From a virus (lineage: Duplodnaviria; Caudoviricetes): a stretch of DNA of 53,718 nucleotides. The DNA lies in the IMG/VR virus record IMGVR_UViG_3300030380_002559, positions 1 through 53,718 of that record, one strand, 5' to 3'. A program made the position numbers and the translations under genes. How positions within the stretch are numbered: the stretch's first letter is position 1; every line of letters starts with the position of its first letter. Shown one piece after another: positions 1 to 53,718 of this stretch. The notes under the pieces were generated by a model. That model did not search any database. It was not told where the DNA came from and saw only the letters and a list, made by a program, of their open reading frames with translations.

Positions 1-1583
1 GTCCCACTATCATCACGCCCTTGAAAAACTGCAATAGTGTGCCAGCCGACGGCAAGGTTTGATGTTATGACATTTCGATCCACGACGCGAATCACGCCAT
101 CCCTGTCGGGCAGCTTTATGAACCTGTTTGCCGTAGGCGTAAGTGGGTTGAGATAAGTGGAGTAACTGCCGTTGTACTGATACCAAGCAATTTGTTGTTC
201 TGAGTTAAGCAGAAAATAATATGGATCAAATATAAAGGTGGTTGCGCTTGCTCCAGCTTCTAGCTGGGCAAATTGTATCCTGCCGTCTTCAGTGCCGTCA
301 CTTACGTCCATTGATATTAACTGAATTGTGTTGTAAGTAACCTGTTGACCAGCATCGTTGTGGCCTTGAAAATATAAATTTGTAGTTGTGTCGTAATCTA
401 CAACATTACTCGTGTTATAGTCTTGGAAGTAAAGCGATGGTTTATTATCTGTATCGTCACCGCGAATAATCAGGTCGTTGACATCTATCCGGCCATAGGT
501 GCCGTCAGAGAAAATCTCCATGTCATCGCCAGCACCAAACTTTAGCTTGGCGTTGTCGGCAAGTTCAAAGGCGTTATCGCTTTTGTCCCACAAGACGTTG
601 TAGCTTGCGCCAGTGAAGGTAACGTCGCCATCGTGTGTCGCACCGTCATCTGTAACTGTACCAGTTACATCAATGCCACCGCTGGTTGTTTCCAGTTTCT
701 TGGCGTTGTCGTAGTAAAGTTCGACTGCGCCGTCTTCGGTAGCCTTCAGCATAGTTTCTGAATTTGCCGCGTTTAACAACGTGATGAGGTTGCCAATTAT
801 GCGTAACCCGCCTGTACCTGCGTCTTGGATGTAACTTATACTTCCGTTGTGAAAAATCTTAAGGTCCGCGCCAGCACCAAAAGTAGCCGACGCATTATCA
901 GCAAACTCTAGTGCGTCGTCACTAGCATCCCACACAACATTGTAGTTTGCGCCTGTCAGGGTAAGGTCATCTGTAAAGGTAGTGCCTGTGCTGGTCGTCT
1001 CTATACGGTCAGAGCCTGCATACATGACCTTGAAATGGCCATCATCCCCGCCAAACTCGGCTATGACTGTGGTGTTTTCTGAGCGTTCAATCCTCAAATC
1101 ATTTGGGGAGGTGCGATAAATTAGATCAACGCCATTTGTGGTGCTTGAATAGTCAGTGCCGTCTCGGTAGCGGATGAAGTTGGGTCCACCGCCGCCTATG
1201 TCAAGAACCGGGTCACTGCCATTGCTCGTAATTTTTATTCGATGTGAATTATCAAACTCAATGTCCCCATCCGCATTTAGGAACACCGCCTTCTCTGCTG
1301 GCTGCGTACAAAAAATGGTGCGTGTGCCGGAACTCCAGCTTACGGCATTGTCAGAGTTACTGGACTGAAGGATTGTTGTACGAGCTAACGTCGTGCCGGA
1401 CGCCGTATAAGTGCCGATACCGACCTCAAAGTCAGTGCCGTCCGTACAGGCGTAATATGTCGTGTTGCCGTTACCTATCTCAGAGAACGCCTCAAAACCA
1501 GAAACGGCACCGGCCAAAGTGTATGTGCCAGTGCCGGTGGTGCTAGTCGTCTCCTTGACGCGGTCCTTCAGAACCAGTGCCAT
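1..1583 (-). CDS. Tail fibre protein, 3' end truncated by window edge (not in ORF track)
   Basis: ATG at 1583 directly after the stop of the upstream gene. Reads MALVLKDRVKETTSTTGTGTYTLAGAVSGFEAF... and stays open to the window edge (>527 codons). Internal repeat xTxTGAxYNVxWDxSDxAxExADNAxxxFGAGxDxxIF occurs twice. Confidence 0.8.
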   Translation of the reverse strand, partial: MALVLKDRVKETTSTTGTGTYTLAGAVSGFEAFSEIGNGNTTYYACTDGTDFEVGIGTYTASGTTLARTTILQSSNSDNAVSWSSGTRTIFCTQPAEKAVFLNADGDIEFDNSHRIKITSNGSDPVLDIGGGGPNFIRYRDGTDYSSTTNGVDLIYRTSPNDLRIERSENTTVIAEFGGDDGHFKVMYAGSDRIETTSTGTTFTDDLTLTGANYNVVWDASDDALEFADNASATFGAGADLKIFHNGSISYIQDAGTGGLRIIGNLITLLNAANSETMLKATEDGAVELYYDNAKKLETTSGGIDVTGTVTDDGATHDGDVTFTGASYNVLWDKSDNAFELADNAKLKFGAGDDMEIFSDGTYGRIDVNDLIIRGDDTDNKPSLYFQDYNTSNVVDYDTTTNLYFQGHNDAGQQVTYNTIQLISMDVSDGTEDGRIQFAQLEAGASATTFIFDPYYFLLNSEQQIAWYQYNGSYSTYLNPLTPTANRFIKLPDRDGVIRVVDRNVITSNLAVGWHTIAVFQGRDDSG

Positions 1584-1584
1584 T

Positions 1585-2058
1585 TTACTTCAACTCAATA
1601 GTCAGGTTTGTTGCGTTGATGCGGAAGATGTCCCCGGTGGCGATTGCCTTGCTTGCGTCCAGCGCACCTATGAACAGGACGTTACCACCAGACCCCAGCG
1701 TGTCTAGACTATCTGTCTGATGAGTTGCTATGAACACATGAGTAATTGTGTTGTTTGTTCCACCGGACGCTGCGAAATCTATGTTGCTGGTGTTCTTACA
1801 GGTCTGCGTATTGGCGGTGTCTGTGGTTAGGGTCCAAGCAGAAGCTGCAACTTGTACCCTTGCATAATTGGTGAAGGTAGCTTCCGTTATAGCCGGAGTT
1901 CCAGATTCACCCGTTGAATCATCAAAATTGGATACCGCTGTTGCTAGCCCAACAAAAATGTTGTCACCCGGTGAGCTAAAAGATGCGGCGTTGTTTTTGA
2001 AAATAAAGCTTAAAAGCCTGTTTTCCAAAAAACTGGTTGCTGCGTTTGCTGTAGCCAT
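1585..2058 (-). CDS. Virion/tail-associated structural protein
   Basis: 157-aa ORF with RBS AAGGAG. Motifs (NYARV, ITH, IFRI...NLTIEL) resemble conserved phage tail-region proteins. Confidence 0.6.
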   Translation of the reverse strand: MATANAATSFLENRLLSFIFKNNAASFSSPGDNIFVGLATAVSNFDDSTGESGTPAITEATFTNYARVQVAASAWTLTTDTANTQTCKNTSNIDFAASGGTNNTITHVFIATHQTDSLDTLGSGGNVLFIGALDASKAIATGDIFRINATNLTIELK

Positions 2059-2070
2059 CGTTTCTTCTCC

Positions 2071-2718
2071 TTATGTCCGAGGCCGATCCGGCAGACCTCT
2101 ACGATAAGCGTCTGCATTTTCTCTCGCTTCCGCGAGATCCTTCAATCTACTAAGAGCTTCGGTGAACTGCTTTTCGTACAACTGAAGCATATCAGGCTCA
2201 CCCTTCATGAAAACATACGCTTCATACAAAGATCCGTAAAGCAAAGCATTAGGGGCGTTTGTACTCAGCCAAGTCGTGCCACTGTCAGCACCTGCGGTAA
2301 GAGAGGCTGGACGATAAAAATAATGAAACTCACAAACATAGTTACTGTCAGGGGTGGGAGCCAAAATCAGATTATCAACATCAAACCTAGCGTAGTATTT
2401 AGGCGTACCTGTAGTGGCTGAATTAGGATTATATTCCTGTATGAAGTTGACATCCTTTTGCAACAGGAACTCTTTGGAACCACTGTTCGTTAGAGACAAT
2501 GAAAAGGAAGCTAAAAAATCCGTTGGTAAGGACAGAAACGGATCAGTCTGTGTCATTGCACTTGTGGCGTTTTTACGAAAATACTCAAGATCAACCAGAT
2601 AAAAGACGCGATCTTCCGCAGAGCGAATGAAGTCATCAAGGTTTGACACAAAGGCCGTCTCTGTGTTTTCCGTATACTCTTGTATGGCGGTCTTTAATTG
2701 TGCGTAGGTGTAAGCCAT
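2071..2718 (-). CDS. Head-tail adaptor-like protein
   Basis: MAYTYAQLKTAIQEY...GTPKYYA...LAPTPD...LLYGSL pattern of podovirus adaptor proteins; position in the structural block. Confidence 0.6.
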   Translation of the reverse strand: MAYTYAQLKTAIQEYTENTETAFVSNLDDFIRSAEDRVFYLVDLEYFRKNATSAMTQTDPFLSLPTDFLASFSLSLTNSGSKEFLLQKDVNFIQEYNPNSATTGTPKYYARFDVDNLILAPTPDSNYVCEFHYFYRPASLTAGADSGTTWLSTNAPNALLYGSLYEAYVFMKGEPDMLQLYEKQFTEALSRLKDLAEARENADAYRRGLPDRPRT

Positions 2719-2727
2719 TTTATTTTC

Positions 2728-3381
2728 CTACACTATCGTGATGTTTCCAACCATCGAAGAATGGTTGGTGCATTGATACACAAGCGACGTGTCGCTTGGT
2801 TCGTGCGGAACGATGAACTGCGTCAGGCCAGTGGTAGAGTTGTAATTTTCTGTAACACCAGTTGTGAAAGCAGAGCCACCATTGGATGTTCTGATTTGCA
2901 GCGGGTGGCTACTCACGTTGGCAGTGTTGTCAATCAGGTAAGTATGACCCTTATAGAAAGTGAAGTTTGGATTGTCGCCTGAAGTAGCACCCGGACCAGT
3001 GAAAGTGTATGCCGAGCTTCCGTTAGTGCCAGCAGTGTACTTTGTTACCGGACCTGTGGTTTCATCATTCAACCTTATCCAAGCGCCGCCATGAGCGAAA
3101 TAGAGACCACCTGTAGCGTGAACGTGAGCCACAGCCCCATGATAAGTTGATGCACTAGGCAAATCACTTAGGTTGGCATAGTAAAATACGATCTTGTTAG
3201 CACCAGAGCTAACATCGAGAAGTCCGTTGGCGTCTATGATATCAGTCAATACGCTGGAACTGTTTCCTAGCGCAGCGTAAATCTCGTTAAAATTATCGTT
3301 TATCTTGTCAGCGCCAGCACGAAGAGTGTCTCCGGTGCCGTCATTAGCGCTCGACCCTATTCCTACTGCCTGCTTTGCCAT
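2728..3381 (-). CDS. Virion protein: T4 gp9/gp10-like N-terminal anchor plus C-terminal cupredoxin-like domain
   Basis: N-term ANDGTGDTLRAGADKINDNFNEIY; C-term SHPL...YQCTNHSSMVGNI. Confidence 0.6.
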   Translation of the reverse strand: MAKQAVGIGSSANDGTGDTLRAGADKINDNFNEIYAALGNSSSVLTDIIDANGLLDVSSGANKIVFYYANLSDLPSASTYHGAVAHVHATGGLYFAHGGAWIRLNDETTGPVTKYTAGTNGSSAYTFTGPGATSGDNPNFTFYKGHTYLIDNTANVSSHPLQIRTSNGGSAFTTGVTENYNSTTGLTQFIVPHEPSDTSLVYQCTNHSSMVGNITIV

Positions 3382-4002
3382 TTAACCCTCGTCAAAAGTT
3401 TTGGTGCTTGAATCCAGCGTAATGCTGGATGAATCAAATGTCGTGGTACTAGTGACCACACTGGCTGAAACAGTTAGCGTGAATACCGCGCTTATTGTTG
3501 CTGCGACTCCTGCGAGTTCCGACCCAACAGTTGCATTTTTACCTCCCCCGCGTTGACCACCCGTGGTTGCTGTGCCGGACGAGGCCGTAAACGTATAAGT
3601 ATCAGCGTCTGTAACTGTGATCGAATAGCCTGAACTTTTTTCAAGAGTACTGCTGCTAAACCCATCAAAACCTGTTACCTTTCTAAAACGAACTTTATCT
3701 CCAGAGACTCTTCCATGGCCAACCTCTTTTAATGTAATTACCGCGCTTCCTGAAGAGCCAGATGTAAAGGGGTCTTGTGTTAGTATTCGCTCTGAACCCG
3801 GTTCCGTCCTATCAGAACGAGCGTCTTTCAAGGCTATGTCGTCGGATAAATCTCTAGTCGGTTCTAACTGCGGGTGTTTAGCTTCAAACTCACTTATATG
3901 AACGATTGCGCCATTCCACTCGCGCACCCGTTCAGAATACGGAAAGGCAAAACCGCTTCGATCAGAAATAAACTTAGCGTGTTTTCCAGACGCAAACCCC
4001 AT
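3382..4002 (-). CDS. Conserved phage virion protein
   Basis: N-term ISDRSGFAFPY...EWNG...EFEAKHPQ is conserved in marine phages; followed by a Ser/Thr/Gly-rich beta domain. Confidence 0.55.
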   Translation of the reverse strand: MGFASGKHAKFISDRSGFAFPYSERVREWNGAIVHISEFEAKHPQLEPTRDLSDDIALKDARSDRTEPGSERILTQDPFTSGSSGSAVITLKEVGHGRVSGDKVRFRKVTGFDGFSSSTLEKSSGYSITVTDADTYTFTASSGTATTGGQRGGGKNATVGSELAGVAATISAVFTLTVSASVVTSTTTFDSSSITLDSSTKTFDEG

Positions 4003-4661
4003 CAGCTAATAATCCTCGGAACTAAACGAAGACTCGCTCTGTCTCGATCTTCTGACGCAGCTCGCGCAAATTCTTCATCGTACACGCCTTTTAGAAGTGC
4101 GACTCGGTCAGGGGCTATTTTCATGCTAAGATAGTAGGCCAACCCTGCGACTAAACAAGGGAAAAACCTAAACGGAAGATCAAAATCGTTCGTGTATATA
4201 TCAGCATCGTCTATGCGAACTAAGCGATAATAAATAATTTTATCAGTAGAGTTTTCTGGTGCTTGCCATAAGTTTACAACAGGATTTACCTGTCTATCTA
4301 CAAAAAACTGGGAAGGCTTACCTTTATCTGATTTAGTGGGAATGTTTAAATACTCACCACGACCGATGCGAGTCATAGTTGTGTCGGTACTACCTCTACG
4401 AAGAACCATTTCTAAGATATCAATCGTATCCGCGCCAAGCGTATAGCTAGAGGTTCCTTCAGTCAAAGTAGTAGTGACCTGTTCAATAGTAAACAGGTTG
4501 ACGCCTCGATTCGCCCACTCAGCTAACATGAGGTTTAAGGAACGTCGCGCAGTGCGGAGACTATATCCAGTACGAACCTCTACACCACAACGCTCGTATG
4601 CTTCTTCTATTGCGTCGGAAACATCAATATTAAAATTCCGAGAGCCAGAAACAGCCATCAC
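4002..4661 (-). CDS. Head completion/tail-connector-like protein
   Basis: IEEAYERCG...ARRSLNLMLAEWANRG...GLAYYLS pattern; translationally coupled to its neighbours. Confidence 0.55.
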   Translation of the reverse strand: MMAVSGSRNFNIDVSDAIEEAYERCGVEVRTGYSLRTARRSLNLMLAEWANRGVNLFTIEQVTTTLTEGTSSYTLGADTIDILEMVLRRGSTDTTMTRIGRGEYLNIPTKSDKGKPSQFFVDRQVNPVVNLWQAPENSTDKIIYYRLVRIDDADIYTNDFDLPFRFFPCLVAGLAYYLSMKIAPDRVALLKGVYDEEFARAASEDRDRASLRLVPRIIS

Positions 4662-5338
4662 TCATCTTTCGCATACAAATTATCGAAAATTTGATTCACG
4701 TCCATAGTATAGTCTAAATCAGATTTTGAATAGTGAATATGCTGTGATGGACGAAAATCTGGAGGTCCATTACCCGTTTCAAACCACGCAGGATGCGTAA
4801 CTCGAACTCGATTATTTGGTAGAGCTACAATATTTCCTGTCCATTTTCCTGCGTCTAAAAGCTCTAAAACATGGCTTTGTTTATGTTGAGCAGGGTCGTC
4901 AGCTATTTCGCTTTCTGTGTAATCCACTGTGAAATAGTATTTCGCGGGATAGAACTCACCATCAATTTTTGCTAACCACGGACAAGGATGCGCACGATCT
5001 AAACGATAAACACTATGCGTATGCGACATACAGTCCCAAGGTTGAGCAAAATGAACAGGCATCGGTTCTGGCCACTTTTCTAGTGGCGTATCACCGACTA
5101 AGGCAGTTATAGGCATTCTCGCCCACATGGCACCACCATGAACGTTCTGTTCGTCTGACTCTTCGTCCACCTCAAATCCTGTAAACAACATTTGAAAACT
5201 CAAACAACGACTCGGCATAGTCGTCACCGCAATCGCCATGGCGTGTAAAAACTCGCCGTGATATTTCATATGGTTATGCGTGTACTCCCGCCGCACCCAA
5301 CATTTAAAGTGCGTGATATTACTCTGAAGATATGGCAA
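4658..5338 (-). CDS. Conserved hypothetical phage protein (His/Trp/Cys-rich)
   Basis: 226-aa ORF coupled to neighbouring genes; no recognised function. Confidence 0.7.
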   Translation of the reverse strand: MPYLQSNITHFKCWVRREYTHNHMKYHGEFLHAMAIAVTTMPSRCLSFQMLFTGFEVDEESDEQNVHGGAMWARMPITALVGDTPLEKWPEPMPVHFAQPWDCMSHTHSVYRLDRAHPCPWLAKIDGEFYPAKYYFTVDYTESEIADDPAQHKQSHVLELLDAGKWTGNIVALPNNRVRVTHPAWFETGNGPPDFRPSQHIHYSKSDLDYTMDVNQIFDNLYAKDE

Positions 5339-5339
5339 T

Positions 5340-5636
5340 TTATTTTCCGGCTTTTACTCTTTTAATCGCAGAATTAAGACCACCTGCAGAACCGCCTTTC
5401 GCCCTACGACGAACGCCACCAGCTGCTCCACCCTTGGCCATACCTTTAGGACGACCACCGCCCATCATTCGTGCGACCATTTTTTCGTCGGCAGGACCAC
5501 CCATTGCCATTGCCGAAACATCAACAATTTTACCGGGGTTAAGTTCTTCAGCCATTACGCCGCCAGCTGCGCCGCCTTTAGCGCGTCTTTTAACGCCGCC
5601 AGCTACGCCGCCTTTAGCCATTCCTTTTTTCTTCAT
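5340..5636 (-). CDS. Small basic Gly/Lys-rich protein with (M/R)AKGG repeats
   Basis: ATGA overlap with the upstream gene; internal duplication MAKGGxAGGVxRRAKGG. Confidence 0.7.
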   Translation of the reverse strand: MKKKGMAKGGVAGGVKRRAKGGAAGGVMAEELNPGKIVDVSAMAMGGPADEKMVARMMGGGRPKGMAKGGAAGGVRRRAKGGSAGGLNSAIKRVKAGK

Positions 5637-5920
5637 GATTTTTTCCTTTTTCTTCTCAAAGCCTTTACATTACGAGGCTTGCCTTTTGTGGGTTGGCCTA
5701 ATTTTACTTTCTGACGTATCCTACTTCTTTTTTCGGAAGCCGACAACTCTCCTGTTGTTTTAGGAGTTTTAGAGGAAATACGCTTAGAAGGACGGCAATA
5801 AGGAGTTCCGCGCTTTTCACCCTTCTTTCTGCCACATTTCTTGCCAGTGCGTACATCTTTCCAATCTTCTTTAAACCACCTTTTTAAAGCAAGACCCGCT
5901 TTTGTTTTCCGAACAGCCAT
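5633..5920 (-). CDS. Small basic protein (DUF5872-like)
   Basis: LKRWFKEDWKDV...CGR...YCRPSKRISSKTPKT motif; RBS GAGG. Confidence 0.65.
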   Translation of the reverse strand: MAVRKTKAGLALKRWFKEDWKDVRTGKKCGRKKGEKRGTPYCRPSKRISSKTPKTTGELSASEKRSRIRQKVKLGQPTKGKPRNVKALRRKRKKS

Positions 5921-5927
5921 AAGAACC

Positions 5928-6218
5928 TCAAGCGTATTTTGTTACTTTTCTTCTGTCCGGCATGACTTTTCCGCATCCTCGTGCAACATTTTTTTGAGAG
6001 CTAGCTCTTTTTCTACTATTCGCTGCACGTTCCAGTGCTTTGCCATAGCCACCTCCAGCCGCTCTCGCGACTTTAGAAGACGATTTTTTACGTTTTTTAG
6101 AGTTTCCGTAGTTAGCTGCTCCGACTTTTCGGCATTTAGCAATCGCTCCAGACGCATACGCTGATGGGAAGACCTTATAGCGAGCTTTAACTTTTCGGTA
6201 ACAAGCATCTTTAGGCAC
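5928..6218 (-). CDS. Small basic protein
   Basis: KDACYRKVKARYKVFPSAYASGAIAKCRK motif recurrent in marine phages; GTG start. Confidence 0.65.
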   Translation of the reverse strand: MPKDACYRKVKARYKVFPSAYASGAIAKCRKVGAANYGNSKKRKKSSSKVARAAGGGYGKALERAANSRKRASSQKNVARGCGKVMPDRRKVTKYA

Positions 6219-6360
6219 GTCGCGAGCTCCTCTTCTTTTTCCCGTAATTTTTAAATTTTTTATTTTTTACTAAAGTTCCTAAAGACCGCGCTTGCTTTGC
6301 ATGAAGTTTAGATGCTTTTTTTAAACCTTTTATGACCTTTTTAACTTTTTTTACGTGCAT
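6211..6360 (-). CDS. Small Lys-rich protein
   Basis: ATG at 6360 after GGGAG: MHVKKVKKVIKGLKKASKLHAKQARSL... Confidence 0.55.
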   Translation of the reverse strand: MHVKKVKKVIKGLKKASKLHAKQARSLGTLVKNKKFKNYGKKKRSSRRA

Positions 6361-6505
6361 TTTTTCTTCTCCCGGCACAATGTGCTCGCTCACTAAACCC
6401 ACGTGGCCGTTTACAATCTACAGATTTTTTTCGTTTTGCGCTCCATTTACGTTTTTGTGGCGGCTTAGAAACCTGTTGCCGCATTTGTGAGCGACCAATT
6501 ACCAT
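6341..6505 (-). CDS. Small basic protein
   Basis: ATG at 6505 overlaps the upstream TGA (TGATG); MVIGRSQM...KWSAKRKKSVDCKRPRGFSERAHCAGR. Confidence 0.6.
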   Translation of the reverse strand: MVIGRSQMRQQVSKPPQKRKWSAKRKKSVDCKRPRGFSERAHCAGRRKNARKKS

Positions 6506-6663
6506 CAGATAAGTTGCTCCAACCCCGCAGCTAATACGACCAAAATCATTAACCCCCACATTCGATTATCAAGGGACTTTAATTTATCTTGTATATCAGC
6601 ATACCGACTGCTGCAGTCTGCTTCGTGCTTTTCTAACAGTTTTAGAACTTCTTCGGCCTTCAT
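6505..6663 (-). CDS. 52-aa coiled-coil plus single-TM membrane protein (not in ORF track)
   Basis: MKAEEVLKLLEKHEADCSSRYADIQDKLKSLDNRMWGLMILVVLAAGLEQLI; TAATG and TGATG overlaps with both neighbours. Confidence 0.7.
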   Translation of the reverse strand: MKAEEVLKLLEKHEADCSSRYADIQDKLKSLDNRMWGLMILVVLAAGLEQLI

Positions 6664-6947
6664 TAACACTTCCACCTTCTACGAGCTTGGCGCAGCCGTG
6701 AATTAGGATTCTTTGCTGCTTTAGGAAACTTTTTCATCTGACCAGCAGAGCGAGCGCAAAATGACTTACGACGATTAGCTGCTTTGCTGCCCTTCTTCAC
6801 TTTTCCTGTTACAGCTGTTTTTAATTTCGAACCGGGGTTCGCTCGCCTATAAGCAGCAACCCCAGCCCTAGTCATCCCCGCCCCAGACTTCGTGGAGCGG
6901 AAATTCTTTTTGTTTCTTGGCGGCATTTTCGCTTTTTTACGCGCCAT
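6663..6947 (-). CDS. Small basic protein (DUF6321-like)
   Basis: NPGSKLK...RRKSFCARS...PNSRL...ARRRWKC motif. Confidence 0.65.
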   Translation of the reverse strand: MARKKAKMPPRNKKNFRSTKSGAGMTRAGVAAYRRANPGSKLKTAVTGKVKKGSKAANRRKSFCARSAGQMKKFPKAAKNPNSRLRQARRRWKC

Positions 6948-6950
6948 ATT

Positions 6951-7226
6951 CTATCCAAAGAACGCTGTAACTGAATCTACGTTCGTAAGAGTAACATGGC
7001 AACCGTCTTCGAAAATTATTCCATTATCTGGAATATTAATTTGAGTATCGTCTCCTGCTACAAAAGTCATTGTTAGTAGCGTTGTGCCAGACCCCCCGCC
7101 AGTTCTAAACACAGCAGCAGGACTACCGCTACTAGCGCTTCGTATGACGAAAGATTTAAGACGAGTCCTACCGCCAATCAGCAAACCTGTACTGGTCGCT
7201 GTTTTAGCAAAAATGGAGCCTGCCAT
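6951..7226 (-). CDS. Small virion structural protein
   Basis: Strong RBS AGGAGG; beta-rich; downstream of the capsid genes. Confidence 0.55.
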   Translation of the reverse strand: MAGSIFAKTATSTGLLIGGRTRLKSFVIRSASSGSPAAVFRTGGGSGTTLLTMTFVAGDDTQINIPDNGIIFEDGCHVTLTNVDSVTAFFG

Positions 7227-7238
7227 CGCAACCTCCTA

Positions 7239-7709
7239 TTAGCTGTCAGCGAACGGTGTTGCCGCGCTGCCCGATCCTACAAGAACGCCCTGCACAAGAT
7301 ATACATTGTCTTCGATTGCAGTGACCTCAACGTAAGAACCCTTGTCGCCGCCAGTGGTGGAGCCATTCATCGAAATGACATCGTTGGTTGCGCCCGGTAC
7401 AAAAGTTGAGGAGGCGTTACTGCCGCCCATAACTTCCAGAGAGCCAACAAACTTGTCTGTGCCGTCTGTTTTGATGTCACAGTCTGTAGAGTCTGTGCCT
7501 ACAAAAAACGTATAACGAGCGCCAAGCGTGTCCGTTGTGATTGTGGGAAGGGTGATCGCACCGTCTGCATCATTTACCTTAATGATACGCCCGACATGAT
7601 CGTCATAGGTAAGAGTGGTTTCTGCGGTGATATTTACCATCGCATTAGCGCCCTGCGCGGTAAACCCGCGCTGAGAACGTACTGGACCTGAAAAGGTTGT
7701 TTTTGCCAT
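7239..7709 (-). CDS. Capsid fibre/decoration-like protein
   Basis: Start MAKTTFSGPVRS after CAGGAG; ITLP...YTFFVG...ATPFADS. Confidence 0.55.
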   Translation of the reverse strand: MAKTTFSGPVRSQRGFTAQGANAMVNITAETTLTYDDHVGRIIKVNDADGAITLPTITTDTLGARYTFFVGTDSTDCDIKTDGTDKFVGSLEVMGGSNASSTFVPGATNDVISMNGSTTGGDKGSYVEVTAIEDNVYLVQGVLVGSGSAATPFADS

Positions 7710-7770
7710 TTTATACTCCTGTCGCGGCAAGTGTCAGCCAAAGCTGTCAGGGACGTAGTTACTATAAACG

Positions 7771-7799
7771 AAAAAAGGGCGACTGAAAAGCCGCCCTTT
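7771..7799 (-). terminator. Intrinsic terminator after the major capsid gene
   Basis: AAAGGGCGGC-UUUUCA-GUCGCCCUUU followed by U-tract on the minus strand. Confidence 0.75.
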
Positions 7800-7818
7800 G
7801 ATCAAATGTTTCGAAGCT

Positions 7819-8727
7819 TTACGCTCCCGGTGAACCGAATACACAACGTGGATCAGAGAACCCGAAGCTATAGCGCTCACGAGCCTTGAACCGCATGTTT
7901 CCGGTATCAAAGTCACCTTCCATCTGGGTACGGATGGGAGCACGTTCAAAATGCTTAAATCCGTTAGGTGCGTCTGTCTTAATGAAAAACGCATCTGTAT
8001 CCGTAAGGAAGTGGTTAATAACATAACCCTCAGGCAACATACCTCTACTACGAAGCGCATTTACATCATTATCAGCAGTACCTGTACGCAGTGTAGAAGC
8101 TAACAACCTTTCTGCAACAAATTGAAGTGCAGGAGGTACAATCAACTTCATGCCGCGAAGAGCAATTTTCAACCCACGCTCATCAATAAACGCGGAGATG
8201 TCAATTAGCGACTGTTCAAGTGACGTTTCATTTAGGTCAGACGCAGTAGAAAGCTCGTTTCGCAACGTACCACCGCCAGAAAGTGGGTGGTCAGTTGCAC
8301 AAAGCTCTTTGCCGTCGCCCCCAGTAAAACTGGAGGAAAAAGCATTGTTAAGGACATTAGCAGCCTTAACTTGCTTTGTGTGAGCCATCGAACGAGCCAG
8401 TGCGCGAGTATAACGAGACGCCAAACGGTCGTACAAGTTATCTTCAATGGCTTCTTCAGTAATTGAGAAAGCCAAAGCAATGGTCTCGTGGGTGTAGCGA
8501 GAGGTGAATGATTCTTGAGCTGAATCAAAGTTTACCGCTCCACCTTCATTTTTTGTTGGTGCTGAACCAAAACCGGTCAACATCACTTCTTCTTCAAACG
8601 CTCGATCCGAAGATTCTGTGTCGAAGATTTCAGCATGTTCGTTTTCGTAACGACCATACTCCATGCCAAAGAGGGCATTGAGACCGGGCTCAAGCTCTTT
8701 AGCTAGTTGTGCGCGTGAAATAGGCAT
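7819..8727 (-). CDS. Major capsid protein
   Basis: MPISRAQLAKELEPGLNALFG...ITEEAIEDNLY...FKARERYSFGFSDPR; follows scaffold and decoration genes and is followed by a terminator. Confidence 0.9.
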   Translation of the reverse strand: MPISRAQLAKELEPGLNALFGMEYGRYENEHAEIFDTESSDRAFEEEVMLTGFGSAPTKNEGGAVNFDSAQESFTSRYTHETIALAFSITEEAIEDNLYDRLASRYTRALARSMAHTKQVKAANVLNNAFSSSFTGGDGKELCATDHPLSGGGTLRNELSTASDLNETSLEQSLIDISAFIDERGLKIALRGMKLIVPPALQFVAERLLASTLRTGTADNDVNALRSRGMLPEGYVINHFLTDTDAFFIKTDAPNGFKHFERAPIRTQMEGDFDTGNMRFKARERYSFGFSDPRCVFGSPGA

Positions 8728-8742
8728 TATCTAGCTCCCCTA

Positions 8743-9309
8743 TTACGTGCCAGCAGTCTGCGTATACGCATGCTCGTTAATCAAAACGTATGCATTCGTA
8801 TTTGCAGAACCGGTGTCACTGTTGTCAGGATCTTTAGAGATGCCAATAATACGCAACTGAGCAGTAGAAGCACCAGTAGTGGACGAAATCTCAGTAGAAG
8901 AAAGTCCAGTTACTGTTGACCCACTGGTCGTTGAAGTAGTGTCAGCATTTTCTCCAACTGCAGTAGCCGCGAGAGTACCATCGCACTGTACTTCAAATAC
9001 AATACGAGGATCGTCGTAGACTTGTGCGACGATATCGCTAGCTGCGATACTACCGGGATAAAAGTTGGAAAAGGTAGGCTTTTTCGTAGTTGGGTCGGTA
9101 TAGAAACAACCATTGAACACACCGACAATATCAGCCGAAGATCCGGCTGCAATGTCGATATCACCATCAGCATGCATAATTACCAAGGAACCTTGGAAAA
9201 TAGCGTTAGAAGCGCCTGACGGAATAGTGTACTCGTTCGCAGTGAAGTTCGCAGTACCACCCAAAGTACGGACTGGTCTTAGACCAAAAGCAAAATCGTT
9301 ATTTGCCAT
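8743..9309 (-). CDS. Capsid decoration/cement protein
   Basis: MANNDFAFGLRPVR..., immediately upstream of MCP; RBS AGGAGG. Confidence 0.6.
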   Translation of the reverse strand: MANNDFAFGLRPVRTLGGTANFTANEYTIPSGASNAIFQGSLVIMHADGDIDIAAGSSADIVGVFNGCFYTDPTTKKPTFSNFYPGSIAASDIVAQVYDDPRIVFEVQCDGTLAATAVGENADTTSTTSGSTVTGLSSTEISSTTGASTAQLRIIGISKDPDNSDTGSANTNAYVLINEHAYTQTAGT

Positions 9310-9342
9310 TTTGTCCTCCTAGAAGGGCTAAAGTTAAGCGGC

Positions 9343-9804
9343 CTAATCAGTGTTAGGACCACCAAAGGTTACACGAGACTGCCTATCTTTTGTTATAGGC
9401 ATGGAAGGATGTTGTTCCTTCATAAGATCATTGTCCACCGCCGTCATTTGATCGGCTGTTTGCCGTTCAAAATATTCTGTGCGACTTTCAGCAATCTCTT
9501 CAGGAACCTTTGTTAACATCAACCCACCTACACCGATGACTCCTGCGTGCCGACCATCATCAATGGTTGGCGCGTCGAAATCTGGGTAATCCTCTGCACG
9601 AACAGGCTCATACCCCTCGCGGATTCTACCAGATACATTTTTGCGGTCTTCTTCACCACGAATTTCTGTTCGAACCCATCTGAATTTATAGCCTTCAGGC
9701 GGCTGCGGTGCTTCTAAAGATGAAGCTGGTTTCCAAGGTTTCCTGCGCTCATTTTTAGAGCGAGTTTCGGAAGCGCGAGGAGTTCTTTTGTTTATTTCAG
9801 ACAT
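9343..9804 (-). CDS. Conserved head-module protein
   Basis: WKPASSL...FRWVR...REGYEPV...IGVGGLML motif; between scaffold and capsid genes. Confidence 0.6.
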   Translation of the reverse strand: MSEINKRTPRASETRSKNERRKPWKPASSLEAPQPPEGYKFRWVRTEIRGEEDRKNVSGRIREGYEPVRAEDYPDFDAPTIDDGRHAGVIGVGGLMLTKVPEEIAESRTEYFERQTADQMTAVDNDLMKEQHPSMPITKDRQSRVTFGGPNTD

Positions 9805-10674
9805 TTAAGCCTCCTTCACGTGTTTCGCATATTCCTCAAGTGGAACACCGAGTTTTTTAGCGATAGCCACTTGACTTTGAGTCAAACGAACTGTCTTGCG
9901 CCCGGTTTTTACATTTCTGTTAGCAGGAGCAACAGTCTGGGCGGGTTTCCGTTGTCCTGATCTTTGTTCCTCAAATTTATGAGGAAATTCTTTTCGTATG
10001 CGAGAATCTATCTCAGCATAATAATCTTCTGAAGCAGGATCAAATCCCTCTTCTTCGATCAGTCTACGATGAATAGAGAATGCTGTAAAGGTCATCCCTT
10101 CATCTTTTCCGAACCATTCGTTATCCGATGCCCATTTTTGAGCCCTTGGATCGGCAGGTGTTTGTTGCTGAGCAGGGGGCTGGACCTCTTCCGGAGGCGA
10201 AGCGGACTCTTGTTCTTGTTTTAAACGTACTCCGTTTTGTGAAATTCGATCGTTTTCAACAGCCAAACGAGAAACAAGTTCCTGCGCATCCGCGAGAGCT
10301 TCAGAATCGCCTTCTTCGTAAGCCAGCTTAACAGCACGTTTAGCCTCAGCTAATTCGCTTTTTATACGACCCTCAGATTCAGTTACGAACGCTGCTGCAC
10401 TTTCAGTGTAGTTTTTATTAAGTTGTTCATTTTCATCTTTGAGTTTTTTAGCGAAGTCTAAAGCAGCCTGTTCACGACGCTCAGCTTCTCGCATCTTGTA
10501 CGTTAGGCGATCAATACGCTTTTTTACACCCTCCGAATATTGCTCATGCTCCTCATCCGAAGCCGCTTGTTCGGGAGCTTCTTGTTGCTCCCCTTCCGCG
10601 ACCTCTTCTTCAATTTCAATTTCTAGGTTTTCGGCCTCTTCCGCGACCTCTTCCCGTTCTTTTACATCAGACAT
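9805..10674 (-). CDS. Scaffolding protein (putative)
   Basis: Acidic coiled-coil; C-term LTQSQVAIAKKLGVPLEEYAK; positioned between portal and MCP. Confidence 0.7.
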   Translation of the reverse strand: MSDVKEREEVAEEAENLEIEIEEEVAEGEQQEAPEQAASDEEHEQYSEGVKKRIDRLTYKMREAERREQAALDFAKKLKDENEQLNKNYTESAAAFVTESEGRIKSELAEAKRAVKLAYEEGDSEALADAQELVSRLAVENDRISQNGVRLKQEQESASPPEEVQPPAQQQTPADPRAQKWASDNEWFGKDEGMTFTAFSIHRRLIEEEGFDPASEDYYAEIDSRIRKEFPHKFEEQRSGQRKPAQTVAPANRNVKTGRKTVRLTQSQVAIAKKLGVPLEEYAKHVKEA

Positions 10675-10683
10675 AAATGCCTC

Positions 10684-11175
10684 CTAAACTGCAATAATAT
10701 CGCGGGGATCTTCAATAACCGCGAGGATTTCATCATCGTTTAACAACCGAGGCTCTGCGCCATCGATTTTAAAACGAGAACCAGCGTAACGACCAAACAT
10801 TACCCAGTCGCCTTCTTTGCACCAAGCACCGTCGGGGAATTTACCCTCGTCCTTATACGCGTCTGGCCCTAAACTAACAACGTAACCAACATTCGTTGCT
10901 AATTGATTGCGCTCACGCGTTTCATCGGAAAGGATAACACCGCCTTTAGTAGATTGAGGCAGAGTATATGGAAGAATAAGGATACGCCAGCCAGTTGGCT
11001 TTGGAAGACGTTCTAATGCAGAACGTGAATCATCCGCTTGCTCATCTGATAAAGCAAAAGTAGCAGGATTTAACAAATCTTTTTTCTTTTGCGATTCTGC
11101 TTTGTTGTTTTCAACAATTTTAGCAGCTCGGCGTTCCTCTATTACACGGTCAGGAACGTATAACCTTTTAGTCAT
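10684..11175 (-). CDS. groES: Co-chaperonin GroES-like protein
   Basis: PTGWRILI...TKGGVIL...GYVVSLGP...EGDWVMFGRYAGS...LLNDDEILAV. Confidence 0.85.
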   Translation of the reverse strand: MTKRLYVPDRVIEERRAAKIVENNKAESQKKKDLLNPATFALSDEQADDSRSALERLPKPTGWRILILPYTLPQSTKGGVILSDETRERNQLATNVGYVVSLGPDAYKDEGKFPDGAWCKEGDWVMFGRYAGSRFKIDGAEPRLLNDDEILAVIEDPRDIIAV

Positions 11176-11359
11176 CGTCGGCAGTCTCCATACGCTTTCG
11201 CGTTTCTTTAAGAAGTTGTTCTATTTCACCGAGAGCAGAAACCCGGCCCATATAGTGCTGGTAGTCCTCTATAGAAGACACCCCATTCGACATTAGCGTT
11301 TCACTAATTTCTGCCTGTCGTTTTTCAATTTTTTCTAGCAAATAGCTAATAAGGTCCAC
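11168..11359 (-). CDS. Hypothetical protein
   Basis: 63-aa helical ORF coupled to neighbours. Confidence 0.6.
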   Translation of the reverse strand: MDLISYLLEKIEKRQAEISETLMSNGVSSIEDYQHYMGRVSALGEIEQLLKETRKRMETADDD

Positions 11360-11742
11360 TAAAAAAGCCCCGAAAACTTTGTCCCGCCGATCGCTTTACG
11401 ACCGCCTCTTGAACGGCCCGCAGCAAGAACTTCATCTCCGTCACCGCTACCACCGTAATTTCCGTCTCTTGCTTGCTTTACACCAGCACCTGCAAGTTTA
11501 TCAGCATAAGTGATTTTATCTTTCGGTTCCGCTAACGCAGCAAATTTCTTTTGTTTGTCTGTCATCTCAGAACCGCCACCTGAACGTCTTTTAACGCCGT
11601 TCTTTTTACCCGGTCTCGGAGTAACACCAACGTCTTTTTGACCCAAAGCTTGAGCTAGATCGAATTTTAAAACCTCTAACTGATCAGGATCTAATTCAGT
11701 CTCAATCATCGCCATTAAATCTTTTACACGTGTATTAGCCAT
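11359..11742 (-). CDS. Hypothetical low-complexity protein
   Basis: 127-aa ORF following the portal; ends RGGRKAIGGTKFSGLF. Confidence 0.6.
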   Translation of the reverse strand: MANTRVKDLMAMIETELDPDQLEVLKFDLAQALGQKDVGVTPRPGKKNGVKRRSGGGSEMTDKQKKFAALAEPKDKITYADKLAGAGVKQARDGNYGGSGDGDEVLAAGRSRGGRKAIGGTKFSGLF

Positions 11743-11744
11743 AA

Positions 11745-14105
11745 TTACCTCTTTGTCGCTAAAGTGACGTTTGCGCGGAGTGCAGCAATATCTTCATCCG
11801 AAGAAATTTCAGCCTTTTTAAGTTCGCCATCTTGTTGAAGTTTAGCGGCCTCAAGCTGATTACGCGCTTGATCTGCCATCGCTTTACGTTGAACTTCCTG
11901 TTGTTGAATTTGCAGTTCTTGCTGTTTCAACTGTACGATTGGGTCAAATTGACCTGTTCCTGCAATCTGCTGGGCCATTTGGGATACCTGTGCTGTTGCT
12001 TGGGCGGTAGCTTGGGCGAGCATCGCTTCCTGTTCAGGAGGCAAAATTTGCCCCTCCGCTGGAAGCGGAAATCCAATAATTTGCTCAACCTGTTGACGAT
12101 ATTTTAAACCTAAATGCTCTTGCATATGTGCCATAAGGACTTGAGTAGCGACCGTATTCTTTTGAATATTCGGATCTTGCAAAAATGCACTATGCGTTGC
12201 AATATGCGCATCGTGGTTCTGCGACTCAAACGCTTTTAGCGGTTTACCCGTTAAAGCATCCACGTTTTCAGAAACAGGGTCTTTCGGTGCAGCCTCGTCT
12301 TTTGGTGGCAAGATCTTATCGACATTTTGTATATTTAACGCCATATACATACGGCGATAAGCCTCGTGCAAATCATGAAGCTGAGGGGCGGACTGGGCTA
12401 ATTGTAGCTGAGTTTGCGCTAAAGTAACGCGCTGACTCATACTAAACATCGCGGGGTCACTTACCGGTACGACATCAATACGATCATCGAAATCGTCAGC
12501 TTTTGCGCTTGCGCCTACATCACCGGGTATCTGGTAGGGGTATTCAGGCGGTAAATAAGTCTTGATTACGTTAGCAAGAATACGCAATTCTTGACGCTGA
12601 GCGTAATGTAGGCGCTTATGGATTGCGCTAAGAACCTTCGTTCCTTGTTCTAAGAGCGCAACAGTAGTACCCACGGGATTAGCTTGGCTCCCTTCGCCTA
12701 CGTTAATATCCGTGACGGACGCAAAACGCCGACCGCTATCAACAAGAACGCCCAACATTTGGAGGAGTGTGCCAGACGGTTCCTTATACGGTAGCGGCAT
12801 AATCGCCTCACGAATCGACGAACCGGGTGCATCAACGTCACGGAATTCTCCCGGCTGAAGCGGTAGATCTTCATCGCGAACTCGTAAGCCACGTGCTTTA
12901 AAACCAGCCGGTAAATTAGCTAAAGTGCCAGCATCAATTAACTGACGCAAGATTGAGGTGGCTGACTTTGTTAAGCCACCAATCATATGGATCAGACCAA
13001 AACCGTAAAACCCAAGACCGGGAAGAAACTTATAGTGGGTAAAATACCGAATTTTAGACTTTTCTGTGTCCTTTTGATCGTAGTTTCTTCGTATCGCTAA
13101 AATTTCAGAAGTTTGTTCGTGGATTGTAACGATATACGGAACAGCTATACCCGTTTCTTCGCCATCTTCGTCTTTTTCCTCGAAACCGGGTAGATCAAGG
13201 TCAACATGCATTTCTAAAATGGTTATATAACCGTTAGATTGAGCATTAGGGCGAAATCCTGTTAAATCTTGAACTTTATCTTTTGCATCAGCTAAATCAG
13301 TAAATTCATCCCCAAATACTTCAGTATCACGGTAAAAGCCAGAAACTTGTAATTTACGGACGTCGTTTTCATTCATATTGATAACGTGCGTAAAACGCGG
13401 AGTCGTTTCTAAACTTGATTCAGTATACGAAACAACTAAATCGTCCGGCATAACAAACTTACTGACCGGACGGTTCAAAGATTGATCAAAATACGTTTTC
13501 TTAAAAGTAGAGCCAGCGAGGGGTAAATAGAACAACATTTGATCCAGCTCCGGATCAAACTCCTCCATAACGTCCAAAACCATAAAATTCATATAGTTTC
13601 GGACGCGTTCCGCTTGTTCTAAGATTTCTGGCGTTTCGTCGCCGAGGATGCGCGTTTGCGTCGGACCACCGGGCGGGAGGAGTTCTTTGTACGCCCCCGC
13701 TTGGAACTGGGTCGCGCTTTCGGCGATGAGCGGGTGGTAGACGCCGGTTGCGCCACGGAACGGTTCTTCCCTGTCATCGGTTTTAATTCCGAGGAGGTCG
13801 AGGCCGTCGGTGTATTGGTTAAGCCAGTCCTGACGCGATTCCAGATCGTCTTTATACGACGAAAGTAATTCTGTAGCCAACTCATCAAGCTCTCCTTCAT
13901 CCATTTCTTCAGCTAAATTTGAATAAAAGTCACCTTGGTCATCCTCATCGTCTTCAACATACCCGACAATAGCACTACCATCATCAAGCATAACCGTATC
14001 ATCAGAAGCAAAAAGCGGCATCTGCTCTTCCACAGTTGTCTCTACCTCAATCTCCGCTTCTTGCGGAGTCGCCAACAACTGAGAAATTGACTTTTCAACC
14101 GACAT
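11745..14105 (-). CDS. Portal protein
   Basis: 786 aa directly downstream of TerL; DQMLFYLPLAGSTFKK and PGLGFYGFGLIH motifs; Gln-rich C-terminal barrel like P22-type portals. Confidence 0.85.
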   Translation of the reverse strand: MSVEKSISQLLATPQEAEIEVETTVEEQMPLFASDDTVMLDDGSAIVGYVEDDEDDQGDFYSNLAEEMDEGELDELATELLSSYKDDLESRQDWLNQYTDGLDLLGIKTDDREEPFRGATGVYHPLIAESATQFQAGAYKELLPPGGPTQTRILGDETPEILEQAERVRNYMNFMVLDVMEEFDPELDQMLFYLPLAGSTFKKTYFDQSLNRPVSKFVMPDDLVVSYTESSLETTPRFTHVINMNENDVRKLQVSGFYRDTEVFGDEFTDLADAKDKVQDLTGFRPNAQSNGYITILEMHVDLDLPGFEEKDEDGEETGIAVPYIVTIHEQTSEILAIRRNYDQKDTEKSKIRYFTHYKFLPGLGFYGFGLIHMIGGLTKSATSILRQLIDAGTLANLPAGFKARGLRVRDEDLPLQPGEFRDVDAPGSSIREAIMPLPYKEPSGTLLQMLGVLVDSGRRFASVTDINVGEGSQANPVGTTVALLEQGTKVLSAIHKRLHYAQRQELRILANVIKTYLPPEYPYQIPGDVGASAKADDFDDRIDVVPVSDPAMFSMSQRVTLAQTQLQLAQSAPQLHDLHEAYRRMYMALNIQNVDKILPPKDEAAPKDPVSENVDALTGKPLKAFESQNHDAHIATHSAFLQDPNIQKNTVATQVLMAHMQEHLGLKYRQQVEQIIGFPLPAEGQILPPEQEAMLAQATAQATAQVSQMAQQIAGTGQFDPIVQLKQQELQIQQQEVQRKAMADQARNQLEAAKLQQDGELKKAEISSDEDIAALRANVTLATKR

Positions 14106-14116
14106 TTTTTACTCCG

Positions 14117-15595
14117 TCAATAGTATACAAAACTTTTGAGTTTGTACTCAAGCTCGTCGTCCTCATAATCTGACGGCTGGCGGATAAACCCACCTTGCCG
14201 AAAGCGTAATAGGGCTTGTGTCGTGGAATCGACCAAGTCGTCATGTTCTCCGTTAGGGAATTCGCACAATTCTTCGACAAGTTCTTCCGCGAACCTTGTT
14301 TCTGGAACCCAGACCAACCCGGACTCAAAAATGGGTGAAACAGCGTTAGTGCGAGCAATCTTATCATTCCCTCTATTAGGCGAATAATTTTGTACGGGTA
14401 TACCCATAGCCCGTAATTCTTGCGTCAACGGTAAACCTGACGCTTTTGACTCGATAATAACTGAATCAGGATCCCAGTGTATATAACTTTCGTAAGCGAC
14501 CTGTTTTAGTTCCGGAAAATCATAACGATCTTTGATCGAATCAAGTAAAATTATGTTATATTGGTCGGTTTCTTCGTTACGGAAGACGCCCCAAGTCGTA
14601 ATCGCGCTAAAATCAGCGGTTTGTGACTTCAAAAACGCCGTATCGTAGCTTTGGATAATATATTCAGGCGTTGGCGGGGCTACTTTATCCCAAATTTTGA
14701 TCCATTCGCGTTGAATTATCGCGCCTTCGCCGCCTGTAGGCTCTTGCATCCACTGCGCAGCCCATTTTTGGTGCGGCAGCGAGGCTCGAATACCCTCTAA
14801 TTCTTCAATTTTCCAAAATTCTGGCCAACAAGGCGCACCAGACGGCATAATTGCAGGAAATTCAATAACTTCCCATTGGTCAGCCTTCGGATCTAAAGCC
14901 TGTGCCTTCATTAATTGGCCTGTAAGATCCTTTTTTGACCACCTTGTCATGACCAAAACGATAGTTCCACCCGGTTGTAGACGCTGTCGGGGACCAGATG
15001 TATACCATTCGTAGGCCATATCCATGGCCGTTTCGCTCATCGCGTCTTGTTCCGAGTGCGGGTCGTCAATAATAAGAACATCAGCACCACGACCAGTGAT
15101 CGCACCTCCGACACCAGACGCAAAATACTCCCCGCCCTTCGATGTTTCCCATCGTCCTGCAGCCTTGGAATCCGCTCGCAATGAAACATCTTGAAAAACT
15201 TTCTTATAATCGTCCGTATCTACGAGGTCACGAATTTTTCTACCAAAACGCACGGCTAGTTCGCCAGTATGCGTTGCCTGAATTATCTTTAAATCAGGTT
15301 TAAGGCCCAAGAGCCAAGATGGAAGGAAATACGACGACATTTCTGACTTCGAATGTCGTGGCCCCATATTAATAATTACGCGCTTTAATTCACCACGCGC
15401 AATACGATTAAACGTCTGGGACATTTTACGATGGTGCGCACCCTCAATAAACGAAGGCCACATCGTTTTGACATAAGTTAAGAAGTCCTCGCGCGATTGT
15501 TTACGGACTTCACGTTGTTTTAGCTCTTCGGCGATAACAAACGCAAGTTCAGCTTTTTCGCGAGGTAAGTGAGAAAAGTCGGCGTTATCGAGCAT
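14117..15595 (-). CDS. terL: Terminase large subunit
   Basis: INMGPRHSKS (Walker A-like), GRGADVLIIDDPH (Walker B), VMTRW, nuclease motifs SYDTA...IESKASG...HDDLVDS. Confidence 0.93.
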   Translation of the reverse strand: MLDNADFSHLPREKAELAFVIAEELKQREVRKQSREDFLTYVKTMWPSFIEGAHHRKMSQTFNRIARGELKRVIINMGPRHSKSEMSSYFLPSWLLGLKPDLKIIQATHTGELAVRFGRKIRDLVDTDDYKKVFQDVSLRADSKAAGRWETSKGGEYFASGVGGAITGRGADVLIIDDPHSEQDAMSETAMDMAYEWYTSGPRQRLQPGGTIVLVMTRWSKKDLTGQLMKAQALDPKADQWEVIEFPAIMPSGAPCWPEFWKIEELEGIRASLPHQKWAAQWMQEPTGGEGAIIQREWIKIWDKVAPPTPEYIIQSYDTAFLKSQTADFSAITTWGVFRNEETDQYNIILLDSIKDRYDFPELKQVAYESYIHWDPDSVIIESKASGLPLTQELRAMGIPVQNYSPNRGNDKIARTNAVSPIFESGLVWVPETRFAEELVEELCEFPNGEHDDLVDSTTQALLRFRQGGFIRQPSDYEDDELEYKLKSFVYY

Positions 15596-15601
15596 AGCTC
15601 A

Positions 15602-16492
15602 TTATACCGTTACGTTAAAATTCTGACGCGGATCCATATTTTGGGAAAATAATTTACCGATACCTAAATCTTGTAATGGCGTCTTATAATTAAATTGAAT
15701 ACTCTTATCTTGGCCAAACGGGTCAATTTTAATTTTATACCCCCCTTCGCCTAGATTACCCCCAATAGAAGGGCCACCATCCCGAGCTAACTTACCTGCC
15801 CTCATTAACATATCTTGAAGCGCCGGAGGTAAATATTGACTAGAACCTAGGGCATCTAAACCAACCGTTTGATACATACCCGGTATATCTTGGACAGGCG
15901 CAGATTGGACAGGCGTATTATCAATCGGTGCACCTGTAATCCCACCGTTTATTTTTGGTTGGTTAGAAATCTCGTTGGCTTTTTCATTAGCCTTTTGTAA
16001 TAAACTTTGAGCCGGTGCCTCATCTGGCTGAAATACTCTAGGACGATTTCCACCACCTAAAAGTTGCCCAACTATACCACCGCCCTTTAAATATGAACCT
16101 ATTGCACCTAACGCACCCGCAGGTTCAGGCTGCGGAGCTAATTGCACTGTTCCACCGGGAACAACTGAACCAATTTTTAAAGCTGGGGCGTAGCCGGGAA
16201 CGGGATCACCTTTTCCGCCTTTTCTGTATCCTTCTCCAGAAACTAACCCAAGATACTGATCATACGCCAGCCTATTAATATTATCTATAGCTGTTTGCGT
16301 AAGACCCTCGTTGCCAAAACGACCACCCTCTCGGCCAAGTAACCGGTTCTTTCCGGGCTCATAAAACATGCCCGAATAACCGTAGGGATCCGTGTCCGTG
16401 CGACCAGTTTCCTGCATAAAATTTTGCAGACCTGTGTCATATTCGATTAAACGATCTCTTTCAACCGAGGCTTCAGCATAAGGATCTCTCAT
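15602..16492 (-). CDS. Hypothetical Gly/Pro-rich protein (possibly virion-internal)
   Basis: 296-aa ORF upstream of terL with late-gene codon style. Confidence 0.55.
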   Translation of the reverse strand: MRDPYAEASVERDRLIEYDTGLQNFMQETGRTDTDPYGYSGMFYEPGKNRLLGREGGRFGNEGLTQTAIDNINRLAYDQYLGLVSGEGYRKGGKGDPVPGYAPALKIGSVVPGGTVQLAPQPEPAGALGAIGSYLKGGGIVGQLLGGGNRPRVFQPDEAPAQSLLQKANEKANEISNQPKINGGITGAPIDNTPVQSAPVQDIPGMYQTVGLDALGSSQYLPPALQDMLMRAGKLARDGGPSIGGNLGEGGYKIKIDPFGQDKSIQFNYKTPLQDLGIGKLFSQNMDPRQNFNVTV

Positions 16493-16751
16493 TTTATCAA
16501 CCCTAGATCATGAATCTTGAACCAAGATACACTAAACAAAATCAAAATAAAATGGGGGTTGGAGAAGGTTCCTTGGACCTTCATACTATTTTATGAGGTA
16601 GGGGTAGAAGGTTCCTTATCCAAAAATTCATGCTGCATTATTCGAGCGACCTCAGCCTAAAGACTTTCTTGTGTGTGCGGCGCGATTTTAGGGGATGGGG
16701 GTCGCGGCAAGCCCCAGCCAGATCAGCGTCCAGCTGGGACTCAAAGCAGTG

Positions 16752-16985
16752 TCAGGCGGACATGTCACCGACGGACCAGATCAGGCCGATCAGAGACCAT
16801 GGCGTGCCAACGACGGCAAGCGCCAGCAGCATGATGCCGACGATGTTGTCGAACAGATCAGCGCCACCGAACAAAAGATGGAAGCCTGCAGCACCCAGAC
16901 CAAGAAAGCAGGGAAGCACGACACCGAATGCCTGAGCTTTTCTTTTTGCGATGGTGCGAGCGTGTGCGATAAATACTGGTTTCAT
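16752..16985 (-). CDS. Small membrane protein (2 TM)
   Basis: Two hydrophobic segments; RBS GGAAGGA. Confidence 0.6.
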   Translation of the reverse strand: MKPVFIAHARTIAKRKAQAFGVVLPCFLGLGAAGFHLLFGGADLFDNIVGIMLLALAVVGTPWSLIGLIWSVGDMSA

Positions 16986-17008
16986 TTTCTCATTCCTTCC
17001 GAGTAGGT

Positions 17009-17028
17009 GGCGGGGCCGAAGCCCCGCC
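17009..17028 (-). other. Stable cUUCGg-tetraloop hairpin
   Basis: GGCGGGGC-UUCG-GCCCCGCC right after a stop codon; no U-tract. Its core is identical to the hairpin at 19491-19508. Confidence 0.6.
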
Positions 17029-17035
17029 GGTTACA

Positions 17036-17389
17036 TTAGCCAACGATCAACATATCTGCTTCGATCAAACGCTTGCGGTAAAAAGTCAGGATCCGCTCGG
17101 GCGACTGGACAGTCGACAGCGAGCTGTCATCTGCGGCCATCGCGTCCAGCAGCTGGCGCTGGGTGGCGGAACCACCAAGCTTCTGCAGCTCGAACAAGAT
17201 CGCCTGTGCTTGCGCGGGCATCGGCTTAACCGCAAGCAGCTCGCCCGCATTTTCCGCCAGCCGCAACTTTACGTTATTGCTTCCTTTCGGCGACGGGGCA
17301 GGGATACCACAACGTGCGATCGACTTTGGATCGGCAGTCGGAGTAACAGTGGCACCGTTCGAGGACGGCTTAGAGAGCTTCTTAGTCAT
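17036..17389 (-). CDS. Putative winged-helix-like DNA-binding protein, paralog 2
   Basis: Start MTKKLSK after AAAGGA; clearly homologous to 17736..18146 (GIPAPxPKG...Q...IL..L..LGG.A.Q.QL.DAM...LSTVQ.P.RI.TFYRK). Confidence 0.65.
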   Translation of the reverse strand: MTKKLSKPSSNGATVTPTADPKSIARCGIPAPSPKGSNNVKLRLAENAGELLAVKPMPAQAQAILFELQKLGGSATQRQLLDAMAADDSSLSTVQSPERILTFYRKRLIEADMLIVG

Positions 17390-17502
17390 AGCGATTTCCT
17401 TTCGCTTCTGGGAAGGACAACTGCGTCCTTCCAACAAATTCATTCTTGCACATGCTCATAAGATAGTAAAGCTTTTATTTACTATTGTATGAACTTTTTT
17501 AA

Positions 17503-17525
17503 AACATGCGAGCAGCTCGCATGTT
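17503..17525. repeat. Perfect 11-bp inverted repeat (operator-like)
   Basis: AACATGCGAGC-A-GCTCGCATGTT upstream of the paralog-2 promoter region. Confidence 0.6.
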
Positions 17526-17554
17526 AACCCAAATCAGGTTAACGCCACAAACAG

Positions 17555-17690
17555 CGTCAATCAGTCAAACAAACAAAGAACTCAGTCAGTCATTCAAGAC
17601 TCAATGACTGATGTTCAGTCAGCGCGAGGCAACTCAAAGATGATGAAGAGGGGGATGATGAAGGCACCGTCAGTCAGTCACTCAGGGGCC
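17555..17690. repeat. Degenerate (TCAG)n / (TGAC)n array
   Basis: gtcaatcagtca, ctcagtcagtca, ttcagtcag, gtcagtcagtcactcag. Confidence 0.7.
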
Positions 17691-17700
17691 AAGGACAATG

Positions 17701-17727
17701 AAAGGGCGGTCAGCGAACCGACCGCCC
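17701..17727 (-). terminator. Probable terminator
   Basis: GGGCGGUC/GACCGCCC stem with a short U-run after the stop at 17736. Confidence 0.55.
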
Positions 17728-17735
17728 AATCAATA

Positions 17736-18146
17736 TCAAGCGTAGGTGATAAACCCATCTTCCATCAGCATCTTGCGATAGAAGGTATAAATGCGCTTCG
17801 GTGTCTGCACGGTCGAAAGACCTTGCTCTAGCATCGCATCAACAAGCTGCTCTTGCGAAGCCTCGCCACCTAGCGCCTCGAGCGTATCGAGAATGACGCC
17901 AGCCTGATTAGGAAGGCGACGGTTTTCAATCACCTTGGTAAGAAGCTTGACCTTACGACCGTTGAACCCTTTCGGAGCAGGGGCAGGAATGCCAGAGTTA
18001 CCGGCAGGATCGACAACCTTTAATGCTGCCTTCGCGGCACCGCGTACACCCATGCTGGGGGCAAGCAGAGAAATCGGATCAGACTTCTTGGTGGTGGTCT
18101 TCTTGGCCTTTGTGGAAGTGGCCTTCTTCTTAGCTGCTGCAGTCAT
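17736..18146 (-). CDS. Putative winged-helix-like DNA-binding protein, paralog 1 (Lys-rich N-tail)
   Basis: RBS AAGGAG; own promoter and terminator; homologous to 17036..17389 and 29705..30004. Confidence 0.7.
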   Translation of the reverse strand: MTAAAKKKATSTKAKKTTTKKSDPISLLAPSMGVRGAAKAALKVVDPAGNSGIPAPAPKGFNGRKVKLLTKVIENRRLPNQAGVILDTLEALGGEASQEQLVDAMLEQGLSTVQTPKRIYTFYRKMLMEDGFITYA

Positions 18147-18199
18147 AGCTTTCTCCTTTTATGACTGTTGTGGTCAGGCACCTCGCCTTAACCTTGCAA

Positions 18200-18240
18200 T
18201 TACTATAGTATAGTAAGAGCGCGAATAAAAGCTCAAAATA
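18200..18240 (-). promoter_or_regulatory. Sigma70-type early promoter
   Basis: TTGAGC-18 nt-TATACT followed by ATAGTAA; near-identical layout to 20794-20829. Confidence 0.65.
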
Positions 18241-18269
18241 GATCAAACTTATCAGGAAAAGAAAGGACT

Positions 18270-18322
18270 GCAGTCAATCAGTCAGTCGGTCAGACAGCCT
18301 ACGCGCTCAGTGAATCAGTCAT
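18270..18322. repeat. Second degenerate (TCAG)n array
   Basis: cagtcaatcagtcagtcggtcagacag...ctcagtgaatcagtca; shares GTCAATCAGTCA with 17556-17567. Confidence 0.65.
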
Positions 18323-18703
18323 ACAAAGCAGCCGCAAAACCATGGGCCAATCAACTGGGGCATGCAGACGATGGGCCACTGATGATGAAACCCCACCCTC
18401 AATCAATTGAAGGGCATCAACTCCACGATGCAGCGTCAAAGCATTGTGTTTTGAATGAGCCACCATGATCCATGAACGACCTCCGGTTGTTGCACGACGC
18501 ATGTGCCAAGAACATTGAAAAGGAGTCAGTGAGACATTGTCAGTTGTAGTACACTTGAGTTCAATCCAAAACTCACACCCACCCCAACAACCATTGACGT
18601 CAGGTACTCCTTGCTGCAGCGCTCCCGTCTCGATCCTCTGCCAATGGACCTTGGGTAAGTTGGTTTTCAGTGCTTGGTATAATTTCTTCTCGGTACGATA
18701 CAT
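18299..18703 (-). CDS. PD-(D/E)XK nuclease (VRR-NUC / Holliday junction resolvase-like)
   Basis: E...RIET...GVPDV...FWIELK...LTPFQCSW motif. Confidence 0.8.
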   Translation of the reverse strand: MYRTEKKLYQALKTNLPKVHWQRIETGALQQGVPDVNGCWGGCEFWIELKCTTTDNVSLTPFQCSWHMRRATTGGRSWIMVAHSKHNALTLHRGVDALQLIEGGVSSSVAHRLHAPVDWPMVLRLLCMTDSLSA

Positions 18704-19229
18704 CGTTCACCACTTGCATGTTGTCACCGTCAAGCAATTCCTGTAACTTTGATCTTAGTTCTTCGTCCGACATCGATTCGACTTTGTTGACGGTTACTTC
18801 CTTCTTCTCGATATACAGACCCGCCGCCTTGCCCCTTGAGATCTCGGCACTGATTGCTGAAGATATTTGGCCGGAATCCACGGCTTCATCCCGCAAACGG
18901 GAAAGTTCAGTAAGATGTGACTGCATCGAAACATTTTGACGTTCAGCCTCTTTACGCATCAAATCTATGATATGATTACGGATGAGAGGATTCCTGCGAA
19001 GCAAGGCAGAACCTTGAGCTTTTGCGCCAAATTTGTGTTTTGTGAACCCTGACCGTCGAGCGGCCTCCGCACCAGACAGTCCTTGAACATAAAGCGTACA
19101 AAACTTTTTATGACGCGGAGAGAGCGGACGATGTTTCTTACCATCGGGTGCAACCCAATAGTTGCCGCACTCTGATGGAGCTACGGGCGTGTACTCAAGG
19201 GATTCCAAGGTAGTCACTTCATTAGCCAA
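18600..19229 (-). CDS. terS: Terminase small subunit
   Basis: LSPRHKKFCTLYVQGLSGAEAARRSGF HTH; ELSRLRDEA...AISAEISRGKAAGLYIEK. Confidence 0.75.
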   Translation of the reverse strand: MANEVTTLESLEYTPVAPSECGNYWVAPDGKKHRPLSPRHKKFCTLYVQGLSGAEAARRSGFTKHKFGAKAQGSALLRRNPLIRNHIIDLMRKEAERQNVSMQSHLTELSRLRDEAVDSGQISSAISAEISRGKAAGLYIEKKEVTVNKVESMSDEELRSKLQELLDGDNMQVVNDVSYREEIIPSTENQLTQGPLAEDRDGSAAARST

Positions 19230-19332
19230 GACGTTGCCTCCAACTACTTAACAAAGTAAGGATAGCAACAAATCTTACCGTCCGCAATGTCAATTTCCAG
19301 TGAGTTTTAGAATATAATTAGAAAGATTGTTC

Positions 19333-19449
19333 CGCGACGGCTTATCGTTCGAGACTGTTATCATAACCATAAACACTGTTATCATAACCAAGAACCAAGG
19401 TAAAAGAGACACTTACAAAGAAATTATGACATTATGAGATTATGATGGA
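19333..19449. repeat. Iteron-like element A (possible origin)
   Basis: CGCGACGGCTTATC, then 2x ACTGTTATCATAACCA (19354, 19375), then 3x TTATGA at 8-bp period (19424, 19432, 19440). An inverted relative lies at 34753-34860. Confidence 0.7.
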
Positions 19450-19490
19450 GGTTTTAAGGAGTCACTCACTCAAACCTACGGGGAGAGCAA

Positions 19491-19508
19491 TGGGGGCCGA
19501 AGCCCCCA
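19491..19508 (-). terminator. UUCG hairpin/terminator after the early operon
   Basis: UGGGGGC-UUCG-GCCCCCA; weak U-tract. Confidence 0.5.
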
Positions 19509-19516
19509 AGCAAAGA

Positions 19517-19753
19517 TTAGTTAGTTTCGTGAATCATGCGGCCACAATGTTCCCACTCGTTAAAGTCAATAAAGAACGCATAGGTGTTCATGTCATCTTT
19601 TAGATCGACGGCAACAGGGATAGAATTATCAGGCCAAACATAAAGGTCAACGAGCTGTTTGATATACCGTCCAGCTTCGTCAAGCGAGAGCCAAATACCA
19701 CCCATGAACTTACGCTCATGGGTGTTAGTATTTTCAGCAAAGAGCGCGTACAT
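19517..19753 (-). CDS. Hypothetical protein
   Basis: 78 aa; TAATG-coupled to the DUF932 gene. Confidence 0.6.
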   Translation of the reverse strand: MYALFAENTNTHERKFMGGIWLSLDEAGRYIKQLVDLYVWPDNSIPVAVDLKDDMNTYAFFIDFNEWEHCGRMIHETN

Positions 19754-20751
19754 TATACGGCCTCTGCATACTCGATAGCTTTCTCGAGAGCTTTGCCCTT
19801 ACGGGCGGCACCGGCACCAAACCAAGCTGAATGCATGGCGTTACCTGTCTCTTGACCACGACGCTGGTGGTCCTCGACAAAGGTCACACCATTTAGTGCG
19901 CCCCACCAAGTACCCTTGGCTGCTTTGAGTGTGGCACCGGGCGACTGGTCGATCGCTGTCATGACCATATCGGCTGTACGCGTAAACTTCTCACGCATGA
20001 TCAGCTCGGGGTCTTTGGCCTTTTCGACGAACAGATCTTTCTGGTACAACTCGGCAACGAAGTTAGCGACCGACTCACCAGTGAACTGCTTCGAAGCAAG
20101 GAACTCTGCCTGCTCCTTGAACTCCTCGCGCCGCGCCTTAGAAAGACCAAGAGCCTCTTCTGCAGCTTGACGGACATCATCATCGAAAGCGCGGATATGC
20201 GGCATACGAAACGCTGCACCGCCATCGCGTAGGGCGACGGTCAATGTATTGTTACACACAACACGGATCGGTGTGAACTTGATCGTCATCGCCTTACCAC
20301 AAAGATGCGGCTGGTTAATCAAGAGGTAACCCTTGACCTCGTCACCACCCGGCAACTGGAAATCGGAAGAAATCTTAGCAAGACCCCAAATCTCAGAACC
20401 GCTTTTCAACGAACCAGCGGTCTCCATAGTCATGTGACCGGCTTCCGTGAACTTCTTAAAGAAGTCGAAGATCTCTTCGTTTTGGATAGGGACGTAATCA
20501 TCGCCACAATGCGAAAGGATACTGCTATCGTTATCGCGCGTAATAAAGTGGTGTCCATCGACAGGCATAACGCCAACACCCTCATGCCACTCGCTCTCGG
20601 TGAGCGTATAAGCAGGACGCTTAGATACGGTCCAATCGAGATCAGCGGCTTGCATCATCTCTTTAGGTGTCAGGTCAGCTTCAACCGGAACACCGAGACC
20701 ATGCCAAGGAACTGCCCCTGCATACGCCATTGTTTCAACTAAATGTGCCAT
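19753..20751 (-). CDS. DUF932 (phage/plasmid TIGR03299-like) protein
   Basis: MAHLVETMAY...PWHGLG...YVPIQNEEIFDF...ETAGSL...FTPIRVVCNNTL...GTWWGALNGVT. Confidence 0.85.
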   Translation of the reverse strand: MAHLVETMAYAGAVPWHGLGVPVEADLTPKEMMQAADLDWTVSKRPAYTLTESEWHEGVGVMPVDGHHFITRDNDSSILSHCGDDYVPIQNEEIFDFFKKFTEAGHMTMETAGSLKSGSEIWGLAKISSDFQLPGGDEVKGYLLINQPHLCGKAMTIKFTPIRVVCNNTLTVALRDGGAAFRMPHIRAFDDDVRQAAEEALGLSKARREEFKEQAEFLASKQFTGESVANFVAELYQKDLFVEKAKDPELIMREKFTRTADMVMTAIDQSPGATLKAAKGTWWGALNGVTFVEDHQRRGQETGNAMHSAWFGAGAARKGKALEKAIEYAEAV

Positions 20752-20752
20752 G

Positions 20753-21004
20753 TCACTTTCTCCTTTGATTGCATAGCTTACTTCTTACTTTATTACTATA
20801 GTATGCAATACGCGGGAATAAAACGTCAAAGCGTTGCCTTTTACGCGCAAAATTATCAGTGATTGTCAAGTTACAAGCGAGACAGTGAACCACACCATTT
20901 TTCTTTGGCTCACGGAATGCAACCAAACAACGGGGGCATTGGTCAGCATCCAATGCCCCCTGAATAGTTCCGGGTTCACCAAAAGTAGGGAGCTTAGAAG
21001 CCAT
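20753..21004 (-). CDS. Small Zn-ribbon-like protein
   Basis: CPRC...CLAC; the C-terminal tail runs across the promoter. Confidence 0.5.
   Translation of the reverse strand: MASKLPTFGEPGTIQGALDADQCPRCLVAFREPKKNGVVHCLACNLTITDNFARKRQRFDVLFPRIAYYSNKVRSKLCNQRRK
20794..20829 (-). promoter_or_regulatory. Sigma70-type early promoter
   Basis: TTGACG-18 nt-CATACT followed by ATAGTAA. Confidence 0.65.
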
Positions 21005-21179
21005 TGGTGATGATGAGGGCTACTAATAGATAGACAACAACTAGCACCAAAAGAACAATGAGCCAAGAACTGTGACGCGTGGCTTTTTCAGGAACGAAAG
21101 GTGCGCGACTACCATTCGTCGTATGGTTCATATGAAGATACATTAACGATCGCATCAACGGCTTACTTTGCTGTTCCAT
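20994..21179 (-). CDS. Small single-TM membrane protein
   Basis: ATG at 21179 after CAGGAG; WLIVLLVLVVVYLLVALII. Confidence 0.55.
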   Translation of the reverse strand: MEQQSKPLMRSLMYLHMNHTTNGSRAPFVPEKATRHSSWLIVLLVLVVVYLLVALIITNGF

Positions 21180-21363
21180 TTTCGATCTCCTGAACTTGTT
21201 TACCCATTTCGACGATCCGTGCACGCAGGACACGAGTTTGGTTACAGTCCGTACAACAGCGGCCATCGTTGATCGGCCACGCATTATGACCTTGTGTCCA
21301 ATAGACCTCACCGTTAGGAAGTTTGTGTTCATCAATTTCACCGTGACATATTGAGCATTTCAT
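21163..21363 (-). CDS. Small Cys-rich (Zn-binding) phage protein
   Basis: CSIC...GHNAWPINDGRCCTDCN. Confidence 0.7.
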   Translation of the reverse strand: MKCSICHGEIDEHKLPNGEVYWTQGHNAWPINDGRCCTDCNQTRVLRARIVEMGKQVQEIENGTAK

Positions 21364-21535
21364 CTTTCAAGGACTCCTCTCGTTTTTTCAAGTTACAATG
21401 GACCGCCCTGTTGAAAGTGTAGGGCAAGGTTTCGCTTCTCGCAAACATCGCATCGACGAACTGGTCAATCTCGATATAAGTCAAGCGACTGACGACCTCG
21501 GCGAGATCGTCCATGAATGGGTCTTTATCAGTCAT
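21338..21535 (-). CDS. Hypothetical protein
   Basis: Start MTDKDP after GGAGAGG; coupled to neighbours. Confidence 0.5.
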   Translation of the reverse strand: MTDKDPFMDDLAEVVSRLTYIEIDQFVDAMFARSETLPYTFNRAVHCNLKKREESLKDEMLNMSR

Positions 21536-21818
21536 CCGCCTCTCCAAAGAAGATCGCGTTATGAACACCGACCGGTTTATTACGATCGAGCTTCAACTTA
21601 CCGTCGACCCAATCATAAAAGCCATGGATCTGTGGCATTTTGTATTTACGCCCTTTTAAGACAACGACTTGATCAATAACTTTTGGATCGCAGATAAAAC
21701 CATCGTTAAATGATTTTACGAGGTATGCTTCAAGAGCCTTGATCGAAGGACATATCGGTGTTAGCCAATGACCATTAGTACCGTTAAAACCAGTCGAATG
21801 AATCTGAGCTGAATACAT
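21528..21818 (-). CDS. Hypothetical protein
   Basis: RBS AAAGGAG with a promoter directly upstream. Confidence 0.65.
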   Translation of the reverse strand: MYSAQIHSTGFNGTNGHWLTPICPSIKALEAYLVKSFNDGFICDPKVIDQVVVLKGRKYKMPQIHGFYDWVDGKLKLDRNKPVGVHNAIFFGEADD

Positions 21819-21837
21819 TTTTTTCTCCTTTACAGTC

Positions 21838-21885
21838 TTACTATATTAGTATGCTGGAGAACAAAGGCGAATAATATCTCAAAAT
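21838..21885 (-). promoter_or_regulatory. Early promoter
   Basis: TATTTTGAG-ATATTATTCGCC...CATACTAATATAGTAA resembles the other early promoters. Confidence 0.55.
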
Positions 21886-21890
21886 AATGG

Positions 21891-22250
21891 AAGGTGTTCC
21901 GTGGCTTTGGTGGAGCATGTATTAAGGCAGACCCACCTTTGCTTAGTTCTATCCTCCTCTCAAGCAAGCCCGATGGGGGTAAGGATAGGCCAAGAGCCAC
22001 GGCCTTGTATTTCACTTTGTCTTAACCGGATGACGTTGGTGTTCCACACGGCTCTTACGAGTACCGTCTACCTCGCTCTTTTTACGAAGGATCGCTTTCG
22101 CGATTTCGCCGTGGTTGTTCGAGGTAGTCACAAGCTCCACCATTACCATCTTTTACTAACACCCCAACGCGTCAGTGGTCTTAACTCAGCTGGGACGAGG
22201 TCGAACCTTTGGCACCCCGCCCACGGAAAGGAATTTTGTCTGCCCCCCCT
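21891..22250 (-). ncRNA. Candidate large structured non-coding RNA (unknown class)
   Basis: Gene-free ~360 nt with about 9 complementary segment pairs, two GNRA tetraloops on the minus strand and several crossing long-range pairings (see findings). Confidence 0.6.
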
Positions 22251-22258
22251 AACCTGAA

Positions 22259-22486
22259 TTAAACATCTTGTTGTTCCAGAACAACTGAACCATCGCCATA
22301 GTCTTTGCGACCTAATTCAAGGTTCCAGCCAACATTATATTCAGAAATCTCCTGCGGAGACAAATCTTCTGATTTGATCGTGTACCCCCGCCCATCGATA
22401 TAGTCGACACGATGGGGGTTATAGGGCCGACCGCGATAACGGTCAGCCCCTCCACGGTCATATGGTGAACCGTGGGCTTTATTCAT
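22259..22486 (-). CDS. Conserved small phage protein
   Basis: HGSPYDRGGADRYRGR...EYNVGW...KDYG. Confidence 0.7.
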   Translation of the reverse strand: MNKAHGSPYDRGGADRYRGRPYNPHRVDYIDGRGYTIKSEDLSPQEISEYNVGWNLELGRKDYGDGSVVLEQQDV

Positions 22487-23034
22487 GACGCGGCCCTCAT
22501 AAAGTCGCGCTGGTACTGATCAAGGATTACCTGAGTAAGCCTAACCGGAATCGTATCATCGAGATCTTTCGAAACGTACCTACCGAAATCAGTAAGGGAC
22601 CACTCAAGATCGCGAGACCCGGCAGAGATCGGACGCGAATTAATCAGTCCGATATCACGGGGACGACTAAGCACCGACGATAACGAATTATCGTGCATAT
22701 ACCCAATGGCCGAAGCCAGCTGAGAAGTCCGCAAGAACCCAAGCGACCGATTACGGTACAGACAAATCAAGACCTGCCAAGTACGATACATCGAACGCTG
22801 ATCATTAGAAACCCGATCATGAAGAAACGGAACTACCGTACCATCCTGATGAGCAACCGGAACAGGAAGCGTCTCCAGCTCAGCGAATTCTTCCCAAACG
22901 TCGGGATAATTCTGAGCAAGAAGAAAAGCAATCTGCTTCGAAGGGGTACGAAACTCTTTCTCTGCGATCGCCTTTAAGACGCGGTAAGTCGGAATTTCGA
23001 CAGCCACCGACTTATGGCTTTCAATGTTTGTCAT
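22483..23034 (-). CDS. Putative regulator (N-term ribbon-helix-helix-like, C-term winged HTH-like)
   Basis: KSVAVEIPTYRVLKAIAEKEFRTPSKQIAFLL; TSQLASAIG...SSVLSRPRDIGLI...WSLTDFG. Confidence 0.6.
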   Translation of the reverse strand: MTNIESHKSVAVEIPTYRVLKAIAEKEFRTPSKQIAFLLAQNYPDVWEEFAELETLPVPVAHQDGTVVPFLHDRVSNDQRSMYRTWQVLICLYRNRSLGFLRTSQLASAIGYMHDNSLSSVLSRPRDIGLINSRPISAGSRDLEWSLTDFGRYVSKDLDDTIPVRLTQVILDQYQRDFMRAAS

Positions 23035-23065
23035 TTAGCTTTCTCCCTCTATATGACAACGATGA

Positions 23066-23135
23066 AGTTAATGAACGCTTCATTAACTATTATTATAGTA
23101 AACTAACAAACTAAAGAAGTTTAGTACCAAAATAA
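23066..23135 (-). promoter_or_regulatory. AT-rich promoter with palindromic operator
   Basis: -10 TATAAT; perfect inverted repeat AGTTAATGAA-cgc-TTCATTAACT at 23066-23088. Confidence 0.55.
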
Positions 23136-23148
23136 ACTATTTTATGAT

Positions 23149-23174
23149 AAAAAGAGGCGGCCCGAGAGCCGCCT
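23149..23174 (-). terminator. Intrinsic terminator
   Basis: AGGCGGC/GCCGCCU stem followed by CUUUUU. Confidence 0.75.
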
Positions 23175-23197
23175 TAGTTTAGGGAGGAAAGCAAGGA

Positions 23198-23602
23198 TCA
23201 TCTTGCCTTCTCAAGGCTGACAGATACTGGATCAAAAAGATAGCCCTCTGTCAACAAATACCACGCCTCGCGCGACCCAGTGATATGCCAATATTTCAGG
23301 TTCTCAATTTCTTTTACTCGACTATTACGGTCGTGGATAACGACCCGCTGACCATCGTCCCAGATGAACCCCCAAGCACAGCGGAGATCCCAAGTGCTGT
23401 TTGGTTTCCACGTCCCACCGGCTGAGATACCTAAACCGTTAGGGAAATGGTCGGGGTGAATATCGGGGTGACCTAGGTACGACTCTAGGTCAGAAAACGA
23501 TGCCTCGCCGAATCCAATCAGCGGGTATTTAACGAATGTCTCAATGATAAGCTCCTGAGACATTGGCTTCGGGTCTAGCAGCATTTGTTTTAGTTTACCC
23601 AT
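23198..23602 (-). CDS. Hypothetical protein
   Basis: 134 aa; RBS GAGGAG. Confidence 0.6.
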   Translation of the reverse strand: MGKLKQMLLDPKPMSQELIIETFVKYPLIGFGEASFSDLESYLGHPDIHPDHFPNGLGISAGGTWKPNSTWDLRCAWGFIWDDGQRVVIHDRNSRVKEIENLKYWHITGSREAWYLLTEGYLFDPVSVSLEKAR

Positions 23603-23780
23603 TACTGCTCTCCTCTACGACCTCATGTGCCTCCACACACTCTGCAGTGGAAATTTCGCCACCGGTAAGGTTCGCCCACTCTTTACAAGCATTTGCTTCT
23701 GCTTCTTCTAACGACTTACCTCTTACGATAACTCTGCGTTCTACTGTGCCCATGACGAGCACGGAGTAACTTTTCCCCAT
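23595..23780 (-). CDS. Hypothetical protein
   Basis: Likely start MGKSYSV after AAGGAGAAAG; the ORF is open further upstream to 23888. Confidence 0.55.
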   Translation of the reverse strand: MGKSYSVLVMGTVERRVIVRGKSLEEAEANACKEWANLTGGEISTAECVEAHEVVEESSNG

Positions 23781-23847
23781 TACTTTCTCCTTTTGATCTG
23801 GGTCCATCCATTGACGCCGAGATATCCGGATCTCGGCGTCCTCATCG

Positions 23848-24147
23848 TCATGCGGCTGCATAGTCGTGGCCATAGTGATCATTAGCAAGACGTGCTTTTA
23901 GCATTTTGTTTTCCGCTTCTAGGCGCATTATCTTTGCCATAGTTAGGTACATTTTAGCGATCTTACGAGTATCTGCCGCCATCCGAAGATTAAAAGCATG
24001 TTTACGCCAAGTGTCCGTTTGTGCAGAGGGAAACATACGAACTAATCGAGCCTGATAAAGTAACTCGTGGTGCCGCTCAACCATCCGACCATAATCGACC
24101 ATATGGCGACCGTAGTCGTCTAACATAGAATTAGATGTGCTATCCAT
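23848..24147 (-). CDS. Hypothetical protein
   Basis: Start MDSTSN after AAGGAGG. Confidence 0.55.
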   Translation of the reverse strand: MDSTSNSMLDDYGRHMVDYGRMVERHHELLYQARLVRMFPSAQTDTWRKHAFNLRMAADTRKIAKMYLTMAKIMRLEAENKMLKARLANDHYGHDYAAA

Positions 24148-24157
24148 TCCTTCCTCC

Positions 24158-24379
24158 TTAGTGTCTGTTAGGGACATCTTCGACTAGACCGTGGGCGATA
24201 AGATACTCGCGGTAAAAGTCAAGACCCTCTGCGTTATCGTCGAAGACTGGCTCGAAGCCACTACCGATAATCGCTGACGCTAGTAAGTCAGCCTCGGTAC
24301 GCTCCTCCTCTCGCAAAGCTCGCCATATACAAATAGCTAGCGACTGCGAGATCCGAATGGGTTTACTGATATCTGACAA
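24158..24379 (-). CDS. Hypothetical protein
   Basis: TTG start 6 nt after GGGAGG; first gene after a promoter. Confidence 0.5.
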   Translation of the reverse strand: MSDISKPIRISQSLAICIWRALREEERTEADLLASAIIGSGFEPVFDDNAEGLDFYREYLIAHGLVEDVPNRH

Positions 24380-24400
24380 GTCATGCCTCCCTAATAAGGT

Positions 24401-24440
24401 TTACTATAATAATATAGTATAGGGGGCAGGGTTTAGTCAA
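24401..24440 (-). promoter_or_regulatory. Sigma70-type promoter
   Basis: TTGACT-18 nt-TATATT; contains TATACTATATTATTATAGTAA. Confidence 0.6.
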
Positions 24441-24461
24441 AAAAGCGCAAAAACGTGAAAC

Positions 24462-24734
24462 TTATGAGTCGCGCTCTATTTGATTAGCACTGATAACGTG
24501 GATATCGCCTAACGAATACCCAATAGCGCTTCCTCGCCGACGCTCTCGTTCTATAGCAAAACCTATAGCTTGATCTTCAGTCGTAGCGTTGATTTTACGG
24601 ACACGTGTATACTCAGTGATAAGGATAACTTCATACAAAGCAGAGTTATATTTTTCGTGGTCCTTTAACTTATGTTTTTTGGAACGTGTAGTTTGATTCT
24701 GCGCCCCTCGTCCACCCCCTTGTACTTTCGGCAT
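24462..24734 (-). CDS. Hypothetical protein
   Basis: 90-aa ORF overlapping the 3' end of polA. Confidence 0.5.
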   Translation of the reverse strand: MPKVQGGGRGAQNQTTRSKKHKLKDHEKYNSALYEVILITEYTRVRKINATTEDQAIGFAIERERRRGSAIGYSLGDIHVISANQIERDS

Positions 24735-26676
24735 GGCTGATCACTTTCTCCATTTCTTTTGCGTCGCCCCAATTAGGTCCAAGGTCAACGTCTACTTTGA
24801 TTGGAACTGCTAACTCGACGCAGCTTTCCATAATCTCTTTGATCTTTTCAATCTGCTCTGGCGACTCAATCGAAAAATCTAATTCGTCGTGAACTTGGAT
24901 ATGCGGGACGATACCTTCATTGTAGAGTATCTGCATGGCCTTCTTCGTCATATCAGCCGCGCTTCCCTGAATGAGTCTATTCATTGCTTTATGGGTAAAT
25001 GCTCTCTTGATTGCGTTACCGTGTTCGGCATACGCTGTCTTGTGGTCCATAATTTTTCGTGTGCCAAATTGAGCTGGCTCCCACTTATCGAACCGGCACC
25101 GCCGCCCTAACAACGTGCGGATGCTTCCTTGTTTTGAAGCCCTCTGGACTGCTCGCTCCGATAACGCTTTTACAAACGGTACGCGGTCATGGTATTGCGC
25201 GAACAATTCTTTGCCTTCTTCTAATGTAAGTCCCAGACTATCGGAGAGCTTAGTAACACCCATTGAATAGAACAAACCAAGGTTGATGTTCTTAGCTTGT
25301 TTACGCGGTATCCCCGCCATATCGGCCACGATCTGGTGGAAGTCGGCATCGTCCTGTTGAAAGGCGTCTACGGCGTCTTGAGCGCCGCGTAGCTCCATCA
25401 AATGGGCGTAGTGTACCACGATCCGTGGCTCTTGTTGCGAATAGTCGAACGCGCCCCACTGACACCCTTCTTCTGGGATGAAGAGCGATCGAATCTTCGT
25501 ACCAATCTCAGGGTCACGTGCAGGTACTTGTTGTAAGTTCGGGTTTGAATAACTGAACCGACCTGTTACGGTACCGCCGTCGTCTGAGCGCAAGGGATGA
25601 AGTTCAGCATGAATACGACCATTAACTTGGTTTGACATTATCATCCCATCGATGAATGTCGTCCTAGCTTTATTCATCTTTCGCGCTTCAACAATTAGCT
25701 TGGGCATCTCGTGTTGATGGCCTTCTAACCAGCCTTGTTGAAATGATGGTGCGCCAAGTTCTGTACGCGGATAGTCTAAACTCAAGCCATCAAAGGCTTC
25801 CTGAATAGACTTATTTGCCCAAACCTCGATGTTCTTACCGCAAAGTTTCTTGATCTTTTGGAGAGCTGCCTCTTCTCTCGCACGAAACCATTTAGAAAGT
25901 TCATCTGCTTTATCTAAATCTACCCGTACACCACGCCACCGCATCTCGATAAGCAAGGGTGTTATCGAAGATTCAAGGTCGAAGATCGACCATAAATCTT
26001 GTCGGGTCATCTCACCCTTTTGCCATTCCCAAAGTTTAAGAGTTAATGCTGCGTCTTGCTCGGCGTATGGTCCTACATACATGGGAGGTAATTGATGTAA
26101 CCCCCCTTTAGCATCAACATTCCATGCTTCGGCGGCGTCACGTAAAAGGCTTTCGTCTTTCTTTTCTTGAAGATAGCTTTTACCAAGCGCGTTAAGAGCA
26201 TAGCTAAACCTATTTTCATCTATTAAAGGGGCAGACACCATTGTGTCAATGAGCCGGTTTTCTCGCAGAGTGATACCCTCCCTGCGCATCCACCCAATAT
26301 CGTAAGAAGCGTTGTGGCAAATAATATCTGCGCCACCGTCGATTTGAGCCTGTAACCAATTTTTGACGAGCTTCTCATTTAAGTTACCTCCTGCTTCATG
26401 CTTAACGGGTAGATAACCTGACCAAGATTCAGTAGCTACGGCGTAACCTACAACATGACCTTCGCCCCTTGCCCAACCCGCACCCTTCTCTTTAAGAGAA
26501 GGATCTCGCGTTTCAAGGTCGATACATATCTCCTTCGCTGCGGTTAGGTCAGGAAGATGTTCAGGTGGGGTCCAATCGCTATCAGGAGAGAACAAAGGCT
26601 GTTGAAGCGGGTTCTTTGGCATAGCTGGCTTCTTATCAGGTAGTGTCTGATAAGAGCTTACTATGTTATTAGTCAC
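24670..26676 (-). CDS. polA: DNA polymerase family A with 3'-5' exonuclease
   Basis: Exo motifs DLET, HNASYD, YAEQD; TGRFSYSNPNLQQVP; motif A DYSQQEPR; motif B KNINLGLFY; motif C VHDEL. Confidence 0.95.
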   Translation of the reverse strand: MTNNIVSSYQTLPDKKPAMPKNPLQQPLFSPDSDWTPPEHLPDLTAAKEICIDLETRDPSLKEKGAGWARGEGHVVGYAVATESWSGYLPVKHEAGGNLNEKLVKNWLQAQIDGGADIICHNASYDIGWMRREGITLRENRLIDTMVSAPLIDENRFSYALNALGKSYLQEKKDESLLRDAAEAWNVDAKGGLHQLPPMYVGPYAEQDAALTLKLWEWQKGEMTRQDLWSIFDLESSITPLLIEMRWRGVRVDLDKADELSKWFRAREEAALQKIKKLCGKNIEVWANKSIQEAFDGLSLDYPRTELGAPSFQQGWLEGHQHEMPKLIVEARKMNKARTTFIDGMIMSNQVNGRIHAELHPLRSDDGGTVTGRFSYSNPNLQQVPARDPEIGTKIRSLFIPEEGCQWGAFDYSQQEPRIVVHYAHLMELRGAQDAVDAFQQDDADFHQIVADMAGIPRKQAKNINLGLFYSMGVTKLSDSLGLTLEEGKELFAQYHDRVPFVKALSERAVQRASKQGSIRTLLGRRCRFDKWEPAQFGTRKIMDHKTAYAEHGNAIKRAFTHKAMNRLIQGSAADMTKKAMQILYNEGIVPHIQVHDELDFSIESPEQIEKIKEIMESCVELAVPIKVDVDLGPNWGDAKEMEKVISHAESTRGWTRGAESNYTFQKT

Positions 26677-26989
26677 CTTGACTAGTCCTGTTCCGCATCT
26701 CGGCCTCTACAAGAAAGAGATACCGACGTAAGTCACTGATATCGTCGACAAGACCCTCGGGCCGACGATCCTCATCCATAGCAGAAAAAATATCGTAATG
26801 ATGACCTAATACCTGTTTTTCAATACGATCCCATTTACGCGCCAACATCATGAAGGCACCTACACCGCCGCGCTGTTTCCAACTATCTCCGTACGACTCT
26901 TCTGCGCGTGTAAGCCCCGCGCAATCTTCATCAGCGATATTTTCTACGGTCTGTAGAATTTTACTTTTTTCTTTCGAGCCACTCGACAC
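26669..26989 (-). CDS. Nucleotide-modification-associated domain 1 (DUF1599/MazG-like dNTP pyrophosphatase fold)
   Basis: SYGDSW...RKWDRI...EGLVDDISDLRRY; context between the TS-like gene and polA. Confidence 0.6.
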   Translation of the reverse strand: MSSGSKEKSKILQTVENIADEDCAGLTRAEESYGDSWKQRGGVGAFMMLARKWDRIEKQVLGHHYDIFSAMDEDRRPEGLVDDISDLRRYLFLVEAEMRNRTSQGD

Positions 26990-27953
26990 AGGCTTTCCTC
27001 CAATCCGGTGATTCTATTTCACGGGCCTTATCTACAGCCTCGTTAATCATTTTTTCTTTCCAGAGCCACCAAGCCTCGACCATAGGTATTGCAGTCTTCG
27101 GAAAGATTTGGTTTTGGTATCCCACATGGGATTCTCCGTTGTGGAGCCAGTCGAAGAAGAGACAGACCTCGAGATCGAACTCTTCCCATTTATCGACGAG
27201 CGGGACCGGATAGATTTCATACGCTTCATAAGGGTCTGGATGAATCCCTTGAGGAAGTTTTTCATCGAGCGGCCTCCATACGTCTAAATATACATGCGGA
27301 TTACTACTGACTTGATAATAACGCCCAAGACCCATCCCCATGCAACTAGCTAAATATTCATGAACCATACTGAAGTGAACAGCATTCGCACCGTACATAC
27401 CCCAGATCAAATCATTCGATCTGTTCGTTACGGTCATATCTAAATAATAACCAAGGCTGGCTGGTCGACCGCGTAAGAAAACTTGCGTATTACAAGGAAC
27501 GTCCTTGGATGGAGAACCAAGGTCTTGAGTACAGTCCCACATCTGAAGTACAGCACGGCGGTCTAATGGGTTCTTGCGAAGTAAATCAATAACGGTAGAT
27601 AGCTGGTCACGTCCAAACCATTCAGTCCAGCGGTAACCGTAAGCACCATTTACTAGAACACCGTCATCCGAAAAGTCAGCCATCTTCTTAGCAAACATTG
27701 TCAGAGTCTTTAGATCTTGCCGACCAGCGATCATCCACAGCCCTTCAATAAAATGAAAGAAAGGGTTACAATTACGTTCTGCACTAAATAGAACACGCTC
27801 ATCCGGTCGCTCATAAACAGTCGTGAGTGGTGTCGGGAACGACAACACCGGACCATTGCGCGAGTCCGTTTCTAACAACTGACTACTCTCCCGCAAGTTC
27901 ATAACTGCGATCTGGAAAACCTCATTGACGTTTACGCCTTGTATAACTTTCAT
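26961..27953 (-). CDS. Thymidylate synthase-family enzyme, probably dUMP hydroxymethylase
   Basis: SRNG, EGLW, GAYGYRW, RRAVLQMWD, catalytic PC, RSND..WG...N (Asn indicates dUMP specificity), HVY. Confidence 0.8.
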   Translation of the reverse strand: MKVIQGVNVNEVFQIAVMNLRESSQLLETDSRNGPVLSFPTPLTTVYERPDERVLFSAERNCNPFFHFIEGLWMIAGRQDLKTLTMFAKKMADFSDDGVLVNGAYGYRWTEWFGRDQLSTVIDLLRKNPLDRRAVLQMWDCTQDLGSPSKDVPCNTQVFLRGRPASLGYYLDMTVTNRSNDLIWGMYGANAVHFSMVHEYLASCMGMGLGRYYQVSSNPHVYLDVWRPLDEKLPQGIHPDPYEAYEIYPVPLVDKWEEFDLEVCLFFDWLHNGESHVGYQNQIFPKTAIPMVEAWWLWKEKMINEAVDKAREIESPDWRKACVEWLERKK

Positions 27954-28777
27954 GGGTACTTTCCTCTTGGTGCGCCTTCTCCATTACGCACTCTTTCATA
28001 TTTATCAAACTCGCAAAGACTATGCTCGATATCGCGCATCTCTAATCGCGGTAGGAAATCTTTAGCTAAATATTCGGATGAGCATAGTAAAAGTTCGTGC
28101 ATCTCCTTCGTAAAATTATGCTTACGGCTCTTAAAGTTCAGAGGTCTACCGTATATGCGATTCAGACCGCGCATAGCACCGGGACCAGCATTAGCCCATG
28201 TATAGATGTCATCGGCCTCATCAAGAAAGTGTGTATGACGCAAGTCAGTAATTATTTCATATGACATGAAGGCTCCTAGGTACGGAAATTGCATAAACAA
28301 GTTCCATGAACCTCGGAGGTTGTTCGAGCGGATATCGTCGGCGAGTGTTTTGCGAAGGGGCCAAATGTTGTTAACGCACCAGATAACCCCATCGACCTTG
28401 TCCATTCCGTCGGGAGTTTTAATTATGTACCCACCGGTCACATATTTAGGTTGCTTCTTGATTTCTTCTCGGGCAATCTCTGGGTTCCAATCGACATGGA
28501 GATTATGGTCAAGAAGTGTTTGGCCTGTCTCTATTAGATTAAACCAACGAAAGATAACCGTGGCCATGAGAACATCGTCGTCCCCATTCAAGGGATCGCG
28601 CATCTTTTCCCTAAACCAAACGGTTGTCTTGTCGTTTTCTCTAAAGGGATTAGTAAAGCGATAGGTCTTTAAAATCTCGTCGTCAGTCCAATGGTTGCGG
28701 GAGAGGCCCATATCCTTCTTCAGAAAGATACGGTGCCTCTCCTCCATCCACCAAAAGAACCGTTCGATCGATTCCAT
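27950..28777 (-). CDS. aGPT-Pplase1 / 5-hmdU DNA kinase helical-domain family protein (thymidine hypermodification)
   Basis: ERH.I...WTDDEIL..YRFTN.FRE.DKTT...FRWFN...F.SYEI.TDL...GPGA.RGL...DIEHSLCEFDKY.R. Confidence 0.75.
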   Translation of the reverse strand: MESIERFFWWMEERHRIFLKKDMGLSRNHWTDDEILKTYRFTNPFRENDKTTVWFREKMRDPLNGDDDVLMATVIFRWFNLIETGQTLLDHNLHVDWNPEIAREEIKKQPKYVTGGYIIKTPDGMDKVDGVIWCVNNIWPLRKTLADDIRSNNLRGSWNLFMQFPYLGAFMSYEIITDLRHTHFLDEADDIYTWANAGPGAMRGLNRIYGRPLNFKSRKHNFTKEMHELLLCSSEYLAKDFLPRLEMRDIEHSLCEFDKYERVRNGEGAPRGKYP

Positions 28778-29616
28778 TACTTTTTCCTCAAGATCCAGTT
28801 GACATTGTTAGCTGTCTCCGGATACGCCGTGGCAAGAATCACACGTTGCCAGTGCTTATCGAACCGCCCTTGAATATCGTCTATCACGTGCTGTGGCCAG
28901 CGTAGATTAGCACGATGGTTACGCTTGAAGTTATTCATTTGCGTAAACGTGCCGTAGTGCCGTTCGATGGTATAGTATTTTTCGAGGAGTTCTTTGAGTT
29001 CTTCGTACCCCCATTCGTAGATGTGGTCTTTTGGGAGGATGTCGTTTGACCCATCATGGTTCGGCGTCGAGACATATGCAATGCCATTCGGACGGAGTTT
29101 ACGACACGATGCTTCGATCCAAGGTTCAATGAACTCCCTCCCCATGTGTTCGATTACTTCCGTTGTCATGAAGACATCCACGGACTCGTCCTCAACAGGA
29201 GGTTCAGGGTCCACGGTTAGGTCTTGGAGAACGATCCGGCCTTTATTACCTGTCATGGTTTTGAACCATTGATGTTCAGTAACTGGATCGTTATCATCTA
29301 CCCACCAATCGTCGAGACAAGCGGGATCAATATCCATACCGGTATAACTATTAACAATCTCCTCTTTACGAGAGACGAACGCCTTGTAGAGATAACGAAG
29401 CGTCCAAACTTCTCCGCATCCGATTTCAAGGATGTCAACAGGTCGACCAAGCTCTTTAGCTTTGCCCATAATTAACTGACCCATTTTACAAAACCGGCTG
29501 ATATGGGCCAATTCATCTGGTCGCCAGTTTGCTAACGTACCCGCACTGGCAATATCCATGCGGGTGTTTTTAGAGTTGTTCGCGTTTACCGCGAGTTTTC
29601 TACGAATAGAAGCCAT
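28777..29616 (-). CDS. Class I SAM-dependent methyltransferase-like protein
   Basis: Start MASIRR at 29616 after GGAGAGG; ILEIGCGE, YTGMDID, EVIEH, LRPNG...VSTPN. Confidence 0.8.
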   Translation of the reverse strand: MASIRRKLAVNANNSKNTRMDIASAGTLANWRPDELAHISRFCKMGQLIMGKAKELGRPVDILEIGCGEVWTLRYLYKAFVSRKEEIVNSYTGMDIDPACLDDWWVDDNDPVTEHQWFKTMTGNKGRIVLQDLTVDPEPPVEDESVDVFMTTEVIEHMGREFIEPWIEASCRKLRPNGIAYVSTPNHDGSNDILPKDHIYEWGYEELKELLEKYYTIERHYGTFTQMNNFKRNHRANLRWPQHVIDDIQGRFDKHWQRVILATAYPETANNVNWILRKK

Positions 29617-29638
29617 AAACCTCTCCGTCAGGTTAAAG

Positions 29639-29698
29639 GATGGGGAAACGACAGGCCGAACTAAGGAGAAAGCCAAAAACCCGCCGTTCCCCCGCATC
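29639..29698 (-). ncRNA. Long hairpin presenting an anti-Shine-Dalgarno loop
   Basis: 16-bp stem (5 G-U pairs, valid only on the minus strand); apical region GCUUUCUCCUU. Confidence 0.55.
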
Positions 29699-29704
29699 GA
29701 AAGA

Positions 29705-30127
29705 CTAGCTAGGAATCCGAATGTATTCCTTGTCGACCATCTCCCGATGATAGTGTTTGTAGACACGGTCTACAGGTTGTTTAGTTGGAAGCAGACCCTC
29801 CAACTTTTCCCAGAACATACCAATAGTGACGCCATCCTTACCAAACTCTTCGAGCTTTTCGAGGATAAGCATCATCTGACGCGGTCCTTTTTCTGGGTAT
29901 TTATTAAATACGATGGTCGTACCGACTTTCAGCCGACCAGTATTGGAGCGCCCTTGTGCGGCCTTTTTCTTAGCTTCGGTCACCATAACTGTTTCTTCAG
30001 ACATAATCTTCTTTCCTTTATGATACTCAGAAGGCCACCGATGGCGGGGCCAAGTTTTCTGTTCCCCAAAACCATGATCGGGAGAATATTTCCACGAATC
30101 GGGTCCGACTTGCATCCAACCACCCAT
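29705..30127 (-). CDS. Winged-helix-like protein, paralog 3 (alternative start at 30004)
   Basis: PRQMMLILEKLEEFG...LPTKQPVDRVYKHYHREMVDKEYI aligns with paralogs 1 and 2; RBSs precede both 30127 and 30004. Confidence 0.6.
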   Translation of the reverse strand: MGGWMQVGPDSWKYSPDHGFGEQKTWPRHRWPSEYHKGKKIMSEETVMVTEAKKKAAQGRSNTGRLKVGTTIVFNKYPEKGPRQMMLILEKLEEFGKDGVTIGMFWEKLEGLLPTKQPVDRVYKHYHREMVDKEYIRIPS

Positions 30128-30196
30128 GTAAACCTCCAGTCTTACTTTCTTTAAGACCTTAGACTAGACCGCCCTCTTAATAAAGTAGAAAACTAT

Positions 30197-31702
30197 CTAC
30201 ATAGAAAAATATTTATTGCTCATCGGTTGTACGATGTGAAGATTCTGTTTTGCTCGGGTAAGCCCCACATAAAAGACGCGAGTGTCGTCGTCTGGGTTCT
30301 TTTCAAAGCTTTTCCAAGTGCGGTGCGGAATATCTGTAAGCAGCAAAACATTATCTGCTTCGCCACCTTTTGCAGAATGTATGGTAGATAATTTTATTCG
30401 AGGTTTACTTGTGATCTTTTCGCCTCGGCGTAGTATTGAAAGCATATAACTACGTTCAGCGACAGAGAGCGCATCGAACATATCGTGCCAAATTAATGGT
30501 TCCGAAAGACCTGCCTTTTCCACGACCTCCGCGAGGGTGAAAGTTTCCGTTGGTGCGCAAGTATCAAAGACCTTCTTTTTCGAGCTCTTGATATACGCGA
30601 TCGCTGACGTTGCGTCCTCTGAATACGCAGAATGTCCACGGCGTAAACGCTCCCAAGCCTTGACTGAAGCAATCTTCTTTTCAGAAACAGAAGGATTGCC
30701 CTTCCTTTCAAAGTATACACCAAGGTTACGGCAGTGCGCGTCAAGTTCATTTAACAAATAATTAGACCGAGATAAGATTAACCACTCACCTGATGTAAGG
30801 TCCACATGCTCGAAACTTGCTTCGCTGACAACTTGTCCTTCCTCCTCCCGAGGATTCCAAGTTTTATTTGTTCGTGTCTTAACACGGCGTATCACTTTGT
30901 CGGCGATCCGGTGAACACTACGCGGGATGCGATAACTTTGATCCAACACTCGAGCGTTCCCCTCGCTCAAAGCAACAAGATGATCCACGTCTGCCCCTGC
31001 CCATCTAAAAATGGCTTGATCGTCGTCTCCGGCAATATAGACACGCTCCGAATTATTTGCCAAAAGCTCTACTAACCGCCACTGTAAAGGACTAAGGTCT
31101 TGCGCCTCGTCCACAAACATAACGTCTAGTTTAGGGGCCAACTGTTTTTGAACACAAAGATCAAGCATATCAGTAAAATCGTGTAAGCCTCTTGCTTGTT
31201 TAAATTGATACAGCCCTTTTTGGAACCGCTCTAACGCGAACCAGTCAATATCTTCGTCATAATGCTGGTGCCATTGCTCCCGTAACGGTACGCACCGGAG
31301 CCGCGACAAACCCTCGATAAAACTGAGCCGGTCGTCCTTCGATAGCATGGAAATCGAACCTTCTTCCATGTCCGAGCGACCAGATAATCGCAACCCCATA
31401 ATGTCGTTAAACTCGCGTAAGGAGTTACCGTTCAAAACAGAACTACGCGATAGACCTAACATTCGATGACAAAGGGAGTGTAACGTACGAAAATTCGGTA
31501 ACTCTTTCGAGCTTAACCCGAAGCGCTCCATCGTTCGGTCGCGCCCTTCCTCTGAAGCCTTCTTAGTAAAAGCAAAATACCCAATACGATCAGGCGGTGT
31601 GCCGTTTTGCATTTCTAATTCGATGAGGTTCAAGATCGTGGTAGTTTTGCCTGTACCGGGGGGACCAAGGATAATCGACCATGTGCTTGAGTCGCTGGCC
31701 AT
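30197..31702 (-). CDS. Superfamily 1 (UvrD/Rep-like) helicase
   Basis: GPPGTGKTT, AFT, TLHS, VDEAQD, GDDDQAIF, QSYR, STIHSAKGGE, YVGLTRA. Confidence 0.92.
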   Translation of the reverse strand: MASDSSTWSIILGPPGTGKTTTILNLIELEMQNGTPPDRIGYFAFTKKASEEGRDRTMERFGLSSKELPNFRTLHSLCHRMLGLSRSSVLNGNSLREFNDIMGLRLSGRSDMEEGSISMLSKDDRLSFIEGLSRLRCVPLREQWHQHYDEDIDWFALERFQKGLYQFKQARGLHDFTDMLDLCVQKQLAPKLDVMFVDEAQDLSPLQWRLVELLANNSERVYIAGDDDQAIFRWAGADVDHLVALSEGNARVLDQSYRIPRSVHRIADKVIRRVKTRTNKTWNPREEEGQVVSEASFEHVDLTSGEWLILSRSNYLLNELDAHCRNLGVYFERKGNPSVSEKKIASVKAWERLRRGHSAYSEDATSAIAYIKSSKKKVFDTCAPTETFTLAEVVEKAGLSEPLIWHDMFDALSVAERSYMLSILRRGEKITSKPRIKLSTIHSAKGGEADNVLLLTDIPHRTWKSFEKNPDDDTRVFYVGLTRAKQNLHIVQPMSNKYFSM

Positions 31703-33234
31703 TAGAACGGTTCTTCCTTCATTTCAGGCGTATCGAACGAACTATCCTGACCGGTATATTCTGGTATAAACCAGACGGTAATTCCTTTGCCTTTTACATG
31801 GAAGAAGTGATGACCTCCGCCAAGCTCACGAATACGCGCCGCTATATTATTACGGCCATAGTCCCGGAACTGTTGTCGACTGAAGTAATCAAGAAGGTCT
31901 TTTAGCCTGAAGTATGTTTTGCCCTCTTCTGTCCAAGGCTTACCTAAAAGCAGTTCGTCACGGCTTTGAGCTTGCGCTCGTTCGGTACAAAACGACTCCA
32001 GTAGCTCCATAAACTGACCTTCAACGGATACGTCTTTTGGCACTTCAATAATCGAAACAGCGTCGAGTAGCGACTGCATCGTATTACGCCAAGTATTTTG
32101 CCGTTGGGTCGGCGGCATAAAATTAAGAGCGTCCATACACCGACGTTGAAACTTGGTTTGATTTTGAAGCTCTTCTGTTGTTAATTCTAGCCGGTGGCCT
32201 TCTACGTCAAGAAACCAGATCGGAGGTTGAGAGTCCTGCTTTTGTAGATTACCAAACTGCGGTAAGCCGCCTGACGACCCTACACCGTAGTCACAAGTTC
32301 GACAAATCGCCGCGTTACAATATGCTGCGATGGGCTGATCATTACACTTATAGAGGTAGTCTTTATTATTCAAAGCACGAATAACAGTCAGCACTTCTTG
32401 AGCGCCTAATGGCGGCTTCATAAACTTAAAGTTAAATTCTTCGACTTTGCGTTCCCAAGTATCTTGAAACTTCTTACGAGCGAACACCCCAAGATCGAAT
32501 AAACCGTTGTTGCGCGTACCTTCAGGGAACCCCATTGTGCAAAGTGACCGTAAGCACGGCGGCGCGCCTTGTAAATCAGGGTCATCGTCGGCGTTATGGA
32601 TAGCTTGAGGTGATAAGTTTTCAAGTTCCCGGCGTGTGACACGCTTCGACTTAGCGTGCTCAATAAACTCTTCTAAATCGAGGATACCTTCGCCATCGTC
32701 ATTATGGCAGTAACGTGTTGAGGACGTACCGCCAAAATAGGGCATATTTAAAATATTGCCTCTATCGCCCTTTTCTAAAAGTAACTTTATTTGTTTTGGA
32801 AAAATCTCAGCGGTGCCGTAACCAAGAGCAGACGCGATTTCTTTTAATTTACCCTGCATTATCGACGCGGGTACAGACTCCGATACAAAACAATAAACAT
32901 GTGCGCCGCCCGATTTAGAACGCGCAACAACAAATGGAAGTTCGTTTCTTTTAACCAACCGCTCAACTAAATCGTCGTGTTTAAGAGGGTAGGTATCAAT
33001 GTCGATAGCCCCCCAAACACAACTGTTATCTTCCCTAATAGGTACGATCCCAAGGGACTCTTGACCGGTTAAATGATTTTCCCATAATTCAAGTAAACGA
33101 TCGTCATCTAAATCTTCTGAAACGACACGATATTGACCTTTCTGTTTACCGGGACCGTTATCCTCATTAGGACGATAAGAGCCATACGCCAATCGTAAGC
33201 CCGAAAATAATTCTGCAAAATCTTTTGCCGCCAT
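31702..33234 (-). CDS. DNA primase (archaeo-eukaryotic primase superfamily-like)
   Basis: WGAIDID, RSKSGGAH, EIFPKQ, GNILNMPY; PPC...EGTRNN PriCT-like region. Confidence 0.8.
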   Translation of the reverse strand: MAAKDFAELFSGLRLAYGSYRPNEDNGPGKQKGQYRVVSEDLDDDRLLELWENHLTGQESLGIVPIREDNSCVWGAIDIDTYPLKHDDLVERLVKRNELPFVVARSKSGGAHVYCFVSESVPASIMQGKLKEIASALGYGTAEIFPKQIKLLLEKGDRGNILNMPYFGGTSSTRYCHNDDGEGILDLEEFIEHAKSKRVTRRELENLSPQAIHNADDDPDLQGAPPCLRSLCTMGFPEGTRNNGLFDLGVFARKKFQDTWERKVEEFNFKFMKPPLGAQEVLTVIRALNNKDYLYKCNDQPIAAYCNAAICRTCDYGVGSSGGLPQFGNLQKQDSQPPIWFLDVEGHRLELTTEELQNQTKFQRRCMDALNFMPPTQRQNTWRNTMQSLLDAVSIIEVPKDVSVEGQFMELLESFCTERAQAQSRDELLLGKPWTEEGKTYFRLKDLLDYFSRQQFRDYGRNNIAARIRELGGGHHFFHVKGKGITVWFIPEYTGQDSSFDTPEMKEEPF

Positions 33235-33259
33235 ACTTAACCCTCTCTAACGGTATAAA

Positions 33260-33290
33260 TTAAGGGGACAGTGAAACACCGCCCCCTTAA
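33260..33290 (-). terminator. Hairpin/terminator after the SSB gene
   Basis: UUAAGGGGGCGGUG-UUU-CACUGUCCCCUUAA. Confidence 0.6.
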
Positions 33291-33299
33291 AGTTTGACC

Positions 33300-34094
33300 T
33301 TAGAAAGGAACTTCGTCGTTGATTTTGTCAGAAGATGCTCCTCCGGCCTCTGGATCTTTAGCCTGTACCTCACCCGACTTAATCATCTTTAGGAAATTAG
33401 CGCCCTCAAGAATCATGTCGCGGTTTGAGGCTTGGCCTTCAAGACCAATCGACCAACCGTACCAAGAACCACGGTCGTTCTGCTCAGCTACCGTCTTCAA
33501 ACGATATTTGAACAAGAACATAGGAGCTTCGACCATTGCTCCAGCGGAGTTTTTGACGCGCCGCTGTTTCATTTGGCTAACCCACTTACGAGCCTTTGAA
33601 AGCTGGGTGGACGTCATCGCGATAACCGCTTGCGTCCACTCACTTTCATCTCCATTACAGATCATGACGTAGAATTGTGCAGTCTCGGCAATGTAGTTAC
33701 CGTTGCTCAATACGAACTGACCGCGCTCATTCTTCGTAGTCTGCGTTAAGATATCTCGACTATCATGAGTGTTAATAAGGCCACCCCCGCTTTCACGCGG
33801 TGCCCACTCGAGATACTTCTTATTGTAGTAGCAAGGAACTACAATAAGACCCTCATCCCCATCCGTCGCCTCACCGGTGACAGTATTGAAGATATTACCC
33901 TGCTCAGCACCTTTGACATATTTACCGTCATTCTTGTTGAGCTGTGGGCTGAGAGCTTGTAACAGCTGAAGGAACGGAATGGCAAAGTCATCAGAGGACG
34001 TATCCTCCAAGCCTGTGCCAAGCGACAATAGATCGTCGTCTATTACTGCGACTGCACCGCCGCCGTTCTTTACTGCAACTTCGTTTTTCGCCAT
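33300..34094 (-). CDS. Single-stranded DNA-binding/annealing protein (putative)
   Basis: IPFLQLLQALSPQ...MTSTQL...NDRGSWYGW; acidic tail ending DEVPF; RBS AGGAGG. Confidence 0.65.
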   Translation of the reverse strand: MAKNEVAVKNGGGAVAVIDDDLLSLGTGLEDTSSDDFAIPFLQLLQALSPQLNKNDGKYVKGAEQGNIFNTVTGEATDGDEGLIVVPCYYNKKYLEWAPRESGGGLINTHDSRDILTQTTKNERGQFVLSNGNYIAETAQFYVMICNGDESEWTQAVIAMTSTQLSKARKWVSQMKQRRVKNSAGAMVEAPMFLFKYRLKTVAEQNDRGSWYGWSIGLEGQASNRDMILEGANFLKMIKSGEVQAKDPEAGGASSDKINDEVPF

Positions 34095-34104
34095 AACTTA
34101 CCTC

Positions 34105-34689
34105 CTATTTAGCGATCTTCGATTTAAAGCCGGTGTACAGACCAAGCAAGTCGACAGGTAAATCTGTCCCTTTTTCAATCTGTTCTTTAGCAAAAGCCTT
34201 CAGGGTTGAGTGGTGAACCGCTTCTTTGGTTTCGATCTTAATACCACGAGCTTGCAGTACGTCGACCGCAACCTTCCAGTTATCATCACTTTTACCAAAT
34301 TTTGCTGTTACTTCCCTTTTGATGATGTCACCAAAACCATTGTCGACGAGCCACATATAGGCTTCTTCGGCTTTAGCTTTCGTGATATGGGCAGTAACAA
34401 ACGGTTCGGCTTTCACCCTAGAGCCATCTGCCAAACGTATCTCAGATACGCCAGCTTCGGCCAAAGCATCAGGAAGGTCGTGTTCTTGAACGACACGTAG
34501 TTGTTCCTTCTTCGCTTTCAGCTGATCCTCGAGTTCGGCTACACCGCGCTCAAGGTCGAGTTGTTTATTTGCCAACTCAGCAATGCGACGGACTTCACCG
34601 TCGGTTGCCTCGACTGCTAGGGTGTTTATCGCCTCGCCCCCGAGGATATCGTCAAGGTTATCGTTAACCAAAGTTTTCTCCTTTTTCAA
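34105..34689 (-). CDS. Conserved phage replication-module protein
   Basis: Coiled coil, then LPDAL...LADG...WLVDNGFGDIIK...VHHSTLKAF. True start is probably the TTG near 34671 after AAGGAG. Confidence 0.65.
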   Translation of the reverse strand: MKKEKTLVNDNLDDILGGEAINTLAVEATDGEVRRIAELANKQLDLERGVAELEDQLKAKKEQLRVVQEHDLPDALAEAGVSEIRLADGSRVKAEPFVTAHITKAKAEEAYMWLVDNGFGDIIKREVTAKFGKSDDNWKVAVDVLQARGIKIETKEAVHHSTLKAFAKEQIEKGTDLPVDLLGLYTGFKSKIAK

Positions 34690-34752
34690 GGTTAGAAGCT
34701 AATTACCGTATAGTCTGTCCTATAGGTTTTAAAGGACGTTTTACTGTTTAAG

Positions 34753-34860
34753 TCCGTCATAATCTCATAATCTCATAAAAAGGTATCTAAGTAGCTGTTG
34801 CTACTGAGTAACTTTCTTATGACAATAGCGATGACATTATGAGATAGATAAGCCGTCGCG
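34753..34860. repeat. Iteron-like element B (inverted relative of A)
   Basis: 3x TCATAA at 8-bp period (34757, 34765, 34773), 2x TTATGA (34817, 34837), GATAAGCCGTCGCG (34847-34860). Confidence 0.7.
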
Positions 34861-34910
34861 AGAGAGTTCTGAGGTCACAGCAAATACTTATGTACTACAA
34901 CAACATTAGC

Positions 34911-34939
34911 TTTACTCGGGAGGTATACTATATTATAAA
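34911..34939 (+). promoter_or_regulatory. Promoter for the divergent helicase operon
   Basis: TTTACT-17 nt-TATAAA; contains TATACTATATTAT like the 24401-24440 promoter. Confidence 0.55.
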
Positions 34940-34954
34940 TCCCGAAACAGGTAG

Positions 34955-36412
34955 GTGCTTTTTATGACATTCACGTTTAAAACTAAACCGTATGATCATC
35001 AGCTACAAGCGCTCGAGGCTTCTTACCAAAGCGAATCCTTCGCGTTACTTATGGACATGGGAACTGGAAAGTCCAAGGTTCTTGTAGATACCCTCGCGTA
35101 CCTAGATAGTCAGGATTTAATTAATTCAGCTATCATTCTTGCTCCGAAGGGCGTTTACAAAAACTGGGTCGGTAAGGAACTTCCAGTCCACATGCCCGAT
35201 ATGGTAAAACACAAAGTTGCATATTGGGCTTCCCCTTTAACGAAAGCGCATAAAGAAGCCATTCGAGAAATATGGAGGCCAGACGACAACCTTCACATCC
35301 TCGTTATGAATATCGAAGCGCTATCTACTGGGAAAGCTGAAGAAGTCGCTACAAAGTTTATTTCTTCGCATGGTGGTTCGACATTAATCGCTATCGACGA
35401 GTCGACGGTAATTAAGAACCATAAAGCGCGTAGAACAAAAGCGGCTATTCGTATTGCTAAACGCTGTAAGTACAAAAGGATTCTTACAGGGTCGCCGATT
35501 ACTAAAACACCGCTAGATTTATTTGCGCAGTTTCAATTCTTAGGTGAACAGCTATTAGGTTTTAAATCCTACTACGCTTTTTGCGCTCGTTATGCAGATA
35601 TGATAAAACGCAGTGCGTCTGGTGGGTCGCACCAATATAACCAGATCCTTGGGTTCCGTAACCTCGACGAGCTTACTGAATCTATCAAGCCGTATTCGTT
35701 TCGAGTTACAAAGGAAGAGTGTCTTGATCTACCGGAAAAGACATATACAATGCGCTCAATCGAGCTAACGCCCGAACAAAAGAAAATGTACAACCAAATG
35801 AAGAAGACCGCTGTGGCGTTACTGGACGACATGGATATGGTAACTGCGAACGCCGTTATCACGCAGCTTCTTAGGCTACATCAAATTAGTTGCGGCTTTG
35901 TAAATACGGACGATGGGAATATTGTCCGGTTCAATAACAACCGTATGCCAGAGCTGTTAGCTATCTTAGAAGAAGTAAACGGCAAAGCGATTATTTGGGC
36001 TAATTACCGACACGATATTATGGCTATCGAAATGGAGTTAGCAAGAGCTTATGGTTCAAGCTCCGTAGCTACTTATTTTGGGGACACAGACGGTGAGGCG
36101 CGTCAAGATATTGTTGATCGATTTCAAACTGACGAAGATCTAAGGTTCTTCGTTGGACAGCCGAGAACAGGTGGATATGGGTTAACTTTAACTGCCGCAT
36201 CAACAGTAATTTATTATAGTAACAGCTACGATCTTGAAGTAAGGTTGCAATCAGAAGACCGTGCGCATAGAATAGGTCAAACGAACGCGGTTACTTACAT
36301 CGACATAATCGCGCAAGGTACGGTCGACGAAAAGATAGTCGGTGCTCTACGCAAGAAAATAAATATCGCGACACAAGTGCTAGAGGAAGATTGGAAAAAA
36401 TGGCTGATCTAA
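34955..36412 (+). CDS. SNF2-like superfamily 2 helicase
   Basis: DMGTGKS, DESTVIKN, LTGSP, QLLRLHQI, GYGLTLT, QSEDRAHRIGQ. Confidence 0.92.
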   Translation: MLFMTFTFKTKPYDHQLQALEASYQSESFALLMDMGTGKSKVLVDTLAYLDSQDLINSAIILAPKGVYKNWVGKELPVHMPDMVKHKVAYWASPLTKAHKEAIREIWRPDDNLHILVMNIEALSTGKAEEVATKFISSHGGSTLIAIDESTVIKNHKARRTKAAIRIAKRCKYKRILTGSPITKTPLDLFAQFQFLGEQLLGFKSYYAFCARYADMIKRSASGGSHQYNQILGFRNLDELTESIKPYSFRVTKEECLDLPEKTYTMRSIELTPEQKKMYNQMKKTAVALLDDMDMVTANAVITQLLRLHQISCGFVNTDDGNIVRFNNNRMPELLAILEEVNGKAIIWANYRHDIMAIEMELARAYGSSSVATYFGDTDGEARQDIVDRFQTDEDLRFFVGQPRTGGYGLTLTAASTVIYYSNSYDLEVRLQSEDRAHRIGQTNAVTYIDIIAQGTVDEKIVGALRKKINIATQVLEEDWKKWLI

Positions 36413-36624
36413 TTGACGAGTTCAAACAACTTAGAAAAGAGTCTGGACTTTCTCAAAAAGATGTCTCTAAAGATACAGGCGTGAGCCTAATAACTGTGTA
36501 CACATGGGAAGCTAAACAGCGGCAACCCACCTTGTCGAACTTCAATAAGGTTCTAAACAAGATGGGTTATGAGGTTGCTATCCAACCGCTCGCATCCGCT
36601 GAACCAACCGCTCAGCACGGTTAG
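36400..36624 (+). CDS. XRE-family HTH regulator
   Basis: LRKESGLSQKDVSKDTGVSLITVYTWE...PTL. Confidence 0.8.
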   Translation: MADLIDEFKQLRKESGLSQKDVSKDTGVSLITVYTWEAKQRQPTLSNFNKVLNKMGYEVAIQPLASAEPTAQHG

Positions 36625-37021
36625 TCACCTGCTTATACCAGCGTGAGTCGATCATCTCGTCTGCGGCTTTTTGCCAATCACGAGCATCGACACCGGCTTT
36701 CATACCCTTAAACTTAGACAAGCGCGGGTGGCCAAGATTAAACATCATGTTGGCTACGATTAACTGAACTTCTTCGGGTAAGTCGCCAAAGTCTTGGTAA
36801 AGTTTTTCGCAGTCGTCAAGAACAACTTGTATATCTGTTTCGAACGCTTCTAGCACTCGTTCAGACGATACAGCCGCGCCTACTTCTAAACCATATTCTG
36901 GGTCGTCTTTCCTAATAAGATGACCAATACCAAAGGTCGGAAGATCAAGGTGATCTAAATAGACAGCGTATACGCAGCCTTCATCAGCCTCTAAATCTCT
37001 TTTTAGTTTATCTGTATCCAT
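36578..37021 (-). CDS. Lysozyme/endolysin (GH24, T4-lysozyme-like)
   Basis: DEG...YLDHL..PTFGIGHL (E-x8-D-x5-T), NMMFNLG, AADEMIDSRWYKQV..RA.RL. Confidence 0.9.
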   Translation of the reverse strand: MDTDKLKRDLEADEGCVYAVYLDHLDLPTFGIGHLIRKDDPEYGLEVGAAVSSERVLEAFETDIQVVLDDCEKLYQDFGDLPEEVQLIVANMMFNLGHPRLSKFKGMKAGVDARDWQKAADEMIDSRWYKQVTNRAERLVQRMRAVG

Positions 37022-37399
37022 TTACTTCTTTATCCCTTTTATCCCGCGCAATCCAAATGATGCTGCTATTGAGGCGTACATAGCCCATTGAAACCAATCT
37101 GGTGTTGTTGATAATACTTCAAAACCTCTATCGACGTAGGGCTGAAGCGGCGGTATAAAACACATTGCGATAATCGCGATGAACAAAATTGTCCAAGCTT
37201 CATCTTTCCAGCTGTCTTTGCTGGCTTCAGCCATAATTTTTTCCCACCCAGCTTCATGGGTGGCCGCGACTTTCATAACTTCAGCTTCAGCTTCGGCCTT
37301 TGCGACTTTTACGCGGGACTGAGCAGCTTTTTCTTCAGCTTTACCTTTTAGCCAGCCTCCGGCTATTTCAGCTATCGCGGGTATTAGAGCTTGTATCAT
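37022..37399 (-). CDS. Holin-like membrane protein
   Basis: SWKDE motif, hydrophobic helices, FGLRG; adjacent to the lysozyme. Confidence 0.65.
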   Translation of the reverse strand: MIQALIPAIAEIAGGWLKGKAEEKAAQSRVKVAKAEAEAEVMKVAATHEAGWEKIMAEASKDSWKDEAWTILFIAIIAMCFIPPLQPYVDRGFEVLSTTPDWFQWAMYASIAASFGLRGIKGIKK

Positions 37400-37629
37400 T
37401 AGTTGTAAACTCTGACTTGTTTCGGATCAACTGTCTTCGGTACGCAATACGCAGTAACCCTGTCTTTTGGGTTGATAAGGCTGATACTTCCGTAATTACC
37501 ATACCTTTTCGAAACTTGTGAGGCGTAGTAGTTACAATCAACAACCGAGTAGAAATACATATCTCCGCTCACTAGCGATCTAGTATTACCGGTTCCTAAA
37601 TAAACTAATAATAAAAAAGCATGAACCAT
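37399..37629 (-). CDS. Hypothetical small exported-type protein
   Basis: Hydrophobic N-terminus; YF...C...AYCVP. Confidence 0.55.
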   Translation of the reverse strand: MVHAFLLLVYLGTGNTRSLVSGDMYFYSVVDCNYYASQVSKRYGNYGSISLINPKDRVTAYCVPKTVDPKQVRVYN

Positions 37630-37632
37630 TAA

Positions 37633-37830
37633 TCATTTCTTTTCAGACCCTAGCCACACTGCGAACGCGCCTGTCATTGCCCCGCTGACTACGCTTACCA
37701 TCGCACTTTGCTGAGTAGTAATGTCTTCAAGTGACATCCCCCATTCGATCACACGAATATACATAATCGTCATAACAAACATCATAAAACGCGGCAGGAG
37801 CTTCCACTGCAGTACCTGTTCAGCGCTCAT
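37633..37830 (-). CDS. Small 2-TM membrane protein
   Basis: WKLLPRFMM...QSAMVSVVSGAMTGAFAVWL. Confidence 0.65.
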   Translation of the reverse strand: MSAEQVLQWKLLPRFMMFVMTIMYIRVIEWGMSLEDITTQQSAMVSVVSGAMTGAFAVWLGSEKK

Positions 37831-38273
37831 TTTATTGTTCCTTTCGCTATCAGTATTAAATACACTAAAGCACCGATTGCACCAGAAAGTAATAACCCTA
37901 CAAGACCTAAACCTATTTGTTCTCGTAACGCAGCTCTTTTTCTAGCAGCTGTTTTTCTAGCAGCTGCACGACCGTCTTTTGCTTGTTCGCAATATTTTTG
38001 ATAATCCTTCCACATACCGGGTCTACCAGCATAAATCATTATTTCTTTTAACTGCTGTTCCTGTTCTTTAATTTTTTCAAGAGCCATAAATTCTTCAAGA
38101 TCGGCACCACCTACGCCTCTTGCGCGTTTCTTGTTTGCTTCGCGCTCAATTTCTTCTTTTGCTCCAAGAAATTGACCTAACGCCTTTCCTGCAGAATGAA
38201 TTTCTTTTCCATTCTGGATTGTTGTTTTGATAACTTGGAATGCTGCATTTGCTGCTGCGAGTTCTGCGAGCAT
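37827..38273 (-). CDS. Conserved phage protein with C-terminal TM
   Basis: MLAELAAANAAF...GRPGMW; hydrophobic C-terminus. Confidence 0.6.
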   Translation of the reverse strand: MLAELAAANAAFQVIKTTIQNGKEIHSAGKALGQFLGAKEEIEREANKKRARGVGGADLEEFMALEKIKEQEQQLKEIMIYAGRPGMWKDYQKYCEQAKDGRAAARKTAARKRAALREQIGLGLVGLLLSGAIGALVYLILIAKGTIK

Positions 38274-41221
38274 TACCTATTTCCTGCCTCTATTTCATCT
38301 AATAGCGCACGAGCCGGTGAGGGCCGATATACAGGTAAATCTTCGTTTGTCGGATCGTCGTATCGACCAAGTAAAATACGACCCATAGTCTTTTCAAACT
38401 CTTTTTGTAACAGCGGCTTTTTCGAAGCTCTAGCTGCTTCGGCCATAATACGTGGGTCAGCAAGAGACAAGGTCAAAGCATCTTCTTTCGCTTGCCCACG
38501 TACTCGGTTAAATGCAGTTAAGAAACGACCGGGGCGAGTAAACATTCCGACATAGCCACGAATAATCCCCGTCAGAAGATTACTTTCTGTTCTTGCGCCG
38601 CGCCTTGGTACTTCTTTAAGAGCAGCCTCGGTCGCGTCAAGGACCGTTCTTAAATTTTGTACATAATCCGCGCCGAATAGCGTTTTCATTTTGGCTTCGT
38701 TGGCGTCTATATAAATACGCATTTCAGCGGGATCTAAAACTTGACGACCATTTACTGTTTTCACGCGCTTTGCAGCCGGGTCAAACATATCCTTATATAC
38801 AAACGCTTTGAACGTATCCATCAGTTCAGGGCTTTGACGAAGCGTACTATAAACTTCATCAAATCTGGTAAACCGATCATTTCGCCATGTGTTTTCAAAA
38901 ATAAGCTCAGGCTCGATTTCTTTTCCGCCGCCTAAATTAAGCTGAGTTCTAATTTTATCTGAAGCTACTTTTTTACCGGCTTGAATATTGTCAACTTGTT
39001 TTGCAAAAGCAGAAGCGTCTCCAAGTAGACTACGTTCAGCAGTAGTAAGGTACGCATCCATCGCCGCACCGTACTCTCTAACGAAACGGTTATGCTTTGC
39101 AACGTCAATGCGGACAATTTCGTTTGTTTTAGGATCGCGAGTAACAACTGTATCTGACCATTTTTTACGGATCGTAGCTCCTACGTCATTAAATAGGTCT
39201 CGGTTTGCAGGTGTGTTTAAAGTGTCTGCAATATCTAAAACAGCCGTCGCACCACGTGAATCTTTTTGGAATAATAAGTTCCACGCAGCTTCAGGGTTTT
39301 TAGCTGTCCGAAGTTTTGCTACAGCAGATTTTTGTACATTACGAAACTGATTCGAAAACTTAGCAAACGAATCATCAAGGACTTTTAATTCTTCTGCTAA
39401 CCCTTCAGGTGCGCCTTTTCGTGAAATAACTCGGTTACGAGCTGTTTCAAGCGCATCCACCATACCGGAAATTGTTTCTGGGCTAGGTGCGGCTTCACCG
39501 CGTTGAGCGGCTAAGTATGCTTTGCGCTCTAATCTACGAAGATCTCGAATATTTTCATTTAAGGTGCGGAGTGACATAGGCTTGATTTTAACCGCTGCAC
39601 CCGAAGAACTTTCGACAAAAGAATCTAAAACTTTATTAACAACCGCTGCATCGCCCGGATCAGCGAAGGGCCGACTGGGTAAAGTCGCCTTTAAGTCTTG
39701 AGCGAAACGAACAGCTTCGGTAGGGCGGATGGCACCCTTACCGGGGATAACACTATCAATAGATATTCCTGTAGCTTCTGACCAGCGTTGGAATAAACCT
39801 TCATATTCTTTACCAATTCTTAATGAAGCAGTTTCAAACGCTTCTCCGATCGCATCTTGCGCCGCACCACCTAAAGCAGGCTCTCCACGAAGCGACGGGG
39901 GTAAATTAAGAGCGTCGTCAATAGCTGATTCAACATTTACAAGCTGCTGGGATACGACTGCTTCGAGATCTGCTGTTCTAGTAGCAGCTGTTTCTGCAGC
40001 AATATTTTGAATATCAGAACCCAAAGCTGCGCGGTCAGCTTCATTAAGCCTAGCGCTTGTTCCGCGCACACCGGGGGGCATAGCTGGTTCTATCGCAGCT
40101 TCTGCACGGATAGCTTCATCTGCCGCAGCTGTTCTTTGAAGGCTCGGGGTAAGTAGCGCGTCCGCCGTTTCACGTGATGGTGATTTTACAACCGAAGCTT
40201 CACGTTCAGCAAGTTCTGTGGCTGCCGCTTGCATAGCCGCTGTATCACCCGCACCGGTTGCTTTTGCTGCTCCGGCTTCTAAAATTTGAGCAGATGAGGG
40301 AAGTACATCAATTTCTGCCGCTTTTTGACCAGCGGGGCTTTCCATAAAATTGTTATATGCTTTGAGGAAAGTATCCTCATTAATGTCTACAGCAAACTTA
40401 GGACTTGCTGCGCCCATTGCTCGAAGGACAGGCTGTATGGCTTTAAATGCCACGGTGCCGCCAATACCGAAGGCCGCACTAAAACCGGCTTCTTTTAAAG
40501 CTTGGGAAATAATAGCGTCTTCGGGTAAATCAGGAGGTAAAAACCCTTTGCTTTTAGCATAAGTTAGACGACCAAGAGATGCAGCGAAAGCAGCAGTAGA
40601 AGCCGCAAGAATCGGGGTTAAAGGTACTTGACCCACACCAGGAATCATTGCAGAGCCGACGCCAGCGGTAACTTCAGCCGCGATCGGTATTAACATGTCT
40701 GCCGAAATATCAGCGACATCACCTAAAACATCCTGCGGTCCAAAAGGATCAACGACGTTATACTTACCATCAAAACGAGGATCTTTAAATTCAAGCCGAC
40801 CACTAACATCACCAACCCGCAGACCGAAATCATAATCGCCGGTTACTAAACCTTCTTTTTCAAAATACCTCTGAAGATTGTATTCGACGTTTTTCTTTTG
40901 TAACTCTGGGTTAAATAAAGTTGTCGTACTAAGATCAAAACGTAATCCCGTGGGAATGCCTTCATTTAAAATCCCAGCTTCTTTTGCGAGTATGCCCGGC
41001 GTTTTATACCCGCCAGTTATTAATTCATTAAAATCAGGAACTTCTTTTGGTTGTAAATTAGCATCCGGACGATCCGTACCCATTGAAAACGGTGTTGACA
41101 TACCTTGTGATACGACATCAGAAAATGACGGTGCAGCCTGAGGCACAGCTGCTGTTGCAGCCGCTTGTTGACTAGATGCTAATAGACGCTGGTCAATGAT
41201 GTCATCTAAAATACTGCTCAT
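38273..41221 (-). CDS. Large internal virion (DNA ejection) protein, putative
   Basis: 982 aa, Ala-rich helical, with a hydrophobic segment; typical podovirus position. Confidence 0.55.
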   Translation of the reverse strand: MSSILDDIIDQRLLASSQQAAATAAVPQAAPSFSDVVSQGMSTPFSMGTDRPDANLQPKEVPDFNELITGGYKTPGILAKEAGILNEGIPTGLRFDLSTTTLFNPELQKKNVEYNLQRYFEKEGLVTGDYDFGLRVGDVSGRLEFKDPRFDGKYNVVDPFGPQDVLGDVADISADMLIPIAAEVTAGVGSAMIPGVGQVPLTPILAASTAAFAASLGRLTYAKSKGFLPPDLPEDAIISQALKEAGFSAAFGIGGTVAFKAIQPVLRAMGAASPKFAVDINEDTFLKAYNNFMESPAGQKAAEIDVLPSSAQILEAGAAKATGAGDTAAMQAAATELAEREASVVKSPSRETADALLTPSLQRTAAADEAIRAEAAIEPAMPPGVRGTSARLNEADRAALGSDIQNIAAETAATRTADLEAVVSQQLVNVESAIDDALNLPPSLRGEPALGGAAQDAIGEAFETASLRIGKEYEGLFQRWSEATGISIDSVIPGKGAIRPTEAVRFAQDLKATLPSRPFADPGDAAVVNKVLDSFVESSSGAAVKIKPMSLRTLNENIRDLRRLERKAYLAAQRGEAAPSPETISGMVDALETARNRVISRKGAPEGLAEELKVLDDSFAKFSNQFRNVQKSAVAKLRTAKNPEAAWNLLFQKDSRGATAVLDIADTLNTPANRDLFNDVGATIRKKWSDTVVTRDPKTNEIVRIDVAKHNRFVREYGAAMDAYLTTAERSLLGDASAFAKQVDNIQAGKKVASDKIRTQLNLGGGKEIEPELIFENTWRNDRFTRFDEVYSTLRQSPELMDTFKAFVYKDMFDPAAKRVKTVNGRQVLDPAEMRIYIDANEAKMKTLFGADYVQNLRTVLDATEAALKEVPRRGARTESNLLTGIIRGYVGMFTRPGRFLTAFNRVRGQAKEDALTLSLADPRIMAEAARASKKPLLQKEFEKTMGRILLGRYDDPTNEDLPVYRPSPARALLDEIEAGNR

Positions 41222-43761
41222 TATCGCCCCGCTTTATACTCTCTGTATGCTTCTAAATCTGCATCAGAAAATTTCTCTACAGCGCTTGCTAACCCAGCTC
41301 GGTCGTTTTCAAAAAGTTTTTCTAACACCCCGAGCGTGTTAAACAACTCAAGCTGCGCAGGTGTAAATTTACTATCTACGTTTCCAGTATCTACGTTTCC
41401 AGCGCCATCACCACGATATTTATCTAAAGATTGCATACGGATAAGTTGTCCGTTTGCTCCAGTCGGATCATAAATAATACGGTCAGATAGCCCAGACCGA
41501 ATACCTTCGTTATCCCTCAAAAACCGGTTTACATCAAAAGTCGTTCGGTCAGTAAGATCATCACCTGTTAAACCCTCAACCTCTTTGAGATATTTAAGAT
41601 TACCGGGTGCCTGATGGACTTTATTATACCGAATAGCATAATCGTTAGTTGCTGTCGTTAACGCTTGATTAATACCGGCAATTAAGGTCTCGCCGCTGGC
41701 AAACCACTTTCCTTCAGAAATATCGCCGCCACCAAAAGTAACAAGCGCAGCCGCAACATCTTTATCAGTTAATTTACCGGTTTCACGGCTACCCGCGAGA
41801 GCATAAGCAAAACTCATTAACTGACTCTGTATTGTCACATTACCGTCAGCAAGTTCTGATAACCGTGTAAAAACTTTACCAACAGTAGTATTACCAACCT
41901 TTTCGGTACTACCTTTCATAACGTCGGTAATAGTGCCGTTTAAATAACTTGCTTGGTTATCCGACGCTCTATTGCCAAAATTTCCAGTAATCGCCGTAAT
42001 TTGACCCGAAACGCCTCTAATACCAAGACCAAATTTAGAAACAACGCCAGTAACATCAGAAGGCGCTTCGCCTTTTGAAAGTGAAACCATAATACCGTCG
42101 GCAAGACCAAAAGCGGAACCAAGTGCGTTACCTTGGTTAGATAAATTGTTTGCTTTTTGTACAGCATCAGATGCGGCGAAAGCACCCGCTGCATCGGGTC
42201 CAGCGGCAACCATTTGACCATCAGCGAACACATACTGCTGAGCGGGTTTGCGTTCTGTCAAAAGTGAAATTCGGTTATTAACAGAAGTCAGTTGCGAATT
42301 TAATTCAGCATATTCTTTATCCTCTGAGGACATACCCTGCATTGCCGCCAGCAAGTCAGTTCTTGCAGCAAATTGACGTTGTAGTTCGTCAGAAGGCTGG
42401 TCACCGATCGACGGTTTAACACCAAGAATATTTACTAATCCTCGATTATCTTCCCCTACTTTCGATTTATCGGTAAAACCTTCGACGGTATAGATTTTGC
42501 CTTCTTTAAATTCTAACCCACCAAACTGGCTGGGGAAGGCGTTTTTGTAAAAATCGAATTCTTCTTTCGTTGAAATAACAAAATTCGACTCTACGATATT
42601 AGAGGCGTCAGCAACATCTTCCAGCTTTAAACCGTTCGCTTTTAGTAAAGCAAACATCGTGGCCGGAATATTATCTGCAGATACACCAGAAAATGCATTA
42701 GGATGACGCGCAATAATCGGTAGCGCTTTTTCTTTTTGATCTTTTGTTAAAATATTTAACGAATTCGAGATTGCAGTTGCTCGCCCACGAGCCTCTGTAC
42801 CGTCGATTTTTTCTTGGTTTTGATAAAACGTCGCTAAATCCATAACGAGTTTCGATTGGGCTTTACGTTCTTCACCAAGTTGTTTAGCTAATTGAACACC
42901 CAGCGTTTTTCTTTGTTTTTCGTCTTCACGAAATACACCAAACGCTAACTTATTTAACATGTCGCTTCGAGCGCTCTTTTCTTTCCGACGCTGTTTAGCT
43001 ACAGCAAACCCGCGTTCACCTGCAACACCTACGTCCTTTAAGAAAGAGCTAAGCTCAGAGTCGCCCGGTTGTTTTTTACCTTCACCACGGAGTAAGCTAA
43101 GACCGACAGAAACGGCTACATCCGCCCAAACTGGTGTTTCTTTACTCTGGTCAATTTTAAAGAATTTGTTAACTTCTTCACGCGCTTTTTCAGGTGTCGT
43201 TTTTTCTTTTAGTAACTGTTCAAACAACTCTGAAGATTGCGTACTATTTTGAATTTTAACTAAAGCGCCAAGGAGTTTAGCTAACTCTGGATTATTCTCG
43301 TAAGTTTTTTTCGCAGGTTCGGTGACATCATCAGAGTTATCTGTGGCCATCGACTCAATATCGCTTGCGTCCCCATCTTCAATTAATCGAAGAACGTCAC
43401 CCCCGACTACGTCTGAAGCTAGCGTTTTTGCTTGTTGATCGTCTTTTGGGGTCGTTTCAAATAACGTATCAGGTAAACCCATCGACTGAGCAAAACTTTG
43501 CTTAACCGACATAGGTGAATCGGCAAGTAAATCGCCGCCTAACGCTTCAGTCATAAATTGTTGTTGAGAAAGTGCTTCTAATCCTTGCGGTCCAGATGGG
43601 CGACTAATTTGCGCTCGCGGTACGTTCATACCCCGACCGTCTTGATAAACAGAAACAACGCCTTCCCTGTTTACACCGGGTCGAACAAACCCTGCTCTAG
43701 CAGGAGCCGTTGAACGATTCATTAATGCAGCGGGAGTCAAGAGCCTTGGATCAAGAGCCAT
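41221..43761 (-). CDS. Internal virion (ejection) protein, putative
   Basis: 846-aa helical protein in the ejection-gene block. Confidence 0.55.
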   Translation of the reverse strand: MALDPRLLTPAALMNRSTAPARAGFVRPGVNREGVVSVYQDGRGMNVPRAQISRPSGPQGLEALSQQQFMTEALGGDLLADSPMSVKQSFAQSMGLPDTLFETTPKDDQQAKTLASDVVGGDVLRLIEDGDASDIESMATDNSDDVTEPAKKTYENNPELAKLLGALVKIQNSTQSSELFEQLLKEKTTPEKAREEVNKFFKIDQSKETPVWADVAVSVGLSLLRGEGKKQPGDSELSSFLKDVGVAGERGFAVAKQRRKEKSARSDMLNKLAFGVFREDEKQRKTLGVQLAKQLGEERKAQSKLVMDLATFYQNQEKIDGTEARGRATAISNSLNILTKDQKEKALPIIARHPNAFSGVSADNIPATMFALLKANGLKLEDVADASNIVESNFVISTKEEFDFYKNAFPSQFGGLEFKEGKIYTVEGFTDKSKVGEDNRGLVNILGVKPSIGDQPSDELQRQFAARTDLLAAMQGMSSEDKEYAELNSQLTSVNNRISLLTERKPAQQYVFADGQMVAAGPDAAGAFAASDAVQKANNLSNQGNALGSAFGLADGIMVSLSKGEAPSDVTGVVSKFGLGIRGVSGQITAITGNFGNRASDNQASYLNGTITDVMKGSTEKVGNTTVGKVFTRLSELADGNVTIQSQLMSFAYALAGSRETGKLTDKDVAAALVTFGGGDISEGKWFASGETLIAGINQALTTATNDYAIRYNKVHQAPGNLKYLKEVEGLTGDDLTDRTTFDVNRFLRDNEGIRSGLSDRIIYDPTGANGQLIRMQSLDKYRGDGAGNVDTGNVDSKFTPAQLELFNTLGVLEKLFENDRAGLASAVEKFSDADLEAYREYKAGR

Positions 43762-43771
43762 TATCTAACTC

Positions 43772-44653
43772 CTACGCAACTGTTGTAGATGTGACGTTGC
43801 TGCCACTAGCAAACGGTTTATATCCTAATTGACCAGCTAACCCAAGACCAGTAGCTGCTACACCACCAATTTGAGATAATAGACTTTGGTTAGGCAAAGA
43901 CGATATTCCGACTGTAGACGAAGTAGTAGGAACTCCGCGCAATAGGTCACTAAAGAATCCAAACCGACGATAAGGTTCGTCTTGTTGCGCCATAAAGTTA
44001 GCTCTCTGGGTATCAAGAACTGCTTGCGCTTGTTGTTGTTCAAGAGAACCAATACCCAATAGATTTGCGATATCTTGTTGCCCCATTTGTTGGGTCTGAC
44101 CAGCAAGTCCAGCTAATTGGCCTCCCATACTACCTAACCCAGCGGCTCTAGCGCCAACAAGGTTTTGTGCATCCATAAACCCTGCTCTTCGAAGATTTGC
44201 TGACGTATCTCCAAAACTTCTCAAACCCGCACCTGCAATTTCCCCCGAGGCAAGACCTTGACGAGCGCCTCCAAAAGCCCCAGACCCTGTTGCGCTAGCT
44301 CCTAATTGGTTTTGTTGCATACGCGTTTGTTCAGCAATATCTCGACCAACATTTGCTATAACATCGCTGGTATAAGGGTTCATAAAATCCTTATAAGCGT
44401 TAGGGTCCGATAACATTGCCGACCCTGAATCGATTAAACCTTGGCTTTTATCGAGAAGGGGTTGATACGCTCCTATACCTTGATCAACAAGCGTCCCTGC
44501 TCGTTTTTGACGATCTGTAAGATCAGCAACTTCTTGTGGAGGAATAACATCTTCTTCTTGAACCCGCTGATATGCGGATTCAAGAAGTTTCCGAATATAG
44601 TCTTCCATAAATGGGGCAAGACGTTGAACTTGTTCTACAGTTTGTGTCGCCAT
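43772..44653 (-). CDS. DNA ejection/pilot protein, putative
   Basis: Gln/Gly-rich; FMNPY, GAFGGARQG; Gly-rich hydrophobic C-terminus. Confidence 0.6.
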   Translation of the reverse strand: MATQTVEQVQRLAPFMEDYIRKLLESAYQRVQEEDVIPPQEVADLTDRQKRAGTLVDQGIGAYQPLLDKSQGLIDSGSAMLSDPNAYKDFMNPYTSDVIANVGRDIAEQTRMQQNQLGASATGSGAFGGARQGLASGEIAGAGLRSFGDTSANLRRAGFMDAQNLVGARAAGLGSMGGQLAGLAGQTQQMGQQDIANLLGIGSLEQQQAQAVLDTQRANFMAQQDEPYRRFGFFSDLLRGVPTTSSTVGISSLPNQSLLSQIGGVAATGLGLAGQLGYKPFASGSNVTSTTVA

Positions 44654-44662
44654 ACTATACCC

Positions 44663-45715
44663 CTACGCCATCGCTTTTGCGTTTTTATCTGCTCTTTTTT
44701 CAAACGCTTTCATGATACCCATCATAACTTTCGCGCCCTCATCGGGATTGTTATTACCCGACGGGTCTGCCCCGGCAACAGATTTACCAGTTTGTATAAA
44801 TTCAGTATTCGACGCTAAAATCGGAATTTTATCGTCTCGTGGGCCGCCCGGTCCTTGAAGATAACCGCCGTAAGCTGCACGGGCAAACATAGGACGAATG
44901 GTAGCAGGGTCTACAATTATTTCGTCATAAGTAGGCACACGAGCGTTACGTTCTAAACCAAACAATGAATCTTGCGGCGGTGGAACAAGTTGATCAGGCA
45001 AAGACGGGTTTTCTCCTCTAGCTAAAGCCGCATAATATTTATCTACTACAGAGCGAGTGTCCGGCTCCTCAACTTCTTCTGGTTTTAGAGCAGAAGTTAT
45101 TAAACCTCCCGCTGCAGGAGCAAGTGCAAGGGCTGCCGCTGTACCAAGGCCCATGTTTCCAAGACTCGCGGGTAGCGCACTAGCAATACCTTCTGGTAGA
45201 ACACTTCCTAAAGTTGACCCGGCAGCAGACGGTCCCGCAGCACCCAAAGCTGTCGCGCCGACAGCCTTGTCGCCCATAGGTCCAAGAAACTTAGATCCTG
45301 CAAAACTTAACCCTGCGTTAATAAGCGCCTGTTCTGGCGAAGCGCCTCCAGCTAGAGAACCTAGGCCGCCACCGATAGCGGCTCCAAAAGGACCACCTAT
45401 GGCACCACCGACAACAGAACCAATAATAGGTGCCGCCTTTTTTAAGAGCTTTCCAATATTTTTAAAGAAAAATTCTGGCTGACCCGTTTCTGGATTTATA
45501 GAATTTAATTTATTACCAACAACATACCGATTGGGGTCGTCTATCCCCATAGCTCTCATTTGGTTGAAAAGACTTGATTTTAAATTAGGATTTGCTTCTA
45601 ATACTTCAGCGGGTATGACCGTCTCGCCTTCTGCGGCATGGACTATATAATTGTCTTCGTACCGGCCTAAAGACGCTAAACCCTGTGCAACTTGTTGGTA
45701 TGGAGCTGTCATCAT
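44663..45715 (-). CDS. Ejection protein with glycine zipper
   Basis: HAAEGE, SINPETGQPEFFF, GxxxG zipper, GPGGPRDDKIP. Confidence 0.6.
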   Translation of the reverse strand: MMTAPYQQVAQGLASLGRYEDNYIVHAAEGETVIPAEVLEANPNLKSSLFNQMRAMGIDDPNRYVVGNKLNSINPETGQPEFFFKNIGKLLKKAAPIIGSVVGGAIGGPFGAAIGGGLGSLAGGASPEQALINAGLSFAGSKFLGPMGDKAVGATALGAAGPSAAGSTLGSVLPEGIASALPASLGNMGLGTAAALALAPAAGGLITSALKPEEVEEPDTRSVVDKYYAALARGENPSLPDQLVPPPQDSLFGLERNARVPTYDEIIVDPATIRPMFARAAYGGYLQGPGGPRDDKIPILASNTEFIQTGKSVAGADPSGNNNPDEGAKVMMGIMKAFEKRADKNAKAMA

Positions 45716-45762
45716 AGATACCTCAACGCAAAGATACTCTTTCTGTTAGTTTTTCGCAAACT

Positions 45763-46011
45763 TTATTCTTTTATCTTGATTGTACCATTATCGTTAAATA
45801 ATGCTCCAACTTCTAAATCTGTCGAACTTGTTGGTAACTCTGTTAAAGTAATTTTAGTTCCACGCAATATACCGGGATTATCAGTTTGCGAAATAAAAAA
45901 TTCTAAAGTCCGAATTAAATCTGCCATATACATCTGATTATACTCACGAGGCGCTTCCGGCAACCTCGGTGAAGGTGAGCCCGTATCTTTAGTGCTTCTT
46001 TGTTGGGTCAT
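45763..46011 (-). CDS. Hypothetical tail-associated protein
   Basis: PRLPEAPREY...LPTS...GALF; coupled to the upstream gene. Confidence 0.55.
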   Translation of the reverse strand: MTQQRSTKDTGSPSPRLPEAPREYNQMYMADLIRTLEFFISQTDNPGILRGTKITLTELPTSSTDLEVGALFNDNGTIKIKE

Positions 46012-48206
46012 TAACGTCTACCATCTGCTCTTTGATCAATGCGAGGACTACCTAGTTTCCACTTAGTGCCAAGCGCAGTAGATTCTACTTTTAATGCAAA
46101 AGAGCGTCCTCGGGACCGGAGATGAAGTTGGTTTGTAAAAGTCTCGACGGGAGAACTAGCCGTTCGTTCTGTCGTACCTGAGGCTGTGTTATTAAAATCT
46201 TCTCCTGGAAAATTTCTAGCTTTTATAGTGAACGTTGCTTGAGGTGAACTAAGGTTTGTAGAACCTGAAAAAGTTAGATCAGGAATAACGCGGCGTATGT
46301 AAATAAACGAGTCACCGTCGCTAAGGTCCATAGAAGCGGATTCTATGAAAGAATTCATAGCCGAACCATCGTCATCATAACCTATTTCATGGTTGTAGAT
46401 ATACGAAGACCCAGCTGCAACAGGAAGGTTTCTCACACCGCGATCTAACCAAGCTGTTCTTGTTAACGAACCAAAATACCAAACTTTTTCACCATAGTTA
46501 TAAACAACATAACGGTCATTATCAGAGGAAGAAGCGGATGGGTAAAACCAAATTACTTCAGAAAATTCTGAATTCACACCCGCAATAACCTTATCCGCTT
46601 GTTCAGAATTAAAGTCTAAAAATACTTTATCTTTTACGGTACAGGGCAGTGTTTGTGTCTGTCCAGCGTAAATGTAAAAAGTATCTATCCCCATCCAAAA
46701 TACAAAGTCTTCTGTAGCGACAGCTGCATGAGGACTCATAATTGTAATATTAGAAGCTAGTTGTTGTAATCCAAAAGTAAAAGGTGGACCGATAAACCGT
46801 AATGAACTAAGAGCTGTATCCGTCCAAACCAAAATTTCACGTTTAGTTTCGACAGCTTGCATAAAGGTCGATCCCGAACCTAACCTCAAATCTCCAGCTG
46901 TATTTGTAGTCGTAGGGTACCAAAGAATGGGGCTTTCTTGCTGCGAAAATCTTATTAATAACGGGTCTTGAACTCCGTCACCTTGAGTAGCAGAAGAATT
47001 ACTATTTATAGCATCGCACCCAAAAGCGATAACGTGTCGATCTTGATCAGAAACTAATATTTGTTTTGCTATTGTTGGCACACTGCGAGAAGCGCCTCCC
47101 CCATGGGAGCTTAATTCTACAGCGTGGGAACCTAATGTGGTTGTTTTATCCCAATAAAAAACCCCGCCATCTCTCGCATTTATTAACAGATCTTCACCAA
47201 AGTTGTCATGTGACCACAGACGAATCTGTGTGGTAGTTGTCAGACCGCCGGATGCCGCAATGCCCCAACCAAAGTAATCGTTAGCCGCGCTGGCATTGCC
47301 TGTAATCAAAGTAACGGTTGCACCGTTTGCGTGAGTAGTTGCATCCGTAGCTGCATTTCCTCCGCCGTGACCTGCTGTGTTTACATTACTGTCCGCTCCT
47401 GTGCCCGCATGAGCGCGGATAACTGTTAGATCATTAGTCGCCACATTGGTGACTTTCATAATCTCGCTATCGACAAGAATAAAATCGCCAGCAACAATTC
47501 CGTGGCCGCCACTTACTGTTAAAGTTGTGTCGGAATTTGAAAAAGTTCCACCCTCGTTGATGGCGGCCTCTGAAGCTCCCGCTGCCACACCACCATACAA
47601 GCCTGCGCCCCAACCGGTGCCGCCAACCGTCGCGTCTAGGCCGACGTTGATTTGATACTCGGCAGTAACACTTGAACTACCACCACTAGCCACCGTAGAT
47701 GTAGCAGCATTAGATACCGTAATCTCATAATTATTCGCGTCGATTACGCGAGTGATGCTGTGTTCCGCGTTTAGTGTGTCGGCTGCAACGCCGCCCACTG
47801 CGGTTGCGTTAGCAAACGTAACGAAGTCGTTTTCAACAGCGCCATGTCCGGTGTCTTTAACACCTACAGTTGTTGAGTTGTTAGTAGTGGAAAAAGGGTT
47901 AGCGTCGATGGTAGCAGCAGCTGCGCGAATCGGCGTGATGTCATTAAAACCACCACCTTCTTCGATGTAGTATTTCAAATGTGTCCCAACACCTAAATAG
48001 TTAGACCCATCAAGGGCAATCCAGTTATGAAGCGCACGGGCAGAGCCTAGATAAGTGGTGGATGTATATTTTTCCCAACCACCCATCTTTTCTGGGTAGC
48101 CCATCCTAAACCTAATTTTATCGCAATCACGCCAGCCGCCTTCGTTAGAGTACGAGGTGACTTCTTGGTTGATACCGGGTTTAAATTGAAGTTTTGTTAA
48201 GGGCAT
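46011..48206 (-). CDS. Tail nozzle/stabilisation (beta-propeller-type) protein, putative
   Basis: Start MPLTKLQFKPG at 48206; RLWSHDNFGEDL, DPLLIRFS, EVIWFYPS, RTAW. Confidence 0.65.
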   Translation of the reverse strand: MPLTKLQFKPGINQEVTSYSNEGGWRDCDKIRFRMGYPEKMGGWEKYTSTTYLGSARALHNWIALDGSNYLGVGTHLKYYIEEGGGFNDITPIRAAAATIDANPFSTTNNSTTVGVKDTGHGAVENDFVTFANATAVGGVAADTLNAEHSITRVIDANNYEITVSNAATSTVASGGSSSVTAEYQINVGLDATVGGTGWGAGLYGGVAAGASEAAINEGGTFSNSDTTLTVSGGHGIVAGDFILVDSEIMKVTNVATNDLTVIRAHAGTGADSNVNTAGHGGGNAATDATTHANGATVTLITGNASAANDYFGWGIAASGGLTTTTQIRLWSHDNFGEDLLINARDGGVFYWDKTTTLGSHAVELSSHGGGASRSVPTIAKQILVSDQDRHVIAFGCDAINSNSSATQGDGVQDPLLIRFSQQESPILWYPTTTNTAGDLRLGSGSTFMQAVETKREILVWTDTALSSLRFIGPPFTFGLQQLASNITIMSPHAAVATEDFVFWMGIDTFYIYAGQTQTLPCTVKDKVFLDFNSEQADKVIAGVNSEFSEVIWFYPSASSSDNDRYVVYNYGEKVWYFGSLTRTAWLDRGVRNLPVAAGSSYIYNHEIGYDDDGSAMNSFIESASMDLSDGDSFIYIRRVIPDLTFSGSTNLSSPQATFTIKARNFPGEDFNNTASGTTERTASSPVETFTNQLHLRSRGRSFALKVESTALGTKWKLGSPRIDQRADGRR

Positions 48207-48210
48207 TATG

Positions 48211-49587
48211 TTAACCCACCGGTGTAGTAACTGTGTTGAATACATCCATATTAACAGGATTACCTGAACTTATAGTAGCTGGTATGCCAACATTGCAATC
48301 ACCACTACCCGTGTCGAAGTGAACCTGCCAGTCCTCATTATTGGTGGACCCACCTGTTTGCACTGTTGAAGTGACACCTGCTGCGATAGTTCTTGCTCCC
48401 CCTGTTGAATTAGATCCTAGTGTAAGGCTAGAAGAGCCGTTGTTCTTAAACGTAATACTCCTAGACGGCGTAGTATAATTAATTGTAACAGCATTGCTTT
48501 GGTCGCCGCCAGACGCCGTAAATACGTCACCAGAGTTAATTGTTCCGGTGTATGTTACGGATGCTGCTCGACTAGCGCCATCATTGTAAGTCGCGACTAC
48601 AGTGCCGTTTCTTTTAAGCACTACCGTAGGAGGATCATCGTTATTTGGGTCTGTGACAGTACCAATAACACTAACGAAAGAAATACCAGATGAGGATGGT
48701 GCGGTAGCAGAAGCTGTCGTTTGACCCCCGACCGAAGCAGTTTCTGTCCCCGCGTCAGCCTGACTTGTAACAGTTACTGCTATATCGCCAGCCGTTCCGC
48801 TGCCGCTGCCTGTCACATTATCGTAAGCGATTGTCCATTGGTTAGAAGTGCTGTTGTCTTTAACTAGACGGCTGTCTCCCGCAGCGTATACCTGAGAATT
48901 TGACCCAATTCTCGTGGAGTTAGATGTTAAAGTATATGTATCACCAGTGCTGTTGTTGTTTGTGAAGGTAATATCATATTCACTGCTGGCGGCTACCCGC
49001 GACGAAGACAGGGTTACAAAAGCACTATAATTCCCAGCGGTAGTTGTCATCGTAATGGTATTGCCAGCGCTAAAACTGCCCTGATATGAAAGGATGCTGG
49101 GGTGGTGACCATTTTGCCACGCCGGACCCTTAAAGTAAAAGAACGAGCCACCATAACTAGTTGAACTGCCACCGTTGACGCTTAATTGAAATCCGTTAAC
49201 AACCTGAATATTCGGCTCATCGCCGCTAAAATCAGTGTATCCGGCACCGCCCAAGGAAATTACACTGTCACCCGCAGCTACAGTGTAAGTGAGAGAAACC
49301 CCTTGATATGCGGTGGAGGTGGCATCTGATTCGCGAGTGGTAAAGCTACCGGGACTGCCGGTGTAAACCGTATAAGCTGTCTGAGCTATAGCAAAATCAT
49401 TTTTTGTGCCGGTTCCGGTAGTCGTGGTCGCAGTAGACGCCCCTGCAAAAGTAGAAGCTACTAAACTGCCACCACGAGTAAATTCAGAAAGAGACACAGG
49501 GTTACTGTCGCCATAAAAATCGCGTAAAGTTGAAAATGAAATTTCGCTACCCGCTCCGCCGCCTAAAAGGGGTGGGTTATTGCTCAT
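48211..49587 (-). CDS. Tail fibre tip/adhesin-like protein
   Basis: N-term ISFSTLRDFYGDSNPVSLSEF; Ser/Thr/Gly-rich beta domains. Confidence 0.55.
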   Translation of the reverse strand: MSNNPPLLGGGAGSEISFSTLRDFYGDSNPVSLSEFTRGGSLVASTFAGASTATTTTGTGTKNDFAIAQTAYTVYTGSPGSFTTRESDATSTAYQGVSLTYTVAAGDSVISLGGAGYTDFSGDEPNIQVVNGFQLSVNGGSSTSYGGSFFYFKGPAWQNGHHPSILSYQGSFSAGNTITMTTTAGNYSAFVTLSSSRVAASSEYDITFTNNNSTGDTYTLTSNSTRIGSNSQVYAAGDSRLVKDNSTSNQWTIAYDNVTGSGSGTAGDIAVTVTSQADAGTETASVGGQTTASATAPSSSGISFVSVIGTVTDPNNDDPPTVVLKRNGTVVATYNDGASRAASVTYTGTINSGDVFTASGGDQSNAVTINYTTPSRSITFKNNGSSSLTLGSNSTGGARTIAAGVTSTVQTGGSTNNEDWQVHFDTGSGDCNVGIPATISSGNPVNMDVFNTVTTPVG

Positions 49588-50433
49588 TTACGCCACCGTA
49601 CCAAACGCTGTTATATCATCTTTAGCAATTACCACCCCGGTATCTTGTATGGCTAAAACCGCAGTGCCGTTGTATTTAAAAATCAAGTGATCATTAGAAT
49701 CTACTTCGATTGTCCAGTTGTTCGTAGTACCGTTAACTTGCAGATCAGAGGCAAGCTCTAACTTACCCGTCCCTTTTGCGGCCAGCTTTAGGTTGACGTT
49801 GGAATCACCCCCAGTAGCCGATATTTGCGGAGCGTTGCCTGTCGCGGCATTAGTAACGTCAATCTGATTTACGGCAGATGATGTGGTTTGGAAAATGATC
49901 TGCTCATTTCCATTCTCATCGCCAATGAAATGTGCATCGTCGAAAAGGACATTATTACTATTCGTGTCTAAATTACCGCCAAGCTGCGGAGCCGAATCAT
50001 TTACCAGAGCGCCAGTTAGACTTTTGAACTTCCCCGATCCTTCGCCGCCGTCACCTGTTACAGCTTGTGTAGAGCCTGCTGCAATCTCAACGCCAGTTGA
50101 GGCCGAGTAAGTCACGCCTTTGTAAATAACATGACACGCTGCGTCAGTTTCGTTTCTAATGGTATAAAACTTTTCTTGATCAGTTGGCGTTACACGCAAC
50201 TCAAAAGTTGAACCGGGGGTGCCGGTTAATATAATGACGGTATTTGCGCCATCGCTTGTTGCTCCGTCGGCAGTTTCCAAATCTCGACTGCCAGTAATAG
50301 CAAGGGATACCTGCCCGTGCAGAGCTTGATCGATAATATCAAAGTTGGTATTGGTGGTCGTACCCCAAGTACCCGCCTGTTCACCGGAACCGGGTTTTTC
50401 TATGCCGGTGTTTGTTGTATATGTAGAAGCCAT
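49588..50433 (-). CDS. Tail fibre protein
   Basis: GEQAGTWGTTTNTNFDIID, DSAPQLGGNLD, ends DITAFG. Confidence 0.65.
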   Translation of the reverse strand: MASTYTTNTGIEKPGSGEQAGTWGTTTNTNFDIIDQALHGQVSLAITGSRDLETADGATSDGANTVIILTGTPGSTFELRVTPTDQEKFYTIRNETDAACHVIYKGVTYSASTGVEIAAGSTQAVTGDGGEGSGKFKSLTGALVNDSAPQLGGNLDTNSNNVLFDDAHFIGDENGNEQIIFQTTSSAVNQIDVTNAATGNAPQISATGGDSNVNLKLAAKGTGKLELASDLQVNGTTNNWTIEVDSNDHLIFKYNGTAVLAIQDTGVVIAKDDITAFGTVA

Positions 50434-51516
50434 TTAGTTTACCACTTCTGTCCAAGTTTCTGCGTCAGTGCTCGCATCCACATCTGCCCAAGTGTCGCCA
50501 CTATGCGTAATGCTTGTCCAAGACTCAGTTGTACCCGATGCACTGACATCTGTCCAAGTATCACCAGTATGCGTGATATTTGACCACGTTTCTACATCCT
50601 GACCTGCATCAACAGGAACAAACTTTAGTTCCCCTAATGCAGATTGTACCACTAAGAATACAATATCTAAAGTCCCTGCAATAATTAACCCGCCAAGAGC
50701 GCTTTGTGTGAAACCAAACTCTTGTTCAGACAAGGCAACCTGTATACGAGTGCCGATGCCAGTTTGCTCAAATAAGGCTGACAGTTCAGCGGCCTCGCTG
50801 CGAATACGAGCGCCTGCCGCTGCCTGCGTTGCGTTGAAAACTTGTGTAGATATTCCGGATCTGATTGCAACCGGCACTGCTGTCTGCGTGAAGATTGAGG
50901 ACACCGTAGAGATGCCAACAAGAACACCGACGCCAACAGATAGCGCAGATGACGTGCCTTCCATCGAAGATGTAGCTGGTTGAATGCGCGTGGGTACACT
51001 GGTCTGTTCAAACAACGCAGACAAAGAAGCTGAATCAACAAAAATTCCAACCGCATTTGTGGTTTGATCAAACGTCGAAGACAAGTTCGCTACCGACGAC
51101 CCCAGTAGAAGAGCATCCGTCGTCTTTACAAAATTAGCGGATTGACTAGAAATCCCAGAGAGGACGTTTATAGCATTTGCCGTTTGTGTGAAGTTTGCGC
51201 TCTGGGAAGTTGTTGCAGAAAGCAAACGCACTGCCGCAGATGTTTTAGTGAAATTTGCTTGCTGTGTGGAAGTGCCCACAAATATGCCTGCACCGGCGGC
51301 GGACTCTGTGAACGCGGAGCTTACAGTGGTATTTCCAACCAGAATGCCAACGCCAACATTAATGGCACTGGAGGTGCCGACCATCTGTGCAGATGCCGAC
51401 CCCAATACAATGCTGTCGCTAGTTTGTATAAAATTAGAAGAAAGCGTTGAGGCTCCGCCAGCAACCGCCCCCGCGTGTGCAAAAGATTCTTCCGCAAACG
51501 CGTTAACGGCAAACAT
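50434..51516 (-). CDS. Virion fibre-like protein with 20-aa tandem repeats
   Basis: At least 12 consecutive 20-residue units, most starting Fx(Q/K/E)(T/S); C-terminal Trp-spaced repeats. Confidence 0.65.
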   Translation of the reverse strand: MFAVNAFAEESFAHAGAVAGGASTLSSNFIQTSDSIVLGSASAQMVGTSSAINVGVGILVGNTTVSSAFTESAAGAGIFVGTSTQQANFTKTSAAVRLLSATTSQSANFTQTANAINVLSGISSQSANFVKTTDALLLGSSVANLSSTFDQTTNAVGIFVDSASLSALFEQTSVPTRIQPATSSMEGTSSALSVGVGVLVGISTVSSIFTQTAVPVAIRSGISTQVFNATQAAAGARIRSEAAELSALFEQTGIGTRIQVALSEQEFGFTQSALGGLIIAGTLDIVFLVVQSALGELKFVPVDAGQDVETWSNITHTGDTWTDVSASGTTESWTSITHSGDTWADVDASTDAETWTEVVN

Positions 51517-51704
51517 CAGTCAGCGTCCTGAATTGTCAACTCACCGGCTGCGATCTGTCGTTGTATTTCTGCGCTTTCTTTATTGTCAGCATCATTAATA
51601 GGCACATACATCTCCACACCGTCAATGGTAGCTTTGATGCTGGAGTTAGTGCCATCAATAGGATGTGCAACATATTGTGCGCTTGTAATGTTCATCTCAC
51701 TCAT
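51516..51704 (-). CDS. Small tail-fibre accessory protein
   Basis: MNITSAQY...VP...G.LTIQDAD, typical downstream of fibre genes. Confidence 0.6.
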   Translation of the reverse strand: MSEMNITSAQYVAHPIDGTNSSIKATIDGVEMYVPINDADNKESAEIQRQIAAGELTIQDAD

Positions 51705-51706
51705 GT

Positions 51707-52762
51707 CTATAACTCCGCAGTAATATCAAGCACCCCGGAATGTAAATAATAAATGGTGCCCGCAGAAGCACTGGTTTGGCTGCTCATTATGTAAAAGTTA
51801 TTTACGTTTTGATCGCCAAATTCAGGTGTTCCGCTGTAATATTGTCCACTTGTAAAAGATGTACTTATTGAAACAGATGGGGCGGCTCTCATAGTTACAG
51901 GCATGTTGTATTGAGTAAGGGGCCGCCCAGCATCTGAATTCCACCTTACAACAGGGTAAAAACTAAAAGCGCCAGTCCGAAAAAAATATCGTTTGCACTT
52001 CTGCAACTCATCTCCAAACGACCGATGCTCAAACGGCGTGGCCTGTTCGCCAAGTTCCCACTGCACTCCTGTTATTTCCCAAGTAGCATTTGTAGTGGTA
52101 GCCACTGCATTTGTGCCATGTCCATAGGCCAGCTTGCCCGTCTCATACCCACCCCAGCTAGTGTTGTTTACTGATGTAAAGTTGGAGCCAGCCGCCAAAA
52201 ACCAATCAATCATAATTGCATTGGTGTTGTCATCTACGATTGCCGCGAGAGTGTTCCCAGCAAAGGTGATTGTTTTGCGTTCCCAAGTATCAGCAGAGTT
52301 GATTGTGTAGGTTGACCCAATGATGTCATTACCGTCAGTCTGGTAGATCGCCACTGCAAAAGTGCCGGTTACCGACGACTTCACATAGAAACTAAGTGTT
52401 GTCGAAAGTGCGTTTGATGTGCCGTATTTTAGCTGTTGAAAATCTTGGCCTTCATAACGATTGATGATGTAGTAACTTTCATCGGCGGCTATTGCGCTTT
52501 CAGCGGTGGTAGTTTGGACCTTCAAAGAATTAGCAAAACCGGCTAGGTCGGTAACAGAATTTTGCGTCATAGTTACGCGCAACTCATCCTCATTGCCGAA
52601 AATTAAACTGTACCTGTCAACTGTGTAATAACCAGAGTCATGAAGGCCAGTGCTCGACGTACCCCGCTGCGCCACCTTCATCGCACCGTTGATAATCAGG
52701 TTCCTGTTCGACAACGCCGTCTGCGAACCAATCAGTGCGGCGAGTTCTGCGGCCTTACTCAT
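51707..52762 (-). CDS. Tail fibre/receptor-binding-associated protein
   Basis: NRNLIINGAMKVAQRG...YTVDR...TGVQWELG..ATPFEHR...ELQKCKRYF...MRAAPS. Confidence 0.7.
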   Translation of the reverse strand: MSKAAELAALIGSQTALSNRNLIINGAMKVAQRGTSSTGLHDSGYYTVDRYSLIFGNEDELRVTMTQNSVTDLAGFANSLKVQTTTAESAIAADESYYIINRYEGQDFQQLKYGTSNALSTTLSFYVKSSVTGTFAVAIYQTDGNDIIGSTYTINSADTWERKTITFAGNTLAAIVDDNTNAIMIDWFLAAGSNFTSVNNTSWGGYETGKLAYGHGTNAVATTTNATWEITGVQWELGEQATPFEHRSFGDELQKCKRYFFRTGAFSFYPVVRWNSDAGRPLTQYNMPVTMRAAPSVSISTSFTSGQYYSGTPEFGDQNVNNFYIMSSQTSASAGTIYYLHSGVLDITAEL

Positions 52763-53163
52763 GCGAGGTCTCCGTTTAAGGATGAGTATATAAATTCAAC
52801 GTCCGCGATTGTACTGGTGGTGTAATATATCTGCTGATGAAAAGAAGATGTTGTATTAGAAGTATTATAACTGTTTGCATTAAAACCTGTGGAATGCCAA
52901 CAACCGGACGGAGTGCCAGAACCACCCGCGCTTCCTGTAACAGCGTAATTCGCATCTGCGGTTGCGGATGTTAAGTTGGTTTGATATGCGCCAACCCCTT
53001 CATCTGCAATAGATGCAACATTAAACGACCCTCTTGTTGCAATAGTTCCAGTGCCATTGAAATTTATCCAAGCCTTTGCGGTGCCGTTGGACACCACAGA
53101 TGTAGCCACACTGTTGTTCCCGCTGGCATCTTTTAGAGTATTTACTCGCAGTTCACTAGCCAT
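52759..53163 (-). CDS. Small tail fibre subunit (paralog of next gene)
   Basis: Start MASELRVNTL at 53163; AKAWINFNGTGT...SFNV...GDLA. Confidence 0.65.
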   Translation of the reverse strand: MASELRVNTLKDASGNNSVATSVVSNGTAKAWINFNGTGTIATRGSFNVASIADEGVGAYQTNLTSATADANYAVTGSAGGSGTPSGCWHSTGFNANSYNTSNTTSSFHQQIYYTTSTIADVEFIYSSLNGDLA

Positions 53164-53540
53164 TATGTGAGATCCCCCATTGTGTGGAAACATAATTCAG
53201 GAAAATCATCTGCTGACACACCGTCACGAAATCCACGAATATTCTGACCGCCAGTGGATTTTGCGCGAAGTCCACAACTACGGTTGCCGCCAGCATTATC
53301 ACGTTCACCAGCGGCTCCTGTGCTTGCAAAACCTGCGTTATTCATGCTGTTAGTAAACGTCAAATTATACAAACCCGTGCCAGCATCCGTTAAGCCACTG
53401 ATGTTGAAGCTATCTGAAATGGCAACTGTACCTGTTCCATTAAACTCAACCCACGCCTTTGCTGCTTGTTGTTTTGTCAGTTCAACCGGTCCCGTACCCG
53501 CCTTGTCAGCAATCGTGTTTACATTCAATACGCTGGTCAT
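53163..53540 (-). CDS. Small tail fibre subunit
   Basis: Start MTSVLNVNTI at 53540; AKAWVEFNGTGT...SFNI...GDLT. Confidence 0.65.
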   Translation of the reverse strand: MTSVLNVNTIADKAGTGPVELTKQQAAKAWVEFNGTGTVAISDSFNISGLTDAGTGLYNLTFTNSMNNAGFASTGAAGERDNAGGNRSCGLRAKSTGGQNIRGFRDGVSADDFPELCFHTMGDLT

Positions 53541-53718
53541 ACGATGCTCCAATATCCGTTAACAATGACGGTAGCACTCTGCGTAATCGGCCCTGCCGAC
53601 ACACCGTTTTCGTCGCTGTCAATCGTAATGTCTGCGTTTATGGTCTGACCATTCAGACGGATGATGGAGTTGTTGCCCTTGAAGGGATAGCGCGTGTCGG
53701 ACTCGGACTTGGTGTAGC
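53537..53718 (-). CDS. Tail fibre protein C-terminus, 5' truncated by window edge
   Basis: ...YTKSESDTRYPFKGNNSIIRLNGQTINADITIDSDENGVSAGPITQSATVIVNGYWSIV*; ATGA overlap with the next gene. Confidence 0.7.
   Translation of the reverse strand, partial: YTKSESDTRYPFKGNNSIIRLNGQTINADITIDSDENGVSAGPITQSATVIVNGYWSIV

What the first reader, a model, noticed from the sequence alone, without database searches (positions are those of the whole stretch)
21891..22250. Candidate new large, multiply pseudoknotted phage ncRNA (~360 nt)
Seen (plus-strand coordinates, RNA read on minus): a gene-free stretch packed with complementarity in an otherwise gap-free genome. Local helices: GGGCGGGGU/ACCUCGUCC (about 22222-22193, two G-U); UGACG-GUUGG-GUGUU/AACACCAACGUCA (22174-22158 with 22043-22031), enclosing CUACCUCG/CGAGGUAG, AUCGC-GAAA-GCGAU and ACGG-CUC-GUAA-GAG-CCGU (two GNRA loops); CUAUCCU/AGGAUAG; CCGUGGCU/AGCCACGG (22002-21995 with 21906-21899). 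Crossing long-range pairs: UGGUGGAGC/GCUCCACCA (22142-22134 with 21916-21908); GGGGCAGAC/GUCUGCCUU (22246-22238 with 21932-21924); UUCCGUGG/CCACGGAA (22228-22221 with 21904-21897); CCACGGC/GCCGUGG. Two CCGUGG and two CCACGG copies allow mutually exclusive folds. It matches no family I recognise. Caveat: two minor stems in 21920-21980 pair better on the plus strand. Inference: a ribozyme-like or scaffold/switch RNA at the 3' end of an early operon.
Basis: partly seen in the sequence, partly recalled or inferred. Interest (0 to 1): 0.88.

Follow-up and report, generated by a model that had tools for sequence, protein, structure and literature searches.

The report
New double-pseudoknotted RNA in marine phages
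The gene-free stretch encodes a previously undescribed, intricately folded non-coding RNA, shared by a small group of uncultured ocean phages, whose shape is preserved by many compensating mutations but whose job is still unknown.

Summary
The finding holds up. Window 22249 to about 21888 (minus strand, about 360 nt) is a structured non-coding RNA.

- **Homologues:** I found 13 further distinct sequences in uncultured viral and metagenome contigs. Eight of the 14 are long forms (about 340-405 nt) and six are short forms (about 190-230 nt).
- **Long forms:** 79 nested pairs are 97.9% paired, against 38-48% when partners are slid. 28 pairs show changes on both sides, against 2-7 when slid.
- **3' domain, all 14 sequences:** 95.9% paired against 34-45%. 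20 of 32 pairs are compensatory.
- **Pseudoknots:** two long-range pairings are supported.
  - Hairpin-2 loop AAGGU pairs with the 3' tail ACCUU (new).
- **Strand:** 78 G.U cells against 5 A.C cells fix the RNA on the minus strand.
- **Not coding:** there is no coding signal.
- **Known families:** no Rfam 15 family matches.
7 of 11 are supported and 4 are not.
- **Optional domain:** the central domain of about 155 nt (helices 3-10) is replaced by a small hairpin region in the short forms.
- **Expression:** contigs from two metatranscriptome libraries of one study are identical to window 22023-22249 and 22074-22231.

Function is unknown. My best guess is a stable RNA cut from the 3' end of an early-operon transcript that acts as a folded particle.

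The parts
21888..22249 (-). Whole RNA, about 362 nt, from the first G of hairpin 1 to the CCA after the second pseudoknot
   Evidence: Consensus structure drawn on the window RNA has 80 nested pairs plus 12 pseudoknot pairs, all standard. Covariance models R1 and R2 match 22152-22251 and 21888-22025.
22225..22249 (-). Hairpin 1: GGGGG (22249-22245) pairs with UUUCC (22229-22225). Its loop carries the 5' strand of pseudoknot 1.
   Evidence: Helix 1 in alignment A8 is 98.5% paired, with 1 of 5 pairs changed on both sides.
22238..22244 (-). Pseudoknot 1, 5' strand GGCAGAC, in the loop of hairpin 1
   Evidence: 93 of 98 cells are paired in 14 sequences and 2 of 7 positions are compensatory. Slid controls give 25-44 of 98.
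21926..21932 (-). Pseudoknot 1, 3' strand GUCUGCC, in the loop of hairpin 14
   Evidence: Variants are GGCAGAC/GUCUGCC, GGCAAAC/GUUUGCC, GGCAAC/GUUGCC and GGUAGAC/GUCUGCC.
22193..22222 (-). Hairpin 2: GGGCGGGG pairs with CCUCGUCC, with a 14-nt loop. It is invariant in the 8 long forms.
   Evidence: invariant. In 14 sequences, 1 of 8 pairs changes on both sides (G-C to C-G in L110 and L113).
22205..22209 (-). Pseudoknot 2, 5' strand AAGGU, in the loop of hairpin 2
   Evidence: 70 of 70 cells are Watson-Crick in 14 sequences and 2 of 5 positions are compensatory (AAGGU/ACCUU, AGGGU/ACCCU, UGGGU/ACCCA). Slid controls give 28-48 of 70.
21891..21895 (-). Pseudoknot 2, 3' strand ACCUU, in the 3' tail
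22024..22180 (-). Accessory domain (helices 3-10):
- closing helix 22180-22177/22027-22024
- hairpin 4, 22176-22155
- helices 5 and 6
- arm 7-8-9 (22127-22068) capped by GAAA
- hairpin 10 (22067-22048) capped by GUAA

It is replaced by a small hairpin region in the six short forms.
   Evidence: Compensatory changes occur in helices 3-10. Its absence from the short forms was read from the sequences and from the abutting R1 and R2 hits.
22003..22023 (-). Conserved single-stranded joiner ending in AAUACAAGG
   Evidence: Alignments A2 and A7
21899..22002 (-). 3' three-way-junction domain:
- helix 12, CCGUGGCU/AGCCACGG (22002-21995/21906-21899)
- arm 13 (21994-21942)
- hairpin 14 (21937-21909)
   Evidence: In 14 sequences, 95.9% of cells are paired against 34-45% slid, and 20 of 32 pairs change on both sides.
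21836..21887 (-). U-rich tract, then a conserved block with TAATAT (21848-21843) about 25 nt before the ribosome-binding site of the next ORF. It is probably the promoter of the next gene set and not part of the RNA.
   Evidence: The block is kept downstream of all 14 RNAs, with differing sequence in the short forms. A second copy of the 17-mer, with 2 mismatches, lies at 20783-20799. The simple sigma-70 scan does not call it.
22259..22486 (-). Upstream 75-aa ORF, whose stop codon lies 9 nt before the RNA
   Evidence: Homologues precede the RNA in the long forms L008 and L002 and in the short forms L034 and L114.

Best explanation
Window 22249 to about 21888 (minus strand) encodes a member of a previously undescribed family of structured non-coding RNAs carried by a small group of uncultured marine tailed phages. 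By DNA polymerase, these phages are related to the HTVC023P-type pelagiphages.

Shown:
- The conserved core is about 190-230 nt.
- It has two 5' hairpins, a conserved single-stranded joiner and a 3' three-way junction.
- The loops of the two 5' hairpins pair with the loop of hairpin 14 and with the 3' tail. Together these two pseudoknots clamp the 5' hairpins onto the 3' junction.
- The window's version carries an extra domain of about 155 nt with GNRA-capped arms, which is absent from the short forms.

Inferred:
- The RNA is made as the 3' end of the transcript of the preceding gene run. There is no room for its own promoter, and in some relatives the upstream stop codon lies inside hairpin 1.
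- It is then cut free and persists as a stable folded particle that acts in trans, binding a protein or other partner through its invariant loops and junction nucleotides. It may assemble with copies of itself.

I put about 0.9 on 'real, new structured RNA with this architecture' and about 0.4 on 'trans-acting stable particle'.
For: Homologues:
- 13 further distinct sequences were found.

Covariation:
- Eight long forms: 79 pairs, 97.9% of 630 cells paired against 37.8-48.4% slid. 28 pairs change on both sides against 2-7 slid. 0 of 500 shuffles reach the observed value for four of five measures.
- 3' domain, 14 sequences: 95.9% against 34.0-44.8%, 20 of 32 pairs against 4-6 slid.
- 5' part, 14 sequences: 95.6% against 48.1-60.2%.
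- Pseudoknots: 93 of 98 and 70 of 70 cells paired, each with two compensatory positions.

Strand:
- 78 G.U cells against 5 A.C cells.
- A tRNA-Leu gene lies on the same strand and ends at the RNA's start in L002.

Not coding:
- Every sense frame has at least 2 stops in 8 of 8 long forms.
- The antisense frame is open in the window only.
- Most indels are not multiples of 3.
- Substitutions show no codon periodicity.

Thermodynamics:
- The best fold that contains the consensus pairs is within 2.6 kcal/mol of the minimum free energy.

No known family:
- No Rfam match on the RNA at gathering score. At E up to 10 there are no hits on a short form and only two chance-level hits around the window RNA.

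Presence in RNA libraries:
- Contigs from two metatranscriptome libraries of one study are identical to 22023-22249 (depth 15.6) and 22074-22231.
- The first contig begins at the first G of hairpin 1.
Against: - All 14 sequences come from related marine viral contigs, so many double changes trace to few evolutionary events.
- One shuffle measure (further pair types) is not above chance (469 of 500 shuffles reach it).
- Alignments A7 and A8 were fitted to the model structure.
- Each pseudoknot rests on only two covarying positions.
- The folding-energy z-score is only -1.62.
- RNA-library contigs do not prove transcription, strand or ends (notes).
- No terminator is called at the 3' end and no conserved promoter upstream.
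- Nothing here tests trans action, stability or a binding partner.
Confidence: 0.6

Rival explanations
1. It is a cis-acting element at an operon boundary, working as a conditional terminator or riboswitch-like switch. Formation of pseudoknot 2 just before the U-rich tract would decide whether RNA polymerase stops or reads on into the next genes, perhaps in response to a ligand or protein.
For: - The 3' strand of pseudoknot 2 is followed by a U-rich tract in all 14 sequences. In four short forms (L111, L112, L114, L116) the helix can extend to AAAGGGU/ACCCUUU and run straight into UUUAUCUUU.
- The invariant unpaired nucleotides around the junction look like a binding pocket.
- The next ORF starts 70-85 nt downstream.
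Against: - A conserved promoter-like block with TAATAT lies between the RNA and the next ORF, so the downstream genes need not depend on read-through.
- The neighbouring ORFs have no recognisable metabolic function.
- No Rfam riboswitch model matches.
- The simple scan calls no terminator there.
Confidence: 0.15
2. It is a ribozyme, for example one that cuts itself out of the polycistronic transcript at the base of hairpin 1.
For: - The double-pseudoknot core with invariant junction nucleotides is typical of catalytic RNAs (general knowledge, recalled).
- The RNA starts directly after, or overlapping, the upstream stop codon, and directly after a tRNA in L002.
- One RNA-library contig begins exactly at the first G of hairpin 1.
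Against: - No known ribozyme model matches.
- A contig end is not a mapped RNA end.
- Host RNases could do the cutting.
- No conserved cleavage-site motif was identified beyond UAR just before the G run.
Confidence: 0.1
3. It is a highly diverged member of a known RNA family that the Rfam models miss.
For: Covariance models can miss distant or rearranged members. Parts of the RNA might be listed among the 8,495 short candidate viral RNAs of PMC10690425, whose supplements I could not open.
Against: - There is no match on the RNA at gathering score, and only two chance-level hits at E up to 10, with relaxed filters on 700 nt and 291 nt.
- ARAGORN finds no tRNA or tmRNA.
- The 5' and 3' ends do not pair with each other as they do in tmRNA or RNase P RNA.
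Confidence: 0.05
4. It is not an RNA gene at all, but a protein-coding stretch, a DNA-level site such as an origin or packaging site, or chance complementarity.
For: A 118-codon antisense frame is open in the window. The region lies between the replication and packaging modules.
Against: - The antisense frame is broken in 7 of 7 long-form homologues and has no family match.
- 78 G.U cells against 5 A.C cells, GNRA loops and two covarying pseudoknots fit one RNA strand, not duplex DNA.
- The slid and shuffled controls exclude chance.
Confidence: 0.02

Closest known systems
GOLLD and ROOL RNAs (large ornate RNAs of phages and prophages)
   Same: - They are phage-encoded, heavily structured and contain pseudoknots and kissing loops.
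- Their function is unknown and no protein partner is known.
- They are often near tRNA genes (passages of bioRxiv 10.1101/2024.12.08.627333).
- Here one of the 14 RNA loci has a tRNA directly upstream, and 12 of 60 related loci that lack the RNA carry tRNA genes within 2.5 kb of the 75-aa gene homologue.
   Different: - There is no match to their Rfam models.
- This RNA is much smaller: about 190-405 nt, against many GOLLD members exceeding 800 nt and about 580 nt for ROOL (recalled).
- The helix layout differs.
- Multimer formation is untested here.
   Same: It is a phage-encoded structured RNA that works as a particle, using loop-loop pairing.
   Different: pRNA is about 120-174 nt, its loop-loop pairs are intermolecular, and it sits on the portal. 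Here there is no sequence or model match, and nothing is known about whether pseudoknot 1 forms within or between molecules.
3'-UTR-derived bacterial small RNAs; recalled
   Same: They are made from the 3' end of an mRNA without a promoter of their own and released by processing.
   Different: Those RNAs are usually under 150 nt, simple in structure, and act by base pairing with the help of Hfq. This RNA is far larger and is built around tertiary pairings.
tRNA-like structures with a pseudoknotted acceptor arm (plant-virus type); recalled
   Same: A 3'-terminal strand pairs with a hairpin loop to extend a G+C-rich helix (8 + 5 pairs here). In the window it is followed by CCA.
   Different: CCA follows pseudoknot 2 in only 4 of 14 sequences. 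There is no anticodon-like arm, and ARAGORN and the Rfam tRNA model do not match the RNA.

Membership tests
Any family of Rfam 15 (4227 models) | Covariance-model match at the family's gathering score | tested here: not met
   - The whole window gives 0 matches.
- Eight homologue loci give only the tRNA of L002.
- At E up to 10 there are two chance-level hits: preQ1-II at 22 bits against a gathering score of 47, lying on the promoter/RBS block, and snoZ188 at 15 bits against 50.
- The short form L112 gives none.
GOLLD RNA | Match to the family model; many members exceed 800 nt; phage or prophage origin, often beside tRNA genes | tested here: not met
   No model match. Length is about 190-405 nt. 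Phage origin is met. A tRNA is adjacent in 1 of 14 loci.
ROOL RNA | Match to the family model; phage or prophage origin near tRNA islands | tested here: not met
   No model match. Context features are as for GOLLD.
tmRNA | tRNA-like domain formed by paired 5' and 3' ends, plus a tag reading frame | tested here: not met
   ARAGORN finds none in the window or in 16 of the homologue and relative loci. The 5' G run pairs locally, and the 3' tail pairs with the hairpin-2 loop.
tRNA-like structure with a 3' CCA | Conserved 3'-terminal CCA after the acceptor-like helix | tested here: not met
   The three bases after pseudoknot 2 are CCA in 4 sequences, ACA in 4, UCA in 1, UUA in 1 and UUU in 4, of 14 in total.
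Riboswitch or attenuator | Aptamer in the 5' leader of the regulated gene, coupled to a terminator or to RBS sequestration | tested here: inconclusive
   A U-rich tract follows pseudoknot 2. However, a promoter-like block intervenes, no terminator is called, and ligand binding cannot be tested here.
Protein-coding gene | Conserved open frame, indels in multiples of three, third-position substitution bias | tested here: not met
   No frame is open in all 8 long forms. For the window against L002, 14 of 17 indel runs are not multiples of 3. Substitutions are flat over the three positions (for example 23, 26 and 25).

The most novel reading that the evidence does not exclude
The RNA is a new functional class in abundant ocean podoviruses: either a new ribozyme, or an RNA-only assembly in which the hairpin-1 / hairpin-14 loop-loop pair forms between molecules, as the kissing loops of ROOL and GOLLD cages do.
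Probability: 0.15. Interest if true: 0.9.

Novelty: categorically new. Interest (0 to 1): 0.72.

Why it matters
Large RNAs whose fold is held by many compensating mutations and two long-range pseudoknots are rare. The known classes have almost always turned out to be ribozymes, riboswitches or cores of RNA-protein machines.

[quoted passage not shown] It comes in a minimal form of about 190 nt and an expanded form of about 400 nt. That gives a natural definition of the core for probing, structure work and partner searches.

'New' here means no detectable relation to any described RNA family. The kind of thing (a phage-encoded ornate RNA of unknown role) has precedents in GOLLD and ROOL.

Tried and rejected
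**Searches that found nothing**
- GenBank phages (INPHARED) by blastn, with the window RNA and three short forms: no match.
- Model R2 over the whole genomes of the four nearest cultured relatives by DNA polymerase (phage 023Pt_psg01, Pelagibacter phages HTVC023P and HTVC027P, phage DSL-LC04): 0 of 4. The window's own record served as positive control.
- 75 of 76 further loci that encode relatives of the 75-aa ORF have no RNA within 2.5 kb. The exception is L034.

**Chance pattern hits discarded**
- L014, L022-L026 and L029 lie in G+C-rich coding DNA.

**Structural ideas dropped**
- An AAGG/CCUU extension of helix 12, proposed by RNAalifold, was dropped. It is 87.5% paired, shows no covariation and has 5 A.C cells. 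Pseudoknot 2 uses the same CCUU.
- The small GCC/GGU stem in the hairpin-2 loop was dropped (84.6% paired).
- GUCUGCC is also complementary to GGUAGAC of helices 7 and 10 in the 8 long forms. The short forms lack that segment, so the hairpin-1 loop is the conserved partner.
- A register I set wrongly for hairpin 1 in four sequences produced 12 false mismatches. Ignore them.

**Other**
- The sigma-70-like site inside the 75-aa ORF (22363-22334) is not conserved beyond what its codons require.
- RNA-library contigs did not cover the flanking genes. The tool warns that a part without cover proves nothing, so I do not use this as evidence of abundance or processing.
- Runs X3 and X4 held nothing.
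Relatives cannot be drawn for a virus record.

**Print**
I found no description of this RNA.
- Full-text searches, with terms and hits:
  - HTVC023P: 10 papers.
  - ROOL + GOLLD + phage + tRNA: 8 papers.
  - structured noncoding RNA, marine, phage, metatranscriptom, covariation: 44 papers holding at least 4 of the 5 terms.
- Term finds inside papers:
  - PMC9599517: 0 hits for tRNA, noncoding or intergenic.
  - PMC12753301: 0 hits for ncRNA or intergenic.
- The supplements of PMC10690425 are closed. Its candidates are 29-151 nt long, so pieces of this RNA could be listed there without my knowing.
Full report
**What is there**

The window is a 53.7-kb uncultured virus record, with nearly all genes on the minus strand. 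Read in the direction of transcription, it holds:
- primase (31702-33234)
- helicase (30197-31702)
- thymidylate synthase (26961-27953)
- family-A DNA polymerase (24670-26676)
- a run of small ORFs
- the region in question
- more small ORFs
- a DUF932 protein (19753-20751)
- small and large terminase subunits and the portal protein

The finding sits in a 440-nt gap between a 75-aa ORF (22259-22486) and a 96-aa ORF (21528-21818). By DNA polymerase, the nearest cultured phages are phage 023Pt_psg01 (54.8% identity), Pelagibacter phage HTVC023P (51.0%), phage DSL-LC04 (49.5%) and Pelagibacter phage HTVC027P (48.7%).

**First tests on the single sequence**

- Rfam 15 gives no match in the whole window at gathering score.
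- With relaxed filters at E up to 10 over 21700-22400, there are only two chance-level hits. preQ1-II scores 22 bits against a gathering score of 47 and lies on the ribosome-binding-site region. A snoRNA model scores 15 bits against 50.
- ARAGORN finds no tRNA or tmRNA.
- Folding energy is weakly better than shuffles on the minus strand (z = -1.62, with 6 of 100 shuffles as good) and not at all on the plus strand (z = +0.06).

The single-sequence minimum-energy fold even contains one of the pairings that comparison later rejects.

**Homologues**

blastn against GenBank phages finds nothing. The following searches produced 13 further distinct sequences:
- neighbouring-protein searches
- exact-pattern scans of viral, metagenome and genome contigs
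- two covariance models built here: R1 from alignment A5 and R2 from alignment A6

Seven are long forms like the window: L008, L019, L021, L002, L003, L018 and L020, at 68-77% identity. Six are short forms: L113 (same contig as L034), L116, L110, L112, L111 and L114.

Pattern hits in L014, L022-L026 and L029 are chance matches in G+C-rich coding DNA.

From the first base of hairpin 1 to the end of pseudoknot 2, the RNAs measure about 190 nt (L116) to about 405 nt (L008) (coordinates).

**Not coding, and which strand**

Coding tests:
- Every sense frame has at least 2 stops in 8 of 8 long forms.
- The 118-codon antisense frame (21901-22257, plus strand) is open in the window only and broken in 7 of 7 homologues.
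- Most indels are not multiples of three (7 of 7 runs between the window and L008, 14 of 17 between the window and L002).
- Substitutions are spread evenly over the three codon positions.

Strand evidence:
- Across the helices there are 78 G.U cells against 5 A.C cells. Four of those five come from a helix-1 register that I had set wrongly. This fits RNA read on the minus strand and not its complement.
- In L002, a tRNA-Leu(UAA) gene on the same strand ends exactly where the RNA begins.

**Secondary structure**

RNAalifold on the eight long forms predicts 96 pairs, 29 of them with changes on both sides. I pruned this to 79 pairs in 14 helices and counted them on the same MAFFT alignment:
- 97.9% of 630 cells are standard pairs, against 37.8-48.4% when the 3' partners are slid by 1-3 columns.
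- 28 pairs have changes on both sides, against 2-7 when slid.
- None of 500 column shuffles reaches the observed percentage paired, double-change counts or covariation score.
- The count of further pair types is not above the shuffles (469 of 500 reach it).

My own register-corrected tables show compensatory positions in these helices:

| Helix | Compensatory positions |
|---|---|
| 3 | 3 of 4 |
| 4 | 4 of 7 |
| 5 | 2 of 4 |
| 6 | 3 of 4 |
| 7 | 3 of 8 |
| 8 | 1 of 4 |
| 9 | 3 of 4 |
| 10 apical | 3 of 3 |
| 12 | 1 of 8 |
| 13 | 2 of 3 and 4 of 8 |
| 14 | 4 of 5 |

Several helices (4, 6, 9, 13, 14) show four to six different sequence versions, so the support does not rest on a single split between two clades.

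With all 14 sequences aligned to the models:
- The 3' domain has 95.9% of cells paired against 34.0-44.8% slid, and 20 of 32 pairs with double changes against 4-6 slid.
- The 5' part has 95.6% against 48.1-60.2%, and 7 of 23 against 0-4.
- These two alignments are fitted to the model, which favours the structure. The slid controls share that bias only in part.

On the window RNA, all 80 nested and 12 pseudoknot pairs are standard. The best fold that contains the consensus pairs lies within 2.6 kcal/mol of the unconstrained minimum.

**Two pseudoknots**

Both were counted over the 14 sequences.

*Pseudoknot 1.*
- The loop of hairpin 1 (GGCAGAC, 22244-22238) pairs with the loop of hairpin 14 (GUCUGCC, 21932-21926).
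- 93 of 98 cells pair, against 25-44 when slid.
- Variants are GGCAGAC/GUCUGCC, GGCAAAC/GUUUGCC, GGCAAC/GUUGCC and a wobble-compatible GGUAGAC/GUCUGCC, giving two compensatory positions.

*Pseudoknot 2.*
- The loop of hairpin 2 (AAGGU, 22209-22205) pairs with the 3' tail (ACCUU, 21895-21891).
- 70 of 70 cells are Watson-Crick, against 28-48 when slid.
- Variants are AAGGU/ACCUU, AGGGU/ACCCU and UGGGU/ACCCA, again giving two compensatory positions.

Pseudoknot 2 displaces two features proposed by RNAalifold: an AAGG/CCUU extension of helix 12 (87.5% paired, no covariation) and a small stem inside the hairpin-2 loop (84.6%). Each pseudoknot rests on few independent changes, so I regard both as well supported but not proven.

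**Core and accessory domain**

In the six short forms, the R1 match abuts or overlaps the R2 match in five and lies 20 nt from it in L110. Reading the sequences shows that helices 3-10 of the window (22180-22024, about 155 nt, with GAAA- and GUAA-capped arms) are replaced by one or two small hairpins.

The core shared by all 14 is:
- hairpin 1
- hairpin 2
- a variable connector
- a conserved joiner ending in A-A-Y-A-C-A-A-G-G (ACAAAG in L110)
- helix 12 closing a three-way junction with arm 13 and hairpin 14
- A-rich junction strands
- the tail GAACACC (GGAACACC in 13 of the 14)

The stem of hairpin 2 is invariant in the long forms. It changes in L110 and L113, while the loop motif GGUUYG is kept.

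Supported, 7 of 11:
- GGGCGGGG/CCUCGUCC
- CUACCUCG/CGAGGUAG
- AUCGC-GAAA-GCGAU
- ACGG-CUC-GUAA-GAG-CCGU
- CUAUCCU/AGGAUAG
- CCGUGGCU/AGCCACGG
- GGCAGAC/GUCUGCC

Not supported, 4 of 11:
- **UGACG-GUUGG-GUGUU/AACACCAACGUCA.** It is kept at 13, 13, 12 and 11 of 13 pairs in the window's own subgroup but only 5-7 of 13 in the other long forms. The segment instead forms hairpin 4 and helices 5 and 6, which covary. The pairing could still be an alternative fold confined to that subgroup.
- **UGGUGGAGC/GCUCCACCA.** 5-7 of 9 outside the window.
- **UUCCGUGG/CCACGGAA.** No double change, and it overlaps helices 1 and 12.
- **CCACGGC/GCCGUGG.** 0-4 of 7 outside the window.

The proposed switch between two CCGUGG/CCACGG folds therefore has no comparative support.

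**Context**

- The order 183-aa HxlR-like protein, 75-aa protein, RNA, conserved block, small ORF is kept in both long-form subgroups.
- In the short forms L034 and L114, a homologue of the 75-aa protein also lies upstream. In L114, one further ORF sits in between.
- The RNA starts 9 nt after the stop codon of the 75-aa ORF in the window and directly after the stop codon in L003, L018 and L020.
- In L008 and in L114 (likewise L111 and L112), the upstream frame ends inside the loop of hairpin 1.
- A sigma-70-like site inside the 75-aa ORF is not conserved beyond its codons. I infer from this that the RNA is transcribed with the upstream genes.
- Downstream of all 14 RNAs comes a U-rich tract and then a conserved block with TAATAT about 25-35 nt before the next ribosome-binding site. 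A second copy, with 2 mismatches, lies at 20783-20799 before the DUF932 gene. I read this block as the promoter of the next gene set. The simple scan does not call it, nor any terminator at the RNA's end.
- The 75-aa protein family is widespread: at least 549 viral stretches.
- Among the 76 further loci fetched for it, only L034 carries the RNA.
- Twelve of 60 loci scanned carry same-strand tRNA genes within 2.5 kb of the 75-aa gene homologue, some of them directly after it (also L004 and L005).

The RNA thus occupies a place where related phages keep tRNA genes. This recalls the tRNA-island context reported for GOLLD and ROOL (passages). However, only 1 of the 14 RNA loci has a tRNA beside it.

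**Presence in RNA libraries**

One run search found two marine metatranscriptome libraries of a single study that hold part of the stretch. Laid on 21000-23000, each contributes one contig, identical to the window:
- 22023-22249 (227 nt, depth 15.6)
- 22074-22231 (158 nt, depth 2.5)

The first contig begins at the first G of hairpin 1 and ends one base after the closing helix of the accessory domain.

These are assembled contigs. They show presence in RNA libraries, but not strand, not ends, and not strictly transcription.

**What it most likely is and does**

Shown:
- a conserved, non-coding, single-strand-specific fold
- a double-pseudoknot core
- an optional peripheral domain
- no relation to any Rfam family

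Inferred:
- It is produced as the 3' end of the early or middle operon transcript.
- It is released by processing.
- It persists as a compact particle that acts in trans through its invariant loops and junction nucleotides.

I hold the trans-acting reading at about 0.4. The main rivals are a conditional terminator or switch built on pseudoknot 2 and the U tract (0.15), and a ribozyme that frees itself from the transcript (0.10). Whether pseudoknot 1 forms within one molecule or between molecules, as the kissing loops of ROOL and GOLLD turned out to, cannot be told from sequences.

**Novelty**

I found no match in any of these:
- Rfam 15
- GenBank phages
- the four nearest cultured relatives, with a positive control
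- the papers I could search

A catalogue of 8,495 candidate structured RNAs from the same viral collection holds motifs of 29-151 nt only (passages of PMC10690425). Its supplements are closed, so pieces of this RNA may be listed there.

I rate the RNA as a new family and fold, of a kind (ornate phage RNA of unknown role) that has precedents.

Noticed in passing
window 21836-21852 and 20783-20799 (minus strand); L008 3996-4012; L002 4738-4754: A 17-nt motif (ATACTAATATAGTAAGA, with TAATAT at 21848-21843) recurs about 20-30 nt upstream of ribosome-binding sites, before the 96-aa ORF and before the DUF932 gene. It is preceded by an A+T-rich block. It is probably a phage middle promoter that the standard sigma-70 scan misses.
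   Followed up: partly
L002 3233-3321 (+): A tRNA-Leu(UAA) gene is inserted between the 75-aa ORF and the RNA in one relative. Its 3' CCA lies 9 nt before the start of hairpin 1.
   Followed up: partly
window 22259-22486 (-); loci L030-L109: The 75-aa protein (N-terminal motif MNKxHGSPYDRGxAD) belongs to a very widespread family of viral proteins, with at least 549 stretches, and has no Pfam or PHROG match. tRNA genes follow it in a minority of relatives (12 of 60 loci scanned).
   Followed up: partly
L027 10194-10601 (phage 023Pt_psg01): The nearest cultured relative has an unannotated 408-nt gap downstream of its DNA polymerase module, after a 78-aa ORF that is unrelated to the 75-aa protein. 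Its sequence is unrelated to this RNA and its content is unknown.
   Followed up: no
It may be an alternative fold of the accessory domain, or it may be coincidence.
   Followed up: partly
L008 2042-2311; L114 6272-6523 (-): In some relatives the ORF upstream of the RNA runs through the 5' strand of hairpin 1 and stops inside its loop. Translation and folding of the RNA's first hairpin and pseudoknot 1 would then compete on the same transcript.
   Followed up: no
window 21901-22257 (+): A 118-codon antisense frame spans almost exactly the RNA. It is open in the window only and broken in all seven long-form homologues, so an automatic gene caller could mis-annotate it as a gene.
   Followed up: yes
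window 22483-23034 (-): The 183-aa protein two genes upstream has a weak HxlR-type winged-helix match (E 1.7e-4, 21.8 bits against a cut-off of 20.8) and is syntenic with the RNA in both long-form subgroups.
   Followed up: no

Follow-up and report, generated by a model that had tools for sequence, protein, structure and literature searches.

The window, the whole 53,718-nt stretch of viral DNA that was analysed, carries four overlapping genes that run directly into polA (Table 1), an arrangement described in an earlier note and borne out here by the coordinates (26669-29616, minus strand) and the junction overlaps. The methyltransferase (MTase) gene starts with an ATG at 29616, a start kept in 17 of 17 aligned homologs, and meets hel, the gene of the clade 1 protein, at a TAATG overlap; hel and the thymidylate synthase (TS) homolog overlap at ATGA, the TS homolog and orf106 share 29 nt, and orf106 shares 8 nt with PolA immediately downstream. 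A variable island is bordered upstream by the UvrD-like helicase. PolA is 54.8% identical to that of phage 023Pt_psg01 and 51.0% to that of Pelagibacter phage HTVC023P, and the source phage is a marine relative of HTVC023P-type pelagiphages. HTVC023P and 023Pt_psg01 have the helicase, then small ORFs, then PolA, with all four cassette genes missing.

Table 1. Features of the cassette and its flanks in the window.
Feature	Coordinates	Strand	Description
PolA	24670-26676	-	family A DNA polymerase; DNA_pol_A 1.6e-65 (Pfam)
orf106 (106 aa)	26669-26989	-	small acidic conserved protein
TS homolog (330 aa)	26961-27953	-	divergent thymidylate-synthase family, uracil-type
hel (275 aa)	27950-28777	-	HMUDK_hel / aGPT-Pplase clade 1 by Pfam
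MTase (279 aa)	28777-29616	-	class I SAM-dependent methyltransferase by Pfam
GGAGAGG, Shine-Dalgarno-like	29620-29626	-	precedes MTase start codon; read from sequence
UvrD-like helicase	30197-31702	-	phrog_1967 2e-87

The MTase was matched by Pfam HMMs to Methyltransf_23 (6.3e-9, 36.2 bits against a cut-off of 27) and Methyltransf_11 (4.1e-7), with UbiG and Hen1, both O-methyltransferases, as weak NCBIfam leads. The best Foldseek matches listed for its AF2 model (pLDDT 70.8, core confident) are class I MTases, mostly small-molecule enzymes, with RebM, AtmM and other O-MTases of sugars and small molecules among them, although the matches are generic (TM ~0.45). EVIEH and STPN motifs are present, the sequence has no (D/N/S)PP(Y/F/W/H) or PC motif, no DNA methylase Pfam family matches it, and no DNA MTase is among the Foldseek matches listed, all in agreement with a class I enzyme and with the small-molecule type first proposed. 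A family profile search gave 31 representatives at E<=1e-30 and 210 at E<=1e-10, and residues G66, G68, D147, E156, H157, N186, H198 and G222 are invariant among 30 divergent members. The ten nearest ESM-Atlas clusters are each 95-100% viral, and the family is, judging from sequence, virus-specific.

The TS homolog matches PF00303 (2.3e-17, 63.5 bits against a cut-off of 24.3; Pfam HMM) and phrog_5131 (5.8e-102), and is 42% identical to PaMx11 gp51 and 43% to PhiJL001 gp24. Among solved structures the CMP hydroxymethylase MilA comes closest (3.6e-14), with the catalytic Cys and the Asn aligned. Against a solved TS, 'PCN' aligns with 'PCH' and 'GAN' with 'FN', the latter confirming the dUMP-type Asn noticed earlier. 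Falling far under the NCBIfam ThyA equivalog cut-offs (56.6 vs 327 bits), it is a predicted dUMP hydroxymethylase; it could instead make dTMP, hydroxymethylase and methylase being inseparable by sequence alone.

The hel protein matches PF18723, HMUDK_hel (8e-41, 140.7 bits against a cut-off of 25; Pfam HMM). The top structural match (VIA) of its AF2 model (pLDDT 92.0) is PaMx11 gp46/PUGT (8z2n_B; Z 11.2, rmsd 3.8, 216 aligned), with archaeal Ogg (3knt_D, Z 11.1) level with it and QNG1/DUF2419 (7ugk_A, Z 10.6) next; the model suggests a helix-hairpin-helix, base-flipping glycosylase-like fold. Both hel and PUGT, a 5-PmdU glycinyltransferase of solved structure (PDB 8Z2N/8Z2M), have a Glu-x3-Cys motif near the C-terminus; in hel, C255 and E256 never vary across 17 sequences and E251 hardly does, and in the alignment the motif falls on the part of gp46 containing E243 and C247, the pair with which PUGT attacks pyrimidine C6 (PMC11472151). 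PUGT, however, is an ADDT protein (PF18724), is 6% identical to hel over the structural alignment, and requires a phosphorylated substrate (PMC11472151). TS and hel also occur fused in one protein (P0003, 625 aa, PF00303 plus PF18723), so the two are functionally tied.

Across 16 homologs orf106 has 33 invariant columns, and it was found in 77 of the 80 best hel loci; it is part of the constant core of the island. It has no Pfam, PHROG, NCBIfam or PDB match. Its earlier assignment to Nmad1/DUF1599 failed the HMM test, with no DUF1599 match in orf106 at E<=10 and no PF07659 match in the record at E<=1; the one pointer that way is its rank-2 ESM-Atlas cluster (score 0.96), 25% of whose members carry DUF1599.

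HMM searches of the source record, with an estimated completeness of 90%, found no ADDT (PF18724, amino-acid:DNA transferase), HMUDK_HMUD1 (PF18748, 5-hmdU kinase), AAA_33, Radical_SAM, PLP decarboxylase (Orn_Arg_deC_N, Pyridoxal_deC) or Glycos_transf_1. Nor did the kinase, ADDT or AAA_33 turn up in any of five related records, each 90-100% complete. The stated lack of kinase, AADT, PLP and radical-SAM enzymes is thus upheld. Among frames of at least 60 aa (stop to stop), Walker A motifs occur only in the helicase and in PolA, where the match is due to chance.

Conservation of the cassette was surveyed from hel (best 80 loci) and from the MTase (38 viral loci, 45-95% identity), the two locus sets sharing contigs. 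The MTase lies directly upstream of hel in 68 of the 80 (gap 3-224 nt, median 23.5 nt), while eight have no MTase and four are cut. The order MTase-hel-TS is kept in 36 of the 38 MTase-seeded loci, the other two ending at the MTase, and in seven further loci. Because all 68 MTase-bearing loci come from one phage lineage, the linkage is partly shared descent. In the eight MTase-less sister loci the core is unchanged and the island holds different tailoring genes, as expected if the MTase takes the place of the usual tailoring enzymes (gene-by-gene Pfam searches of L169, L171, L173 and L176; tblastn layout of the other four). One type of MTase-less island holds CTP_transf_like and mannose-6-P isomerase/cupin genes, a 346-aa protein and a radical SAM/SPASM enzyme; in the other type, an FkbM methyltransferase and a group 1 glycosyltransferase stand with a Cas4-like nuclease and a YfbR-like HD nucleotidase.

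Metagenome contig L056, in which the primase, helicase and PolA of the window have no match, carries an MTase of the same viral family, 38% identical to that of the window, in the order hel, TS, ADDT, MTase, DSP phosphatase, HMUDK kinase. With ADDT and kinase beside this MTase, methylation of an appended amino acid would explain the arrangement no less well than O-methylation of hmU. In a phage collection of 50,697 records, distant MTase relatives (22-28% identity) are present in four distinct phages (five records), namely AXL3, PW916 and two Manatee Spring phages, and in all four the neighbours include a PRA-PH NTP-PPase, a cytosine-type TS homolog (Asp, 'PYD') and a dCMP deaminase. In the three phages other than PW916 a dTMP-kinase-like gene is also nearby (annotated in two, an unannotated ORF in one). 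At such low identity these relatives may act on a different substrate. AXL3 DNA withstands 35 of 37 restriction enzymes (PMC7504290). Linkage of the MTase to the cassette had been set beforehand as a test, and it was found in the 68 hel loci and, with TS-family neighbours, in independent lineages. Uracil-type and cytosine-type hydroxymethylases yield products that share the 5-CH2OH group.

Pseudomonas phage PaMx11 has the same gene order, with 42% (TS homolog), 42% (clade 1 protein) and 41% (PolA) identity to the window, and phages M6 and PaMx11 share its logic of a 5-hmdU precursor followed by tailoring enzymes (Lee et al. 2018 and 2021; PMC5889632, PMC8989533). The slot just upstream of the clade 1 gene holds the P-loop 5-hmdU kinase gp49 in PaMx11 and the MTase in the window; PaMx11 also has ADDT, an FAD lyase and an acetyltransferase, all missing from the window. 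Closer to home, TS and aG/PT-PPlase1 were reported in mSystems in 2022 as 'partner AMGs' beside PolA in HTVC023P-type pelagiphages, the same group as the source phage or a sister group, with a 5'-deoxynucleotidase and a glucosyltransferase as additions in some cases (PMC9599517). The main text of that paper mentions no 5-hmdU kinase and no methyltransferase, though its supplements may list the latter gene. Here, by comparison, the third partner found most often is the MTase (68 of the 80 best loci), and orf106 is a fourth, constant member. Of the pathway first called probably undescribed, the gene pair by PolA was therefore already in print, and the MTase component still holds as new.

We lean towards the view that, in phages related to the HTVC023P-type pelagiphages, a hypervariable island for thymine modification lies between the helicase and PolA and that the four genes are one form of it, with the MTase tailoring the 5-hydroxymethyl group. 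The constant core would be the TS homolog, the clade 1 protein and orf106, and the variable part the tailoring chemistry, which in this phage would fall to a single virus-specific class I SAM MTase. That the MTase belongs functionally to a hydroxymethyl-pyrimidine pathway is likely. Beyond the gene content, linkage and absences, which are shown, we infer a route in which the TS homolog would turn dUMP into 5-hmdUMP, host kinases would phosphorylate it, and the adjoining PolA, expected to incorporate the modified nucleotide, would place it in phage DNA. The MTase would then methylate the 5-CH2OH oxygen, a step needing neither a 5-hmdU kinase nor an amino-acid transferase; the resulting O-methyl ether, 5-methoxymethyl-dU, is a tentative choice among the SAM-derived adducts of 5-hmU, O-methyl or other, that were first proposed as the product. 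In T4, the 5-CH2OH handle comes from a TS-family hydroxymethylase, and after replication one transferase glucosylates its oxygen; AXL3-type clusters mirror the T4 set (NTP-PPase, dNMP kinase, hydroxymethylase, dCMP deaminase), and where T4 uses UDP-glucose and cytosine, the window would use SAM and uracil.

The order of events could be reversed, though this is unlikely: the MTase, perhaps with the clade 1 protein, would methylate free 5-hmdUMP, and PolA would incorporate the finished 5-methoxymethyl-dUMP nucleotide. Such a pre-replicative route agrees with the distant MTase relatives, which sit in clusters of nucleotide-pool enzymes only, with the small-molecule fold neighbours of the MTase, with the match of the clade 1 fold to QNG1/DUF2419, which acts on a nucleoside monophosphate, with the TS-hel fusion, and with the acidic MTase and hel (pI 5.9 and 6.3), which give no hint of DNA binding. 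It is opposed by PUGT, the closest solved relative of hel, which works on DNA (PMC11472151), by the characterised tailoring steps of thymidine hypermodification, all post-replicative according to PMC8989533, and by the lack in the window of a dNMP kinase to raise the bulky monophosphate to a triphosphate. Quite unlikely is a transferase role for the clade 1 protein, whose Glu/Cys would attack C6 of 5-hmdU, expel water and add a cellular nucleophile such as an amine or amino acid with no kinase, leaving the MTase to N- or O-methylate the adduct. MnmC2 or Trm9 would offer a parallel in finishing tRNA U34 side chains. The conserved Glu-x3-Cys motif, PUGT as top structural match, the MTase directly after ADDT in L056 and the kinase-less clade 1 genes of SP15-like phages (PMC13697223) argue for it, but hydroxide is a poor leaving group, Gln replaces the motif Glu in the L056 hel, and the MTase relatives by cytosine-type TS homologs, with no clade 1 gene, go unexplained. 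Moreover, no clade 1 protein is known to have an activity, and M6 gp55, a homolog of the clade 1 protein, is dispensable in vitro for glycinylation (PMC8989533).

Two further readings take the MTase out of the pathway. It is very unlikely that it acts on RNA, protein or a metabolite and is present through early replication gene clustering, with the TS homolog supplying dTMP. Pfam gives generic families only, complex prediction and fusion searches gave no physical link, and unrelated small genes are frequent in phage replication modules; yet the MTase adjoins TS-family genes in three unrelated genomic backgrounds and is mutually exclusive with other tailoring modules of the same island, the TS homolog is far from ThyA in score, and HTVC023P and 023Pt_psg01 lack all four genes jointly. 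Orphan DNA methyltransferases are common in phages, but with the motif, Pfam and Foldseek results above, an ordinary DNA base MTase (N6-adenine, N4- or C5-cytosine) against restriction is scarcely credible.

Under the favoured reading, in which the MTase tailors the 5-hydroxymethyl group, what is new relative to published work is the methyltransferase component of the island. The phage probably produces a so far undescribed DNA base, and this modified base would protect phage DNA from host nucleases.

The span that the earlier note read as a four-gene cassette running into polA coincides exactly with four ORFs on the minus strand, which carries nearly all genes of this IMG/VR virus record (53,718 bases, estimated completeness 90%), and PolA follows (table below). 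The ORFs encode a class I SAM methyltransferase (MTase), an HMUDK_hel/aGPT-Pplase clade 1 protein (hel, PF18723), a divergent thymidylate-synthase-family enzyme (TS homolog) and a 106-aa product (orf106), with overlapping junctions of TAATG (MTase/hel), ATGA (hel/TS homolog), 29 nt (TS homolog/orf106) and 8 nt (orf106/PolA). The MTase start at 29616 is preceded by GGAGAGG and kept in 17/17 aligned homologs, so a longer GTG-initiated frame reaching 29766 was rejected as the gene. Promoter and terminator scans of 23500-35000 were at or below shuffled expectation and defined no operon borders.

PolA shares 54.8% identity with its counterpart in phage 023Pt_psg01, 51.0% with the one in Pelagibacter phage HTVC023P and 41% with those in the Pseudomonas Ab18/PaMx11 group. 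HTVC023P and 023Pt_psg01 share the order primase, helicase, small ORFs, PolA and have none of the four cassette genes, which argues that the cassette is an island inserted between helicase and PolA. The only large plus-strand gene of the window encodes an SF2 helicase, where transcription direction switches between replication genes and lysis/tail genes, and a pair of Pam3-like genes lies upstream of the primase. The G+C content is 43-50% along the record, well above that of the SAR11 hosts of HTVC023P, so the host may not be Pelagibacter.

Coordinates of the cassette, of other features of the window and of related loci (L numbers)
Feature	Location	Strand	Match or gene content
Cassette	26669-29616	-	four ORFs
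MTase	28777-29616	-	Methyltransf_23 6.3e-9, Methyltransf_11 4.1e-7 (Pfam)
MTase residues 1-32	29521-29616	-	conserved N-terminal tail
hel	27950-28777	-	HMUDK_hel 8e-41 (Pfam); phrog_2396 (PHROGs)
TS homolog	26961-27953	-	Thymidylat_synt 2.3e-17 (Pfam); phrog_5131 5.8e-102 (PHROGs)
orf106	26669-26989	-	no library match
PolA	24670-26676	-	next after orf106
209-aa ORF	18600-19229		PHROG 'terminase small subunit'
DUF932 protein	19753-20751		DUF932 2.6e-43
Gene pair upstream of primase	33300-34689		Pam3 gp34-like (1.5e-70); Pam3 gp33-like/DUF7307 (5.8e-32)
SF2 helicase	34955-36412	+	phrog_62 3.1e-119
Type B islands	L171:6903-8941; L173:6825-9704; L169:6428-9472		module genes between hel and TS homolog
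Type C island	L176:5172-11346		269-aa protein, hel, FkbM-type methyltransferase, orf106 homolog, group 1 glycosyltransferase, TS homolog, PD-(D/E)XK/Cas4-like nuclease, YfbR-like HD 5'-deoxynucleotidase, PolA
Metagenome cluster	L056:3666-8894		hel, TS homolog, ADDT, MTase, dual-specificity phosphatase (PTP-SAK/DSPc), HMUDK kinase
Four-phage clusters	L042:6851-10885; L145:4920-8162; L144:934-4846; L043:5854-9749		MTase relatives of AXL3, PW916 and two Manatee Spring phages
Kinase-like gene	L043, about 7140-8063		unannotated in record
PaMx11 RefSeq labels	L002:7432-8001; L002:9949-10545		gp49 'terminase small subunit'; gp52 thyA

The cassette recurs as a unit in other genomes, as its reading as one pathway supposed. 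Among 38 viral loci found with the MTase (45-95% identity), hel and the TS homolog follow directly in 36 and the remaining two end at the MTase; seven further loci from other queries have the same MTase, hel, TS homolog order. Seeding with hel matched at least 573 stretches, and in the best 80 of these the MTase lies 3-224 nt upstream of hel in 68 (median 23.5 nt); eight lack it although their upstream sequence extends for 900 nt or more, and four are cut. The two locus sets share contigs, and the 68 MTase-linked loci represent one lineage.

The most informative loci are the eight lacking the MTase, which keep hel, the TS homolog, orf106 and PolA and in which other genes fill the island (gene-by-gene Pfam analysis of L169, L171, L173 and L176; tblastn layout for the other four). 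Type B islands combine a radical SAM/SPASM enzyme with a conserved 346-aa protein that matches no Pfam family, joined in L169 and L173, and not in L171, by a cytidylyltransferase-like/mannose-6-P-isomerase cupin protein; this content hints that thymine modification here is based on a sugar and includes a radical step. Type C islands carry an FkbM-type methyltransferase, a group 1 glycosyltransferase, a Cas4-like nuclease and a YfbR-like HD nucleotidase. Since these loci keep the core and swap the other genes, the locus is, by its gene content, a constant core with a swappable tailoring module, and in the type of the window the whole module is one MTase, in keeping with the proposal that it stands in place of the usual tailoring enzymes. 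In L176, the methyltransferase directly after hel belongs to a second, unrelated family.

The usual tailoring enzymes, which the earlier note had not seen in the window, were not found by profile searches either. Because the record may miss 10% of the genome, five related cassette carriers (90-100% complete) were searched as well for the kinase family, the amino-acid:DNA transferase (ADDT) and AAA_33. Nothing matches ADDT (PF18724) at E<=1, either in the window (six-frame HMM) or in the five records, and the P-loop 5-hydroxymethyl-dU (5-hmdU) DNA kinase (HMUDK kinase, PF18748) and AAA_33 (PF13671) are absent from the window and from 5/5 related records (HMM), whether as a partner of hel or fused to it. 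Radical SAM (PF04055), Orn/Arg decarboxylase (PF02784), group II PLP decarboxylase (PF00282) and group 1 glycosyltransferase families are absent from the record (six-frame HMM). A scan of frames of at least 60 aa, stop to stop, found no kinase-type Walker A in the window, the motif occurring only in a UvrD-like helicase and, by chance, in PolA. Searches (tblastn) with PaMx11 gp46-gp49, gp52 and gp56 and with PhiJL001 neighbours matched only hel, the TS homolog and PolA in the window, and found nothing for gp47 and gp48 (the FAD lyase and acetyltransferase test) or the gp49 kinase. The 209-aa ORF was considered as a mis-named kinase because RefSeq calls PaMx11 gp49 a 'terminase small subunit'; it lacks a Walker A and appears to be a genuine small terminase. 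In the PaMx11 RefSeq record, gp49 is a proven 5-hmdU DNA kinase and the gene named thyA encodes an HD-domain protein (gp52), labels that can mislead annotation transfer.

Both profile assignments proposed for the core hold above curated cut-offs: the TS homolog scores 63.5 bits against PF00303 (cut-off 24.3) and hel 140.7 bits against PF18723 (cut-off 25; 139.9 bits in the whole-record search). The TS homolog retains the catalytic Cys ('PCN' aligned with 'PCH' of solved TS) and, as claimed, the dUMP-type base-specificity Asn ('GAN' aligned with 'FN'), the positions of C146 and N177 in E. coli TS. In a nine-sequence alignment, Asn occupies the latter column in five uracil-type sequences and Asp in four AXL3-type sequences. 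The protein falls outside canonical ThyA (best 56.6 bits vs 327 for the NCBIfam equivalog; TIGR03284 27.2 bits, below the cut-off of 108.35); its identity with the PaMx11 and PhiJL001 TS homologs is 42-43%, and among solved proteins the CMP hydroxymethylase MilA is its nearest relative (3.6e-14). The TS-superfamily gene beside the kinase in the PaMx11 and M6 maps is labelled dUMP hydroxymethyltransferase (Lee et al., 2018, PMC5889632). By homology, the TS homolog of the window is predicted to be a dUMP hydroxymethylase giving 5-hmdUMP.

The model of the clade 1 protein (pLDDT 92) has a helix-hairpin-helix DNA-glycosylase-like fold by Foldseek and VIA. The first 21 Foldseek matches listed are HhH glycosylases or PUGT, the 5-PmdU glycinyltransferase of PaMx11 (gp46), at weak E-values of 0.02-1.3; VIA Z is a middling 11.2-10.2 for the top ten, a range in which helical proteins (Z below about 13) may share a mere arrangement. 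The best matches are PUGT (Z 11.2), archaeal 8-oxoguanine glycosylases (11.1-10.3) and QNG1 (10.6), a queuosine-monophosphate hydrolase. A PDB search with the hel profile gave nothing at E<=10. Cys255-Glu256 is invariant and Glu251 nearly so, and this stretch aligns, in a short local alignment, with the PUGT stretch holding Glu243 and Cys247. Both residues are essential in the clade 2 transferases M6 gp51 and ViI gp247, homologs of PUGT (PMC8989533), and PUGT Cys247 has been proposed as the C6 nucleophile (PMC11472151). In lysates, glycinylation did not require gp55, the M6 homolog of the clade 1 protein (PMC8989533). Because the Glu/Cys stretch is conserved and aligned to these residues, the clade 1 protein looks like a candidate enzyme rather than a passive 'helical domain'. 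Four longer hel proteins were found, none with an MTase: P0003 (625 aa) is a natural fusion with the clade 1 protein N-terminal and the TS homolog C-terminal, and P0001, P0002 and P0004 (506-532 aa) share an N-terminal extension of about 120 aa and long inserts.

The reading of orf106 as Nmad1/DUF1599 was not borne out: PF07659 gives no match at E<=10 (hmmscan) or at E<=1 (six-frame, record), a PDB profile search returned chance rows only, and the single hint comes from the ESM Atlas, where DUF1599 occurs in 25% of the members of one neighbouring cluster. An hhalign comparison showed no relation to the PRA-PH-type NTP-PPase of phage AXL3 (probability 0.5%).

Profile, SAM loop and Rossmann-like fold all place the MTase among class I SAM-dependent methyltransferases (Methyltransf_23 36.2 bits, cut-off 27; Methyltransf_11 31 bits, cut-off 21.2), as anticipated. 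The 'GCG' of the SAM loop is invariant or nearly so in 30 divergent family members, and the top 50 listed Foldseek matches of a moderate model (pLDDT 70.8, core >85) all have probability 1.00 and the class I fold (one, SpnF, is a cyclase); these neighbours are generic enzymes, including the sugar O-methyltransferases RebM and AtmM. The expected lack of DNA-methyltransferase motifs held, with neither (D/N/S)PP(Y/F/W) nor PC in the protein (regex) and no match to the DNA methylase Pfam families. Two His, one Glu and one Asn are invariant across the 30 members, a pattern compatible with general-base catalysis as in O-methyltransferases.

The family is largely viral where it was sampled: with the family profile, 31 representatives pass E<=1e-30 and 210 pass E<=1e-10, and the ten nearest ESM-Atlas clusters are 95-100% viral. 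A scan of genome contigs returned 80 ordinary cellular class I enzymes matching in the core only (residues about 62-210) and no recognised family member, a scan keyed on generic SAM-loop motifs that leaves absence unproven. A PDB sequence search gave nothing at E<=0.01, and ten long or extended profile matches hold methyltransferase domains only. Within residues 1-32, 12 columns (M1, S3-R5, N11, N13, K16-M20, N30, R32) are invariant across 17 homologs at 49-95% identity despite AlphaFold pLDDT <50; the tail could order only on a partner or substrate. Complex prediction for the MTase and the clade 1 protein gave no answer (score 0.00), an outcome that speaks neither for nor against binding.

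Relatives of the MTase occur in other lineages. Metagenome contig L056, which has no match to the primase, helicase or PolA of the window, encodes a member 38% identical, and its gene order thus embeds the family in a classical thymidine hypermodification cluster. Published pathways do not include a phosphatase like the one that L056 has between MTase and kinase; its role might be to dephosphorylate unreacted 5-PmdU. The same metagenome scan gave two more MTase loci (three in all) on contigs too short to show neighbours, single queries with the related proteins P0013 and P0008 found no loci in viral contigs, and P0027 found one weak locus (L055) with no TS nearby.

In a collection of 50,697 phage records, only five held detectable relatives (22-28% identity), representing four distinct, unrelated phages: AXL3 of Stenotrophomonas, PW916 of Pseudoxanthomonas and two Manatee Spring phages, of which one carries a siphovirus and the other a podovirus annotation. 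After the relative, each of the four has genes for a PRA-PH-type NTP-PPase, a TS homolog and a dCMP deaminase. Three also have a dTMP-kinase-like gene ahead of the TS homolog, which AXL3 and the podovirus list in their annotation and which was read from an unannotated ORF in the siphovirus; PW916 has an unannotated gap there. The TS homologs carry Asp ('PYD'), the cytosine-type signature, where the group of the window has Asn. The clusters mirror the hydroxymethyl-cytosine gene set of T4, but with a methyltransferase in place of the T4 glucosyltransferases. The family-specific motifs EVIEH, STP..D and (D/N)H..E are visible in a Manatee Spring relative, and such distant relatives may differ in substrate. 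A DUF932 protein like that of the window is also annotated near the MTase cluster of the siphovirus. Of 37 restriction enzymes, 35 failed to cut AXL3 DNA, and the two that did cut it have pure A/T sites (PMC7504290).

Gene content, linkage and fold are shown; what follows from them we infer. The MTase probably belongs to the pathway. It would O-methylate 5-hydroxymethyl-uracil to 5-methoxymethyl-uracil, either post-replicatively on DNA or pre-replicatively on the nucleotide. This step is favoured because 5-CH2OH is the only chemical group common to the products of uracil-type and cytosine-type hydroxymethylases, and because sister islands fill the MTase slot with glycosyl-transfer machinery, a known decorator of the same oxygen; even so, a methyl ether as the product is a tentative and somewhat doubtful proposal. 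The L056 arrangement fits equally well a rival in which the clade 1 protein attaches a nucleophile to a base that needs no phosphorylation beforehand, and the adduct is then methylated by the MTase. A further rival, in which the TS homolog yields ordinary dTMP and the MTase plays no part in the pathway, has to be read beside the recurrent linkage and the ThyA scores below cut-off.

Extended to the whole family, O-methylation would make the MTase a general 5-hydroxymethyl-pyrimidine O-methyltransferase, with 5-methoxymethyluracil for thymine in HTVC023P-type relatives and the cytosine counterpart in AXL3-type phages, which we consider unlikely. In that general reading, abundant marine phages would use a two-enzyme, kinase-independent route to 5-methoxymethyluracil. 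If true, there would be two natural DNA bases unreported so far, the uracil form and, in AXL3-type soil phages, the cytosine form, and a third class of 5-CH2OH decoration beside glycosylation and phosphorylation with amino-acid transfer.

Part of the pathway, which the earlier note thought probably undescribed, is in print: TS and aG/PT-PPlase clade 1 were reported in 2022 as co-located 'partner AMGs' near PolA in uncultivated HTVC023P-type pelagiphages (clades V, VIII and IX), in some cases accompanied by a 5'-deoxynucleotidase and a glucosyltransferase (PMC9599517). The word 'methyltransferase' does not occur in the main text of that paper, whose supplements may show the gene in maps or tables. 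The claim stands for the MTase: literature searches found no report linking a SAM methyltransferase to 5-hmdU-derived DNA bases, nor any 'methoxymethyl' among the papers listed by the last of them, although supplements (PMC9599517, PMC8989533) may show the gene. Combinatorial diversity of tailoring genes was predicted earlier, and kinase-dependent pathways were found by a metavirome search with the kinase as bait, so the kinase-less lineage of the window was unrecoverable there (PMC8989533).

Thymidine hypermodification has so far been understood only for kinase-dependent pathways, which are well characterised. Here a large group of marine phages, kinase-less, keeps a TS homolog and a clade 1 aGPT-Pplase and swaps single tailoring modules at one locus, with a probable new DNA base in the lineage of the window. 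The cassette offers a simple three- or four-gene system for learning the role of clade 1, left open in print alongside the 5-hmdU-to-thymidine step. As a candidate for O-methylating hydroxymethyl-pyrimidines in DNA regardless of site, the MTase could serve as a tool, and it gives a testable explanation of the restriction resistance of AXL3-type phages.

Follow-up and report, generated by a model that had tools for sequence, protein, structure and literature searches.

Within one long operon of a marine phage, between the replication genes and the thymidine-modification genes, the transcript can fold into a very stable hairpin. On present evidence this element is an intercistronic mRNA hairpin of a kind already known, carrying a lineage-specific anti-RBS loop. 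By analogy with such elements, we put at roughly 0.5 the probability that it acts as an intercistronic mRNA stabiliser, as a processing site or, at most, as a weak attenuator, being in each case read through by RNA polymerase. This reading draws on the fold of the hairpin, its strand specificity, its position and spacing, the maintenance of its stem and the freedom with which relatives replace its sequence and loop. An earlier note on the same DNA had pointed to an exact match between the loop and the RBS of an early gene, and had proposed an RNA that silences early mRNAs through loop-loop kissing, or else gates translation of the adjacent methyltransferase gene. That observation is confirmed here, and the interpretation built on it is partly supported at the sequence level.

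The alternatives differ in what they would mean. If the hairpin only punctuates the operon, it is an ordinary, clear case of uncultured marine phages partitioning long operons by replaceable RNA hairpins at fixed spacing from the stop codon and the SD, and recognising such elements helps to delimit transcription units when metagenomic phage genomes are annotated. Were the loop functional, a lytic phage would be silencing its own early mRNAs by means of an operon-embedded anti-SD hairpin; and if an existing hairpin was co-opted, the switch would have been built from an operon-internal structure instead of a dedicated sRNA gene. Silencing by anti-SD loops is documented for bacterial sRNAs, and a search of the openly available literature for phage anti-SD hairpins controlling early genes or early/middle switching returned no such case.

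Genomic context

The window analysed is a whole IMG/VR virus record, a linear sequence of 53,718 bases with a CheckV completeness estimate of 90%, and its minus strand carries nearly all of the genes. The hairpin sits midway along a replication / thymidine-hypermodification operon of ~10 kb, which reads in the following order on the minus strand: Pam3 gp33-like (34105-34689) and Pam3 gp34-like (33300-34094) genes, an AEP primase (31702-33234), a UvrD-like helicase (30197-31702), a 140-aa protein (29705-30127 in the ORF list), the hairpin, a methyltransferase-like gene (28777-29616; SAM-methyltransferase-like, Methyltransf_23/11), a 5-hmdU DNA kinase (27950-28777), a thymidylate-synthase-like protein (26961-27953) and PolA (24670-26676). 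The methyltransferase-like gene is the first of the thymidine-modification / PolA block. Identity of PolA reaches 49-55% with its counterparts in HTVC023P-type pelagiphages and allied uncultured phages, and 41% with those of PaMx11 / Ab18-like Pseudomonas phages; at the nucleotide level, a search of a phage collection with positions 28700-30700 gave no match.

The 140-aa protein encoded just upstream of the hairpin has no match in Pfam or PHROG. Its AlphaFold model has a pLDDT of 68 overall and of about 80-86 over residues 70-140, and the C-terminal half is predicted to be helix-rich and winged-helix-like; Foldseek returned nothing at E<=0.001, the top weak row being a winged helix. In a BLASTP comparison against a 10-protein database, it shares 27% identity over 75 aa (E 3e-5) with a 136-aa early protein encoded at 17736-18146, of which, judging from this alignment, it is a distant paralog.

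A stable hairpin on the transcribed strand

The junction between the two genes has a simple layout on the minus strand. An 11-nt spacer (29694-29704) separates the stop codon of the 140-aa gene from the first stem base; the 5' arm GGGGGAACGGCGGGTT (29678-29693), a 20-nt loop (29658-29677) and the 3' arm GGCCTGTCGTTTCCCC (29642-29657) follow, and an A/U-rich linker of 15 nt, ATCCTTTAACCTGAC (29627-29641), with a poor U-tract (tail score 1.0), leads to the start region of the methyltransferase-like gene (29614-29626), where the SD GGAGAG (29626-29621) and a spacer precede the ATG (29616-29614). The two arms form 16 contiguous pairs, five of them G-U, across 29693-29642, so the 16-bp minus-strand stem described in the earlier note is real. 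The stem base consists of four G-C pairs and then one G-U. In the minimum-energy structure, a 3x1 internal loop and a weak 4-bp inner stem are added within the loop, for ~20 stacked pairs in all, leaving UUCUCCUU at the apex.

The fold is far more stable than its composition predicts. The 52-nt hairpin has an energy of -28.8 kcal/mol against a shuffle mean of -15.6 (z = -5.36), and none of 200 shuffles is as stable. It is also the lowest in energy among 255 minus-strand and 170 plus-strand stem candidates in the window, in a scan of uninterrupted stems of >=10 bp with G-U pairs allowed and loops of 3-45. Within a 141-nt context, the minus strand gives z = -2.06, with 6 of 200 shuffles equally good; the plus strand, on which the G-U pairs of the stem become C-A mismatches, gives z = +0.81 with 161 of 200 equally good, which is to say no fold. 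Since the minus strand folds and the plus strand does not, we are dealing with a strand-specific feature that exists at the RNA level. Rfam searches at the gathering threshold gave 0 matches in the window and in 15 related loci, and a permissive scan of 29450-29850 returned chance-level rows only (E 5.6 and 7.1). A search for RNA sequencing runs containing the region listed none, and two metatranscriptome runs from the same samples had next to none of its sequence words.

Intercistronic position and comparison with known hairpins

The gap between the 140-aa and methyltransferase-like genes is 88 nt, which places the hairpin between cistrons in the manner of the T7 signals. As only 15 nt lie between the stem and the next SD, there is no room for a promoter, and RNA polymerase must read through. 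On the reading that we favour, the hairpin would act during or after transcription, blocking 3'-5' exonucleases and/or serving as a site for RNase III or RNase E processing; either way the upstream mRNA would come to end in the hairpin and be protected by it, so that the replication genes before it and the modification/polymerase genes after it would differ in mRNA stability and dosage. REP-type and puf-operon hairpins are stabiliser or processing hairpins of this sort in polycistronic mRNAs, and the element studied here resembles them in its strand specificity and in its placement at a functional module boundary. The sequence UUUAAC, found in the A/U-rich linker just past the stem, would also suit the RNase E consensus.

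With the early RNase III signals of T7 the hairpin shares a stable stem-loop located between cistrons and read through by the polymerase; its stacked helix would come to about two helical turns if the weak inner stem is counted (16 + 4 bp). There is no sequence relation between the two, and the study hairpin has no Rfam family. T7 RNase III sites typically carry an internal loop, unlike the uninterrupted lower stem seen here. The stack of 16 + 4 bp comes near the idealised RNase III substrate of 22 bp, and the T7 early polycistronic mRNA carries five such signals (PMC3867540). The position relative to the stop codon, just clear of the footprint that a terminating ribosome leaves, would also permit folding during translation: a published analysis holds that a hairpin can form behind such a ribosome once ~10-15 nt of RNA beyond the A site are free (PMC4824070), so that a hairpin starting 11 nt past the stop can fold while the upstream gene is being translated.

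The same spacing is compatible with a regulated intrinsic terminator, which would stop most transcription past the replication genes and be overridden later by a phage or host antitermination factor that would admit the polymerase to the modification/PolA block. The stem resembles those of Rho-independent terminators and attenuators in being GC-rich at its base and in standing past a stop codon at a distance that lets it fold behind a terminating ribosome (PMC4824070), and a module boundary is a sensible place for such a device. Some relatives have a T-run, with tail scores of 3.8-4.3 in L014 and L022 and of 2.3 in L009, and TTTTTATTTT in L015 and L025; canonical U-tails are nonetheless restricted to a minority of relatives. 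The tail of the window, ATCCTTTAACCT, is a degenerate and offset U-tract that scores 1.0 and does not start within 0-2 nt of the stem; most relatives score <=1.6, with ACC(C) between stem and T-run. The 20-nt loop, moreover, exceeds the roughly 3-8 nt of Rho-independent terminators; the hairpin is absent from the 22 terminator-like sites of a consensus scan; and the essential genes downstream, with no promoter of their own and no space for one, rely on read-through. We therefore regard regulated termination as distinctly unlikely. Ordinary terminators elsewhere in the phage are short-loop hairpins with U-tails, which sets the study hairpin in a different class, with a function that is putative.

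Junction hairpins in related phages

The comparison drew on 38 loci with the methyltransferase and on others with the 140-aa gene, 14 of them found in viral contigs and 19 in metagenome contigs. Complete junctions downstream of a homolog of the 140-aa gene numbered 28 distinct sequences, and 25 of them have one to three strong hairpins right past the stop codon. The remaining three are AT-rich types with a 9-nt gap and no hairpin, and these hairpin-less relatives count against a stabilising or processing role. Spacing is well conserved: according to a strict stem finder, the first stem begins at +10 to +12 nt past the stop in 22 of 32 distinct downstream sequences (among the other ten, two have stems at +15 and +25, four lack a hairpin, and four were missed by the finder although RNAfold shows hairpins), and 9-15 nt separate the last stem from the next SD, no matter which gene that SD belongs to.

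Sequences and loops of the junction hairpins are unrelated between clades. Hairpins that are retained while their loops and sequences change point to a structural role at the level of the family. The partner gene changes as well: in L001/L002/L055, L009, L059, L060 and L064 the place of the methyltransferase after the hairpin is taken by an additional small ORF, which indicates that the hairpin goes with the 3' end of the gene before it and not with the methyltransferase. What is conserved in this comparison is a hairpin at a fixed spacing past the 140-aa gene, and neither a particular loop nor the link to the methyltransferase.

Such plasticity is what would be expected if the junction were merely a recombination scar or hot spot, free of any selected function, with a coincidental match in the loop. 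Among relatives the modules are indeed exchanged, repeated (as many as three in L010) or missing, and additional ORFs have been inserted. This explanation is nevertheless hard to reconcile with spacing that is conserved on both sides, with stems maintained by compensatory and G-U changes, and with an extremely stable, strand-specific structure in nearly all relatives, and we judge it highly improbable. A dispersed repeat or mobile element was ruled out, the hairpin modules being single-copy in each genome: when 11 modules were blasted against six genomes, each matched the orthologous junction only. Scanning viral contigs for the pattern of the 5' arm gave 47 stretches, of which two are the known L001 and L002 contigs and the others are unrelated, so that the clade gained no member. 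The heptamer CCCCATC occurs 11 times after hairpins against 3.9 expected; it was dropped as a candidate shared element, since its five minus-strand contexts have nothing coherent in common.

Loop complementarity to early RBSs

The loop contains the anti-SD-like CUCCUU and holds the 11-mer GCTTTCTCCTT (29673-29663), within which lies the anti-SD / anti-RBS core CTTTCTCC (29665-29672). The complement of the 11-mer, AAGGAGAAAGC, occurs exactly at 18148-18158 on the minus strand and with one mismatch at 20755-20765, 23038-23048, 23782-23792 and 34673-34683, while the 21818 leader carries AAGGAGAAA. The exact 11-nt match that the earlier note had reported is thus present, and so are the near-matches that it had placed at the 20756, 23783, 21818, 23034 and 34671 leaders. 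Allowing G-U pairs, complementarity is even longer than the note had claimed, reaching 13 bp at the 18146 leader (-20.3 kcal/mol) and 15 bp, two of them G-U, at the 23034 leader (23048-23034, -21.7 kcal/mol). Among the 72 TIRs of the window, the best duplexes with the 20-nt loop are those at 23034 (-21.7), 18146 (-20.3) and 24147 (-19.6). The candidate targets are therefore, in the first place, the leader of the 136-aa early gene (18140-18167, minus strand), which contains the exact complement, and that of the 183-aa early gene (23028-23059, minus strand), which has the best loop energy of the 72. In at least these two early leaders (18167-18140 and 23059-23028) the SD is displayed in a loop whose closing stem contains the start codon, in agreement with the description of looped early RBSs in the note. 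A reading of AAGGAGAAAGC as an RBS on the plus strand was ruled out, with no start codon within about 20 nt after it.

The match between loop and RBSs exceeds expectation for a random 11-mer, and the signal is real if moderate. Sites within one mismatch of the loop complement number 6 against 1.33 expected, a count that none of 100 shuffles reaches. Among 11-mers of the transcribed strand, 1.6% have an exact complementary site, 0.14% have at least five sites within one mismatch and 0.03% combine the two. When the loop is shuffled with its composition preserved, its best TIR energy is equalled in 3% of 300 trials; 23 of the 72 TIRs pair with the loop at <=-12 kcal/mol, a number that shuffled loops reach in 3.3% of 300; and in a relative with the same loop, G001, shuffled loops equal the best pairing in 0 of 100. 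All of these figures carry a selection, complementarity being the criterion by which the hairpin was picked out. The match arises largely because a CU-rich, anti-SD-like loop meets a recurrent RBS of the AAGGAGAAA type: the motif A(A/G)GGAGAAA is common to seven genes, six of which are promoter-proximal early genes or an operon leader. Anti-SD motifs are not enriched between genes (CTCC, 1.97 per kb in intergenic regions vs 1.84 per kb in coding sequence).

These data bear on the proposal that the operon mRNA hairpin, or a decay-resistant fragment of it, presents the apical UUCUCCUU, pairs with SD loops and blocks 30S binding, so that early genes would be turned down once the replication operon is transcribed; the proposed targets are the sigma70-driven early leaders 23034, 18146, 20751, 23780 and 21818. 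The mechanism has precedent. In Staphylococcus aureus, RNAIII and RsaE bind SDs through C-rich hairpin loops and prevent initiation (PMC2790875; PMC2837412), and the present loop is likewise an unpaired pyrimidine-rich motif, complementary to the SD regions of several mRNAs; its core is invariant in the four sequences of its own clade while the helices vary, and is lacking from all other clades. It differs from them in having the motif CUUUCUCC and not UCCC, in being lineage-specific, and in being embedded in the operon mRNA of a lytic-type marine phage. Candidate ncRNAs derived from mRNA UTRs are also emerging in virulent phages through long-read transcriptomics (PMC10914365).

The exact complement, the strong G-U-extended duplexes, the shuffle statistics and the SD-in-loop targets speak for pairing in trans. 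On the other side, a helix of 13-15 bp cannot form inside a closed 20-nt loop unless the structure rearranges. Together with the phylogenetic evidence considered below, this leads us to rate trans silencing as unlikely. A fuller version of the same idea is, by a little, less likely again: a punctuation hairpin would have been co-opted in one marine phage lineage, its apical CUUUCUCC loop kissing the SD-in-loop leaders of sigma70-driven early genes and shutting them off as transcription of the replication genes rises, with a further anti-SD element, lying immediately before the terminator at 23191-23155, acting on the RBS of the 183-aa gene, the whole making up an RNA-only early-to-middle switch. 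Among the targets of such a switch is the paralog of the gene that the hairpin follows.

Conservation of the loop within the closest clade

This particular hairpin is found as four distinct sequences, those of the window and of L066, L056 and L001 (the window being identical to L054, and L001 to L002 and L055). Identity to the 140-aa protein of the window is 89% in L066, 79% in L001 and 74% in L056. In the clade 96.9% of stem cells pair, vs at most 64% when the 3' partner is slid, and the changes affect six pairs one-sidedly through G-U and one pair on both sides. With only four sequences, a test of stem maintenance is equalled by 82 of 500 shuffles.

The core CTTTCTCC is unchanged in all four sequences, while the stem varies and substitutions and indels distinguish the loop flanks; three of the four retain the whole 11-mer. 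In L066, where the loop reads CTTTCTCCAG, a different small inner stem again leaves UUCUCC apical. The neighbouring methyltransferase gene provides a neutral yardstick: at its 4-fold degenerate sites pairwise identity is 68-81%, and 56 of 105 sites are invariant in all four sequences, giving a probability of about 0.0065 that eight neutral sites are all invariant, or of about 0.085 when 13 loop windows are allowed for. Invariance of the core is thus suggestive, not decisive, of a constraint on the loop, and hints against a purely structural role.

Beyond the clade the picture changes. In our comparison the anti-RBS loop core CUUUCUCC is kept only in these four of four distinct sequences; every other clade that retains a junction hairpin has an unrelated one, and the loops of those other clades, set against their own TIRs, do not exceed shuffles in pairing (fractions 0.14-0.82). 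The earlier note had named a loop that is not conserved as a refutation of its switch, and outside this clade the loop is not conserved. Whole records of five relatives (G001-G005, G001 being the L001 genome) were also compared for their RBSs. In G001, which has the same loop, AAGGAGAAAG stands in forward orientation at five gene starts, in addition to the loop itself; the counts for G002, G003, G004 and G005, which have other hairpins, are 1, 1, 0 and 2. In G002 and G003 the homologs of genes 20751 and 23034 nevertheless retain an AAGGAGAAAG / AGGGAGAAAGC RBS without the loop, from which it follows that the RBS motif is older than the loop and independent of it.

The earlier note had suggested looking for compensatory changes between the loop and the early RBS loops in related phages, and one position does covary between the window and G001. 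The base after AAGGAGAAAGC in the RBS of the 18146 homolog is U in the window and A in G001, and the loop base facing it is G in the window and U in G001, so that cognate pairs are G-U and U-A. Cognate duplexes (-20.3 and -21.1) are some 2-3 kcal/mol better than crossed ones (-18.3 and -18.2), in which these base pairs fail. This covariation is a single event: the window and G001 share both loop and RBS by descent and so amount to one evolutionary observation, and a lone covarying pair is expected by chance in roughly a third of cases. On the stabilising or processing reading that we prefer, the CU-rich anti-SD loop would be a lineage-specific feature whose own role, if any, is putative.

Possible pairing with the methyltransferase RBS, and the gp34-like/primase junction

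The loop might instead act in cis, pairing as a pseudoknot with the methyltransferase SD GGAGAG (29626-29621) to limit translation. UUUCUCC and GGAGAGG can form 5 Watson-Crick and 2 G-U pairs, the 15-nt linker is long enough in principle, and the SD context is common to the window, L066 and L056. The pairing that the earlier note had envisaged is weak all the same: the loop binds the methyltransferase TIR at -12.3 kcal/mol, outside the best 14 of the 72 TIRs. In L001 the gene after the hairpin is another one, in another SD context, and other clades have no anti-SD loop before the methyltransferase gene. The clade RBS GGAGAG is, in addition, less complementary to the loop than the AGGAGAAA(G/T) of most other clades, a difference that would rather suit an RNA directed at targets elsewhere. 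Judged on these sequence comparisons, cis gating is weaker still than pairing in trans, and very unlikely.

The c4 RNA of phage P1 is an antisense RNA that is processed from the same operon and represses ant synthesis; Citron and Schuster (1992) stands in the reference list of PMC8546580. The present hairpin is comparable as an operon-encoded, upstream phage RNA element that could mask ribosome-binding sites. It differs in that pairing to the RBS immediately downstream in the same transcript is weak (-12.3), where c4 would show strong complementarity, and in that its proposed targets lie in other transcription units. The repression of Ant protein synthesis by c4 is described as trans-acting in PMC8546580.

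SD masking does occur in this phage group, in the same operon, which lends some plausibility to a cis mechanism. At the gp34-like/primase junction a second hairpin of like style is present in 6 of 6 genomes compared, with the same succession of stop, hairpin and SD and with a CU-rich, anti-SD-like sequence near the hairpin. There the upstream ORF itself supplies the anti-SD with its last nucleotides, as part of an outer helix around the hairpin; at the study junction no outer helix is detectable, and a ribosome on the upstream gene would not free the anti-SD, placed as it is in the apical loop. Pairing between the 5' flank and the SD flank falls below 0.05 relative to shuffles in only 1 of 28 distinct study junctions, and in the window this duplex has an energy of -7.7 against a shuffle mean of -9.1. 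At the primase junction, in contrast, a helix formed by the last codons and stop of the upstream gene with the primase SD encloses the hairpin in 4 of the 6 genomes, sequestering the SD, and in G001 this outer helix shows a compensatory change from U-A to C-G.

An anti-SD element and looped SDs in the early region

The sequence CTTTC(C)TCC occurs at only two sites on the transcribed strand, one in the loop of the junction hairpin and the other in a second element at 23191-23155 (minus strand). The latter opens with the anti-SD CTTTCCTCC (23191-23183, minus strand), within the 3' UTR of gene 23198-23602, and a canonical terminator (23174-23155, minus strand; tail CTTTTTATC) lies directly 3' of it. 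This succession of anti-SD and terminator is the layout of 3'-UTR-derived sRNAs. By complementarity, CTTTCCTCC can pair with GAGGGAGAAAGC (target 23048-23038, minus strand), the RBS of the gene that follows, 23034, forming 6 + 5 bp around a one-base bulge. Two related whole records retain both the terminator and the UUCCUCCC core, G001, which has the same junction loop, and G002, which has a different junction hairpin; the G002 version of the element shows compensatory stem changes.

In two early leaders (18167-18140 and 23059-23028, minus strand), the start codon pairs with an upstream complement and leaves the SD, AAGGAG and AGGGAG respectively, in the loop. G001 retains this design in both leaders, and G002 retains it in the 23034 leader; in the leader of the 18146 homolog in G001, an A-to-G change retains the stem as a U-G pair. 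The GGA displayed in these hairpin loops presumably resembles CsrA/RsmA binding sites.

Early promoters and terminators

The regions upstream of the small early genes have in common a motif that resembles a promoter, (T)ACTATA(G/A)TAA(T/G), with -35 hexamers of the TTGAC type ahead of it; its minus-strand sites are at 24440-24411, about 23100, about 21848, 20829-20800 and 18236-18207. Short-loop U-tailed terminators lie between these genes (23174-23155, 20960-20932 and 17727-17704, minus strand). Together, the shared motifs and terminators suggest that the stretch from PolA to the terminase contains several early transcription units of the host-sigma70 type.

The junction in other clades and its flanking protein

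Larger modules, one to three in tandem, occupy the same junction after the 140-aa gene homolog in related loci of other clades (L003, L007, L010, L018, L058-L060 and L063-L068). An inner element conserved in several of them runs from GGGGTTACTAC through a small variable hairpin, which shows compensatory changes, to GTGTATGAACTTCAC. No Rfam match was obtained for these larger modules, which may represent an undescribed structured RNA. In L001 and its identical copies L002 and L055, and in L009, L059, L060 and L064, a small additional ORF that begins MEIKLDDD or MNIKLDDN separates the methyltransferase gene from the junction hairpin(s); this hairpin junction gains and loses genes.

The 140-aa protein preceding the junction hairpin (29705-30127, minus strand) and the 136-aa early protein (17736-18146, minus strand) are distant paralogs, with 27% identity over 75 aa; the gene of the 136-aa protein has an RBS that is the exact complement of the junction hairpin loop. 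The 136-aa protein also shares 50% identity with its 135-aa neighbour (17036-17443, minus strand). The C-terminal domain of the 140-aa protein is predicted to be winged-helix-like; a structure search gave no significant match.

Other features of the window

At the gp34-like/primase junction (33310-33241, minus strand), a hairpin (33289-33261) is enclosed by an outer helix joining the last codons and stop of the upstream gene (33310-33298) to the primase SD region (33253-33241). This outer helix is predicted in 4/6 genomes, with a compensatory U-A to C-G change in G001, and the arrangement looks like classical translational coupling via SD sequestration.

Just upstream of PolA, a thymidine-hypermodification cluster (26961-29616, minus strand) encodes methyltransferase-like, 5-hmdU DNA kinase (PF18723, E 8e-41) and thymidylate-synthase-like proteins; the DNA of this phage probably contains modified thymidine.

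CCCCATC is over-represented when both strands of the window are counted (11 sites vs 3.9 expected; 0/100 shuffles reach 11). Its contexts revealed no coherent motif of greater length; three minus-strand copies (16700, 22417 and 29645) lie just 3' of strong hairpins.
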